From Obrimoposthia wandeli (lineage: Eukaryota): a DNA stretch of 64,000 nt. The position numbers were made by a program, and so were the translations under genes. This document shows, one piece after another, positions 1 through 64,000 of this stretch (its first letter is position 1; every line of letters begins with the position of its first letter). Below the pieces are notes generated by a model. That model had not been told where the DNA came from and searched no databases. It saw only the letters and a program-made list of their open reading frames with translations. The stretch spans positions 124,001-188,000 of the forward strand of contig CDROCS010005173.1 in assembly GCA_977020255.1 (NCBI GenBank), given 5' to 3'.

Positions 1-187
1 ATATGATGTAGGGATAATTCCTCTGCAAAATTCCTCAATGTTTATTGCACCGTTACTGTTGCTACCCTCTCTTAATAGATATGCAAGATGAGTGTTTGTT
101 AATCTGGTTCGCTTTTCTAATTTAAAATTTCCCATCAAAGAAAATAACTCGGTACTTCCAGACAGAGATACAAATTTTATTGCAATC

Positions 188-550
188 TTACAAAGTTCTG
201 TATACTTCTTTATTTAAATACTTCATATAAATTGCCAGCAGACTAGTTTCAGGTGTTTTAATTACCTTCCTTTTTTTCCCATAAATTTTTATATAAAAAT
301 TTGGTCGTTTATAAGAGAATACTTTTTTGTTGATAACATGTAGGATCTTTAACTCAATCTTGGTATTGATGGGCAGCCAATGGAACTTCATTAAATGTTC
401 ACTTGTACTCGCACTGTTCTTTAATTTGAATATAATTCTAACGAGTTGGTTAGAAATATTTTGCAAGCGATTTAATTGACAAGCAGGAATTTTAAACTTT
501 AAAGTATTTTGAAAATCAAATCTTGATGTAATGATCGCATATGTAGTCAT
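188..550 (-). mobile_element. Decayed non-LTR retrotransposon (L2/CR1-like) ORF2 C-terminal fragment
   Basis: ORF reads LNRLQNISNQLVRIIF...SEHLMKFHWLPINTKIELKIL. The LQxxQN...R.I...HL..LHWLPI pattern is typical of the post-RT region of L2/CR1-type LINEs. Confidence 0.7.
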
Positions 551-2456
551 CTCTGCGGTAAGGTATTTTCTTATTACATAAAACTTTTCGATGTGACTGT
601 TTCATGTTCTGATCACTTTATTTATTTGACAATTCATTCCAATATAATTATTTTACTTGTTAAATTAATATTCATTTCCTCGTCATTTATGAAACTTTTA
701 TTTTTTTAATACAGTTTATATATACAGTTGATCGGGAAGCTTTGTAATAAAATGAATTAAAATAATGTCATTTAACAAAAGATTTAAGTGAAAATACTAA
801 AAATAAATTTATTTCGAAACATCAAACTTTCGTTTACATTTCACAATGTATATACAATGCCGTGGCTAAGGAGTCACGTGGTGGTCATTAGGCTTATGTG
901 AATTTTGTGGTAACTGCTTACCAACAAAATTCGTATGCAGAACCTACAGCAGCATATTTCACTAGCTTTGTTTATCTGACATTTTACGTTCTTTGTGAAT
1001 CTTCTCATTACTTTTTAGAAACGTTTTTGGAGTCCAGTGACCTTTTAAGGAAACGTTTAGGATGCTTAGAAACAGAAGTATAATAAGAGGTTTTAAAAAA
1101 CGTTTCTAAGCGAGATTTTTAAAAAGCAGTCAACCCTCGATATCATGTGCCTCCCGTTATAGGGCCATGATTTTTGATGTTAAAGTCCCGCTTCAGAATA
1201 TGTTTTAAAAATACACATGAAAATTGTTTTATGTAACAATATTTTTAATCACAATTTTTTAAGTTCTAAAATATTTGTTAAGTTTTTAAGTTTTAATAAA
1301 AACAATTTAAATTAACCTTTTTATACCGAATTCAATGAATAAAAGAACATATTCGAGTTTAGCAAGGAAGAGGGAGATAATTGAATATTAAGAGAAAGAT
1401 TCAACTTATTGCAGATTTTTTTTAATTAAATGTGCAGTTTGACTATAAGTCGTTGTGTTATAAGCAACATTATAACCCATAAAAATAAAATATTTAAGGT
1501 TACTATTATCTGTTTTAGTCAAGTATTAAAGTTCAAAAGTGCCCAATATTCGATATTTGAAGAAGATTTAAATATTTGGATGGCAGCTGAAGAAAATACA
1601 AATCAATTTGTTAATAAACAAACAATGGCAATGGAATCAAATGTACTTGTTAATGAATTGGAAATTAATCATTTCAAGGTGACAAATGGCAGGTTGTACG
1701 GTTTCAAGACTCGATAAGGATTATCTTATAAAATAACCTCTGGTGAAATGGCATTTTGTAAACTTTTAAATGATAAAGAACGAGTAAACAGTTTACAGAA
1801 TTTAGTTTTAACCTATAAGTTAGAAGATCTTTACAATAGGGTTGACCTTTGATTTTGAAATTCATTTTAAAGAGCCTGTACATTCTAAAACGTTGTGATG
1901 TTAGTTTTGTGTAGCACAATTGCATATGTTGAACATTTTAAACGGGCCATGTACCAATTAAACGAGGACAATTTGTCAAAATGTTTCACTTTTAGCTTAA
2001 GTTTTTAGCAGTTTGTGGTCGATCACTTAGCGGTGTCTGATCCCAACAAAGATAACAAAGAACTCACCTAACGTGTGAGGGTGTCATGTAGCGGACAATA
2101 TTTGCTCTCCAGCGATACTCACGCCAGTTATTGTACGGTTTTGGCATGTGAGGTCAATAAATGTGAGCCATTTAAGAGTGCAGTCAGCTGTAGACAAATC
2201 GGATACCCCCTAGCCGAGGAACTGAACCGGGTCGACCAACAATTTACTAAGATTTCAAATTTCAAATAAACACAAAGCAGGGCAGTTTTGTCTTCCTGTC
2301 TCCACAGCTCTCTCGTGTCGAAGAGAGGAGTACAACCGAACGTTTTTACACCTTTTATAAGCTCAATTTTAATTACAGTATTGACAAAAGTAGAAGAGAC
2401 AATTATTTCTCTTGAACCTTTCAAACTTTTGACTTTTCCCGTAATTTGGTGTGCAG

Positions 2457-5400
2457 ACAACGAGAAACGACGCTCGGAGATTACAGCTCTCAAAGATCGC
2501 ATCAGAGACCTGAAGATTCAGCTGATCTCTGAGAAGAACAAGCTGCAGTGTGATGTGAGTCAGTTCCTGCTAAATTTAGTCTAGCGTAGTCCACTTATTG
2601 CAGTGAGTAGTGTTTTTATGACAAATTGTGCACTGAGATCGTGACTAAAATCTTCTTCTGAAGCTCGAAGTGGCTACTGGAAAGGCTCTGAAGAGGTCTG
2701 CATCCAACGTGAGTAATGATCCTGTCCTGTGATCACGTCCTGTGTGCTGCCTTAACCATATAATTCGATGTGGTAGGTTGCGATGCTTGCTATCCAGTCC
2801 CCCAGCTGCGATTAGGTAGCCCCTTATGCTGGCGTACATCCAAACATTATGTTGTTCAAGTTCCCTTTAATCTGATTCCCTGGACGTCCATCCCTATTTA
2901 CAAATGTAGTTGTAGAAGTTGTTTAGTTGTCTCTGATTGATTATTAAGAGAATGCAACATGTGATACAAATGAAAAACTCCCAGTCTACATTTTGGTGAG
3001 AATTAAATTTCAAATTAGTCGATTTAAACAATATCCAATCAAACTCTTAACATCACTTTATTAGCTGTCTTCTTTGATCCTGAAGATTTATTTCACCTGG
3101 AGAAATAGCCGGTCAAACTGAATTCCATAACAAATAAGAGAATAAAATTAACGATAAACACACACTTATTAAAACTTACCATTCAAGATAAACGAATACC
3201 CTAACAAAAACATTATATCAACAAAGAAAAGGTGTACGTGTTATATTAAGTTTCGGACGAATATTTGGACACGGGGAGTTGTTTTAAGCAATATATTTCC
3301 AAATTTTTATAAATTTCAATCTTCAAAGGATTTCATAAAACTTCTTTAGACAGATTATCAGTATCGTGTTCGTGCTTCGTTTTTGTTAGTAAACGATCGT
3401 AATTTTGCTGGAAACATCATGCCGAATATAAAATGCAGCATTACATTGTTGTTTACATCTTCGACGACTTTTAACCTTCTTATGTCTTATAATGAAAAAT
3501 GGAAACTGCTTCTTTCTCACTGTTAAAGGTTGAGATTCTAACCCGTACACTTGCTGTCTTCAACGTTTTCTTCTAAATTTTTATTTTTTTAAAAATTCTG
3601 ATATATGAAAAATTTTTATAAGGCTTTCTAAAAATAGATTTTTGACAACCACAAAGACTGGTCAGCTTATCTACAATATAGAACCATGTAAGGGAGTTTT
3701 TATGTAACAAAAATAACAAAGTTTTAAGTAGGTGGATGTGTCCGGTCTAATCCATACGCCCTCCCCCCCTTGTCCTTTAATACCGTGCATGTGTGTGGAG
3801 TGAAATTTCACTCCACACACCTACACGAAATTTCACTCCACACACATGCACGGTTTTAAAGGACAAGGGGGGAGGGGGTGTGGATTAGACAGGACACATC
3901 CACCTACTGTTTTAATATGATATTACTGTAATAATAAAACAAAAAACATGGGAAAAAGTATGAATCAGAAAGCTGAGATAGAAAAATCCCAACCCGTAAC
4001 AACATTTAATTAAATATGTGAGAAAAACAATACTTTTTTCTCACAAAATATTTGTAATAAAAATTTGAGATAGTCAAAGATGATGTCTACCATAATGCAT
4101 TTACCCACCAAATGTCTGCTGAATATGACTTAAGGGATAGTTTTCCAATAAAATTAATGATCGTAATATTTTTGATCAATATTCCCCTAGATGTTTGGGA
4201 CTCCAAAAATATTTCCTCTTTTTTATCAACAATCAGCGACTATTATCTTACATTTCTACATATATATAGCTCTTAAAAAACCCAACGGTCAGGTGGATAT
4301 CCTATTGGGATGACACCATGCAACATTATAAAACATACAAAAATTATTCCGATTTTAACTGGAAATAATGGGAAATGTGAGCCTGATGTTCAACTCAACA
4401 TGAAAAGAAGACCTTGACTGAAAAAGTAAAATACTCATAAATTCCAATTTCTATACAGGTTGCAGTTTTATTGGTATAATCAGGATGCAAAGAAGGATCC
4501 CTAAAAGATTATTTTCATTTGATGGAAAATTTCCATGTTGTACAGTGTAAGAAACGATTTCTTTAATTATTTAAAATGAGATATTAATTGTCCAGAAATT
4601 TAAAGATTGCTAAATTGCGGTGTAATTATCACAAAATCTTGTTGGTGGACTCTGTCAAAAAGAGTTGATTTCAAGAAAATGTTTTTTTGATCCGATATTT
4701 AGATCTCTCCAATCACTGGACACTCGGAAAGATTTTAAATTTATGCATAAAAATGCCAAGAATGTTGGCATAATGTATGTAAAAATTGCCGATGTTCGAA
4801 TGTTTGGTTTGAATAACCGAGCACCCGAATAAGGTACTAACCGACCAAAAAATAGGAGGGAGTATGAATATTTACTTCAACAATTTCATCATTGTCGCCA
4901 GAGCATCCCAGTTCGAATAGTTATTTGAAAAGTGACACTGTTCAAGAGACCAAACACCTCGTCGAAATTTGTTCGATAGAAAGTATAGAAGGTATGTATG
5001 AAATGCTGTCTCCTGAATTATTATTCGATCCGTATATATTAAAAACCAAATGCTGATATTTACTGTACCCTGAATCGTTAGTTCATAGATTATTATAAAA
5101 ATATTGTGGTAACAAAATGTTAAAATGTATTCAATTTTCTAATCATATTCATGTAATGTAGGGTAGACCCAAACAACATTTATTTGTTGTGCTATTTAAT
5201 GGCTATGTAACTAAAAGAATTGTGGAAATGTATATTGAAACTATACTTTAAAAAGAGATAAACGTGGTGTACGTTGCATCGACATTAAAATTAAATGGTT
5301 TCTCTTTGATCGCAATTCAGAGTCAAACATCGGAATTAACTGAAAGCTTTATAAAAAGTTTACGGCCATCTTGCCTCTCACAGATTTGTGTCGGCCTTGG

Positions 5401-8400
5401 TAAACCTCATCAGAAAATTAGGATTGATTTTACAAAATTGAGACACACCATCTGTTAACTCTCTGACATTGGCTACAGCATTGGTTCTCATTGTTTTTAG
5501 GGTGACACCACCCTAAGATAAAATATGAAAAATTCAAAATAAATAAATAATATTTTATATCCATCAGGGAGGGAGTCGTATAAAAAAACATTATCCATCT
5601 TCAAAACATAAAAATATCGATCCAAAATTTTAAATTTTCATAAAACTTTTTCATAAACCTTTTTTAAATCACAATTCAATAACTTCCATCAATTTCTCCA
5701 TTAACAACCTTTTTTAATCACCATCACTTTCGAGGTCATTATTTCCTCTTTAAAACAAACATCACATCTTTTTACTCTCACCTTCACCACCATTTTTACT
5801 GCCCTACCCATCATGATAAATTTATTAAAATTTTAACTTATTGAACTTATTTGATTATTTTATATGATATTTTAATATTTAATATCCAACTTTTATTTAT
5901 TAGATAATCACATGCTTACTTTTATTATTCAGCATGTGATTATCTACATCTTCATATTTTCTGCACTTTCAGCTTATGTTAGACATAAGTCCGTTCCAAA
6001 ACAACAAGCATTTTTGAAATTAGAAGGATACAAATTATGAAACAATTTTTCTATTTTTTTTAATCCTTTATAATATAAAATACAAATTTAATTATTTTGA
6101 GTTTCTGTATCAATTATTTAGTATTTTTGTTTTGCAAATGAAACTGCTATCTGATTTTCTTTAGAAATAATTTTAATTTGTCAATGTCATCGTTATTTAA
6201 TCAGTCTTTGCTATTTTCCTACATCAAAAGACGAATTGGGATCTACATTTATTTTTTACAACTTTGTATTTCGAATAATACATAAATCCAATGATATGTA
6301 GAAGATTATCTTATTTTCTTTCCCTTTGATATTTACGATATATTTTTCATGAAAAATTTCATTCCAGAACTTCTCGTTGCGGAAGATGATGATCAAAAAG
6401 GAAATGGAGAAGATTTGCCACCAAATATTCAAAGCGGTAATAAGCGAATCTCCCTCATATAACCCACTTAAAATGTGTCACCAATAGAAACCTTTGCGGG
6501 TGGGAGATCAAACCAAATTGTGCATATAAGTGAATAATTTAGTGGGAATTACCTTATTATATTATCTGTCTCTCATTTTCCATGTATCGCAAGGAAATAG
6601 TCAATTTAAGATTTCAATGAAATTGTAACAAAATTAGAAATCACGTGTAAAAATTAAAGAATTCACGAACATTTCTAAATAAGGAAATTTTTTCATATAT
6701 GCAATAAATTACATTTATTCGGAATACTTCTGCGATGAAATATGTTGAAGATAAATGAAGTCACAATGGAACATGAAGTAGAGATTATCGGAAACTATAG
6801 TAGAGTATGATAAAAAAATATTCTGAATCCATTCTCATGGTCAGGACCATCAAATAAATATGTACACATCACAAAATGTTGTTAGACGCACAAAAAATAC
6901 AATCCAACAAAACGTTCCACTGATTTTGTCGTACCGGTAGTTAACCCTGGAGAGTTTTCCTTTTCTTTTTCTCGTTTTCTTAAAACAGCGGGAAATTGAA
7001 AAACTGAATAGGTCCTTGGCTAATTTTGATTGCCGCTTGCAGCAAACCGAGTTGCTGCTGCTATCGCCTAATTTCGTGTTTGTGCTGAGCAACGGCAAAG
7101 AACGTCCTCACCAGTTGCTGGTGTCCTCATTGCGCGACATCGAGACCTGGAAGTGGCATCTCGTCAAGGCTCAGAAGAGCATCACGATGTTGGACTCCGC
7201 GCAATTGTCTGGCGCAGCCATATCCGCAGTGCTCGACAAGTACCGCCGAGTTAGTCGCAGAAACCAGCCTATTTTCCTCTAACTTGCCGCCTCTCCGCAT
7301 GCGAATATTAGTCAGCTATATACTAATGATAATAATAATCAACATATCTATTGATATAAATAGTATGCAAACCATAGATAAACTAATCAAATTTTTAGCA
7401 AAACTAAGATGATGAAGAAATTGTGTTGCTATCGCCAGAACAGTTTTCATGTTCGTTTCAGCTACATGTTCACCACTGCACATCCCTCGTCACCAGTTCT
7501 GCTAACCAAAATTTCAAAATTGTGTTTTATTACTTCCAAAGATGCGAAGAAATTTCTTAATATCATATTTTAACAAAATCCAAAAGTGTAAATAAATCGA
7601 TTTATTTTTGTGATTCTCTAGAAATGTAATTTTAAAATTCACTAGCATTTTTGGGTCCTGAAAATGTGTCCTGATGAAGTTTCTCTTTCAGAATATCGAC
7701 GTCGTTAAAGTCGCGTCTTGGCCGATGACACGTGAGATTTACATTGTATTTTTTATATTTTATTATTTTTGTTTAATAATTTATATTTTCGTCAATTATC
7801 AAAATTAAAAATAAATGCCCTAAATTATATATTTTCACTTTTCTACTTAAATCTGAAGATATTCTTGAAATAATTTTACCGGTTGTTGTTAAGATATTAT
7901 TAAGATTAATTACAATACAATGGAGAATTTCTTGCAAGGGAAAAATTTGTATTAACTAAATCATTGCTAAAAGTCGAAAATAGAGATAAAACTTTTCTAT
8001 CAAATTTTAGACCGAATTCAAATCTCTCATTTCTCTTTCGTGCATCAGGTGTTATTTCTGTTCATTTTAAAGTTTTTCATAATTAAAAACAAGATTTAGT
8101 TATTTTTATAAAGTTTGGTGTATAAAGTACATATGACCTCAATTATTTACAAAGATGGCGTAGACCGTAAATACCAAAGTCTGTATGATTTAACGATTTT
8201 GTGGCTCTCTATCGTCAGACGATGACGGAGTGTCGGGAATTCTCACAGTCCACATCACCAGTATGGCCGGAGCCAACCCCGACTACAGTGAGTCTCCCTC
8301 TTCTATATGCCCGATGAGGCGGTTAGCACGGCGCTTAATCTGTGTGGCATTCCCTCCCAGAATACTACCTGGCTCTAGAGGTCGACTCATTCAAACTCCC

Positions 8401-11400
8401 CGAGCTGAAGGCGCGCACCAAGACACTCTCAAACAGCACCTCGCTCGTCTGGAATGAGGTACTTTATCACTTATTTGACACAATATCTCTCAAGAATCGC
8501 CATTTGTGGAGACACATGTCTGGAGACTCAATATTTATTTTAAAATTAGAATATTTCATTAAAAAATTATATATTAAGTTGTTGCATAATTAAAGTCAGT
8601 TCTCAATGTCAAAATTTAATACATCTTTACACTAGTTTTATGAGTTAAATTTTGTACCTACTTTATTCATTTATTGCACATTTGTTAATTGTTAAAAAAA
8701 GATAAGTAGAATCATTTATTTAGACACAATGTGTGTAGACCTTATATGTGCAGACACAATGTATGTAGACACAATATATGTAGACACAATGTATGTAGAC
8801 ACAATATATGTAGACCTTATGTGTGCAGACACAATGTGTGTAGACACAATGTATGTAGACCTTATGTGTGAAGACACAATGTGTGTAGACACAATGTATG
8901 TAGACACAATATATGTAGACCTTATGTAAGTAGACACAATGTATGTATACCCTATGTGTGCAGGTACAATGTAGACACAGTGTGTGTAAATACATTGTAT
9001 ATTCTACAAGACATATCCACTCTTCTTGTTCAGTCATTCGATATCGAGCTCGACTGCAGTCTCGTGATGGTAATTCACATTTACCAGACCAAGACCTTCA
9101 CAGAGGTCAAAGATTCTCTTGTAGGCTTCTTCGAGATACAGGTCAGATTAATTGGGTTAGAATACAAAAAAATAGTTTGCATAAACCACAATGGCTTTAA
9201 AATTTGCTTATATTATTGACAATTATAAGTAGATTGTTACTGTAAAATATTATCATGTGTAAGTATTTCCAAGGTATTTACATAATTTTCAGGCATGTTT
9301 TATGCCAAAAAAAATCATTGTTTCACTATCTTTAATTATGAAGAGAGAAAAAATTAGCTTAGAAACTTATTGCACTGCAATATTAGAATTAAAAGTTTCT
9401 AACTTTTTTTTTAAATGTTTTAAAGTCAAATTTTAAATTTATCTTTTTCATAATTTCGAAATAATAATTTTTTAATAAAATTGCGTAACAAATAATGACT
9501 TTTTTCCTTCACCAAAATGTCAAATTTCTAGTCTAAATGTGTTAGCTTTTTATGAAAATGTTACAAAACTTATTATCAGGATTTTCAGGATACACAAAAT
9601 AACGATATAACTTATACATGAAACAGTATATTTATCTGACTTTGGCTTATTAATAAAGGTTATCTGGACATTGGCATTTGATAATCTGTATCTACAATAA
9701 TATCTTCAGTATCTACCTTCGATTTTGAAATTTTATAAATGACAGTGATAAATAAGAATAGCGTCATATTTCATGAAATTCAGTCTAAACTTAAAGGAAA
9801 TACTACTACTGATAATTCTAAGTAGTAAATATGTATATTTTACACAAGGTAGCATAGATATTTTTGACAAAACATATTCCCTACAATTATTTGCATTTTT
9901 CAGCTGAAGCCAGAAATCTTAAGAAAACAAGACCAGGAATTCAAGACTCCCATGCTTGGTAATGATAATGTCGAGGTAAGTACATATATACCGCTATATA
10001 TATATACATCGAGTCTCATTATGTACCAAAAATTATTTATCCAAGCCAATAGTAAGATTAGAAAGTTTCTTAAATTTACAAAATTAATAATAAAATAAGA
10101 CGTTTTGAAATTCAAGACTCTTTTTTGCTATTTTTTTAAATCTCTATTTCAGTGCTCGCAAATTTTTTTTATTATGTATTTCAGTTTAAATAAATAACTC
10201 TAAGTTAACAAAAATAGTAAATTATATTTAATAGTGAATGTAACCACCTCTTTTATTTATATAAACAATGAATAAAAGGTCGGACATTTTTGAAAATATT
10301 CTATTACTGTTTTTATGTTAAAATATATTTAACAAAAACCATATTTAAACAAATAAACATAGTTACTAATATTTACTGATGTTTTTACTAAGTAATTACA
10401 AATCTAATCATTTGTCCAGTCAATGTCAAAGTTTCATAGATATTGAATCAATAATTGCGAAGATAAAATCGAACAATTCTATATAGCTATGTATATTACT
10501 ACTTAAATTTTATAATTGTGGTTTTACAGTAAAGATTATAAAAATTATTGTGTAATGAATGTTGCTAAGAAGCCGTTGAATCCAAAAATATCAGTTCCTA
10601 CAATTGTACACGAATTAAGGTTAGTGCGATCTACAATATATAAAAGAATCCAAAATAATGAGAAGCATACTAGTTCCTGTAGAAAACTTATGTTTGATGC
10701 TAAATGTTTAGACACTCAAATCCAAGAATCAATTAAAAAGATCATAAAGACAAAGGGGAGAGTTAGTGCTTCTAAATGTAGCAGATATCTCAGAAAATGT
10801 ATCATTAAGAACGCCACAAAACGTTTTCCGAAAAAAGGGAATTTAAAATTGTCAAAATACGTAGAAATAAAGGTTACAAAACGCCATCAAAAGACAACAT
10901 GAATAATTTTAATTAGATAAGGACTTAAGAAAAGAATTGACTTCAAATTGTAATATATTCAGACGAAATTGGGTGTTTTACGGGATGGACCCGATTATTT
11001 CCTATCATGAAACTTGATGATTTGGAAGATAGCTTCCTGATGTCTAGACTACTTGGCTCCACCTCATACGCCACATTTCACTTAGAGTTTCTCGAATCTC
11101 GTTGCTTAAATATTATTGTAAAAGTTGATGCCTCTCTCGTAAACTCTTCTGATTTCAACCTGACAGAAAATATTTTAGCTATTTTAAAATGTGGTCTTAA
11201 AAATAATTTTTTCATAAAGGCAAAGAATCATTAAAAATAGAAATATTGAATATACTTGTATCATTCGATTTTACGTTTACATGAAATTGATAAGATTGAA
11301 ATCGTTCGGTAGCTTCAAGATACTTACGTCGATGAAACTTCTTCAAAAGTGACTGTTAGCGATTGAATTTGTCACCTGGCCGAACAAATATATATGAAAC

Positions 11401-14400
11401 CACAGGGTTGGAAGACCGTCAGAAATTGGTGAAGATAGATTTGAAAAGTTAAGAAAACAAATAGACAATGTTAAAACAGAGGGTATCAGAGAATTTTGTA
11501 TGGGGTTCGTTCCACACTTCTCAACAAATGAAATGAAGATTAGGCGCCTTTGAGCTTATACATCCCTTACTATATACAAACACCCAAAGAAATGATTTTC
11601 CCCGAAGAAACACCATCATTGGGAACGAGAATTTTATATGAGAAAAGGTTAAAAATTTGGTTTACCGCCGGATTGAGGAAGTCTGGTTGGAAATTAGGTT
11701 GAAGATTAAAATCTATTCAATATTTTCCTAATCTAAAATATGTTTCTACAAAAGGGAAAGTTAAGTGTAATTCGGCCACTTTCCATTTTCAAAAATTTTA
11801 GATCCCCACTTCCAATCGATCCCCACTTAATTCACCGATATCGCGTAGTTCACCCTCCGAGTCGACTTCTCACTGGTCTCTAAACGCGATGTCCTGAAAC
11901 GAGAACCCTCAATCAAGAAGACTGGACTATTCGGTATCCCCCTACGATCGATCGTTGCGTAAGTTCACAATTTCTTTCTCACACCAACCCAACATCTAAC
12001 CAAATCCAAAACCCTTAAAATATCACGAAAATCTGCATTTGAAGAGAAAAAGGCTTTAATGAAAATTAACAGCTTTTAAATTAAACATTGTCATATTTAC
12101 AAAATACTTACACACAAAAGATTTAGGGAAGAATTTTAATTTTACAGAAACATTATTAGAGATATAAATAAATATATTTGTTATATTTATCCATTATTTT
12201 ATTCTTTAACTATTATGTTTCTTAAAAGTTTCAAAAATTTTACTTTTGATGTTTAGTAAAGTTGAAAATAAATATCAATTGTTTATATTAAATTTAAATG
12301 AAGTTTCTTTGGGTATTTTGAACTTCAACAAAAAGAAAAATATATAAGTGCATTATTAGAAGTAAATTTTTCTCTGATCAAGTTGTTTTATGATAAATAA
12401 GGGAACTTTGAAATATTGTAGATTTCCACACTCTATTACTTCCCCTGTTAGCAGAAAAACACGTTTGGAGGTGGAAATTTGTCGATTACTGTCTCCATGG
12501 CTGACTGCTGTGATGCTACCTCTTCAAGCACTCCATCAGAACCTTCCTTGACTTCATCAGATAGATGTTTGTGTAATGCGGTCCAAATGAAAGGACAGAA
12601 ATTATACAACACTTGAATCGGCGTGTGTTAAAAACCAATGTTAAGTTGTCCAAGAAAAATGTATGGATTACATATTCCCTAAATACCCTTACGAAAAGCT
12701 CAAAACTCAAGAAGCGGCAACTTTACGAAAAAGTGACAAACGGTACTAGAGGGAATATAGGCTGCTGTGCCTCGTGTCCTCTCATCTGATGTGTGCTTTT
12801 GTGCAGGCGGGAGAACGCATCGATCGCAGTACAATGCCCGGTGAAGAATGTGCCAATGATGCTGGTACACTGCATGCAGCGGGTAGAAGAAGAAGGCATA
12901 GACGAGGAGGGCATCTATCGCATTTCCGGCAGCAAGACCGAGATCAATGAGCTGTATAAGCGCTTCAACAAGAGTAATGCGGTCATACACACACCTCTGC
13001 GGTGCATCTTACTCCTTCTACTGCCGTGACAGATACACTTGTGCTCACTTACATGCTCACTCATCCACTCGTCCAATCTCTCACTCTCTCACTCATTCTC
13101 TCACTCACTCATCCACTCTCATGCACTCGTCCAATCTCATTTTCTCACTCTTTCACTCTCTCACTATCACTCATTCTCTCACTCAGTCGTCCAATCTCAT
13201 TCTCTCTCACTTACTCGCTCATTCTCTCACACTTTCACTCCATATCATTCAATCTAATTCACTCACTCGCCTACTCACTCTCTTTCATTCTCCCTCACAA
13301 TCACTCTCGCTCACTAACTCACTGTCGTTTGCAGATGTTCAGAATTCTATCAACGCCTTGAGCAATTACGACCTCCACGCCATAACTGGGCTCGTGAAGA
13401 CCTACTTGCGGGAGCTGCCGGAACCTCTCATGCTCAACATCAACTACAGAACCCTTCTTGAAATCGCCAGTAAGACATCTTGTATTTGTGGCCTACTTGT
13501 TGATCTTACGTAATTCTCTCACTCAGGGTACCCAGAAGAATCCCGGAGAATCGAGGGTTACATCACCATCATCAGTAGTCTGCCAGAACCGAACCAGTCC
13601 ACCTTCTTGTTCGTATTAGAACACTTCAAAAGGTTCGTCTTATTTTTGTTTTTTCGATGTCCTTTTATTCGTAAATCTCCTTATATATCCCAGGCCATAA
13701 TTCCAGACAAATATTGTCCAGCATTAACGAATTGAGGATGCTCTCTAATATCACACGCGAGGACATTTTTGGCGCTGAATAAAATCTTTGTCAATATGGT
13801 GGACCTTTTACTTATACATTTCTTGGAAATTCAGTGCATTTATGAAGTTTGGTCAGCTTGGAGCTTTCTTCCAAGATTTAAGACTCGTTGGAAATAAAAT
13901 ATTAGGAACCGTTGTTCAACCAATTTCATTCTTCAATTGGGAACTTTTCTGACATGACAATTTTAACAGAATGGAAAATCAAAATTTCCTTTTTTTAACA
14001 ACTCTTTTTTTTTCGCTTGTCATGAGATTTTGAAACTAGATTTCCATAGATTGCTTTTTCCTAAATTTTAGACTTCTTAGCAATATTTAAAAATTGTCGG
14101 GGATTCATTTTACTTTTATAATTTCTTATAAACTTATACAAAAATGTTACAAAATTCAAATATACTCCAAAAGAAATAAGGAAAATAATTTATTAAAACA
14201 GTTGATTGGAAATGGTTCAAAATAGTAATGATGATATATTTTGATATAATGTCTAATTTATACTTTTCAAACTATTAAAATTATCTAAATAAGTTATATA
14301 ATTTTTTTTCATATATGTTATGAAATTTATGGACGTACTTTGTATCATAAATCCCAATTTTTGGTTATTCTTTTTTGGAGTTTTTGAAGAAGAAAACTTG

Positions 14401-16375
14401 GTTCCAATATATCGAGTAGTAGAGGGTGTTACTATTAATATTGTTTTCTTATCTTTTCCATGTCTAAATTATGGGAGGTATTAGAATATTTCTAAAACAT
14501 TTATTTAGCTGTGTGACATAACCTAAATTGATATTTTAGTGTCAATATGTTGAGAAAACATGACTGTATAAAAATTGTGCCTCTGCAATCAAAACTTGAA
14601 TCAGTAAATAGCAATGAAAATACAGAGTAAATCCACTATGAAATTTGAAGTGAAAGGTCAACTTGATGATGACAGGTGACAAACATTACGGAATAAGTCC
14701 CATCTTCATCAATTTGCATCTTTATAGCTTCAATTTCCATACAGTATTAACACCTTAATGCATGGAAAAATACAATAGGAATCTTACATCTTAGAAAATA
14801 ATCAATGTTGCGTTTATATTTTAATGTCAATTAGCAATGATATGCTTGGTAAAGCTGAATTCCACCACCTACAGTAAAATGAAATTAACAACAAGCACAC
14901 ACTTGTAAGAAATGACCATTCAACACAAATGAATGACTTAAATCAAAATAAATCCATAGAAAATGTTCTGTTTGATTTCAGCATATAGGGCATAGAGCCC
15001 AAATAAATACCGTGACGGAAACTGAATATCGGCGTAGAAATTAATGAAGATAGGCGTGTTATCCGACGTTTCGGACGCATCTATGAACATGGCTAGGTTA
15101 TTGAAGTACCCTCCAGCCGTTTTTAATGCCCACAAGTGTAAAATACGCACCTTTACTTATTCCAACAACAAAATTAGTTTCTTTCTGGACCAACCTGCGC
15201 GTTTTTATATATTTGTCAATTTTTAAATAAATATGTCTAAGAGGTGCTCATACACAGCTTGAAACTTAGAAATAGTCAGATACTTTCTGTTGGAAGGCAT
15301 TTTCTGTTGGGGATGGCAGCGTCAGAGAATGGGGTAACCATCCATTTTCCACTCTTTCTTCATACTTCCATTTCTTTATAGTATTCATTATTTCCTCTTC
15401 TTTCTTTCTGTGGAATCATATTTTTCAAGGAAGAAAGGACAAAAAATATGGTTTAGCGAAATATGAAATTGAATAGTTAGTAGTTGAAATGTTTTTACAC
15501 CTGAATGGATTTTCAAAAGTTGAGTTGGTAAATTATTAAGAAGCACAAACTTAAATCGAGAAGACGTACTCATCATCAGCAGACGAAGATAATATTTCAG
15601 ATGACTTATTTGAACTGTTACAAGACTTTGAAATTGATTCTGAAGAATCTGATTTGTATTTTATTTTTGGTTTTATTTTAGTTAAATGCTATTATTTAAA
15701 TTCTTTGCTCTATACAATGTGTTAAGATATCGCTAAAGGAAAACTGATGTTATTTGACACATGAGTGAAACAATCAGAACGGATTAAACTATTTCCGAAT
15801 TGCGAAGGAGAAGCTGAAAACTTTAAGAGAAGAGGACATTAACTTGATAGAAATACAAAAATCCTCACTTTATGTTGATTTTTAAAATCATTTTCATTGT
15901 AATGATCTAATAGTTTACATGATTTTGAAAGTGTTAAGCTTAATGTAAATTGTCAGTAGATATTAAGTGAGGTTTCTGTTAGATTTATACACAAATCAAT
16001 GCAAAAACGATTCTTACAAACAGTTTGCATGTCTTACTACATTTAATTAGTCATATTATTATCTAAATGACCTTTTCCCACATGTGATTCAGAGTGTGCG
16101 AGCACTCTGACAAGAACCAGATGGTGTCTGGCAACCTGGGCCTGATCCTGGGCACGACGCTGATGCTGCCCCCGCCTCAGACGGCATCCAGTCTCCAGGA
16201 CGCTGCCAAGTCGGGAATGGCCTCGCTCGCAGGCATGCCCGACATTGCCCAAGAGACCGTCAACAGCATCGCGCTCGCACAGGTCTTCACCCAGATAATG
16301 AACGGCTTCAAGGACGGCCGTATCCAAATCCGAGCAACTGACTCTACGCCAGTCGCTGAGCGCAACACACACTGA
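2457..16375 (+). CDS. BCR/ABR: BCR/ABR-like PH-C2-RhoGAP gene, 3' part (spliced; 5' exons not resolved)
   Basis: Phase-consistent GT-AG exons: 2457-2554, 2664-2708, 6989-7249, 7692-7731, 8219-8287, 8361-8458, 9034-9141, 9904-9975, 11849-11958, 12807-12973, 13335-13469, 13527-13632, 16093-16375 (TGA). The translation follows BCR order: coiled coil/PH tail (ELLLLSPNFVFVLSNGKE..LLVSS..DIETW), C2 (YYLALEVDSFK..KARTK...VWNE, SFDIELD), linker (LKREPSIKKTGLFGI), RhoGAP (EEGIYRISG with arginine finger, KTYLRELPEPL, NQMVSGNLGLILGTTL). Further 5' exons probably lie in 2075-2341, with boundaries uncertain. Confidence 0.88.
3727..3908. mobile_element. 182-bp miniature TIR-only derivative of the Polinton family with 6-bp TSD GTTTTA
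   Basis: Starts AGTAGGTGGATGTGTCCGGTCTAATCC and ends GGATTAGACAGGACACATCCACCTACT. Arms of 79 and 78 bp are inverted around one extra 25-bp repeat unit. GTTTTA flanks both sides (3721-3726, 3909-3914). The termini match the Polinton ends at 41326, 52471 and 58913. Confidence 0.93.
8722..8985. repeat. 15-bp minisatellite (GTAGACACAATGTAT variants) in a host intron
   Basis: Tandem units seen directly; they account for the repetitive ORFs at 8716-9037. Confidence 0.9.
10555..11234 (+). mobile_element. Decayed Tc1/mariner (Tc3-like) transposase remnant in a host intron
   Basis: HTH-like TIVHELRLVRSTIYKRI; SDE...DGPD at ~10960-10996 (Tc3 SDEKKFNLDGPD); SSDFNLTENILAILK resembles SPDLNPIENLWGILK. 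Broken by stops and frameshifts. Confidence 0.6.
12807..16375 (+). CDS. RhoGAP-domain exons of the BCR/ABR-like gene
   Basis: Exons 12807-12973, 13335-13469, 13527-13632 and 16093-16375 contain GIYRISG, DLHAITGLVKTYLRELPEPL, LPEPNQSTFLFVLEHFKR and NQM..NLG.I.GTTL motifs. Confidence 0.93.
13040..13325. repeat. CT-rich low-complexity intronic repeat (CTCA/CTCT)
   Basis: Lies between RhoGAP exons 12973 and 13335 and produces spurious S/L/H-rich ORFs. Confidence 0.85.
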
Positions 16376-16555
16376 CATACACATGCCGCTACCACCAATA
16401 CCACGCTTTCTATTTTGTACCCGTTGTCTTCTTGCTTGTCCACCCCTCCTCCGCTCCCTGACCCACACTAGTTGTGCAACGGGAAAGACGACTGTACATC
16501 AAATTTCTCCCGAGTACACATGATATTTTAAAGTCAAGGTCATTTGAAGGTCATT

Positions 16556-16795
16556 ATCTACTACAATACGTATATTTTCAGCTATTTTTTGTTTAAATGT
16601 ATCAATTTTGGTGGGCGCGTATTCAAAATTTAGGTGATTTAGGGTGATTTCAGTCGATTTCTGAGGTAATTCTAATTTATCTACTACAATACGTATATTT
16701 TCAGCTAATTTTTGTTTAAACGTATCAATTTTGGTGGGCGCGTATTCAAAATTTGGGTGATTTCAGTCGATTTCTGAGGTAATTCTAATTTATGG
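16556..16795. repeat. ~120-bp direct tandem duplication
   Basis: TATCTACTACAATACGTATATTTTCAGCTA...GAGGTAATTCTAATTTAT occurs twice in tandem. Confidence 0.8.
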
Positions 16796-16950
16796 TTATA
16801 AGTTTTTTCATTACATAGGTCCTTAAAAGTCAAGGTTTAAAAAAGTTATTTTTTTGATACATCAATTTTGATGCACGCAAATTCAAGACTTTTGCTTGCA
16901 AAAACATATTGTCTGAGAAATTTTTGTAAATGTATTTAAAGAAATTTCAA

Positions 16951-17130
16951 CTACTTTTATTTGTGAGTAGAAAAGGTGTTATAAATTGTTAAACTGGATT
17001 TTTTTTAAACATATTTTGTGTAATTGTATCTACTTTTATTTGTGAGTAGAAAAGGTTTTATAAATTGTTAAACTGGATTTTTTAAACATATTTTGTGTAA
17101 TTGTATCTACTTTTATTTGTGAGTAGAAAA
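16951..17130. repeat. 77-79-bp tandem repeat, ~2.3 copies
   Basis: CTACTTTTATTTGTGAGTAGAAAA starts at 16951, 17030 and 17107. Confidence 0.8.
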
Positions 17131-17296
17131 AATTTATTGAAATCTTAGGGTATTTATTACACATAACTTGCAAAAGTACCTTTTTTCAAAAAGTTACATA
17201 ATATAATTGAATTTAACTTAAAACTACGGTCAATAAGATGAAGTTTCAAACTATGAACAATTAAAAGAGATTTGTAAAAATATGGTTAATTAGAAG

Positions 17297-20200
17297 AGTT
17301 TATATGAGGCATATGTTGATAAGCACTATCGATGATAACAATCCAATTGATGAGTCATCATTATCTATGATATTACTAATAAAATTGTGAAAAGGTATTC
17401 ATATATGATATTGTAAGAAACATGTGTTAATTAAAACAAATATTGGGAGATAAAGAAAGATAGTAAAGAATAAAACAAATATTATTATTAAATATATCTT
17501 GATTATCCTACATCCTCATCATAATCCCATCATATGATCTTCATCATCTCTTCATAATATCATTATCATTATTCCAATCTTTCATCCTTCATCTCATCAA
17601 TACAATCCTTCATCCTCATCTTTTCTTCATCATAATCCAGCATCTAATCTTCTTTATCGCAATATTTCATCATTCATATCATCAATACAAACCTTCGTCG
17701 CAATCGTTTATCTTGTCTTTCTTATAATCCAGCATCTAATCTTCATTATCGCAATCCTTCTTCTTCATAATCCTCTTCTAAAAATTTTACAAAATAATTA
17801 TTACAAACTTACCTGGAATCTTAAATCAATTCATTAGTTATCTAAAATTACTCACCATATTGTACTTTTCGAATTTTATTTTTGGTTATTTTAAAAATTT
17901 AATTATTTAAAACAAAATCAATTATTTTTAAATGAAAATTAATTATATATTTAAATTGGATATTTTTATTAGTTACTTAAATTACTGATATAAATAATAT
18001 AAGTGGAAATATTTATTTAATTATTAATTATAATAGTCAAATCATTTTAAAATAAACAGAGAAATATACTGTGTATATTGGAATAATTTATATATTATTT
18101 CTATCTATAAGTATATTAAATCGAATTATTTAATATTTTAACATATCAAAACATGGATAGTTTTGATGAAGTAGATAATTTTATATATAAACAAATACAA
18201 CGTAGAATATTTTTAAATAACTGCAACGTAGTTTAATTCAACTAATAAAAATTGATATATAAGTAAAGCTAAAAATCATTATAGATAATTGGCTATATAT
18301 TTTTCTCTACAACATTCTTCCCTTTATAAACGCAGCATTATGTATGTTATTTAAAAAACATCCATCGTTATGTCTACTTTGATGAATGAGGTACCGTTAT
18401 TTACTATGTTTAACCCTTATAAATTATTATCAGTTTAAATATGATGTTTCGTGTTTGATATTGGTCTGCTTTCTTGGATTCTACGCTATTCTCTCACAAA
18501 TTATCTCCTTAAACCCTACGTTATATTTCTCCTCTTAATCCACATAACCTCCACGTTATTTTCTCTCTTCTTAGCCGCCCAGCTATTATCCTCTTAACCT
18601 CCAAGTTATTTTCCTCTTCTTAAACCTCTTAACTAGCACGAGATTATCCTCTAATCATCTAAATAGTAATATGAAAATGTCGTTCAAATTCCTTAGTCCC
18701 CTCTTTATGCGGAATTATCTTCTTTGTATTGGGTTTGTAAAAACCAAATTGTTCTATGAAATCTATTCTGGCCTACATTTGAAGCTATCCAAGGCACTTC
18801 TTAGGATAATGACTTAAAAGTAACTTCCAATGGGACCCTCTTAGAACTCTCTAAATATATCAAATTGGATGAATATATCATTAATTTCTCCTCTAGAACA
18901 ACCTAAATATCATGAATTTTCAGAACACCATGTTAATTTCTTTTTTAGAATCACTAAAATATCATAGATATTTCTTATCGAAGCACTTAAATATCATTGA
19001 TTTTTCGAAGATATCACAAAGTTCTCTTCTAGAATCACTTGCAAACAAAATGATCAAATCAGGCTTCTTTGGATAAAAAAGTAATTTAGAAGTCTTCCAA
19101 TATTCTATTCTAAGTTTCTCAGGTTTATAATGTAATTCATTCAGAATACTTTCATCTACTTCCATCTAATTGATTAATTACCCCAGGAAAATCTCTAACC
19201 AGTGAAAATTGAGATTGTCATAATAGAATCTCCCTCAGAGTTAGAAGTGTTGACTGACAAATATCATTATCCCGCGAATACCTTCTTCAAGCCGCATGCC
19301 GGGAACAGTTACATATGTTCAGCTTAATTTAAATTGTAAAATTGTAAAATAATTTTATTAAATACAAAAAATTACCAGGGCGCCAACAATTATGAGAGTT
19401 CTCAAATCAAAATTTCAATATTTTTAAAAACGTTAACATATTTATGAATAAAAATAACAAAAATAAAAAGATAAAAATAATGACTTGTCGAATTTTTTGT
19501 AAGAGGAGGCCAGTCACGATGTCCAGTAAAATTTTATTCTGTCTATCTCCCAAAATCCAGGGTTTTTATATCCTCATAATCTTCATGTAGAGCCCAGGTC
19601 GTCCTGTCGGGGCTTTTGAATTAATCTAAATGGGGTTTGATCATTTAAATAATTTGCCCATTTAGGTTCCATCGGGTAACCCGTTAGTAGGTGTGTTTGC
19701 CTGTTAGTATTGTAAAGTTTTATGTACTTTCTTATACTATAGGACTTTTTTACCTACAGGTGGGATTTTGATGAACCGTACATTTTCCAAATGGAAATAA
19801 TTTATGCTTTAAAATGATGTTTTATTCATTTATTTGCGACTTTTAGATATCTAGTAATTCTTCTTTAAAGTTTAATTAATTAACGTTTTAATTAACAAAA
19901 ATCACATTTTTGTGGATCTTTTTAATACGAAAGTTGAAAAACTTTCGAACATACATGAAATAAATCGACATTTCATTACTAATTTATGTGTAGTTCAGAT
20001 TTTGATCTAAGGTCTTTCTTTAAAATGTTATTCGTAAAAAGGTGAATTTTACACAAAATTAATTAATATTTTAAAACTATTATTCTCTATTGTGGGTCAC
20101 TATATAACATTTAAATAAGTATTTTTGTATAAACTTTATTCAAAACTTAAGCAATTGTTATTTGTTTGCTTAAAATATTTTAAGGATAGTAATTTAAATA

Positions 20201-23200
20201 TTTGCTATTTTTAACGTTCTTTTAAATTTAACTCTAAAACACATAGTATATTTAGATTTCGGTCTTTTAGCTGTATGGATAAGAAACAACGCTCAAACCT
20301 ATGTAAAATTATAATATCTTACCTGGAATAGAGAAGATATTGATAGGTTATGTCATCTTGTTGTAAACACGTGCACAAGTGTGTCCAATAAAGCAGCATA
20401 AAAAGATTCACTCTCATACTTTCTGCGCCATATTGATTACATTTGATCATCCCATTGATCGGAGTCTCTGATACTGTCATATGGAAATATCACTTAGATG
20501 AGGTTGATGAATTTGTCAAACTAGATTACTAAACTGAAGTGAATCAATGTGCACTGTTCCCTAAATGTCCCCTATCAACTGAAAAATCTTAAGCAATGCT
20601 CACAAATATCACTAAATCTCATATAATTTATCCTTTAGAATCACCTAGATATCGTAAATTTCCTAAACATATCAATTATTTCTTGAATATATCATTAATT
20701 TATCTTCTAGAATCACCTAAATATATTAGATTTTCTGAGCATATCATTAATGTCCACTCTAGAACTACCTAAATATCATAACTTTCCTTCATATATTGAT
20801 ATAAATCTATCAATAAATCACTTTAGGAGCTGTTTAGCCATTTTCCAATAATTCGCAATAATTTCTAACTCATCAATTTCAGAGATTACTTATTTAGCAG
20901 ACGTTAGATATAACTTCAGTAGGGAACGAATTTATATAAAATTTATCAAATAATCAACGGTCTTAGATCAATTTCAGAGATATATTATAAATCGATTTTC
21001 AAGTATGAGGAAACTGATATTTCAAAAATTACCCTAGCAGGTAAACCGCTAAAACTCTATCCGAAAATACTCTGATTATCTTTACCTAAATTACTGCGAT
21101 TTATTAGTGGAAGTTTCAAAGCAAGTTACAGCTAAATTATTGATTCGAATCATGTATTCCATCTTTCGAATAGAAATATTGATAAAGATAGGCATTTGGG
21201 TAATGTCATCTTAGAATATCACAAATCTCATATAACAAAATCACTAAATAACACATAATTTATTTTCTAAGAAGAGAAAAATAATATGGGGTTAAGAAGA
21301 GGATAATTTCATTGTGGTTGAGAGAAAAAATAACGTGATGGTTGAGAGGATTAAGTAGATAAAAATTAGCTAATCATATATGCTTAAACCTTAAATATCA
21401 CAGATTTCCTGAAAACCTTGTTAATTTCTGTTTCCCATATTTTCTAAATATCATACATCTCCTGAAATAACTTCTTAACCACCTACATATTGTAAATTTC
21501 TCTTCTAGAAGCATCTAGGTAATATTTTCCCTAGACCAAAAATTTGTCTTCTATGTCATTTTCCATTATAAAATATTTTTAAATTGATAATATCTTTGCT
21601 TAAATTTGCTTCTAAAACCCTCTAATTTCATCTTCTGAAACATCTAAAACACCAAGGTTAAATCCCCCTCTGAACCCCTTTGCAGGTTATATTTTATCTT
21701 CTGAAATATCTTGAATATCCCTGTTAATTCCCTCTCTGGGTCCCTTTCTATATTTTCTCTTCAGAAACCTTTTAAACACCGTTAAATCCTCCTGTAAACC
21801 CATTTTAAGGTTATATTTTCTCTCTAAAATCAACATCCTCTCCTTAACCCCTTTTAGACTATATTTTATCTTCTGAAATCTCTTAAAACCCTGGTTAAAT
21901 CTTCTAAAAGTAATATTTACTCTAAAAACTTCGTTAATTTCTTCTAAAGACTTATGCTTCAAATTATATTTTAGAATCACCTAAATATCATAAATTACCT
22001 GCACATCTAGTTAATTTGTTTTTCAAACCATCTAATATCACAAATCCTATATACATTTCATTAATTCATTATCTATACATATCCCTATTCTAAATCAGCT
22101 AATATAATAAACCTCATACATACATATTAATTTCTTCGAAAACTTTCTTAATAATCGTTAATATTTCCTCTAAACCATATTAATATCACAAAATCACAAA
22201 ATATCACATCTCGGGGAATTATCTTCTATAAACACCTCGTTAATCCCCCCCTCTGAACATATATGAATCAATTTCATTTATAAATTCTTATTGGATACAT
22301 ACCGAATTTGAATAAAATGCTATATTAAAATAAGATTGACTTAGAAGCTCTGCGGATTTAAAGCTGCTAATTGATTATGGTTAAGTTTATATAATATTGA
22401 TAAATTAAATGAAAAATATCTATTTCATCAAAATAATGCATGTTTTGATATGTTAAAATATTTAATTATTCGATTTAAAATACTTATAGATAGAAATAAA
22501 AAATAAATTATTCTAATATACGCAATATATTTCTCTGTATATTTTAAAAGTTATTGACTATTATAATTAATAATCAAACAAAAATTTATATAAGAAATTA
22601 TAGTAATTTAAAAATAATATAAAATTGATTTTGTTTTAAATAATTAATTTTTAAAATAAACGAGTATAAAATTCGAAAAATACAATATAGTGAGTAATTT
22701 TAGATCACTAGTGAATTGATTTCAGATTCCAGGTAAGTTTGTATTAATTATTTTTAGATGAGGATGATGAAGAAGATGAAGGATTGCAATAATGAAGATT
22801 ATATGCTGGATTATGATGAAGACAAGCTGAGGATGAATGATTGCATTGATGAGATGAAGGATTGTGAAAATGAAGATAAGTTGCTAGATTGTGATGAAGA
22901 CAAAATGAGAATGAATGATTTTGAGGAAGGATTGCGATAATGATATTATAAAGACATAATGTTTATGAAGAGATGATGTAGATCAGATGATGGATTATGA
23001 TGAGGATGAAGGATCATGAAGGTATATTTAATAATAATATTTGTTTTATTCTTTACTATCCCTCAATATCAATTTTAATTAACTCATGTTTCTTACAATA
23101 TCATGTAAGAATACATTTTCAAACTTTTATTAGTAATATCATAGATAGTGTGAACTCTTCAATTGAATTATTATCATTGATGGTGCTAATCAACATATGC

Positions 23201-23215
23201 CTCACATAAACTCTT
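17297..23215. mobile_element. Foldback-like structure: long diverged inverted arms enclosing degenerate repeats
   Basis: ~17297-18185 is the reverse complement of ~22405-23215 (e.g. ACAAACTTACCTGGAATC vs GATTCCAGGTAAGTTTGT; AAGAGTTTATATGAGGCATATGTTGAT vs ATCAACATATGCCTCACATAAACTCTT). The interior carries dispersed TAGAATCACCTAAATATC-type repeats. No TSD or transposase seen. Confidence 0.6.
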
Positions 23216-24175
23216 GGTATTTATACTTATTTTGATTAAGTTAAGTAAATTATATACTACTTATTTTGATGAGTATTTAAATTAAATGTATTTCTTATCA
23301 GTAGACAGTTGGCTACTTTTAGTAGTAAGTAGCTAAAGTTTTAAAAAAAATTATTATATATAACGTTATAAGACCACACCCAAAACTCTAACTAAAGCGC
23401 TAGAGTCCTAATGAGGACTTGTTTGGGCATGTATGCGAAGGACTCACTACCAGTCTTTATATGGCAGTATGAGTGGTTGGCCATTTGAAGACAAACTAAT
23501 GAAGCCCGGATCTCTTCTACTTCAAGATAATCCCGGAGCATCAATCATTCTCCAAGATATCCATTCTCTGCTAGAGAGTACTTCTCGCTGTTCAGGAACT
23601 CGTTCAATAACTTTTCTATCTTGTATTCCATTTAATCAACAATGAAATGAAACTAAAAAAATCTCTTATATACTCTTTATGACGAATTAATTTCATTGAT
23701 TGGTTAAAACAAATGATCTTTTTAAAAAACAATGTATAATATTATAAAATTCATCTAAAAATAAAATACACGTTGTAAATAATAACCTAGATACATTGAC
23801 ATGATTAAAATTATATTATGCATTATTATTTAGATAGATCACATTTGATTGAATATTGTATTATGAAATTGATGTATTTAAACATAATGTCTGTATGATG
23901 AAAGTTTCCTTTGGATATTATTATAAAACACTAAGATTAAATTTTGATAAAAATTTTGTGTTTTTTAAAAATTTAAAGTTTGTGAAATTTATAAGTTTTT
24001 GAAAATGTAATGTTTTTTAAATTTTTAAGTTTTTAAAAGTTTTTGAAAATTTAAACAAAAATATTTTTACAAAAATTTGCCAAAAATAATTTGTGGAAAA
24101 TTTGAATTGGGCACACACAAATATTGATGCATTTAAACAAAAGAATGACCTGGACCTTGTACTCTGGATAAATTA

Positions 24176-24251
24176 GTTGCCATGGAGACGCACCCATGAC
24201 GACATTGTACGTTAGTTGCCATGGCTACGCACGTGATGTTTCCGTGGCAGC
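24176..24251. promoter_or_regulatory. Cluster of three RFX X-box-like motifs plus an E-box
   Basis: GTTGCCATGGAGAC (24176), GTTGCCATGGCTAC (24215), CACGTG (24230) and GTTTCCGTGGCAGC (24238), in a locally GC-rich island. Confidence 0.45.
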
Positions 24252-26159
24252 TGCCTACGTGCTCGGGAGAATCTTTCCCTTTGGGGAGACCTATTGCTTC
24301 TAGTCACAGTCACCACTTTCCCCTACTCCCACTGATTCGCTACTAGCCAGGAATCTGCTCTATCGAGTGACATTTATATCATGCAGGGTGGTCATAACAT
24401 TAACAAAAGATGGCCAAGTTAAATAAACTGAAACATAAAATTTTAAAATTAGCTTTTTGTTTTATTGTATTAACTTTGATTACATTATTTTCATTTTTAA
24501 CCAAAATAAATAATTGATATTTATCATCATAAATTAAATAAAAATTGTTCTAAAATAAATTGAAATGTTGGAATTTAATTAAGTCTAAAACTGAGTTGAC
24601 TACATTAGAATCTAGGAATTGTAGAATTTTGTATCGATGCTAAACGAACAAGTACAGGATTGAACGAGCAGTAGTCATCGCACACAAACAAGTTATAAAC
24701 AAATAAATGAATTGAGAAGAAATTATAAAAGCGAATAAACTGAGAAAACGAGCTAAAAATACTCTGTAGATGATTGGAAGCGAGATCGAATTCAACTGAC
24801 ACTACAGTGAGGTCAAGTTGAAAAACGACAAACTCCGTTGTCTCGATGGAATAAGGATAGAAAGACACACAATCAATTTAAAATCACACACTAAATTTAA
24901 TTATATTTTATTCAAGACATTTATTATTGTATGAAACTCAAAACCAGGCAAGGTCCATGCTGTAAATTACCAGCTCTTCGTCTGTATTATTATTCGTCCT
25001 CGACAAGGTGATCAGGGTTGATTCCGGAAAATTGCAGTTGCATAATTGAAGTGTGGAAAGGGCAAGAATTTTTATTTTTATTTGTGATGACGTTTTTGAA
25101 ATCATTCTTCAACCGATCTTCATTTTCTGTAATTGTGTTAAATAAAAATAAACGTTTTGGAATGTCAGATGTTGAATACTTTTGAAACGCAAATAAGTTC
25201 GACCGAGTTTCCAGACTGATCAATTCTTATTTAACCTTCATATTTAAGATATGAATCAGGGTAGGCTGTCTAGTACTAAAGAGTTAGAGGTGTAACAATA
25301 CCATGAGCACAACGTTAATTGTGTTAACTTTGGTAAGAAGAGTCTTAACCACTCCGTTGCAATATAAGTAACAATAAATTTTGAACTTCTCACTTTCTCC
25401 GGTAGCTACATTAACACTCAATTTATAGAACGAATTAAAAACCTCGTCAAGAAGGTAGCAGAAGTCTGAGTTACATCCATATTTGACAAAGAGTATTTCT
25501 AAGTGCGTGTCAAATATTTATTTAATTCCCTCATTTCAAACTACCATTTGTATTGGCCGAAGTTTATAAGAGACTGAGAGAGGCTCGATGATTTGAAATG
25601 TTATCGGTATTTTTAAGGATGTTTATAGAAAACAATGTTTGAGTGATTTCGTAATTTATTTATTTGTAAGGGAAATATGAATATGTTGAAGAAGCCGCAG
25701 AAGCCCTATGTGGTCTACACTTATTTGGAAATGAAAATATTTTTATATATAATGCTTGGTAATGCTAGTCTAAAGAGATAAATTGCAAGATGTGGAATAC
25801 ACAGACAAAAAAATATAGTTGTTACAATAATGCATAATTTATAGTCACGAGTTAATACGGTCAATAAAATGAATAAACATAAGATAAATAAAATAATTTA
25901 TTATACGTTCAGTAAAAAAAAACTGAGTAGTAACAAAAGTCTTCAATACAATCAAAGTCAAACTATAATCCTACTAGTGATTCTAATTGTGCTGAGTTTT
26001 CAAAGGATATTGCCATTACTCTGATCGCGATTCTTTATTAAAAAATGCGAAATTCACTAAATGTATGAATCTCTAAGCACTTCTTTGTTTCACGATTTTT
26101 GTTCATCTCAAGTACTACTTTTCTAAAGCATTTTTCTTTACTTATGTTGGGGTTTCTAT

Positions 26160-26988
26160 ATGGAACTGTGTTCTAATATAGATCCTCTGACTGTGGAGGG
26201 CCCCAACGTGAGTTCTATATCTTCCGTATAAGATTATTGAGGTAATTTTTTGTTATTTTAAATATTTTTTTAATTAAATAAATTTTATTTTTGTTTTCAT
26301 TTGCAGGAACCTGTCCGGATAATTGAGGAGACTTGGGAAGAAGTTACTCCTTTCCCTAAAGGTGAAGAAGACGAGGCGCGCGAGAAAAATTCGGACCTCA
26401 ATTGGCCATTATTCTGAGGCGGTGATTGGCCAGCAGGAGATTCTCCCTCCTCCAATGGACGACGGGCCTATCCTATATGAGAGGATCCCAGTCTCACCAA
26501 TCGAGATAAGTCCGCCCTCGAGTCAACAACGCCTGCAGGAGACTGCTTCTCCTCGTCCAACAACCAGCCAAAACTTGAAGAGGGCATGGGATGACGCTGG
26601 TTTGGACGAATTCCTGGCGGAACTGGATACACCGGCAATGCTTCCAGATTCGCGTGGGCAACAGGATGCCGTCTCACGCCAGCTTCAGCGTGAGAAGGAG
26701 GAGAAACAGAAGAAAGCTCCGCGGAAGAGGAAGGCTACTGCTTCTATGTCGGGGCCATCAACATCGGCTGCACCTCCTCCCAAAAAGTTGCGGCAACTAT
26801 TGCCAAAACCCGAGGGAAGGACAACTGCTGTACAGTAACCGGTGAAGCCGAAAAAGAAACCGGGCCGACCAAAGAAGAAGGAACCAGTACCACTTTCTCC
26901 TATCAAAATAAGTCAGAGGGAATACGACCCGGATGATCCCAATGATGACTTCGTAAAAATGTTCAAAAATATAATTTATAAACATTAG
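26160..26988 (+). pseudogene. Putative spliced Polinton accessory gene: Pro-rich/acidic protein with NLS and AT-hook (disrupted)
   Basis: Possible exon 26160-26207 (donor GTGAGT) and acceptor at 26306. ORF 26323-26838 continues in frame past a TAA into KKKPGRPKKK and ends TAG at 26988. One frameshift is needed near 26410. Confidence 0.5.
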
Positions 26989-27348
26989 TTTCTTGTGTTG
27001 TCTTTTTATTATTATTTATTTTAGAATTTAGTAATATTAAAATATACTACTTAAGTTTATTAAAGTTAGAAGATTAAAAATAAAGTTTAGAATTTATTAA
27101 TATTAAAATATCCTCCTTAAGTTTATTAAAATAACAAGATTAAAAATAAAGTTAACTTGTTCGAATGTGATTGGATTGTTAAGGAATAATTAAATTTTTT
27201 GAGGATTAAATATAAATGCAATGATTAGTTATATATTTATTAAACTTTCATTTGATAAATATATTTTAATTGCTTGTGATTGGATTAAAAATATCTTAAA
27301 TTTATATATATAGGTTCAAATTTATTAACATCTTCCTAATTAAAAAAA

Positions 27349-27678
27349 ATGGAATTTATTAAATTGCAAAGTTTGGTGACGAAGATCGAGACAAACATAA
27401 GAATAAATGAGAAGAAAGGAGACTTACGAAAGAGGATCCTCAACCAGAATTTATATACTGCTGTCGCGACCGAGTGGAATCGTCGGGTGGAGATTCAGGA
27501 CAGGCGGCTAGCAGAACGATGTCGGGTTGTGGAGTGGAACAAGAAAATCGAAATAGAAAAAAAGAAGGTGGAGGAAAAAAGAAGAGAAGAGACGGAGGAT
27601 GTTCGGCGAGCAGCAAGAAAGCGAACGCTCCAGATTAAACCAGAAGAGGGTCCTTCAATAAAAAAATTAATTTTATAG
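27349..27678 (+). CDS. Polinton accessory protein, 109 aa, charged/coiled-coil
   Basis: Intact ATG ORF with coding-like composition in AT-rich surroundings; C-terminal basic NLS-like ARKRTL and IKKL. Confidence 0.6.
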   Translation: MEFIKLQSLVTKIETNIRINEKKGDLRKRILNQNLYTAVATEWNRRVEIQDRRLAERCRVVEWNKKIEIEKKKVEEKRREETEDVRRAARKRTLQIKPEEGPSIKKLIL

Positions 27679-27818
27679 ATTATTATTTTGTCTTTATTGA
27701 TTATGTTATAAATTGTCTAAATATTAAATTGTCTAAATACTACCTCGTCATTTTAATAAATTTTTGATTAATAGTTTTTCATTATAAACAACGGGATTTG
27801 CTACAAATTTGGGTAATT

Positions 27819-28263
27819 ATGCAGGAATATATCATAGATTTTATGTATTATAGATGTATGCGACGTTATTCATCCTTTGCATTTCATATTTCATATAGAT
27901 ATCCCATTTAAAAGTTTAGATTATAAGAAAAAATTTACTAATTTATATCTAACTAAATATTTCCATTTATTAAAATGGAAAGAAGAACATAAGGCTTTTT
28001 GTGAAATATGTATTTTCGATACTATTAAATCTAGTTTTGAAATTGAAAATGGAATTTTCTATGTTTTAGATGACATGGATGGCAAAAAATATAAGACTTT
28101 AAAAAAATATTTTCCTAAATTGAGGTTGAATACTTTAAATATTTCACGTGATCATCTATTAAAAATCCCACAAAATATTTCCTGTCCATATCGTAATCAT
28201 GGTGACCATTGCGCATATAAAAAATGTTTAAGTCTTTCTTATTATTACTTGACATGTAGATAA
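27819..28263 (+). CDS. Polinton accessory protein with C-terminal CxxxxH..C motif, possibly DEDD-exonuclease-like (frameshift near 5' end)
   Basis: MQEYIID from ATG 27819 then ORF 27877 (TNLYLTKYFHLLKW ... SCPYRNHGDHCAYKKC). The pattern recalls a family seen in invertebrate Polintons (recollection only). Confidence 0.45.
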
Positions 28264-28547
28264 ACAATTCTTCTAATTGGAGGAATTCATTATTAAAATT
28301 TTACAATTATTTACAAATAAGCCTTTTGATTGGAGGAATAAATTTTTTTTCAACCTATAATATATGAATAATCCTTCTCTTTAATTGGAAGAATAAAATT
28401 ATTTTTTCAACCTATAATAGATAAACAATCCTTCTCAGTGGAGGAATAAATTAAATTTTTTAATCCAATAGGAAAAGAGCATGTGTGCATAAATTTTAGC
28501 ATATAAGCAAACACTTTCTTCATTTAAATCCCCGACAATTTGAAATA

Positions 28548-31500
28548 ATGCCTATGGTAAGAATTTATTTTTATTATTTCCTTATTAATATTTATTATTT
28601 CAGATTACGTGTAACCTATTCCCTGCGTATTGCGGTGCTTCGGCTCCGCATGGAGGAGAGTCCTGCATGGAGACAATGTCTGCATACTACCGGACAAAGT
28701 CTCAAGGTGTTCTGTTCTTCGTCTGCCCCTTCTGCAGAACAATGGAGGAGAAGGAGTTTCGAGAATTCTTCTGTGAACATCGAGCTCACCTATCGTGTTT
28801 CACGGCCAACAACAAGAAGAGGGATATCGTCCAATTGGTGCGCGATTCGCAGGCCGCTCCAGCTCCACCTCCAATTCCAGTGGCAGTCAGTCTACCAGTT
28901 TATGGTCCTGCCATTGGTCCTTCTCTCCCGGCTCCTGATTCTGCTGCTGCCCCATCCACTCAAATGTCTAACAATGAGTGGATGAACGACATCTCCGAGG
29001 AAGATTTTGAGGAGTTGGCACCAATAACCCAATTCTCAAACAATGACTGGATGCGAAATATCACCCAGTCAGATTTCGAGATGGAGCAGCCTCAGTGGAG
29101 CGTTAACTCATGGTTGGAGACCATCGAGGAATCTGATTTCGTCGAGTCAACGGACGACAGCTGGATGGATTCCATCAATGAAGAGGACTTCATTCCAGCT
29201 CAACTTGGATTGTCATCATTAGGTATTTTTTTTAATTTTTTTGTAAATAGTAATTATATAATTTATTTTTTAATATATATATTTTATTTTTATTTTTTAT
29301 TCAGGAAATACCGTTCTACAATCGTCATCTGCTACAACAGATATGCCTCCACCATCGCGAGTGCCTACATCGATGTTAGGACGCCTTAGAGGTAATAATT
29401 TTTAAAAATATATTTATTTTTTAATATATTTATTTCAGCAGCACTAACCTCTACAACAGCCGCTTCTTCATCGGCAAGGTCAGCGGTCCCTTCAACATCA
29501 GCTACAGTTGCCTCAACATCGGCAGCATCAACAATAGCAGCAGCTTTCACATCAGCTGCAATTGCCTCAACATCGGCAGCATCACCAATAGCAGCACCTT
29601 CAACCTCAGCTGCGATTGTCGCAACTATTAATATAAATAGTTGTCTTCCCGTTCAATTAGGGGAAGGTTTGTCAGCGACAAACGGAAAAAAGAGGCGAGG
29701 CCAATTTCTTAATAAGGTCCTACCCAAAAAACGTAGAGAAAACGGTGCTACTATAGAGTATCACCTAAATAATAAATATGTTATAGTTAAGGTTCCATTA
29801 GGAAATGAAATTTTATTAAACGTAGGTGTAGATTCAAATATTGAAAATCTTTTAAAATCAGAAGTGACTAAATTAGGACAGGCTAAGGTTCAATTTTGCG
29901 CAACAGTGCAGTTTAAAAATGTCAATGAGGAAACTAAAACTTGGGTAATTTCACATAAAGCAACTGTTTTTTATGATAATTTTGTAACTGAAATTGGAAG
30001 AAACCTGGATGAAAAAATTGCTAATTATAGCGAGTTAAGTAGTGGATGGACTCTAGTTAGAATTCACGATGTTAGCTTTGTTCTAACAAAGTTCACTGAC
30101 ATGATATATCTTTCGGGGAGTTCATACATTCCTTCACCTAGATCTCTTCAACTTTCACGTTCCATTGTTAACGTACAAAACAGTGATAACCTTTGCTTTC
30201 TGTATAGTGTGTTGGCCATCCTCAAAAGGGATGTAATTACTGAGCATAGAGAGCGTGTCAGTAAATATACCCCTTTTTAAATGAATTGCAGTATCATGGA
30301 ATAGATTTTCCTGTTAAATTAACTGCTATATCAAGATTTGAACATCTTAATAACTTGAGTATTAATGTATTCAAATATAATACTGATATCCCAGTTAATG
30401 TAACATATGAAGAAATTTTTAAAAATCCTTTTGTAGATGTAATTTATAGGAGTAAAAATGAGGGGACTCAGGTCAACTTAATTTTCCTCGAACATAATAA
30501 AAAATTCCATTATGCTGCAATTCCCAATTTAGATCGTCTTCTAAATTTAGATAATGGAGCCTTACCGGTTAGGATAAGGTGTAAGTGGTGTCATAGATGT
30601 TTGCATGGGTTCCGATCCGAGCTCTCTTACAGCAAACATCTGACATTATGTTCACTGAATCCTGATGACAATACGCTATATAGCATGCCTAAGGATAAGG
30701 ATTTAAAATTCAGGGATTGGGCAAAATGCATACCCGTGGAATTCAGGGTGTATGCAGATTTTGAGTCAATTTTAGCATTGCACGACCAGTATGAGAGTAT
30801 TCACCTACCGGCTTCGGCAGGACTACTATTCTTAGGCCCCAATATTACCCAGTATCATAAATTTTCCGGTCCAAATTGTATTTTAGATTTTATGTTAAAA
30901 TTAGAGGAATTAGGAACAACAATTGTCAAACCGTGGTATGATATCAATGCTCATCAAGCAATGATCATGACAGGCATAGACTGGGTTAATTTTAATTCTT
31001 GTAGATTATGTTATTTGTGTGGAACCCAGTCTAAGTTAGTCAGAGATCACGATCATGTTATGGGGCAATACTTGCGAGCGGCGTGCAACCTTTGTAACCT
31101 TGGCCGTCGTCTCCCTAAAAAACCACGCATTCCCATCGTGTTTCATAACCTCAAAGGATATGATTTGCATCATATACTTAAATACGCGTTGGGTACATTA
31201 AGCTCTTGGGAAATTTCATGTATACCTCAAATTTCAGAGAAATATTTATCTTTAACTGCATATACTGAATTCTGCAGTTTAAGATTCATAGATTCTCTGC
31301 AGTTTTTGAGCGGGTCTTAAAAAAAATTTAACGGATTCTTTAAATGCATGGCCAATTACACAGTCAGTGTTCCCAGCTTCGGTTAACGATAAGGGGATTT
31401 TTCCGTATAAATTTGCGAAAACTTTCGCAGATTTAGAAAATACAACTGAAATCCCACACATAACTGAATTTGAGTGTGTAAGTCTTCAAGACTATAATGA

Positions 31501-33043
31501 GGCCCGTACATTTTGGGTGAATAATTGTCAAAATCTTCTCGAATATATGCTTTATTATATGAAGTTAGACATTTATCTTTTAGCTGATGCTTTTGAGTCC
31601 TTTCGTGTAAAGTCTTTAGCAGAAGATGGGCTAGATCCCATGCATTTCTTTAGTTTACCTGGTCTTTCATGGGCAACAGCAATAAAAACTCTTAAAATTA
31701 ATATCGAGTTACTGCAAGATCCCGCGATGTATCAAATGTATGATTATGGTATACGCGGTGGAATGACTTTTGTCAACAAACATCATGTTGTCAAAAATCA
31801 ATCCACGGAGATTCTGTACATCGATATTAATAATTTGTATGGGTGGGCGCTTACTCAACCTCTACCTCATGCCAACTTTAAGTGGGTTTATGATGTAGAT
31901 CAATTGAATAAGTTGATGATAGATTTGGCTACTGTTGAAACAGTTTCATCCGACGTCGATTATTTGGTTGAGGTAGACATAAAAATCCCTCCCAATGTGC
32001 ATGATAAATTAGATGATCTTCCAGTAGCGCCTGTTCATCAATGTCCACCTAATTCAAAGGTTAAGAAATTATTGTTAACCCATGAAGACAAGTTGAATTA
32101 TGTTGTGCATTGGTGGCTTCTTCAATTCTACTTAAAGTTGGGAGCGAAAGTTACTCGAATTCATCGTGCTATAAGCTTAAGTCAAAACTTTGTGTTTAAA
32201 GACTATATTGAGAAGAATTCAAGAAAACGTAATTTGGCCACTAGCAAATTCGATCGAGATTTTTACAAGTTAAAAAGTAATAGTCTCTTTGGAAAAACTG
32301 TAGAGGACTTGCCGAAACGTATTTGTCTACGGTTTTGCAATGATGAGCGTAAACTAATAACATATACTAGCAAGTACAACTTCAAGCGTAGTTTTACAAT
32401 TGCAGATGACTTGGTAGCAGTGTTATTAGGAAAACAGAGTATTTGTCTCGATCGACCGAGTTATATAGGTCAAACGGTTTTAGACATTTCTAAACTCAGA
32501 ATGTATGAGCTTCAAAACATAGAATTGGAGAAATACCGACAAGAATTTAATTGTGAGATTAAAATCGCAGCTGGGGACACTGACTCTTTCTTTTTAGAAT
32601 GTAGGAATATCAGTTTAAATAATCAATTATTACCAGCAATGTTTAGGGACAACTTACTAGATACCCATAAATATCCCGCTAACCATCCTCTACACTCTAT
32701 GAGTTTAAAGGACATTATCGGGAAATTTAAGGATGAAAGCGAGGGACAGGTTTCGTATGATAATTGTATTTTCCTACGCCCTAAATGCTACAGTTTACAT
32801 GCATCTAATAATACATGTTCAATGAGAGCAAAGGGTGTGGGAAGAAACAATCTTACACATGAGGCCTACCGGAAAGTTTATGATACTGGGTGTATTGAAA
32901 GCGTTCAGCAAACTAGATTTATTTCAAGAGCCCATCAACTGTATTCCCATAAATGAACCAAAATAGCTTTGAGTAGTAATGACGACAAGCGCTTTTGGGT
33001 AGAAAAGAACGCTAACCTGGCTTATGGACACTTCAGAATTTAA
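28548..33043 (+). CDS. polB: Protein-primed family B DNA polymerase (pPolB), spliced, with 2 frameshifts and 1 in-frame stop
   Basis: Exons 28548-28556, 28604-29222, 29305-29391 and 29439-33043. Motifs: YADFES (ExoI), FHNLKGYD (ExoII), YMKLDI (ExoIII), YIDINNLYG (A), KLKSNSLFGK (B), GDTDS (C), FLRPKCY, RAKGV, and the C-terminal ALSSNDDKR...YGHFRI. EndoVII-like CYLC..RDHDH..ACNLCN insert. Lesions at ~30275, ~31320 and TGA 32954-32956. Confidence 0.95.
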
Positions 33044-33317
33044 ACGGTTTTCATTCTTTGATTTTTTAGTTTAGTTTTTTTTAAATTTTAGATCCTTCTG
33101 GAACTTAGACTCTAACTTATTTGTTATTTCAATACTTTTTTAGGATGGACCTTATTTATTATGCCTTATCTTTGCTGACATATCTCATTTTGATGTTGTG
33201 ATTAATAAATGTATTAAAAAAATTGTCTTATGTCTTTTATTATTTTATCCTTATATTTTTAGAGATTTAAAAAATAATTCAAAATAAAACATTTAAAATT
33301 TTTATTTTTATAACACA

Positions 33318-33698
33318 CTAATCGTTTTGCAACGATAACCATAAAATACATAAATGTCCACAGTTTCTCGTCGCAGGATCCTGATATTGTATCTTGTTGT
33401 AAAATACTCTTCTTCGTCCTTTTTGAATAGTTGAAACAAGTTTGTGTGGATAATACATTGCAAGTGGATCAAATACATGTATTGTCCACTCTCTAACATA
33501 AATAGCTATCCAATGTTCTCCTGGTAAATTCGAAGTATGAGTATTGATAATGTAACCTCCAGATTGAAAAAATGGAATCATATCAATAGTATAAACTCCA
33601 TTGAATTTATCACCCAGGACCTTCTCAACTGATTCTTTTACTTGTTTTGAACTAAATAAAAATTAATAAATATAAATTTAAAAAATATCTTACTCCAT
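33318..33698 (-). CDS. Adenain-type maturation cysteine protease (spliced)
   Basis: NTHTSNLPGEHWIAI, FDPL and QYQDPATRNCGHLC give the H/D/Q/C catalytic set. Exon 1 (ATG GA, 33698-33694) joins exon 2 at 33651 across a 42-nt GT-AG intron, giving MDSKQV...FNGVYTIDMIP. Confidence 0.9.
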
Positions 33699-33699
33699 T

Positions 33700-34929
33700 C
33701 TATAATATGACAGTTCTGTTTTTATTGATTTGTATTTCCGAATCAAATACTCCGTAAATAAGCACCGTAGTAGGATTTGTTAAAGCTGCATTGAACTTAA
33801 TTTCTAGTCGTAAATTTCCATCCTTTGGTAGTTGGCATTGGTTTATATCAAAGTCTGGTGCCAAAACAAATGTGAAGAACGGGCAGCTGTTTTTAAAGTC
33901 AGTGAAAGAAATACCATTGTTTATATTTTTATCTAGTTGACCTAAATTCAGAATAATAGATTGGGTATAAGCCAAAGCATAAGCGTTACCTTCGAAATCT
34001 GTTTTATATGTTTCACGATAATCAGTATTTCTTGAGAGTGTCACTGAACCAACATTAAGATTGTCAAATTGAGTTGCATCTGTCGTATAATTTCCTAGAA
34101 ACTTTGCAGTTTTTTGAAAAGAAATTAAAATGAATTTCGGTAATCTTACATCACCAAAAATTTGATCCTTATTAAAAGCTTGTGTACCCGTAGCTAAAGA
34201 ATAAGATATAAGTTTAGTTTCTCTAATAGGATAACAAGCATTGTTTTTTTCCATTCCTATATTATGTGCCATTAAAACTGATTGCTCGGTTTTAACTCTT
34301 CGAACATACGATTTTGCATCCAAAATATCAAGTCTAGGTTTTAGAATGTCCGTGCTTATCAAAGAAAAATTCCATTTATTACGTTTCAAACGAAGATGTA
34401 CATTAACACCGGGAATTAAATATTTCGGTTGTTCAAAGAAATTCAATCTCAAAGACCCACACATTTCGTAAGCTTTAGAACCTGCAATCCATTCTTTGCG
34501 AGTTGCATCAGTTTTATCATAACCAATGGTTGCCAAATTAGTATTTTGAGTATCAGTACTATAATTCAAAAGACTTTCAATCAAAGCTTTATGAGCATAG
34601 GAAGAATTTCCACCTTCAATTTTGACATTATTAAGAGTAACAATGGGATCATTAAATAAAGAATAAAATAGATAATTTACAGGTGTTACATCTGCATTTT
34701 CATCTAAATTAGTACCATCCCGATTTAATACTTTTATTTGAACATAAAGCAAAGTATCATTCAAATCTAAATACTCGCTATTGGAACCATTAATATTAAA
34801 TTCTAAATCGGTTAAAGTGGTTCCTGAAACTGAGTTAACTAGGAATATTTCTTCAAAGGAAGCATTATCTACAACTACTTGTGGAAGCGGTTTATCAAAA
34901 ATACACAATTCTGTTTTGGCGCAACTTAT
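33700..34929 (-). CDS. Major capsid protein (double jelly-roll, PY/hexon-like)
   Basis: CAKTELCIF, LEFNINGS.SEYLDLNDTLLYV, PVNYLFYSLF, IESLLNY, FFEQPKYLIPGV and FVLAPD...DGNLRLEIKF match Polinton MCP motifs. The expected start codon reads ATA at 34929. Confidence 0.88.
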   Translation of the reverse strand: MSCAKTELCIFDKPLPQVVVDNASFEEIFLVNSVSGTTLTDLEFNINGSNSEYLDLNDTLLYVQIKVLNRDGTNLDENADVTPVNYLFYSLFNDPIVTLNNVKIEGGNSSYAHKALIESLLNYSTDTQNTNLATIGYDKTDATRKEWIAGSKAYEMCGSLRLNFFEQPKYLIPGVNVHLRLKRNKWNFSLISTDILKPRLDILDAKSYVRRVKTEQSVLMAHNIGMEKNNACYPIRETKLISYSLATGTQAFNKDQIFGDVRLPKFILISFQKTAKFLGNYTTDATQFDNLNVGSVTLSRNTDYRETYKTDFEGNAYALAYTQSIILNLGQLDKNINNGISFTDFKNSCPFFTFVLAPDFDINQCQLPKDGNLRLEIKFNAALTNPTTVLIYGVFDSEIQINKNRTVIL

Positions 34930-35303
34930 TTTGCAAATATTGTTCCTTCAACTTTCTTACGTTTGTTTATATTAATTTTTAGCTTCTTTTTACTTTTAAA
35001 TCCACTACCTCCTTGGCTTTTATTTGATTTACGTTTTCTAATCAAATTAGCAACTTCAGGTAAAACATTATCAAGTTCATCAAGCGCATGCTTCTTAAAA
35101 GTTGGTATTAGTTTATTGTCATTAGATGAAAGGTAATCCTTTCCTAATTTTGATATAAATCGCCCGAGTCTCTTTAAAAGAGGAAAGGCAAATCTACCTA
35201 ATGTTCTAAGCCAGCCAGATCCGTATTGTTTACCAACAAAATATGGTAATTCTCCACCTCGTTGGCTTTGACTATAAGCTTCAATTATTGCTGGATTCGC
35301 CAT
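34926..35303 (-). CDS. Small basic Polinton structural/core protein with protease-type GG/GSG sites and amphipathic helix
   Basis: QSQRGG-ELPYFVGKQYGSG-WLRTLGRFAFPLLKRLGRF with a K/R-rich tail; sits between the capsid genes. Confidence 0.75.
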   Translation of the reverse strand: MANPAIIEAYSQSQRGGELPYFVGKQYGSGWLRTLGRFAFPLLKRLGRFISKLGKDYLSSNDNKLIPTFKKHALDELDNVLPEVANLIRKRKSNKSQGGSGFKSKKKLKININKRKKVEGTIFAK

Positions 35304-36338
35304 TTTGTTTTCTTAAATGTATTGTTAAACTTGTCTTGGCCCCGTACGTGAAATCTATTAGTTGTCCGGAATCATCTCTAATATTTACTTCAATATTGTT
35401 TATAGAAAAGAGAGAAACTGGAAGATACATTGTTGATCTATACACATACCGACAGTATCCCCATCTCTAGTTTCATTTTTAGATATCCATATTGTTCTCA
35501 AAAGTGGAACTCGCTGTCCTCCTACAAGCGTTGGTTCTATTAAATTAGTATAAATACATAAATGATTAACAGCATTTAAAAGTTTTGCCTTATTTTTAGC
35601 TTTTATGGTTTTTATTATATGGGTTTCAAAGGTATTTCTGTTTAAACCAAGGTTTTTAGCGAGTTTATCATCAAATGAAACTCGTTTTATATTGCTCTTT
35701 ACTGTAAACGTTAATTTACCATTTAATGTTTCACATTTATCCAAATATTCACTATATTCCTTCTGTATTAATTTACAGAAATTCACTTCACTATCTATTT
35801 TATAATCTTTTGAAAACGTTTTCAGTTCCACTACAGTCTTTGGTCTCGTTTCAAGTAACAACACTTTTGCTACTCTACCAGTAACATTTCTAACCGAATT
35901 AGATGAGATAATAACCCGTTTATAACGAGCTACTGTTTGTTCACTATCAAAACTGAATTGAAGAGCTTCTTTTTTAGATTCAAAATTAATTTTAATAACT
36001 TGAAGAAATTTTAATCGATTTTTAAATCTGACTTTGTTATTTTCAAATATTACTTTCACTTCTTTATCTATACAATTGTAATAGAATTGTCCTTTACTAT
36101 CAAACCCGATCACAACTTCAGTTGTTTTTTCTTGATCAACTTCTTTTGTAAACGAAATATGTGAGTTTTTTTTGATAGTAATTGGAGAATAATAAAAAGA
36201 AAATTCTGTTAAAGCCGCTTCCCATTCTCCTTGGAGATTTATAGAATTTTCCCAATCGATAATAAAGCTACTAGCGTCATTATCTGGTTGAGTTTTCGGA
36301 CATCCGTTACTTGGTAAAACCATATACATAGAATTCAT
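35281..36338 (-). CDS. Minor capsid protein (penton/PX-like), frameshifted near 3' end
   Basis: N-terminal YMVLPSN...PDNDASSF...L.GEWEAALTEFS; C-terminal IYTNLIEPTLVGGQRVPLLRTI. The conserved tail NIEVNIRDDSG...HLRK is in another frame ending TGA at 35281. Confidence 0.85.
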
Positions 36339-37417
36339 ATTATATTAGATGCTGATATCCAAGTTGGGTCTGAATAACCATGCCATTTAACAAAGTATTG
36401 TTTATGTTTACCTGTACCCTTAGATTTTAATATTTTTTGAATACGGAAAACGCTAGGTTTATTTGATATTACTTGTAGTTCTTGCTCGTAAAATTTACCG
36501 TGAACGATATTATTGTCAGCATTTTTAATAGTATACATTATTGGATTACTCTTTTGATCAATTTTACTTATACAAAATATTTCATCGCTCCAATTCTGAT
36601 CAAGGTTTTTAATAAATGGAGTAGAGCTAATTTTCGAAATTCGGACATAATTGTTTTTCTTATATTTAGCTTTTTTAATATTTTCTTTTTTATTCCTGAT
36701 CATCCAAATATCTATAGAATTTTTATTAGTAACATCAACAGGTCTCATTCCCATGAGACCTCTATGTTCCGAGTGATTATAGGCATGTATTATTTTAGGT
36801 AAAACTTGGATCCATTTTTTATTTTCTTCTTTTGTGAAATACGTTTTTATTCGATCTCTTAGAGTACGATTAAATCTTTCTACTACTGCTGCTTTGTATT
36901 GTGAAAACACAGAGTAATGATTTATATTATTTTGTTTAAATAATGATTGAACTTGCTTATTATAAAATTCTTTTCCTAAATCAGTTTGCACATTTTGTGG
37001 AATGTCCTCTTTTAATATTTCTTTAATGGCTTCAAGCATAGCTATTGAAGACTTTGCTTTAACTGGAATTGCACAAGCAAACCTGCTAAATACATCAATA
37101 CATGTAAAAATATATCGATATCCCTTATTAATGGAAGAATATGGGATCATCTCCATCAAATCCATTTGCCATAAATTATTAGGACCGCTGGTTTTGTAAG
37201 CTCTAGTTGGAAACCTTCTTCTCATCGGCTTGTTCAGACTGTAGGCTAACTGGTCGCTCAGCCATTTCTGCGTTTTCTTGTAATTTTGTTTTGTTCTTTT
37301 TGCTAATTTTGAAACTCCTGTGTAGCCAATTGGATCTTTTGGATTGAACCATATCTTCTCCATTACAACAATTTGAATAGAAAGAAAATTTAAGTTTAGG
37401 TAAAGAAGGTCTAGCAC
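36335..37417 (-). CDS. int: Retroviral-like DDE integrase with C-terminal chromodomain (first ATG at 37363)
   Basis: WQMDL, CIDVFSRFA, VQTDLGKEF, KAAVVERFNRTL, YNHSEH, NWSDEIF; chromodomain YFVKWHGYSDPTWI; intact ORF. Confidence 0.95.
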   Translation of the reverse strand: MLDLLYLNLNFLSIQIVVMEKIWFNPKDPIGYTGVSKLAKRTKQNYKKTQKWLSDQLAYSLNKPMRRRFPTRAYKTSGPNNLWQMDLMEMIPYSSINKGYRYIFTCIDVFSRFACAIPVKAKSSIAMLEAIKEILKEDIPQNVQTDLGKEFYNKQVQSLFKQNNINHYSVFSQYKAAVVERFNRTLRDRIKTYFTKEENKKWIQVLPKIIHAYNHSEHRGLMGMRPVDVTNKNSIDIWMIRNKKENIKKAKYKKNNYVRISKISSTPFIKNLDQNWSDEIFCISKIDQKSNPIMYTIKNADNNIVHGKFYEQELQVISNKPSVFRIQKILKSKGTGKHKQYFVKWHGYSDPTWISASNII

Positions 37418-37421
37418 CCAT
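37203..37421 (-). CDS. Putative 72-aa overprinted ORF with N-myristoylation consensus, overlapping the integrase 5' end
   Basis: MGARPS...NCCN in a strong Kozak context. The same length and frame are retained in copy 2 (MGANTS, 54818-55036). Confidence 0.45.
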   Translation of the reverse strand: MGARPSLPKLKFSFYSNCCNGEDMVQSKRSNWLHRSFKISKKNKTKLQENAEMAERPVSLQSEQADEKKVSN

Positions 37422-37449
37422 ATCTTTAGCTGATTTTAGAAATAATTGT

Positions 37450-37778
37450 TTATGAACGTGTCGCAGCTATAATACTACTGATACTTGAAGCAACAACTGG
37501 AATAACAGCCCCTATGAAACCACCATTCTGTTTAAGAATAATATTTCGTTTCCTTTTTTACTTTTTACATTAGCAATATTTAGAAGAGTTTTTCTATATT
37601 TCTTTAATATATTTTTCCGATTTCCAACTTTTACTCGACCCAAAACTATATTATACAAAACTTCCAATAAATCATCTACAACAAAGGATGGAAATGCTTT
37701 AAGAATAATCATTCTCTTATTAGAAGAGGCTTTGACTAAAGCTTTAAAATAGGGTATGCTTCTTTGTATTTTCTTCAT
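37450..37778 (-). CDS. Small conserved Polinton protein ending in a GG-F amphipathic peptide (frameshift in A-run)
   Basis: DDLLEVLYNIVLGRV...KKYRKTLL.IA...IILKQNGGFIGAVIPVVASIISSII. The tail is in a second frame here and contiguous with the middle part in copy 2. Confidence 0.7.
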
Positions 37779-37955
37779 TTTAATAAAAAGGGTTTAATTT
37801 AAATATTGTTTATATTCGAAGCCATTTAAGTTTTTTTTTATTTTTAACTACAGATTTGATTAATTTTTTCACTACTTTTTACTTAATGATTTTTTTTTGA
37901 TTTCTTAGATTTTACTTTACGTTTTACTATCAACTTTGTAAAAGGCATTGCGAAT

Positions 37956-38603
37956 TTATTTTTTATAATTGTTCTCTATTTGTTTATAAACAGTTACTCC
38001 CTTAGAATTAAATATGTCTGTTAAAACACGTAAATCATCTGGGCAAGCTTGTGTAAAGTCAATAAATATATACCCATGTGCTTGTTTAGCAGCATCGTGG
38101 AATGAATCAACTAAAAAGTTCTTATTTTGGGGAAATGCCTGTCTGGCCACAAAATCAACAACTGTTTGATCTCTAGGATTTTTAAATAAAACTAAGTAAT
38201 GTACATTAAGATTTCTTGTTCTATGGTGACCTCCTTGGTGAAACAGATTTTGAGTGATAAATATAACTGTTACTTCACGATGTCTTGCAATCTTTGTAAA
38301 TAAATTATTAAAGTCTGATTCCTTGTTAGCCTCCTCATACAAATCATTAATTATTATTACATCTTCTTTTTTCAATCTTTCACACCAATTTGCATCAAAT
38401 CCTTCAATAAATTTTATACCCTTCAACTTGCAAACTTCTGTTTTGGTTAACCCGCTTTCCCCTCCTCCACCAAGATGCCAATAAATATTTTTGAAACTAG
38501 ATTTGAAAAGAGATTCATTTTGCAACAATTTACAGACGAAATGTGTCTTTCCACTTCCACTTGGGCCAACTATTTGAAATACAGCATTATTATTTAGCTC
38601 CAT
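37956..38603 (-). CDS. A32/FtsK-type DNA packaging ATPase
   Basis: Walker A GPSGSGKT; Walker B VIIINDL (IIIDDL in copy 2); FTKIARHREVTVIFITQNLF; LFKNPRD; HGYIFID. Confidence 0.93.
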   Translation of the reverse strand: MELNNNAVFQIVGPSGSGKTHFVCKLLQNESLFKSSFKNIYWHLGGGGESGLTKTEVCKLKGIKFIEGFDANWCERLKKEDVIIINDLYEEANKESDFNNLFTKIARHREVTVIFITQNLFHQGGHHRTRNLNVHYLVLFKNPRDQTVVDFVARQAFPQNKNFLVDSFHDAAKQAHGYIFIDFTQACPDDLRVLTDIFNSKGVTVYKQIENNYKK

Positions 38604-38640
38604 TGCATATACTCTTTCATTTTTAATATTGTTTATATTA

Positions 38641-38913
38641 TCATAGAAGTTTCCTTATTGAAATGTACAATGTTAGAGCTATTGTAGATGAAATACAAAA
38701 ATTCATTAATGAATATTTGGCTATAATTTTATTTATTTGTGTACGATTTCTAAATTCTTGAATAACGTGTGATCTAACCAATATTTCAATGTTATCTCTT
38801 GTTATATCATTATTTTTGAATTCTGATAAAATTTATTTACCCTTAATTTTTCCAGAAAATATTTCGTTGGCAAGACGATCCACTTCATTGTCTCTATTTA
38901 TAGTATTATTCAT
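38641..38913 (-). pseudogene. Small unknown Polinton ORF (premature stop in copy 1)
   Basis: Homologous to intact ORF 56260-56541; GAA to TAA at 38833. Confidence 0.5.
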
Positions 38914-39443
38914 TTGAAACAATAAGTTTAAACGGGTTTGTTTATAGAAAAAAGATGACAAGATGTAATAAGATATATTTTCTAAAATCAAATCAACTAT
39001 GTCTGGATAATCAAAGTTTTTCAATCCCAATATCATAACTTTACCACTGGAAAATATATTTACACATAGCGGTTTAAACTTCAAATAACTGAGAGCAGGA
39101 AAAATTTCTGGTTCAAACATGCATTCTTCTTTCATTTTCTCTGCAGTTTTAAAAAGATTTATCTGTTTCCCGAGATTATCCGAAATCGTGATTGATTGTA
39201 TTGCAGTGATTTGAATTCCAAATGGTAAATTGAACCCAAGCATTGGTATTTTGCATCCCATAACACGACAATTTCCTAAAGAATTCAATATGAAAATAAA
39301 ATAAAAAACTAACCTGTAGGAAAAATAACAACAGTGAAATTGTCAAACTTTTCTACATATTGTCTCGGCTTCCATTCATTGAATGGTAAGTACGAAACAT
39401 CATCTTCTGTTCTACCTTTATAATTTATATTTACGAGTTTCAT
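38833..39443 (-). CDS. TBP (TATA-binding protein)-fold protein, two exons, encoded by the Polinton
   Basis: Exon 1 39443-39314, 38-nt intron 39313-39276, exon 2 from 39275. Repeat 1: LVNI...TVVIFPTGNCRVMG. Repeat 2: IQSITISDNLGKQINL...MFEPEIFPALSY..FKPLCVNIFSSGKVMILG (cf. TBP YEPELFPGLIY..KP.IVLLIFVSGKVVLTG). A 2-nt indel extends the C-terminus in this copy. Confidence 0.85.
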
Positions 39444-39539
39444 TAGACTGAAATTGTATTCTGTAAAATCTTCTTTATATATGTCTGAACCTGCTTTTTT
39501 ATTGCACGTTTCTTGTAATTATCTTGCAAACCTATTATA

Positions 39540-39725
39540 ATTGGATGATATATTTCTTCCAATCAAATTTGATTTTTAATATGGTTTTAGTCCAATCAAA
39601 TTTGATTTTTAATATGGTTTTAGTCCAATCAAATTCAATGCTTTAGTTATATTAACCAATGAGATTCATTTCTTTGTTAGAAATTAGTATAAAAGAATGC
39701 GCCATTGGAGGACAAATCACAGTAA
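39540..39725. promoter_or_regulatory. Divergent promoter region with phased CCAAT boxes and a TATA box
   Basis: CCAAT at 39559, 39592, 39625 and 39656; TATAAAAG at 39688; located between divergently oriented genes. Confidence 0.6.
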
Positions 39726-40214
39726 ATGCATTCATATCAAAGACAATTATCAACAATGGATGATAGCCAACGGGTATTAAGCGATGACGAAGAAATGTTT
39801 GAAGAATCGGATAAGGATATGTATGAAGAAGTGAAACAATATTTCAAATACAAAGTCAGATTCTTGAAGAAGGCTCAACTGATTGCTTTAGTAAATCCTG
39901 TGACAATTGAAAGAAGAAAGTTCAGCTACTATCTATCAGGTATTCAAAAACCTGATTTTCAATATCTTAAACAGAAAATAGAAAAGGCAGTTCCGAATTT
40001 TACTTTCAATAAGAACGAATTTTATATCCGAGGACCAGATGAAGCATTTCTAGATGACTATGGAAGATATCTTGATATTGATGCGTTTCCGAAAAAGAAG
40101 CAATGGACTGTAACAATTCGACTTTATGGTTACAAGAAGGATGAAATGGAACAAAGTTGCCTATGTGGAAAATTGAACGTACTCATATTTCTATGTTTTA
40201 ACTTTTGCGTGTAA
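39726..40214 (+). CDS. Unknown Polinton protein A (paralog of B; OB-fold SSB candidate)
   Basis: Acidic N-terminus, then FLKKAQLIALVNPVTI...WTVTIRLYGY. A 3' frameshift relative to copy 2 is present. Confidence 0.65.
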   Translation: MHSYQRQLSTMDDSQRVLSDDEEMFEESDKDMYEEVKQYFKYKVRFLKKAQLIALVNPVTIERRKFSYYLSGIQKPDFQYLKQKIEKAVPNFTFNKNEFYIRGPDEAFLDDYGRYLDIDAFPKKKQWTVTIRLYGYKKDEMEQSCLCGKLNVLIFLCFNFCV

Positions 40215-40333
40215 TAAATTGTAATCGGTTTTACTATGTTTCCTTCATTTAATAATCAGTTTTATTTGTATCTTATTTGTATCTTATGTGTATTTTTATA
40301 AACATTGTTTTTAATCAGTTTCCTTATTTTAGA

Positions 40334-40738
40334 ATGGATAAGAGATGTGTAGCAAATTTTTATTATCCAGAAAGAATTTCAAAAGGAAAACTATGTAATA
40401 TATTAAAGAGGCATCAAATTATACGAATTATGAATCCTGTGAAAATATCAAAAGTGGAGAAAAAATATCTCATCGAAATTTTAGTAACAACTGATTTTGA
40501 TCAACTGAAAAATATTTTGGGATTTTACATTCCTGATTATGTATATGAAGGAAATTGTTTCGAGCTTGAAACTGATCCCAGTCTGGATTTTAAAGATGAT
40601 CCAGGATATTTGATTGCTCCAATTCTAGATGAAGAACTATGGAATATCTCAATACGTGTGAATGGATATTTTGCTGGTGACGGGAAAATGCAGCCTCTCT
40701 AGACTTTGAGTGAAGCCAATATGTTGTTTTATGTTTAA
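40334..40738 (+). CDS. Unknown Polinton protein B (paralog of A; TGG to TAG nonsense at 40700)
   Basis: ILKRHQIIRIMNPVKI...WNISIRVNGY...QPL*TL; intact in copy 2 (57929-58333). Confidence 0.65.
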
Positions 40739-40989
40739 TAAATATTTTGAAAAATAATTTTGTCTCGTATTTTGTTTTTGCTCCTCTAAATTATATAGAT
40801 CTGACCGATTTTTCTCCTCTAAATTCTAAAACTGACATAGATATTTAACATGCAGTAATTTATTAATCTAAAATCTTTCTTAAAATAGTAGAAAATTTTG
40901 AAATCTCGTCTGCGAAAAGCCGCTGGGGTCAAAATGGATTCTCGTGGTCTTCTCTAACCACTTTTGAGTTTCATGGTAAAAGTTTAACA

Positions 40990-41326
40990 AATATGGTGGG
41001 GGGTACCCCCCTTCCTTCCCCCCTTTGAGTGGAATGGAGACACACATACACGAAATTTCACTCCACACACCTACACGAATTTTCACTCCGCACACATGCA
41101 TGAATTTTCACTCCACACACATGCATGAATTTTCACTCCACACACATGCTCGGTTTTAAAGGACAGTAGGGGGTCCCCTTCTTTCCCCCCTTTGGGTGGA
41201 ATGGATACACACATACACGAAATTTCACTCCACACACCTACACGAAATTTCACTCCACACACCTACACGGTTTTAAAGGACAGGAGGGGAGGGGGGTGTG
41301 GATTAGACCGGACACATTCACCTACT
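40990..41326. repeat. Right TIR/subterminal repeats of Polinton copy 1
   Basis: Duplicated ~170/110-bp blocks built of 25-bp units (TTTCACTCCACACACCTACACGAAA), ending in CACCTACT. Confidence 0.9.
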
Positions 41327-41345
41327 GACGTTTTGTGAGAGGGTT

Positions 41346-41745
41346 GTGGTTCTCCGATCATTTACTGTACTCGGTTTATATCGACGAGTTTTCAAATTGA
41401 TTACCTGTTCTCAATTTGTATTCTTCTGTTACTGTACTCAATTTGTATTCTTCTGTTACTGTGCTCGGTTTATATCGACGAGTTTTCTAATTTGGCTTGA
41501 ACGACTGACTTTCTCTCTTTTTCTCGGATGTGTTTTGTCTCAATTAATTTCTTTGTCTTATATAGCAAATTTTCCGACTTCTACTCTGCAAACAAAGGCT
41601 TTTAATCACTTAAAATTGAGTATTTGAGATTTACTTTTCCGTCTTTTTCTCGGATGATTTTGGCCTCAATTATTGCTTTGTCGTATATAGCAGATAACCC
41701 GACTTCTACTCTGCAAACAAAAGCTTTTAATCACTTAAATTTAAT
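41346..41745. repeat. Local tandem duplications flanking the Polinton right end
   Basis: TACTGT(A/G)CTCGGTTTATATCGACGAGTTTTC x2; TCAATTTGTATTCTTCTGTTACTGT x2; a ~90-bp block ending GCTTTTAATCACTTAAA x2. Confidence 0.65.
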
Positions 41746-43321
41746 TATTAAGTGCACTTACCCCCCTTGGAGCTTCGTGGACAATGCTCTAATTGATGAC
41801 TGCTGGTACGGATTCCACGAGTGCACTTATCTACTAATTTTCTTTAATTAGTCCTTTTAATCGGGATTAAATACTTCTTTCGATTAACTCTTTCTTTTTT
41901 AGGGCCCTTAATTATTCTTTTTAAAATCCTTATATACCTGCACATCACACATAACCTTCGTGGTCCTTAATATTTACTTCCCGTCTTAATTTTATTAATT
42001 TAATTTAATAATACACTTTTTATTTAATTTATAACCTTGCTTTCAAGGCTTTTATTTTGATATAAATTAGATCAATTATTTAATATTTATCAAATCCTAA
42101 TCCTAACACATATATACATTCTCGTGACCTTTCAAAGTCTCAATTTTTCAAGCTAAAAAGACACTTATTTTAATTTTTAACCTTCACTTGGGTCTTTTTA
42201 TTACTGTAAATATTTATATTTTCCTATCCTATTAAAACTCCCAAATAAATGTAACCGATATAATAAATTTTTCATATCCATAAACAAAGTTTTTTGCTTA
42301 GATCTGCTATGTATTGAATTATTTCCATCTCAAAGCGAGTCACCATTAATAACATGTTTCAAGTGTCCCCTGTTTCCTAGTACTTTTTAAGGGTACAATA
42401 AATGGTCATTTTTACGTAATCCGGTTTATTGTATAAACTGATACAAATTTTCCTAACTTTTTGCTTATGTTGTCTAATACAGTTTGGGGTCGCAAAGAAA
42501 CTGAATTGCACAAAATTGTCTATTTAGTTAAATTTACTGGTTAAAAATGATAATTTTATATTGAAAACAAAATTGAAACAGTAAGAGTTGTTGAACACAT
42601 TAGACAGTGTACACGTGTCTATTAAATTCTCATAAACAGATAGCGGTGCCCTAAATTTCAGAAGCTGTTCATTTTGTCAAGCACGTGATCTCGATATTAA
42701 AACAAATAAGTTTCACAAAGATGGTAAAATTTATATATTTTTGCTTGAAGTTCAACTCGTAATTCAAAATCACTTCCAGTACGGTAAAGTACTCTTCCTA
42801 ATATGTCATCTAACTTTTACAATTTGAATTTTTCCTCTCGTCTATTGATTACCAAGTCATTCGAATTATAAATTTAAAATATATAAGGTTTTTCAAAATA
42901 TCGTATACTATAAAAATTCTACTCACCATAAACCCCTAATACTATGTAGTTGTAACCAAATGTAGTCATGATTATCTGTAAACAGTTTCTTAAATAAAAG
43001 GATTCCACCATTGTTACAGTTTGAATATATGTCACTAGACACAGGACTTTGGTAAATTCCTTGGGCCCCATTTCCTGGCGGTCTTTTAGCTTGAAATGAT
43101 TATACTTTGACTGAAATTTAATTTGAACGTGTATATCATGCTAAATTTTCCAAAGAGATTCAGAAATGGGTGTTTATTGATGGAATTGTACAACTTCCTT
43201 AATAACATGTTTGTCAAATGGCAAACATATCTGAAAAAAATAATTTCATAATGCCGTAATGGGAGAGAAGAAAAGACAGTTGTAAAAAATTGATTGCTGT
43301 ATTAATGGCGGTATCTTTAGC

Positions 43322-46300
43322 CTAGGGCTCTCCGCGCTTGTGGAGATGGAGCGCATCGAGGTGTCTTTGTAGAAGAGATGGTTTGTCGGGTGTGTAGCAG
43401 GTGGGCGAGGGACACTGTATACGGGAGCGCAGGTGACAAGTTCGTTCCCCGGTGTGGCAGCGATGAAGGTGGTGGGCCATGAGATCGCCGTGCAGTGTGG
43501 AGAATCCGCACGCGCACATGAGGTAATGGCCACCGCGCCATATATCGGCTACTGATACCTGTATGCGTAAATGAGAGGATGATAATCATCAATCCTATAA
43601 AAGTCTCACCTGAGGCTGTAGTTTGCCCTGAATGGCGGTGGGAATACAGCGTGTCTTGTGACGACGCGCCTGGTTTGAGCAGCGAGTGTGATGCCCACAC
43701 TTGTCGCAACTCAGTAGTCGCTGGAAATGCTTGCCCAGAACTGTGGAATGAACCTGTTCACGACACTCTACACACACTTGACTGATGCTAAAGCTGCGTA
43801 CCGTCAGCCGACTTATGTCAACTAGCTGGTCGCCCACATTGAGCGACTTCTTCTGTGCGGATGCACTGTTGCTGCCTCCGGTCTGGGATCCGGAGCCTCC
43901 ACCTGCCCCCGGGGCCACTGTGTTTGCAGACGAGCCTTTCTCTGTCAGTGCAGCCACTGGGGTCGGAATCGCAAATGGAGTAGCCGCTGTCGAGGAGCTT
44001 CTGTACAACAGATTTTACATCATTTACCCGCTATAAGGTCCACTTCGTCAATTTTAGGTAGATCTTAGACCAACCGATTTATTGATTTAGAGTTCCCTCG
44101 GTGAATGGGTGGATTTCTATCTGCAGTTAAGTATCAGCTCTGATCAAGGTTATGTGGGGCTCATCGGATATAATGCACAAATTTCCCTGTACCGTGCAAA
44201 ATTTGTATATTAACCACAGTTATAACGTACACATATAATGCAAATGAAGTACACATTCCAAAGCCCGTATAAGCTACTCTACATGGTTATAGTGTATATT
44301 TAAATATATTAAAGAGGCAATCAACACTCAAATATATAAAACAATATTATAAAGATTTATCACTGTAACCTAGATTCTATGTGTTCCACAGGGTTATCCT
44401 TAGTATTTAGGAGAAATCTAGAAAATTAAAGATGAAGGCAAAAAGAAGTTTGAGAATATTCATTTCCACCTAGATGTTGATTCTAAATACAAATACAAGA
44501 TGACTGGAAATAAAACTGAGGAAATATTATATGATGCAAACTGTATTAAAGAGAAAAAAGTTTTATGTCAGTAAAAATATGATTTATTTTTAAAGTAAAA
44601 GAAGAACATTATTTGAGTAGACGATGAACACATTACAATGAACTGTCAATCACAAGTGATAACATCCAACAGTCCAATTAAAATGATTTATATGTTAAGA
44701 AAAGACCTTACTGCTGAGTCAACTAGAATGCTATCACATGTGTTTATTACAGAGGCTTGACTTTCCTATTTATTCGCTGTTTAACAGTTCAATTAAATCG
44801 TTTGCAAAATTAATAAACATAGTCTTCAAAATTATATGCAATACAAAGAAAAGTGCGAGAACAAGTGAACATTTAATGAAGCTTCATTGGCTGCCGATTA
44901 ATACCAAAATTGAAGATCGTACATATTATCAAAAATTATTTTCTCATAAAAGCCCAAATATCTATATGATCTTCTCAAACCCGTCGCAGTGAACCTGTAT
45001 ACGCAAGATTTAAGAATGCACTTGCTATTTGAAAGTAACTTAACTTTGTCAAATATATATCTTAAATATTAAAATAAAGCGTTTTCAAGTCCCCAGAAGA
45101 ACCACTCGTGGATGAGTTTTTGTGCGACTGCTTGCCTACCAAGACTGTAATGAGGATCATTCCTGTATAAGATGAGTCACAAAATAATGAAGCCCGATGT
45201 TGTGAATAGAATGTTTTTTTGTTATGAAACAGGTGTCCTTTAGGATACTTAATTTAATTACTAGGCGGAGTGAGTGTAAGGGAAACTAACCCGGAGTGGC
45301 CGACATGGAGACCGATGTGATCCACGGTACGGTGGAACATGAGTGCATGCTTGCTGATGAAGCGGAGCGCACACTTGTCACATGGAAACTGCTTGCGGCA
45401 GCTGTGGCGGTCCATGTGTTGCAGCAGCGGACATGGGTCCAGTGTGAGGGGATCCTCTGCGACTGGCTGCAATGAAAAGACAGCGGTACACAGCGGACAG
45501 AGCAGCTGATTGCTGCCGGCGTGCGCTGTCCGATAATGCTGCATCAGACGGCTGTGGAAAGAGCTTCGAAACTGGTGACAGATGCGGCACACATACGGCA
45601 TGTCGCTATGGACATGCTTCACCTGATGATGTTGCGCTAACTCCACTGCACTGCCGAACTCAATGAGACATATCTCGCAGCGCAGCAATGTAGAAGATCG
45701 GCTTCGACGGAAGTCGTTCAGAAAGCTGCAGTCCACTTCGTTCGCCTGTTGAATGCAAGGATCGACTTATTTTAGTGAATCAGACAAGATATACACTGTC
45801 TCGTCGGTGTTTGGGAGAAGTTGTGATTGCAATTCGTTAATGATTGTCAAAAATGTATTTAGTGAAATACAGAGTGATGCAGAAAATGATTTGATACAAC
45901 AGCAAGCTAAATAAAGTTTTATTCATTAATGCTTTATCTCCAAGAAACGTTTTTTGGCATTTTGAAACACGAGACGAGGCGTAGACATTTTAATTGATTA
46001 TTTGATAGTACTGCATACGATTTTGGAGCTCTTGATAAACGGAATCTTTCAACCGACATCATCAGAAGAAATGGCAAAAAAGAAGATCAGAGAGAACAAT
46101 GGCTATCATATGTTTTATTTTGTCGACATGATTTTGGAGGTCGATATTGAAAAGTTGTATTGCAACACTGGATAACTATTTTGATAGGGTATTATCTTAG
46201 CGACGCTTGCGATAAATAATAAGCTCCTTATTCTGGCAATATATGTTCTTATTCAGCTGTGAAAAGTTTGTCCAAACTGACCACTGCTGAATTAGACAAA

Positions 46301-47029
46301 TAATAGCTTATTTCTCAAAACTAATTTTCTTTGACACTCACTACTTTCTTTTGATATCTCCAGTTTCGGTAAATCGTTCCATCTATCCTCGTAATGTTGT
46401 ATAAGGTGTAAAGCCTCCATAACAAACTGATGAAAATATTTTCTTTCCCCCTTTTCGAATATATTTATTAAAAAAGTTGATTCTGAAAAAGTTTACTGAA
46501 TAGAGTTAATTTGAAAATTGTTATATCTATCAGTTACAGCAATAGTAATTTAATTTTTTTATTGCTCATTCTCTGTCATGGTCATTTTGATTCGTTTATA
46601 TGCATCACTATGTACCTATATTTTGCTGGGCGCCATATAACGTGTTGAAAAGTAGAGGATATCAAATTCAAAGAGTAGTTCTTACCTTAGGAAATATCAG
46701 AGCATCCAGGATGCCAAATTCTAGATCTAAGTGGTCACCTAGATGACGAATGTAGATGTAGTTGGCGAAATTCTGACCGCAAGTGCGACAGTTAACAGAG
46801 CACTGCCTGTCGTCAGAGCGTATCTGCATTACGGGGAAATGCTGACTGCGAATGTTACCGGACGAATCCTCGGTGTGGTAGTAGTACTGAAAGAGGTCCT
46901 TGTTGAGATATGTGGACTTTGGCTCATCCAAATCTGACTCTACGGTGGATTTAACAACAATGATGTCGTCCTCATCATCGTCGTCGATGGTTAAGTCCAC
47001 TTTATTGGAAATGTCTAGAGTTTGGGTAT
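43322..47029 (-). CDS. POGZ: POGZ/ZNF280-like C2H2 zinc-finger gene, 3' part (spliced)
   Basis: Exons 47029-46686, 45745-45291, 44000-43610 and 43558-43322 (TAG), phase-consistent. CEICLIEF..HHQVKH..DMPYVCRIC..RSS..H.RTAH...LLCPLC..VF and CDKCALRF follow the POGZ/ZNF280 array; CACGFSTLHGDLMAHHL matches the later finger. No transposase domain seen; the symbol indicates family only. Confidence 0.8.
44738..45060 (+). mobile_element. LINE ORF2 3' fragment, same family as 188-550, in an intron of the zinc-finger gene
   Basis: KSARTSEHLMKLHWLPINTKIE closely matches the 188-550 ORF. Confidence 0.7.
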
Positions 47030-48491
47030 CTGAAAAATGTTGCTAATCAATGATTCGTAGTGTTTAGTTTTTGTGTTTCACATTCAATTTATTATCTTGA
47101 CAGCTCTACATGAAGAATCTCTGACAGAAATTGTTAAAATCCGATGAAACAGATCATTTTAGTTGACATTTAATCGTTATTGACACTTTAAAATTATTTA
47201 ATACAAATATCGTAAACATATTTTTGTATTAAAATTGGGGATTTCAGCGATTTCTGTGTACATGTTTCGCAAATCAAATAAAAAAGTGATAACAAAGAGA
47301 GAATAAATTTAGTATAAGTTATGTAATCAAAATCTAATTCGACATTTGAATAAGCAGCCAAGAACTTCTAGCTCATCATATGTTCAAAAAGTTATTAGAA
47401 AATTGTGTTTCACATTTTGTTTGTTACAAATTGATGTGAAAATAATATGTGAAAATCTTTAAAAATAAAAAAATATTTAGCATGTTAACATTTTTAAATT
47501 CTATAAGATCTGTGAAATAAATCATATTCAAATACATAAAACACGTTTTCGAAATTGATACTAAAAGTAATCATGCCGTGTAAATTAATTAAATTTCTTA
47601 GGCACAGAAAACATTGAGGACCGTTATCCGTAGTTTTTCATGAGTATATTCCAGATCCGCTTTATCAAATATATAATTGCTAATATAAGTCAAATGTGTA
47701 ACGTCGTATACTAACTACTAAAATTCAGAATTTATATAGAAAAAATTAATATCAAATGTGAATATGAAAATAATTTATTTAAAAATTTAGACGAATTTTT
47801 TAAATTTCTAACAAAAATCGATAATTTTTTAATAAATTAGTAAAATTTAAAAAGTGAATGATAATCAAAGTAAAAAATATTTATCATAATTAGAAAAGCT
47901 GAAAAACACAAATTATTTAATAGACTTACATTGAATGGAATTATTTGATACTATTCCATTGCTATTACTGGATATCATGATCATATTATTTGAATTACGT
48001 TAATACAACAAAATCATTAAAATTTATTAATCTTTTATTGACAATGGCGAACTTGATATTTTAAAATTTCGCAATAGACTGTCAAAGTATTAAAACAAAA
48101 TATATAAAAATTAATAAAAAGTAAAATATCAAAAATAAACTAAAACTGCTAAATATTTTACAACATAATAACCAACAAAAAAACATTCGAGTTATATATA
48201 ATTATAAAATTAAATGATAAAATTTTAACAATTAGTGATACTTAACAAAGTAATTAAATTTAATTTGTTTAAGTTTTTATATTTTGGATTATTTGACAAG
48301 TGAAACAATGTGTAATATTGAATTATTTAAATTGAAAAATTACATAAAAATCACTTTTTATGCGAATTTTTGTTCATATAATTTTTTTGTTACGAATTTA
48401 TAACAATTTTAACAAATGCTTATAATTTCAATGGTTTGAATGACGTTTTAAAATACAAAAAATACATTTTATTTTCTTAACTGTAATTTAA

Positions 48492-48622
48492 AGTTATGTT
48501 TTATATCGTAGACATAATTCAAGACTTCGATTTCACAACTCAATTTATATTTTGAGTAATAAATATCAATTTTTGAACAAATTATTAAAAGTAAGATAAT
48601 TCCGGTTTCTGATTACATAACT
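48492..48622 (-). repeat. 3' LTR of gypsy element (131 bp)
   Basis: 8-bp terminal inverted repeats and adjacent polypurine tract. Confidence 0.88.
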
Positions 48623-51600
48623 TTCCCCTTCGCGATTCAAATTTACTATTCGATTCTCCTGGGAAGTATTCCTCTTGAAAACTGAATTGATACCTGCCGT
48701 AGACTCAAGAATTCTATTATTATATATTGGCTTTCACACTGGTCACTATTATTGCTTCTTTTAATTGGGTCCCATTTAACAAGCACCTTTTCATTTACTT
48801 CAATTATCCTTTCCACTCTTCTTTTATTGTCTACTTCTTTAACTTTTCAATTGCGATTTGTTGGTTCTTCCTTACGTCTTGAATGATATTTTCTTTATTG
48901 TTTGTTGTTGCATTTGATGCTTGAATTGTTATTTTTCTTCCATAAATTACTCAAACGGTGAATGTTTTGAAGAACTATTTACCGTTGCATTTATAGCAAA
49001 TTTAATTGTGGGAATAAATCGTGCCAACATTTTCCTGTTTTACTATACGTTATTGTCGTTACAATCATAATTCTTACCATGCGTATAACTCTTTCTGCTA
49101 TACTGTTAGCTAAGTGTTGATAAGGTGCTGTAAGCTCCTGTTCAATACCAAATTTTCGTAGCCAATTCTAAAAATAATTTACGGTAAATATTCGTCCTCT
49201 ATCTGTTAAAATACTCTTAGGTTTTCCAAATTTATATATCCAATTTGTCTCAGGGGCTTTAGTAATTGTTATTTCATCTTCTTTTGAGGTTGCTGACAGT
49301 GATACCAGTTTACTAAATCGATCGATTACTATAAACACATATTTCTTTTTAGATCTTCCTTCATGCGGGCTATATCGACAACAATTTGATCGAAAAAATT
49401 TCTTTGATTATAGAAATTTTTTATTTTTTTGTTCGCATGTTTCAATTTTTTTTGGCACAGTAAACGCACTTTAATATACATTCTTTTATTTCTTGAAATA
49501 TTCCTTTTAAATTGAAGTTATCTTTCATATAGTGATATACTTTTTGTATTCCTAGGTGACAAAGATATTTCTGAATTTCATTAATAATTTCATTAGCGTT
49601 TTTCGGAGGTATGACAATTAAATCTGCAAAGTTTTGTTCAAAATAAAGGATATTATCACAGAGTTTAAGTTTCTTTCTGATCTGATAAATCCAACTTATT
49701 TTGCATTCTTCTGATAAATCCTTACTTTCCAGTTGTAGGAAAACTTCATTTCTTTCACATGAATATTTTCTTGTTATATTTTCCTTATCTTACTCAAAAC
49801 GTTGTTGTCATTTACTGAGTTAATATTCGTATTTTAAATCTCTTCTCTTGTGCGTACATATGTTTAGTTTCACACTAAGGATATACTGATTCCTTTAATC
49901 TTTATATACCATTGACATTACCATGGTCAATACCTTTACGATGTTCTAACTTAAAATAAAATTATGATAAATTTGCCAGCCATGTTTCAAATTGAGGAGT
50001 GATTGGTTTTTTCGTCGTTCTTAAAAATATTAATCCTTTATGATCTGTTTTTGTCAAAAATTCTGTTCCTTATAAATACTCTTGAAATGCATAATAAAAT
50101 CGTATACTGCTAAAAGTTCTTTTCTGGTAACACAATATCCTGTGTCATGAGAAGTCAAATGTCTTAAAGCGTATGCAATTACTTTTTCGTTTCTTATTTC
50201 ATCCAGTTGGCTCAATACTGCCCCAATCAAACGAAAGTTTGCGTCTGTATCAATTATAAATTTGAACAACAAACCATCCAATATTTTATGCATCAAACTT
50301 TGAAATATTGCCGGTGCTGTAGCCAACCCAAATGATATGCAATTGAAACAAAATTTTCCTAATTTTCTACTGAAAGCCGTTTTTGCTTGAGACTCCTTCT
50401 CTAGATCTATCTCATAATAAGCTTGTCCAATATCTAATGTAGCATCACCTAGACAATTGAACAATAGTTGTGCATCCGGCATGGGAAATGTAAACTTCTT
50501 GGTTACAGCATTCAATTGTCTGTATTCGACACACATTCGAATTGTATTGTCTGGCTTCTTCACAATGACTAATGGCGAGTTCCAAGGATTTTCACAACTC
50601 CTAAATATCTTTACATTGAGTAAATTTTTAATCATTTCATCGAATTGGTTTTCTAAATTAATCGATTATCGTCTAGGATTTTGACAAATTGGATTGACAA
50701 TAGTCTCAATCTTATGAGAGACAATTTTGGTATATCCTAGATAAAATTTAGAACACATAAATCTTTTCCCAAATTCCTCAATATAATGTCCTAGAATTGA
50801 GTCTCTATCGCATTTTAAAGAATTAGATATTTTATCAGTTCTTTCTTTCGAAGAAAACCTTTTCATCATGCAATACGAGTCCAAATTACATGCGTCCTGT
50901 AGCTTTATCCCAAATGTTTTCATTGTATCGATTCCATCAATAAATTCTGGTTTAATTTATTCTACAAAGATCGTTTCCAAAACTTTCTCCTGTTCATTCC
51001 ATAACGCTTTAGTATTAAACCTACCTAAAGGCTGTTGATGATTATTTGAAAAAATTTCACTCAGATATAAATTACTCTCTCTCATTTTGTGACATCCTAC
51101 TTTCTTCCAACAATCCTTACTCATTGCAGTAACTGATGCCCTAGAGTCCTACAGCATTTCCACATCTACATCATTAATCTTCATTATACTCCATTCACGA
51201 CCATCATTCTTCATATACATCTTTTCATTCCGCTTTGCTTCTATATGCTCAATCCCACCAACAAAATGTGAGCAATGGAATCGCTCACATTTCCCTGATT
51301 AACATCATATATTATCATGTCGTCATTATTACAATCTTATAAATCTTGATTATTTTCTTCCACTTCTTCTGTTATACAAAGTACTGTTGAAGTTTGATGC
51401 GGGTTCATTAAAATATAGCAGCTGTTGAAATTATGACCTTTTTTTCTGCAAATCAAACATTGGGATTGAGAGGACATTGATTTCGAAAATGACCTTTTTC
51501 ACCACAACAAAATCATGCTCCTGGCTGAAGATCTTCACTTTTTGTGACAAGGAGTCCCTTAGCTAAGTTATATTTTCTTTTAGCTATTTGTTTTAAGGAA

Positions 51601-52364
51601 AACCTTGGCATTGGTTTGCTATTATTTTGATTTTGGGTGTCTCTATTTATGTATCTTTTTTCTTCATTAACATAATTTCTTTGTTCCTGATGTACTGATA
51701 CTGGTACTGATACTGGTTTATTTGTATTGTTTGAGAAATGACGGTTGTCAGGACGGTTGAATTCTCTTTTTACTGTATTTGCAAACGTATTATGAATTTG
51801 TGTAATCCCAGTATTATTTTACTCGATTTCGCTGTACACCTTTGCCAACGCCTATATTTCTTCTTATGGGATCTTTGGTTTTAATAAGAATTGTTCCTTC
51901 AGTTTTCCACTTTTACTCTATCTTGTATGAAAACGTCAGTCAGCTCTTCTTGGATAACATTATTTCCCATTATAATCTCAACTAGTTTTTTTCACTCTAA
52001 TGCTGAACGCTGAGAAACGCTCGCCTTCTACTTGATTCACCTTTGCAAGTTCGCAAACTTTGTCAACTATGGATTTCCTTTCTAGGAAATTTTCTTCAAA
52101 CCATTTTTTGACTTCGATATTTTAATTTAACCTTTCACTGGCATCTTTCCATAAACAGCAACTCAAATGCATCCCCAATATTAATCTGATTTGCGTCAGC
52201 CCATTCTCCCATATACTTTAACTATTGTTAACCTTCCTTTGAACTCATTCCATCGTATTTTTTTATGTTATACTGGAACATCATTATTTGCTCTTTAGCA
52301 TAGTCTCGAGGATATTCTTCTTTGATTGACTTATCGTCAGTACATTTATTTCGGCTTTGTCACC

Positions 52365-52470
52365 AGTTATGTTTTCTATCGTAGACATAATTCAAGACTT
52401 AGATTTCACAACACAATTTATATTCTGAATATTAAATATCAGTTTTTAAACAAATTATTGAAAGTAAGAT
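52365..52470 (-). repeat. 5' LTR of gypsy element, interrupted by the Polinton TIR
   Basis: Matches 48492-48597 with 9 substitutions in 106 bp, then switches abruptly to AGTAGGTGG at 52471. Confidence 0.88.
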
Positions 52471-53020
52471 AGTAGGTGGATATGTCCGGTCTAATCCTTC
52501 CCCTCCCTATTCCCCGTGCATGTGTATGGAGTAAAATTTCATGCATGTGTGTGTGAAGTGAAATTTCATGCCTGTGGAGTGAATTTTTTTCTATCTCTCC
52601 CTATCTCCTAAAACACCCTAAAAACAAATAACCCCATTTAACACCCTCTAAAATTGAAACTCTCATAGTGGTCCAAAAAAGTGAGGAAGTGCTTGAAAGG
52701 CCATCTAATAGCCAACGCGTGCCCTTCGGGCCCGCGGTGGCCTGATGAGCAATACATATATACAGGGTCACGAAAAAACATTCACGCCCTGAGAACGCGA
52801 AAAACCTTTCCTTATAAGTATTTATATCCAGATAAACTCAAAAGGCTAGTTTTTCTTACATTATACCCTCCAAATATGCACAGTCAAAAAATATTACTAT
52901 TTTAAATCCAATGACATACATGTATTCAATCATCATCAAAAAACTAAAGAAAATACTATAAATTTTCAAATTAATGATTTGAATAATACGTACTAAAGTT
53001 ACGTACTTAACTTTGGCAGT

Positions 53021-53953
53021 AACTGGAAGATACATTGGTTGATCTATACACATACCGACAGCGTCCCCATCTCTAGTTTCATTTTTAGATATCCATATTG
53101 TTCTCAAAAGTGGAACTCGCTGTCCTCCTACAAGCGTTGGTTCTATTAAATTAGTATAAATATATAAATGATTAACAGCATTTAAAAGTTTTGCCTTATT
53201 TTTAGCTTTTATGGTTTTTATTGTATGGGTTTCAAAGGTATTACTGTTTAAACCAAGGTTTTTAGCGAGTTTATCATCAAATAAAACTCGTATTATATTT
53301 TGCTCATTACTGTAAACGTTATTTTACCATTTTTTAATGTTACACATTTATCAAAATAATCACTACATTCCTTCTGTATTAATTTACAGAAATTCACTTC
53401 ACTATCTATTTTATAATCTTTTGAAAACATTTTCAGTTCCACTACATACTTTGGTTTCGTTTCAACTAAAAACACTCTTGTTACTCTATCAGGAACATTT
53501 TTAAACGATTTAGATGAGGCTATATCAGATCTCTTCTTACCTACTACATGTCCACTGTCAAAACCGAATTGAAGAGCTTCTCTATCAGATCCAAATTTAA
53601 TTTGAATAGGTTTTAAAAAAAGTTTTAATCTATTTTTAAATATGACTTAGTTTTTTTCATATATTACTTTCACTTTTTTATCTATACAATTGTAATAGAA
53701 TTTTCCTTTACTATCAAACCCGATCATAACTTCAATTGATTTTTCATGATCAACTTCTTTTGTAAAATAAATATGTGAATTTTTTCTGATAGTAATTGGA
53801 GAATAATAAAAGGACAATTCTGTTAAAGCCGCTTCCCATTCTCCTTGGAGATTTATAGGATTTTCCCAATCGATAATAAAGCTACTAGCGTAATTATCTG
53901 GTTGAGTCTTAAGACATTCTGTTACTAGGTAAAACCATATACATAGACTTCAT
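53021..53953 (-). pseudogene. Minor capsid gene remnant (copy 2)
   Basis: Homologous to 35416-36338; frame broken; truncated at the deletion junction. Confidence 0.8.
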
Positions 53954-55032
53954 ATTATATTAGAAGCTGATATCCAAGTTGGATCTGAATAACCATGCCA
54001 TTTAACATAGTATTGTTTATGTTTACCGGCACCCTTAGATTTTAATATTTTTTGAATACGGAAAACGCTAGGTTTATTTGATATTACTTGTAGTTCTTGC
54101 TCGTAAAATTTACCGTGAACGATATTATTGTCAGCATTTTTAATAGTATACATTATTGGATTACTCTTTTGATCAATTTTACTTATACAAAATATTTCAT
54201 CGCTCCAATTCTGATCAAAGTTTTTAATAAATGGAGTAGAGCTAATTTTCGAAATTCGGACATAATTGTTTTTCTTATATTTAGCTTTTTTAATATTTTC
54301 TTTTTTATTCCTGTTCATCCAAATATCTATAGAATTTTTATTAGTTACATCAACAGGTCTCATTCCCATTAGACCTCTATGTTCCGAGTGATTATAGGCA
54401 TGTATTATTTTAGGTAAAACTTGGATCCCTTTTTTATTTCCTTCTTTTGTGAAATACGTTTTTATTCGATCTCTTAAAGTAAGATTAAATCTTTCTTCTA
54501 CTTCTGCTTTATACTGTGAAAACACAGAGTAGTGATTTATATTATTTTGTTTAAATAAAGATTGAACTTGCTTATTATAAAATTCTTTTCCTAAATCAGT
54601 TTTCACATTTTGTGGAATGTCCTCTTTTAATATTTCTTTAATGGCTTCAAGCATAGCTATTGAAGACTTTGCTTTAACTGGAATTGCACGAGCAAACCTG
54701 CTAAACACATCAATACATGTTAAATTATATCGATATCCCTTATTAATGGAAGAATATGGGATCATCTCCATCAAATCCATTTGCCATAAATTATTAGGAC
54801 CGCTGGTTTTGTAAGCTCTAGTTGGAAACCTTCTTCTCATCTGCTTGTTCAGACTGTAGGCTAACTGGTTGCTCAGCCATTTCTGCGTTTTCTTGTATTT
54901 TTGTTTTGTTCTTTTTGCTAATTTTGAAACTCCGGTGTAGCCAATTGGATCTTTTGGGTTGAACCATATCTTCTCCATTACAACAATTTGAATAGAAAGA
55001 TAATTTAAATTTAGATAAAGAAGTGTTAGCAC
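53950..55032 (-). CDS. int: Integrase with chromodomain (copy 2), intact ORF
   Basis: Near-identical to 36335-37417; catalytic D, D and E retained (WQMDL, VKTD, ERFN). Confidence 0.93.
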   Translation of the reverse strand: MLTLLYLNLNYLSIQIVVMEKIWFNPKDPIGYTGVSKLAKRTKQKYKKTQKWLSNQLAYSLNKQMRRRFPTRAYKTSGPNNLWQMDLMEMIPYSSINKGYRYNLTCIDVFSRFARAIPVKAKSSIAMLEAIKEILKEDIPQNVKTDLGKEFYNKQVQSLFKQNNINHYSVFSQYKAEVEERFNLTLRDRIKTYFTKEGNKKGIQVLPKIIHAYNHSEHRGLMGMRPVDVTNKNSIDIWMNRNKKENIKKAKYKKNNYVRISKISSTPFIKNFDQNWSDEIFCISKIDQKSNPIMYTIKNADNNIVHGKFYEQELQVISNKPSVFRIQKILKSKGAGKHKQYYVKWHGYSDPTWISASNII

Positions 55033-55036
55033 CCAT
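54818..55036 (-). CDS. Overprinted MGxxxS ORF (copy 2)
   Basis: 72 aa, MGANTS...NCCN. Confidence 0.42.
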   Translation of the reverse strand: MGANTSLSKFKLSFYSNCCNGEDMVQPKRSNWLHRSFKISKKNKTKIQENAEMAEQPVSLQSEQADEKKVSN

Positions 55037-55064
55037 ATCTTGAACTGATTTTATAAATAATTGT

Positions 55065-55394
55065 TTATGAACGTGTCACAGCTATAATACTACTGATAAT
55101 TGAAGCAACAACTGGAATAACAGCCCCTATGAAACCACCATTCTGTTTAAGAATTATATTTCGTTTCCTTATTTTACTTTTTACATTAGCAATATCTAGA
55201 AGAGTTTTTCTATATTTCTTTAATATATTTTTCCGATTTCCAACTTTTACTCGACCCAAAACTATATTATACAAAACTTCCATAAATCATCTACAACAAA
55301 AGATGGAAATGCTTTAAGAATAATCATACTCTTATGATTAGAGGCTTTAACTAAAGCTTTAAAATAGGGTATGCTTTTTTTGTATTTTCTTCAT
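55065..55394 (-). pseudogene. Small GG-F structural ORF (copy 2, frameshifted)
   Basis: Homologous to 37450-37778. Confidence 0.65.
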
Positions 55395-55573
55395 TTTAAT
55401 AAAAAAGGTTCAATTTAAATATTGTTTATATTCGAAGCCATTTAAGTTTTTTTTTATTTTTAACTACAGATTTGATTAATATTTTCACTTCTTTTTTCTT
55501 AATGATTGTCTTTTTTGATTTCTTAGATTTTACTTTACGTTTTACTATCAACTTTGTAAAAGGCATTGCGAAT

Positions 55574-56221
55574 TTATTTTTTATAATTGTTCTCTATTTG
55601 TTTATAAACAGTTACTCCCTTAGAATTAAATATGTCTGTTAAAACACGTAAATCATCTGGGCAAGCTTGTGTAAAGTCAATAAATATATACCCATGTGCT
55701 TGTTTAGCAGCATCGTGGAATGAATCAACTAAAAAGTTCTTATTTTGGGGAAATGCCTGTCTGGCCACAAAATCAACAACTGTTTGATCTCTAGGATTTT
55801 TAAATAAAACAAAGTAATGCACATTAAGATTTCTAGTTCTATGGTGACCTCTTTGGTGAAAAAGATTTTGAGTGATAAATATAACTGTTACTTCACGATT
55901 TCTTGCAATCTTCGTAAATAAATTATTAAAGTCTGATTCCTTGTTAGCTTCCTGATACAAATCATCAATTATTATTACATCTTCTTTTTTCAATCTTTCA
56001 CACCAATTTGCATCAAATCCTTCAATAAATTGTATTCCCTTCAACTTGCAAACTTCTGTTTTGGTTAACCCGCTTTCCCCTCCTCCACCATGATGCCAAT
56101 AAATATTTTTGAAACTAGATTTGAAAAGAGATTCATTTTACAACAATTTACATACGAAATGTGTCTTTCCACTTCCACTGGGACCAACTATTTGAAATAC
56201 AGCATTATTATTTAGCTCCAT
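55574..56221 (-). pseudogene. Packaging ATPase (copy 2) with CAA to TAA nonsense at 56138-56140
   Basis: Same 648-nt span as copy 1, with one in-frame stop after Walker A. Confidence 0.88.
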
Positions 56222-56259
56222 TGCATATACTCTTTCATTTTTTAATATTGTTTATATTA

Positions 56260-56541
56260 TCATAGAAGTTTCCTTATTGAAATGTACAATGTTAGAGCTA
56301 TTGTAGATGAAATACAAAAATTAATTAATGAATATTTGGCTATAATTTTATTTATTTGTGTACGATTTCTAAATTCTCGAATAACGTGTGATCTAACCAA
56401 TATTTCAATGTTATCTCTTGTTATATCATTATTTTCTAATTTTGATAAAATTTCTTTACCCATAATTTTTCCAGAAAATATTTCGTCGGCAAGCCGATCC
56501 ACTTCATTGTCTCTATTTATAGTATTATTCATTTGAAACAA
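56260..56541 (-). CDS. Small unknown Polinton protein (93 aa) with hydrophobic C-terminus
   Basis: Intact ORF with a disrupted homolog in copy 1. Confidence 0.5.
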   Translation of the reverse strand: MFQMNNTINRDNEVDRLADEIFSGKIMGKEILSKLENNDITRDNIEILVRSHVIREFRNRTQINKIIAKYSLINFCISSTIALTLYISIRKLL

Positions 56542-56560
56542 TAAGTTTAAACGGGTTTGT

Positions 56561-57061
56561 TTATAGAAAAGATAACAAGATGTAATAAGATATATTTTCT
56601 AAAATCAAATCAACAATGTCTGGATAATCAAAAATTTTCAATCCCAATATCATAACTTTACCATTGGAAAATATATTTACACATAGCGGTTTAAACTTCA
56701 AATAACTGAGAGCCGGAAAGATTTCTGGTTCAAACATGCATTCTTCTTTCATTTTCTCTGCAGTTTTAAAAAGATTTATCTGTTTCCCAAGATTAGCCGA
56801 AATCGTGATTGATTGTATTGCAGTGATTCGAATTCCAAATGGTAAATTGAACCCAAGTATTGGTATTTTGTATCCCATAACACGACAATTTCCTAAAAGA
56901 ATTCAATATGAAAATAAAATAAAAAACTAACCTGTAGGAAAAATAACAACTGTGAAATTGTCAAACCTTTCTACATATTGTCTCGGCTTCCATTCATTGA
57001 ATGGTAAGTACGAAACATCATCTTCTGTTTTACCTTTATAATTTATATTTACGAGTTTCAT
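56561..57061 (-). CDS. TBP-fold protein (copy 2), 153 aa after splicing, intact
   Basis: Exon 1 57061-56932, 39-nt intron 56931-56893, exon 2 56892-56561; both TBP-like repeats present. Confidence 0.87.
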
Positions 57062-57310
57062 TAGACTAAAATTGTATTCTATAAAATCTTCTTTATATAT
57101 GTCTGAACCTGCTTTTTTATTGCACGTTTCTTGTAATTATCTTGCAAACCTATTATAATTGGATGATATATTTCTTCCAATCAAATTTGATTTTTAATAT
57201 GGATTTAGTCCAATCAAATTCATTGCTTTAGTTATATTAACCAATGAGATTCATGTCTTTGTTAGAAATTAGTATAAAAGAATGCGTCATTGGAGGACAA
57301 ATCATAGTAA

Positions 57311-57792
57311 ATGCATTCATATCAAAGACAATTATCAACGATGGATGATAGCCAACGGGTATTAAGCAATGAGGAAGATATATAAATGTTTGAAGAATCG
57401 GATAAGGATATGTATGAAGAAGTGAAACAATATTTCAAATACAAAGTCAGATTCTTGAAGAAGGCTCAACTGATTGCTTTAGTAAATCCTGTGACAATTG
57501 AAAGAAGAAAGTTTAGCTACTATCTCTCAAATATCCAAAAACCAGATTTTCAATATCTTAAACAGAAAATTGAAAAGGCAGTTCCGAATTTTACTTTCAA
57601 TAAGAACGAATTTTATATCTGAGGACCAGATGAAGCATTTCTAGATGACTATGGAAGATATGTTGATATTGATGCGTTTCCGAAAAAGAAGCAATGGACT
57701 GTAACAATTCGACTTTATGGTTACAAGAAAGACGAAATGGGAAGAAAGTTGCCTATGTGGAAAATTGAACGTGCTCATATTTCTATGTTTTA
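57311..57792 (+). pseudogene. Protein A (copy 2), disrupted
   Basis: CGA to TGA at 57620 and a 5' indel; tail WTVTIRLYGYKKDEMGRKLPMWKIE. Confidence 0.6.
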
Positions 57793-57928
57793 ACTTTTGC
57801 GTGTAATAAATTGTAATCGGTTTTACTATGTTTCTTTCATTTAATAATCAGTTTTATTTTTTAAATATTTGTATCTTATATGTATTTTTTTATAAACATA
57901 GTTTTTTAATCAGTTTCCTTATTTTAGA

Positions 57929-58333
57929 ATGAATAAGAGATGTGTAGCAAATTTTTATTATCTAGAAAGAATTTCAAAAGGAAAACTATGTAATATATTA
58001 AAGAGGCATCAAATTATACGAGTTATGAATCCTGTGAAAATATCAAAAGTGGAGAATAAATATCTCAACGAAATTTTAACAACATCTGATTTTGATCAAT
58101 TGAAAAATATTTTGGGATTTTACATTCCTGATTATGTATATGAAGGAAATTGTTTCCAGCTTGAAACTGATCCCAGTCTGGATTTTAAAGATGAGCTAGG
58201 ATATTTGATTGCTCTAATTCTAGATGAAGAACTATGGAATATCTCAATACGTCTCAATGGATATTTTTGTGATGACGGGAAAATGCAGCCTCTTTGGACT
58301 TTGAGTGAAGCCAATATGTTGTTTTATGTTTAA
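57929..58333 (+). CDS. Protein B (copy 2), intact 134 aa
   Basis: Homologous to 40334-40738. Confidence 0.65.
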   Translation: MNKRCVANFYYLERISKGKLCNILKRHQIIRVMNPVKISKVENKYLNEILTTSDFDQLKNILGFYIPDYVYEGNCFQLETDPSLDFKDELGYLIALILDEELWNISIRLNGYFCDDGKMQPLWTLSEANMLFYV

Positions 58334-58464
58334 TAAATGTTTTGAAAAATAATTTTGACTCGTATTTTGTTTTTTCTCCTCTAAATTATATAGATCTGAC
58401 CGATTTTATATCCTATAAATTCTAAAAATGACATAGATATTTAACATGTCAGGATATTTGATCA

Positions 58465-58760
58465 TCACTTTCATCCATCACCCGTCGACTTTCATCCAAC
58501 ACCCGTTGAATTTCACCCATCACCCGTCGACTTTCACCCATCACCCAACGACTTTCACCCATCACCCATCGACTTTCACCCATCACCCATCGACTTTCAC
58601 CCATCACCCATCGACTTTCACCCATCACCCAAGGAAGTCTATGATATACACGAGTCCCGAGACTTTCGCCCATCACCCAAGGAAGTCTGTGATATACATC
58701 AGTCCGAGACATTCGCCCATCACCCAAGGTAGTCTGTGATATACACGAGTCCCGAGCCTT
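58465..58760. repeat. Subterminal tandem arrays of copy 2 (21-bp units, then 47-48-bp units x3)
   Basis: TTCACCCATCACCC(G/A)TCGACT x~8; CCCATCACCCAAGG units at 58621, 58669 and 58716. Confidence 0.88.
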
Positions 58761-60769
58761 TCGAGTCGAAAGGCGCAAAAAATGTTTGTGGGACCCCCCT
58801 TGTCCTTTAAAACCGTGTATGTGCGTGGAGTGAAATTTCACTCCACACACATGCATGGTTTTAAAGGATAAGGGGGGAGGGGCTGTGGATTAGACCGGAC
58901 ACATCCACCTACTCGCAAATGACCACAAATATTTGAGATCCGTTTTGATAGACTGTTGATTTTTCAGGGTCAATATTGGGGCATTCACAAAGTCCAGGAA
59001 TGCTCTGTGGATTCTATTTTCCATTTCGATGTTTTTTGATCAATAAAAAAGGCCTTTCTCGCGATTGTCGAGAAAATTTGATATTTATCTTTGACTCATT
59101 CGATGTAAACATCAGTTGGGTCATGTAAGTGCCATTTTCAAATAGAAAGTCCTTATTTAGTTCTAAGGAGACCTTCTCCAAAATTTCGTGTTGCTTTCTT
59201 AAAAAAAGTGTAAAGAATCCGACTTTGACGTCTGCTCTGTCAAGAGTTACGATAAAATCTTCTTTCAGAAAGTGCTGCTTCTTTTAATCGACATGGCCGA
59301 TAACCTCCACAAAAATCAGGAAAACTGTGACCAATAAATATAAATATTTATTCATGGTTAAAATGGTACATAATTCGTGGTCATCATCTTTTATAGCAGT
59401 GACAATATCGATCTTTGTACACTTCTAAAACATGGTGGAATTTTTTGAGGGCTAAATTTTGGTGATAAAATTACATACCCTCAAACCACTTGACATCAGA
59501 TTCATTGAAAACAATACATTGTACTCAATTCACTTATGGTAAAATTTAACTGATAATACACATACACAAATCTCGAATTGTACTTCAATTCAGAAAAACA
59601 AAATTGTTTATGTCAATTTACATGTGTTTATTTATTTTCACCTAATCGTGTATTTTAAGTATCAATTTACAAGTACGATCTTTGACAAATGATAAAATTG
59701 TCAAACAACTTTCTAAACTTTTGGCACTTCATTTTTGTATGATTTCGGTTTTAATCTTCCTTTCAAATAAATGCATAACATATTATAAGTACTAAAGTAT
59801 TTTAAGTATAATTAATCAATATTTTTGAGCATCATCGTTTTTCGAAATTTAGAATCGCCTCGACTTTATATATTATAAAGTTGTCCGCAAACATTTACCA
59901 GCTTAATTAATATTGTTTGATCCACAACTGATCACCTCCTTCAAAAATAGTTTATAAAATTTGCTTTTATTTATTATAAGGAAACCCTGTATTAAATACA
60001 TTTATGACGCATACAAATAGAAAATGGTAACCGAGAAAATAGTAAATAAAATCTTAAGATTCATTATTTTTATTAGTCCATCTCAGTTTGATGGGTGGAT
60101 CAAATAGAGTTTGAAAGTATTTTGAAATTTGGACTGAAATTTGTAACAAATGTTTTGGTCAGCTTATATGATTATAAACGTAGCAGAAAATGTACTATTT
60201 GTGTTTGTGCTTTTATAATATGGTCACATTAATTGTAAATTCAATAATTTGTTAAATATGTATACAATTATTTGTACAATAAGTCATTCTTGGACAATCC
60301 AAATAACACTATAATGATTCAATAGGTTGTAATTTTTTAAGTAATTGTAATTTCGGGCAATTGAAATAAAATTTACAAGATAAATGGACTTAGTGTTGGG
60401 AATTAAAATATTACAATTTAAATTTAAATCAATTTATCGAAGTGCCCACAGTCGAACAGCAATTTTTGTCCGTGATATCCAGGTTTTATCTTGTGCTTCG
60501 CAGTAAGAAAATTTCCGCGAAGTAGAAGATAACACAGAAGAAATGACTGCATCCTCTATTGATTTTTCTGCCTATCCAATTTTAAGTGCACCACATACAC
60601 ACACATGTTATTTTATTGCTTCTATCTGTGTAGTGGTGCCGATTTACGTGTGTGTCTGCAAATTTATGTAATGTCACTTATGATAGAAAAATGAATATAA
60701 AATTGTTGGACATAGAGAGATTTGATATAATATCTAAAACTACTTTTTTGAATTGCTACAGAAAAGAAG

Positions 60770-61080
60770 AATTATTACTGACCATATTTATTACTGTTAT
60801 TACAGAAAACAGAGAATATTACTGACCATATTTATTACTGTTATTACAGAATACAGAAATTATTACAGACCATATTTATTACAGAATACAGAAATTATTG
60901 CCGACCATAATTATTACGGTTATTACAGAAAATCAAAATTATTGCTGACCATTGTTATTGCATTTACTGATTAAAACAGAATTTTAACTGATCATTATTT
61001 TATTGTTATTACTGAAAATATAATTTTGTTGATTTTTATTTGTTGCTGTTATTACTGAAAACAAAAATTATTGCTAATGA
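60770..61080. repeat. Degenerate AT-rich minisatellite (TTATTACTGACCATAT / TTATTACAGAA units)
   Basis: Tandem degenerate units seen directly. Confidence 0.7.
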
Positions 61081-61256
61081 ATTAGTTGGAAATAATAATC
61101 AAAAATAACAATTAAATAATATAAAATTAGTCAGAAAAATCAAATTGTTGATTATTTTTAATGTATTTGAGCAAAGGCTTGATTGATTTTCTTGGAAGAA
61201 TATTGAGTAAGCCAATACCATGGCATATGTCAGTAGATGTAAAGATCACGAAAGAT

Positions 61257-64000
61257 CAACTCTTCATCTCCACACAAATATATTTGCCTCGTGTTTGCAG
61301 CGTCTTCCATACAACTATGAGCACCCCCTCACTCTTCATCGACCCTGTCTAAGACAACAGACCCGCATCCAGACAGAAATCTAGTATCAACTCTTCATCT
61401 CAACACAAATATATTGGTCTCGTGTTTGCAGCGTCTTCCATACAACTATGAGCACCCCCTCACTCTTCATCGACCCTATCTAAGACAACAGACCCGCATC
61501 CAGACAGAACTCTAGTATCAACTCTTCATCTCAACACAAATATATTGGTCTCGTGTTTGCAGCGTCTTCCATACATCTCTGCGCTCTCCTCCTTCTTCAT
61601 CGACCCTGTCTAAGACAACAGACCCGCATCCAGACAGAACTCTAGTATCAACTCTTCATCTCCACACAAATATATTTGCCTCGTGTTTGCAGCGTCTTCC
61701 ATACAACTATGAGCACCCCCTCACTCTTCATCGACCCTGTCTAAGACAACAGACCCGCATCCAGACAGAACTCTAGTATCAACTCTTCTCCACCACAAAT
61801 ATATTTGCCTCGTGTTTGCACCTTCCATACAACTATGAGCTCCACTCTTCTCTTCATCGACTCTACAATAAATATAAGACAACAGACCCGCAATCCAGAC
61901 AGAACTCTAGTATCAACTCTTCATCTCAACACAAATATATTGGTCTCGTGTTTGCAGCGTCTTCCATACAACTATGAGCTTCTCACTCTTCATCGACCCT
62001 GTCTAAGACAACAGACCCGCATCCAGACAGAACTCTAGTATCAACTCTTTCATCTCCACACAAATATGGTCCTCTGTGTTTGCAAATACAACTATGAGCT
62101 ACTCTTCTTCCATCAGACCTATTCTACAACAGACCTGCAATCCAGACAGAACTTAGCCTCTTCATCTCAACACAAATATATTGGTCTCAGGTTGCATGTC
62201 TTCCATACAACTATGAGCACCTCACTTTCATCGACCCTTGCCTGAGACAAATAGACCCGCATCCAGACAGAACTCTAGCATCAACTCTTCTGTCTCCACA
62301 CACAAATATATTAGTCTCTGTGTTTGCAGCGTCTTCCATACAACTATGAGCTCACTCTTCTTCATCGACCCTGTCTAAGACAACAGACCATCCAGACAGA
62401 ACTCTAGTATCAACTCTTCATCTCCACACAAATATATTAGTCTCTGTGTTTGCAGCGTCTTCCATACAACTATGAGCACCCCCTCACTTCATCGACCCTG
62501 TTCAAGACAACAGACCGGCATCCATCAGACTTTATATCAACTCTTCATCTCCACACAAATATATTTGCATCGTGTTTGGCAGTCTTCCATAACTATGAGC
62601 TCTCACTCTTCTTTCATCGACCTGTCTAAGACAACAGACCCGCATCCAGACAGAACTCTATCAACTCTTTTCATCTTCAACACAAATATGTTGGTCTCGT
62701 GTTTGTAGCAAGTCTTCCATACAACTATGAGCTTCTCACTCTTTTCTTCATCGACCCTGTCTAAGACAACAGACCAAGTATCCAGACAGAACTCTAGTAT
62801 CAACTCTTCTCATCTCCACACAAAATATATTATAGTCTCTGTGTTTGCAGCGTCTTCCATACAACCATGAGCACCCCCTCACTCTTCACATCGAGACCCT
62901 GTCAAGACAACAGACCCAGCATCCAGACAGAACTTAGTATCAACTCTTCATCTCACAAATATATTAGTCTCGTGTTTGCAGCGTCTTCCATACAACCATG
63001 AGCTCACTCTTCTTCATCGACCCTGTCTAAGACAACAGACCCGCATCCAGACAGAACTCCTCAGTATCAACTCTTCATCTCCACAAATATATTGTCTCGT
63101 GTTTGCAGCTGTCTTCCATACAACTATGAGCTCTCACTTTCTTTCATCGACCCTGTCTACACAACAGACCCGCATCCAGACAGAACTCTAGTATCAACTC
63201 TTCATCTCAACACAAATATATTGGTCTCGTGTTTGCAGCGTCTTCCATACAACCAGAGCACCTCACCATCGACCCTGTCTGAGACAACAGACCCGCATCC
63301 AGACAGAACTCTAGTATCAACTCTTCATCTCCACACAAATATATTGGTCTCGTGTTTGCAGCGTCTTCCATACAACTATGAGCTCTCACTCTTCTTCATC
63401 GACCCTGTCTAAGACAACAGACCCGCATCCAGACAGAACCTAGTATCAACTTTCATCTCCACACAAATATATTAGTCTCGTGTTTGCAGCGTCTTCCATA
63501 CAACTATGAGCACCCCCTCACTCTTCATCGACCCTGTCTAAGACAACAGACCCGCATCCAGACAGAACTCTAGTATCAACTCTTCATCTCCACACAAATA
63601 TATTTGCATCGTGTTTGCAGCGTCTTCCATACAACTATGAGCTCTCACTCTTCTTCATCGAGAATCTCATGATAACAGACCCGCATCCAGACAGAACTCT
63701 AGTATCAACTTCTTCATCTCAACACAAATATATTGGTCTCGTGTTTGCTGTCTTCATACAACTATGAGCTCACTCTTCATCGACCCTTGTCTAAGACAAC
63801 AGACCCGCATCCAGACAGAATCCTAGCATCAACTCTTCATTCCACACAAATATATTAGTCTCGTGTTTGCAGCGTCTTCCATACAACTATGAGCACCGCA
63901 TCGACCCTGTCTAAGACAACAGACCCGCATCCAGACAACAGAACTAGTATCAACTTTCATTCACAAATATATTTGCATCGTGTTTGCAGCGTCTTCCATA
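61257..64000. repeat. 131-bp satellite array (about 21 copies, continues past the window end)
   Basis: CAACTCTTCATCTC...CAGACAGAACTCTAGTAT units start at 61257, 61388, 61519 and 61649; no unique spacers. Confidence 0.95.

Follow-up and report, generated by a model that had tools for sequence, protein, structure and literature searches.

The 64,000-nt stretch of Obrimoposthia wandeli DNA analysed here (the window) contains a genuine, cleanly bounded Polinton derivative that consists only of element ends and was inserted with a target-site duplication (TSD). The origin that we favour, at somewhat better than even chances, is that this mini-element is a non-coding defective mini-genome of the resident Polinton/Maverick family, integrated while already short by a helper integrase. 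It spans 182 bp (3727-3908), begins with AGTAGG, ends with CCTACT and has GTTTTA on each side. A near-palindrome of this size with a perfect 6-bp TSD had been proposed from the letters alone; its coordinates, the GTTTTA pair and the match between the arms, which are identical in 78 of 83 columns (four substitutions and one indel), were all reproduced. Comparison of lengths from 2 to 10 showed that the duplication is exactly 6 bp and that no other length fits, the probability of a chance 6-mer match in the AT-rich flanks being approximately 0.0006-0.001. Its assignment to the Polinton type is upheld by the published Maverick signature, AG...CT ends together with a 6-bp TSD (PMC8097293). The AG...CT ends are present, and AGTAGG shares five of the six letters of (AGT)2.

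As DNA, the mini-element folds into a hairpin of -93 kcal/mol (z -19.9), and none of 200 shuffles was equally stable. The whole element is terminus and non-coding, 182 bp leaving no room for pPolB, integrase, ATPase, protease or capsid. It is short and non-coding, with TIRs of at least 10 bp and a TSD, and so has the size and form of a MITE (approximately 100-800 bp in the definition given in PMC7764229). An Rfam RNA family was considered and rejected, as 20 of 20 matches were miRNA-precursor models below the gathering threshold, which is expected for any long hairpin.

Table 1. Features of the mini-element, its host locus and the neighbouring Polintons (positions within the window).
Feature	Position	Strand	Basis or remark
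Left TSD, GTTTTA	3721..3726	.	Only length 6 matches
Left arm: 27-nt tip, C-rich spacer and one 25-bp-type unit, to the junction centre	3727..3805	+	Sequence comparison
Junction word GAAATTTC, self-complementary; a direct repeat across the two arms and a site for fold-back priming	3802..3809	.	
Hairpin loop, 17 nt, remainder of the extra 25-bp unit	3810..3826	+	
Right arm, second GAAATTTC to tip	3827..3908	-	Arm comparison; contigs exiting at 3908
Right TSD, GTTTTA	3909..3914	.	Only length 6 matches
Probable phase-0 intron of host RhoGAP-domain gene	2554..6988	+	Inferred from splice signals and phase
Polinton A gene block: pPolB in pieces, protease-like ORF, double-jelly-roll capsid, integrase with chromodomain, A32 ATPase, TBP homologue	27838..40702	.	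Left limit uncertain
Right end of Polinton A, with a pair of 25-bp-unit modules and the tip shared with the mini-element	40996..41326	-	93.5% identity to the mini-element over 108 nt
Left tip of deleted element B, in a Gypsy LTR	52471..52590	+	Subterminal part unlike the mini-element arms (62 matches, 12-13 gap columns)
Right end of element B, with the other head-to-head junction (a unit on either side; centre 58835/58836)	58790..58913	-	

Five copies of the 27-nt tip, each with at most one mismatch, are present in the 64-kb window: two in the mini-element and one each at 41326, 52471 and 58913. At the last three positions the tip (0-1 mismatch) adjoins integrase/ATPase gene blocks, which bears out the reading of the mini-element ends as Polinton ends. 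The gene set of an autonomous Polinton is found in the neighbouring Polinton A and not in the 182-bp element. Domain matches in Polinton A include integrase with chromodomain (rve+chromo, 2e-13), A32 (1e-05) and DNA polymerase (3e-11), and the jelly-roll capsid has an Atlas score of 0.97; a further ORF is presumably protease-like, judging from its motif. Nine ORFs match a single metagenomic locus (L009) with the same gene set. A TBP homologue (38833-39342, minus strand; Pfam TBP 1.5e-10) adjoins the packaging ATPase and is 50% conserved in L009. The right end of Polinton A is composed of two head-to-tail modules with four and two GAA[A/T]TTTC words, respectively, and the spacer separating such modules takes many further forms among the contigs, so that the subterminal region is highly plastic. 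No left tip of Polinton A was found in the window within 8 mismatches.

Element B (52471-58913) has a tip on both sides and is 94.5% identical to Polinton A over 5,467 columns. It has kept the integrase and ATPase, the pPolB and capsid side is missing, and no TSD was found around it. The arms of the mini-element match the two right-type tips in the window at 73-78 of 82-83 positions, compared with 62 matches and 12-13 gap columns against the only left-type tip (n = 1), which comes from this rearranged element without a TSD. Between the gene block and the right end of B, a 21-bp tandem repeat and longer related repeats (58449-58790) stand in for the corresponding Polinton A sequence, and are absent elsewhere in the window. 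The Gypsy element hosting the left tip of B is represented by LTR pieces at 48492-48598 and 52365-52471 and by a reverse transcriptase at 50054-50665 (minus strand), the remaining LTR being missing. Polinton A and the Gypsy element are separated by exons of a zinc-finger gene of the host (zf-POGZ, C2H2; 43246-47042, minus strand). The window also holds an old inverted repeat pair of approximately 900 bp (17277-18182 and 22412-23233; 77.6%), which bounds about 6 kb and is unrelated to the Polinton tips, and a tandem array of approximately 131-bp units (61200-64000) that runs past the window end.

Contigs from two runs (X1 and X2) of one sample were matched to positions 3367-4266, giving 28,067 contigs in X1 and 23,295 in X2. 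Unique contigs enter the tips of the mini-element from both flanks with no mismatches at depth 50, and the locus is real. The insertion is probably homozygous: the junction contigs stand at the full flank depth of 50, with one other record at 25, and no empty allele of the locus was seen among the contigs of this sample in either run. It is very improbable that the mini-element belongs to an unrelated cut-and-paste MITE family lying beside Polinton genes, or is a hairpin assembly artefact. Such readings would be consistent with the difference between A and B in the DNA separating the shared gene block from the right tip, and with the observation that none of the listed contigs spans the mini-element from end to end. 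The tips border two separate gene-block copies at three ends, however, the combination of AG..CT ends and a 6-bp TSD agrees with Polintons (PMC8097293), and the unique contigs crossing both flanks into the tips argue against an artefact. A joint seen in both runs at depth 48 leads from 3700 to 3915, the base that immediately follows the right TSD; it has a side of 23 nt and unread middle letters, and may represent a paralogous empty site.

The mini-element was earlier placed inside a host intron, and this remains probable from the gene signals in the DNA. Splicing from a GT donor (2554) to an AG acceptor (6987-6988) would join two GC-rich open stretches in phase 0, and farther downstream there is a RhoGAP exon (12808-12975). 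Homologue mapping gave the placement no support, as none of 31 RhoGAP homologues of at least 300 aa mapped convincingly to either flanking exon, and the Atlas PH lead for the host gene scored under 0.9. The multi-exon gene with the RhoGAP domain extends over 2458-16375 (plus strand), and its upstream exons look PH- and C2-like, an order of domains that may correspond to a BCR/ABR-type layout. If the mini-element is intronic, a near-perfect 83-bp hairpin would be transcribed with the host pre-mRNA and could give small RNAs against Polinton ends.

The arms meet in a self-complementary core which the sequence-only reading treated as part of the 25-bp subterminal unit. Only 8 bp of the unit, GAAATTTC, are self-complementary. 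The longest self-complementary words in the natural array of a long element are also 8 bp (GAAATTTC and CATGCATG), and the palindrome of 22-30 bp was therefore created by the junction. Its 22-bp form occurs twice in the window (3795-3816 and 58825-58846) and in none of 100 shuffles. An extra 25-bp unit is found in the right arm of the mini-element (3802-3826 and 3827-3851). The second head-to-head junction, in element B, has one unit on each side and no loop.

GAAATTTC is its own reverse complement and can therefore serve in two roles: copies at opposite ends of an element are direct repeats of one another, and within a single end the word can prime fold-back. The 3' base of a strand that runs from the tip and ends after the second GAAATTTC pairs with the first word with p=0.94, as compared to p=0.09 for a strand ending after the first word, and the natural end of Polinton A behaves in the same way. 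A self-priming hairpin is possible at the junction, at about -4 to -5.5 kcal/mol with a loop of 15-17 nt. When the folded strand is extended to the tip, its length is 107+75 = 182 nt and its units number 1+2, the extra unit being the loop; this equals the mini-element.

The earlier reading correctly named two rival origins, a short element mobilised in trans and a full element that collapsed, and overlooked a third route, the fold-back of a single end, which explains the extra unit as a hairpin loop. Under the short insertion that we favour, a template switch would have taken place during extrachromosomal, protein-primed replication, either as a fold-back of one end or as a jump between the arms of a panhandle. 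In the former case, the strand copied inward from the tip would stop after the second GAAATTTC and pair its 3' end with the first word, leaving a 17-nt loop; once extended to the tip again, it would measure 182 nt and have one unit in one arm and two in the other. This hairpin, already a panhandle, would then be made double-stranded and integrated, the TSD being gained in trans, and the five differences between the arms would have arisen after integration. We consider the fold-back of one end slightly the better candidate for the template switch, and the left-right jump a little short of an even chance.

A product of fold-back must arise off the chromosome, and integration in trans would supply the TSD. 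Both arms are nearer to right-type tips, as predicted by the mirror copy of one end. In support of a short insertion we counted the exact TSD, the intact tips, the fold-back geometry, the abundance of tips and the presence of helper genes in the window; the mechanism proposed for Polintons also includes a single-stranded racket intermediate, according to passages of PMC4196379. Against it, the mini-element is the single full copy with its own TSD that could be read in the window and in the contigs of this sample. The same letters would also result if a deletion joined left unit 1 to right unit 2 of an integrated element, and the asymmetry between left and right depends on a single left tip, whose element has no TSD. 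Against fold-back in particular, the 1+1 junction of B is not a direct fold-back product.

Another explanation, which we consider improbable, is that head-to-head ends (tip, arm, mirrored arm) are native to some subfamily, and that recombination between their direct repeats of approximately 84 bp left a "solo end" in the manner of a solo LTR. The right end of B (58790-58913) does have such a form at the end of a long element. However, the form is absent from the right end of A and the left end of B, the inner arm of B terminates like the inner module of A and not like a tip, and the extra unit of the mini-element is left unexplained.

The contigs also bear on the number and variety of such ends. 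Contigs that leave at exactly 3908 into unrelated flanks (191 in X1 and 92 in X2; agreement about 0.4) fix the boundary and imply many insertion sites, of long or short elements. The summed depth of two tip bins is approximately 136,000 times the flank depth, and division by 31 for contig overlap gives a floor of approximately 4,400 tips, neither value being a copy number. This suggests that tips are present in thousands or more, with rough bounds of 4,400-136,000. The upper part of this range cannot consist entirely of 15-kb elements in approximately 0.9 Gb of contigs, whereas the lower bound is compatible with long elements. A count of junction copies from the depth at 3790-3799 was dropped, since a contig may match either arm (5,032 of 28,067 had two possible placements). 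At positions 3755, 3758 and 3781, minority letters of the window, considered as markers of a clonal subfamily, leave a residual depth that would allow anything between a few and approximately 260 copy-equivalents.

Among the 15 joints listed out of 40, eight connect a left and a right arm, with different breakpoints and depths of 50-160 against a single-copy depth of 50. In most of them the sides are short (20-27 nt) and the middles unread; some may come from long elements that end in inverted modules. The centre of the mini-element is crossed by one 80-nt contig, which has depth 54 and differs by six substitutions and nine gap letters. Counting 58825-58846, head-to-head junctions are present at at least three loci. 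Outside the sample, neither tip nor junction patterns matched public viral contigs, metagenomes or prokaryote genomes; BLASTn with the mini-element gave no match in any of 25 loci with related integrases, and no relatives of the integrase were found in viral contigs.

These joints are part of the case for a collapse in place, which we regard as a substantial if less probable alternative. Here an integrated full or partly deleted Polinton would have lost its interior between a left and a right GAAATTTC, by slippage or microhomology-mediated joining, leaving the 182 bp as an immobile scar. Such a collapse yields the identical sequence with no extra assumption. It is consistent with the differing tip-to-arm joints at about single-copy depth, with the diverged 80-nt centre contig, with the 1+1 junction of B, and with the decaying or deleted state of the long copies in the window (A without a left tip, B internally deleted). 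It would, on the other hand, require a deletion of approximately 15 kb with 8-10 bp of homology at both ends and leave the exact fold-back geometry as a coincidence, and both arms of the mini-element are right-type, the sole left tip observed being different.

Precedents for a collapse are available. In the nearly precise excision of Tn10, a terminus-only remnant stays at the insertion site. This excision proceeds by copy choice (PMC12524634, a secondary source, in the passage concerned), and resembles a collapse in that copy choice takes place between short repeats inside long inverted repeats; unlike the mini-element, Tn10 is prokaryotic and its remnant immobile. Casposons likewise leave solo TIRs, by repeated degradation as stated in part of PMC4779613. 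Both are terminus-only remnants, but the casposon remnant is prokaryotic, immobile and limited to one TIR, whereas the mini-element keeps both and a TSD.

A comparison of junctions, shared or different among copies, had been suggested as a means of separating the two origins. This comparison is confounded, since the core comes out identical whichever left and right units are joined at GAAATTTC. Shared junctions can thus arise by recurrence and are no proof of trans-mobilisation, and as a left-by-right deletion gives an identical product, the junction cannot separate insertion from collapse. Nor does it hold that either origin would define the minimal cis sequence. A collapse scar says nothing about cis requirements, and a tip-to-tip joint of approximately 71 nt, present in both runs, argues against 182 bp as the minimum.

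Returning to the insertion of a short element, its closest relatives in print are of several kinds. Non-autonomous Polintons were reportedly described by Kapitonov and Jurka in 2006, and are said to be much longer than 182 bp. They are like the mini-element in being helper-dependent derivatives that retain the ends. A name of the non-autonomous style, Polinton-1N1_DR, appears in a portion of PMC9341505, and Tlr1 is termed a non-autonomous polinton in a passage of PMC5499653; for the anole, the sections available of PMC3014272 report Polintons without non-autonomous copies. Vertebrate Polinton/Maverick elements have AG...CT ends, TIRs of 46-1,447 bp, a 6-bp TSD and lengths of 12.7-24.6 kb, according to the relevant part of PMC8097293. 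The mini-element shares the AG...CT ends, the TIR (83 bp) and the 6-bp TSD, and its neighbouring parent has pPolB, integrase, ATPase and capsid; it differs in lacking genes, in its length of 182 bp and in its terminal hexamer, which is AGTAGG and not (AGT)2.

The Helicoverpa "Maverick" MITEs, classed by TIR and TSD analysis, are 50-800 bp long with TIRs of 10-42 bp and a 6-bp TSD (passages of PMC7764229 and PMC9033116). The mini-element resembles them in size, TIRs and TSD. In contrast to them, it is all terminus and has parent ends in the same window, the passages on the Helicoverpa elements giving no link to a parent Polinton. In AAV, snap-back defective genomes arise as a mirror copy of one genome end by fold-back in single-strand replication (10.1101/2020.10.20.346957, in part). 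AAV is, however, a hairpin-primed parvovirus whose snap-back genomes measure hundreds to thousands of bases and are packaged, not integrated with a TSD. The sections available of PMC8504770, PMC12220804, PMC6431247, PMC11296320 and 10.1101/2025.02.07.637071 contain nothing on ends-only Polintons. Our literature search found no account of a Polinton derivative below 200 bp tied to its parent, nor of a fold-back junction, and was too partial to establish absence from print.

Non-autonomous Polintons and "Maverick MITEs" are thus already in print as named kinds, and the value of the mini-element would lie in its fold-back geometry and in the apparent abundance of ends. By analogy, it would work like a MITE or a defective viral genome, and its status as a uniform, amplified, trans-mobilised MITE is putative. 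We consider it rather unlikely that the genome harbours hundreds to thousands of snap-back Polinton mini-genomes of less than 200 bp, formed by fold-back at the second GAAATTTC and copied and integrated by helper pPolB and integrase. Varied, near-single-copy joints resemble many one-off events and count against an amplified family, although sides of 20-27 nt make these joints weak. If there is such a snap-back family, it would bound the origin and integration signal to at most 83 bp per end, perhaps at most 28 bp, and in its fixed n / n+1 unit geometry the genome would preserve a direct footprint of the single-stranded replication intermediate proposed for animal Polintons.

If the ends are scars, they would show one way in which Polinton interiors disappear from hosts as the ends accumulate, a sink like that of solo LTRs; this would be useful for annotation and less surprising than insertion in trans. 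The replication and integration of animal Polintons is a model inferred from sequence, as presented in part of PMC4196379. If ends-only elements were inserted in trans, this open mechanism would become testable. The cis signals for pPolB and integrase would be bounded, a failure of the replication intermediate would be recorded in the genome, and the mini-elements would compete with their helper in the manner of defective interfering genomes.
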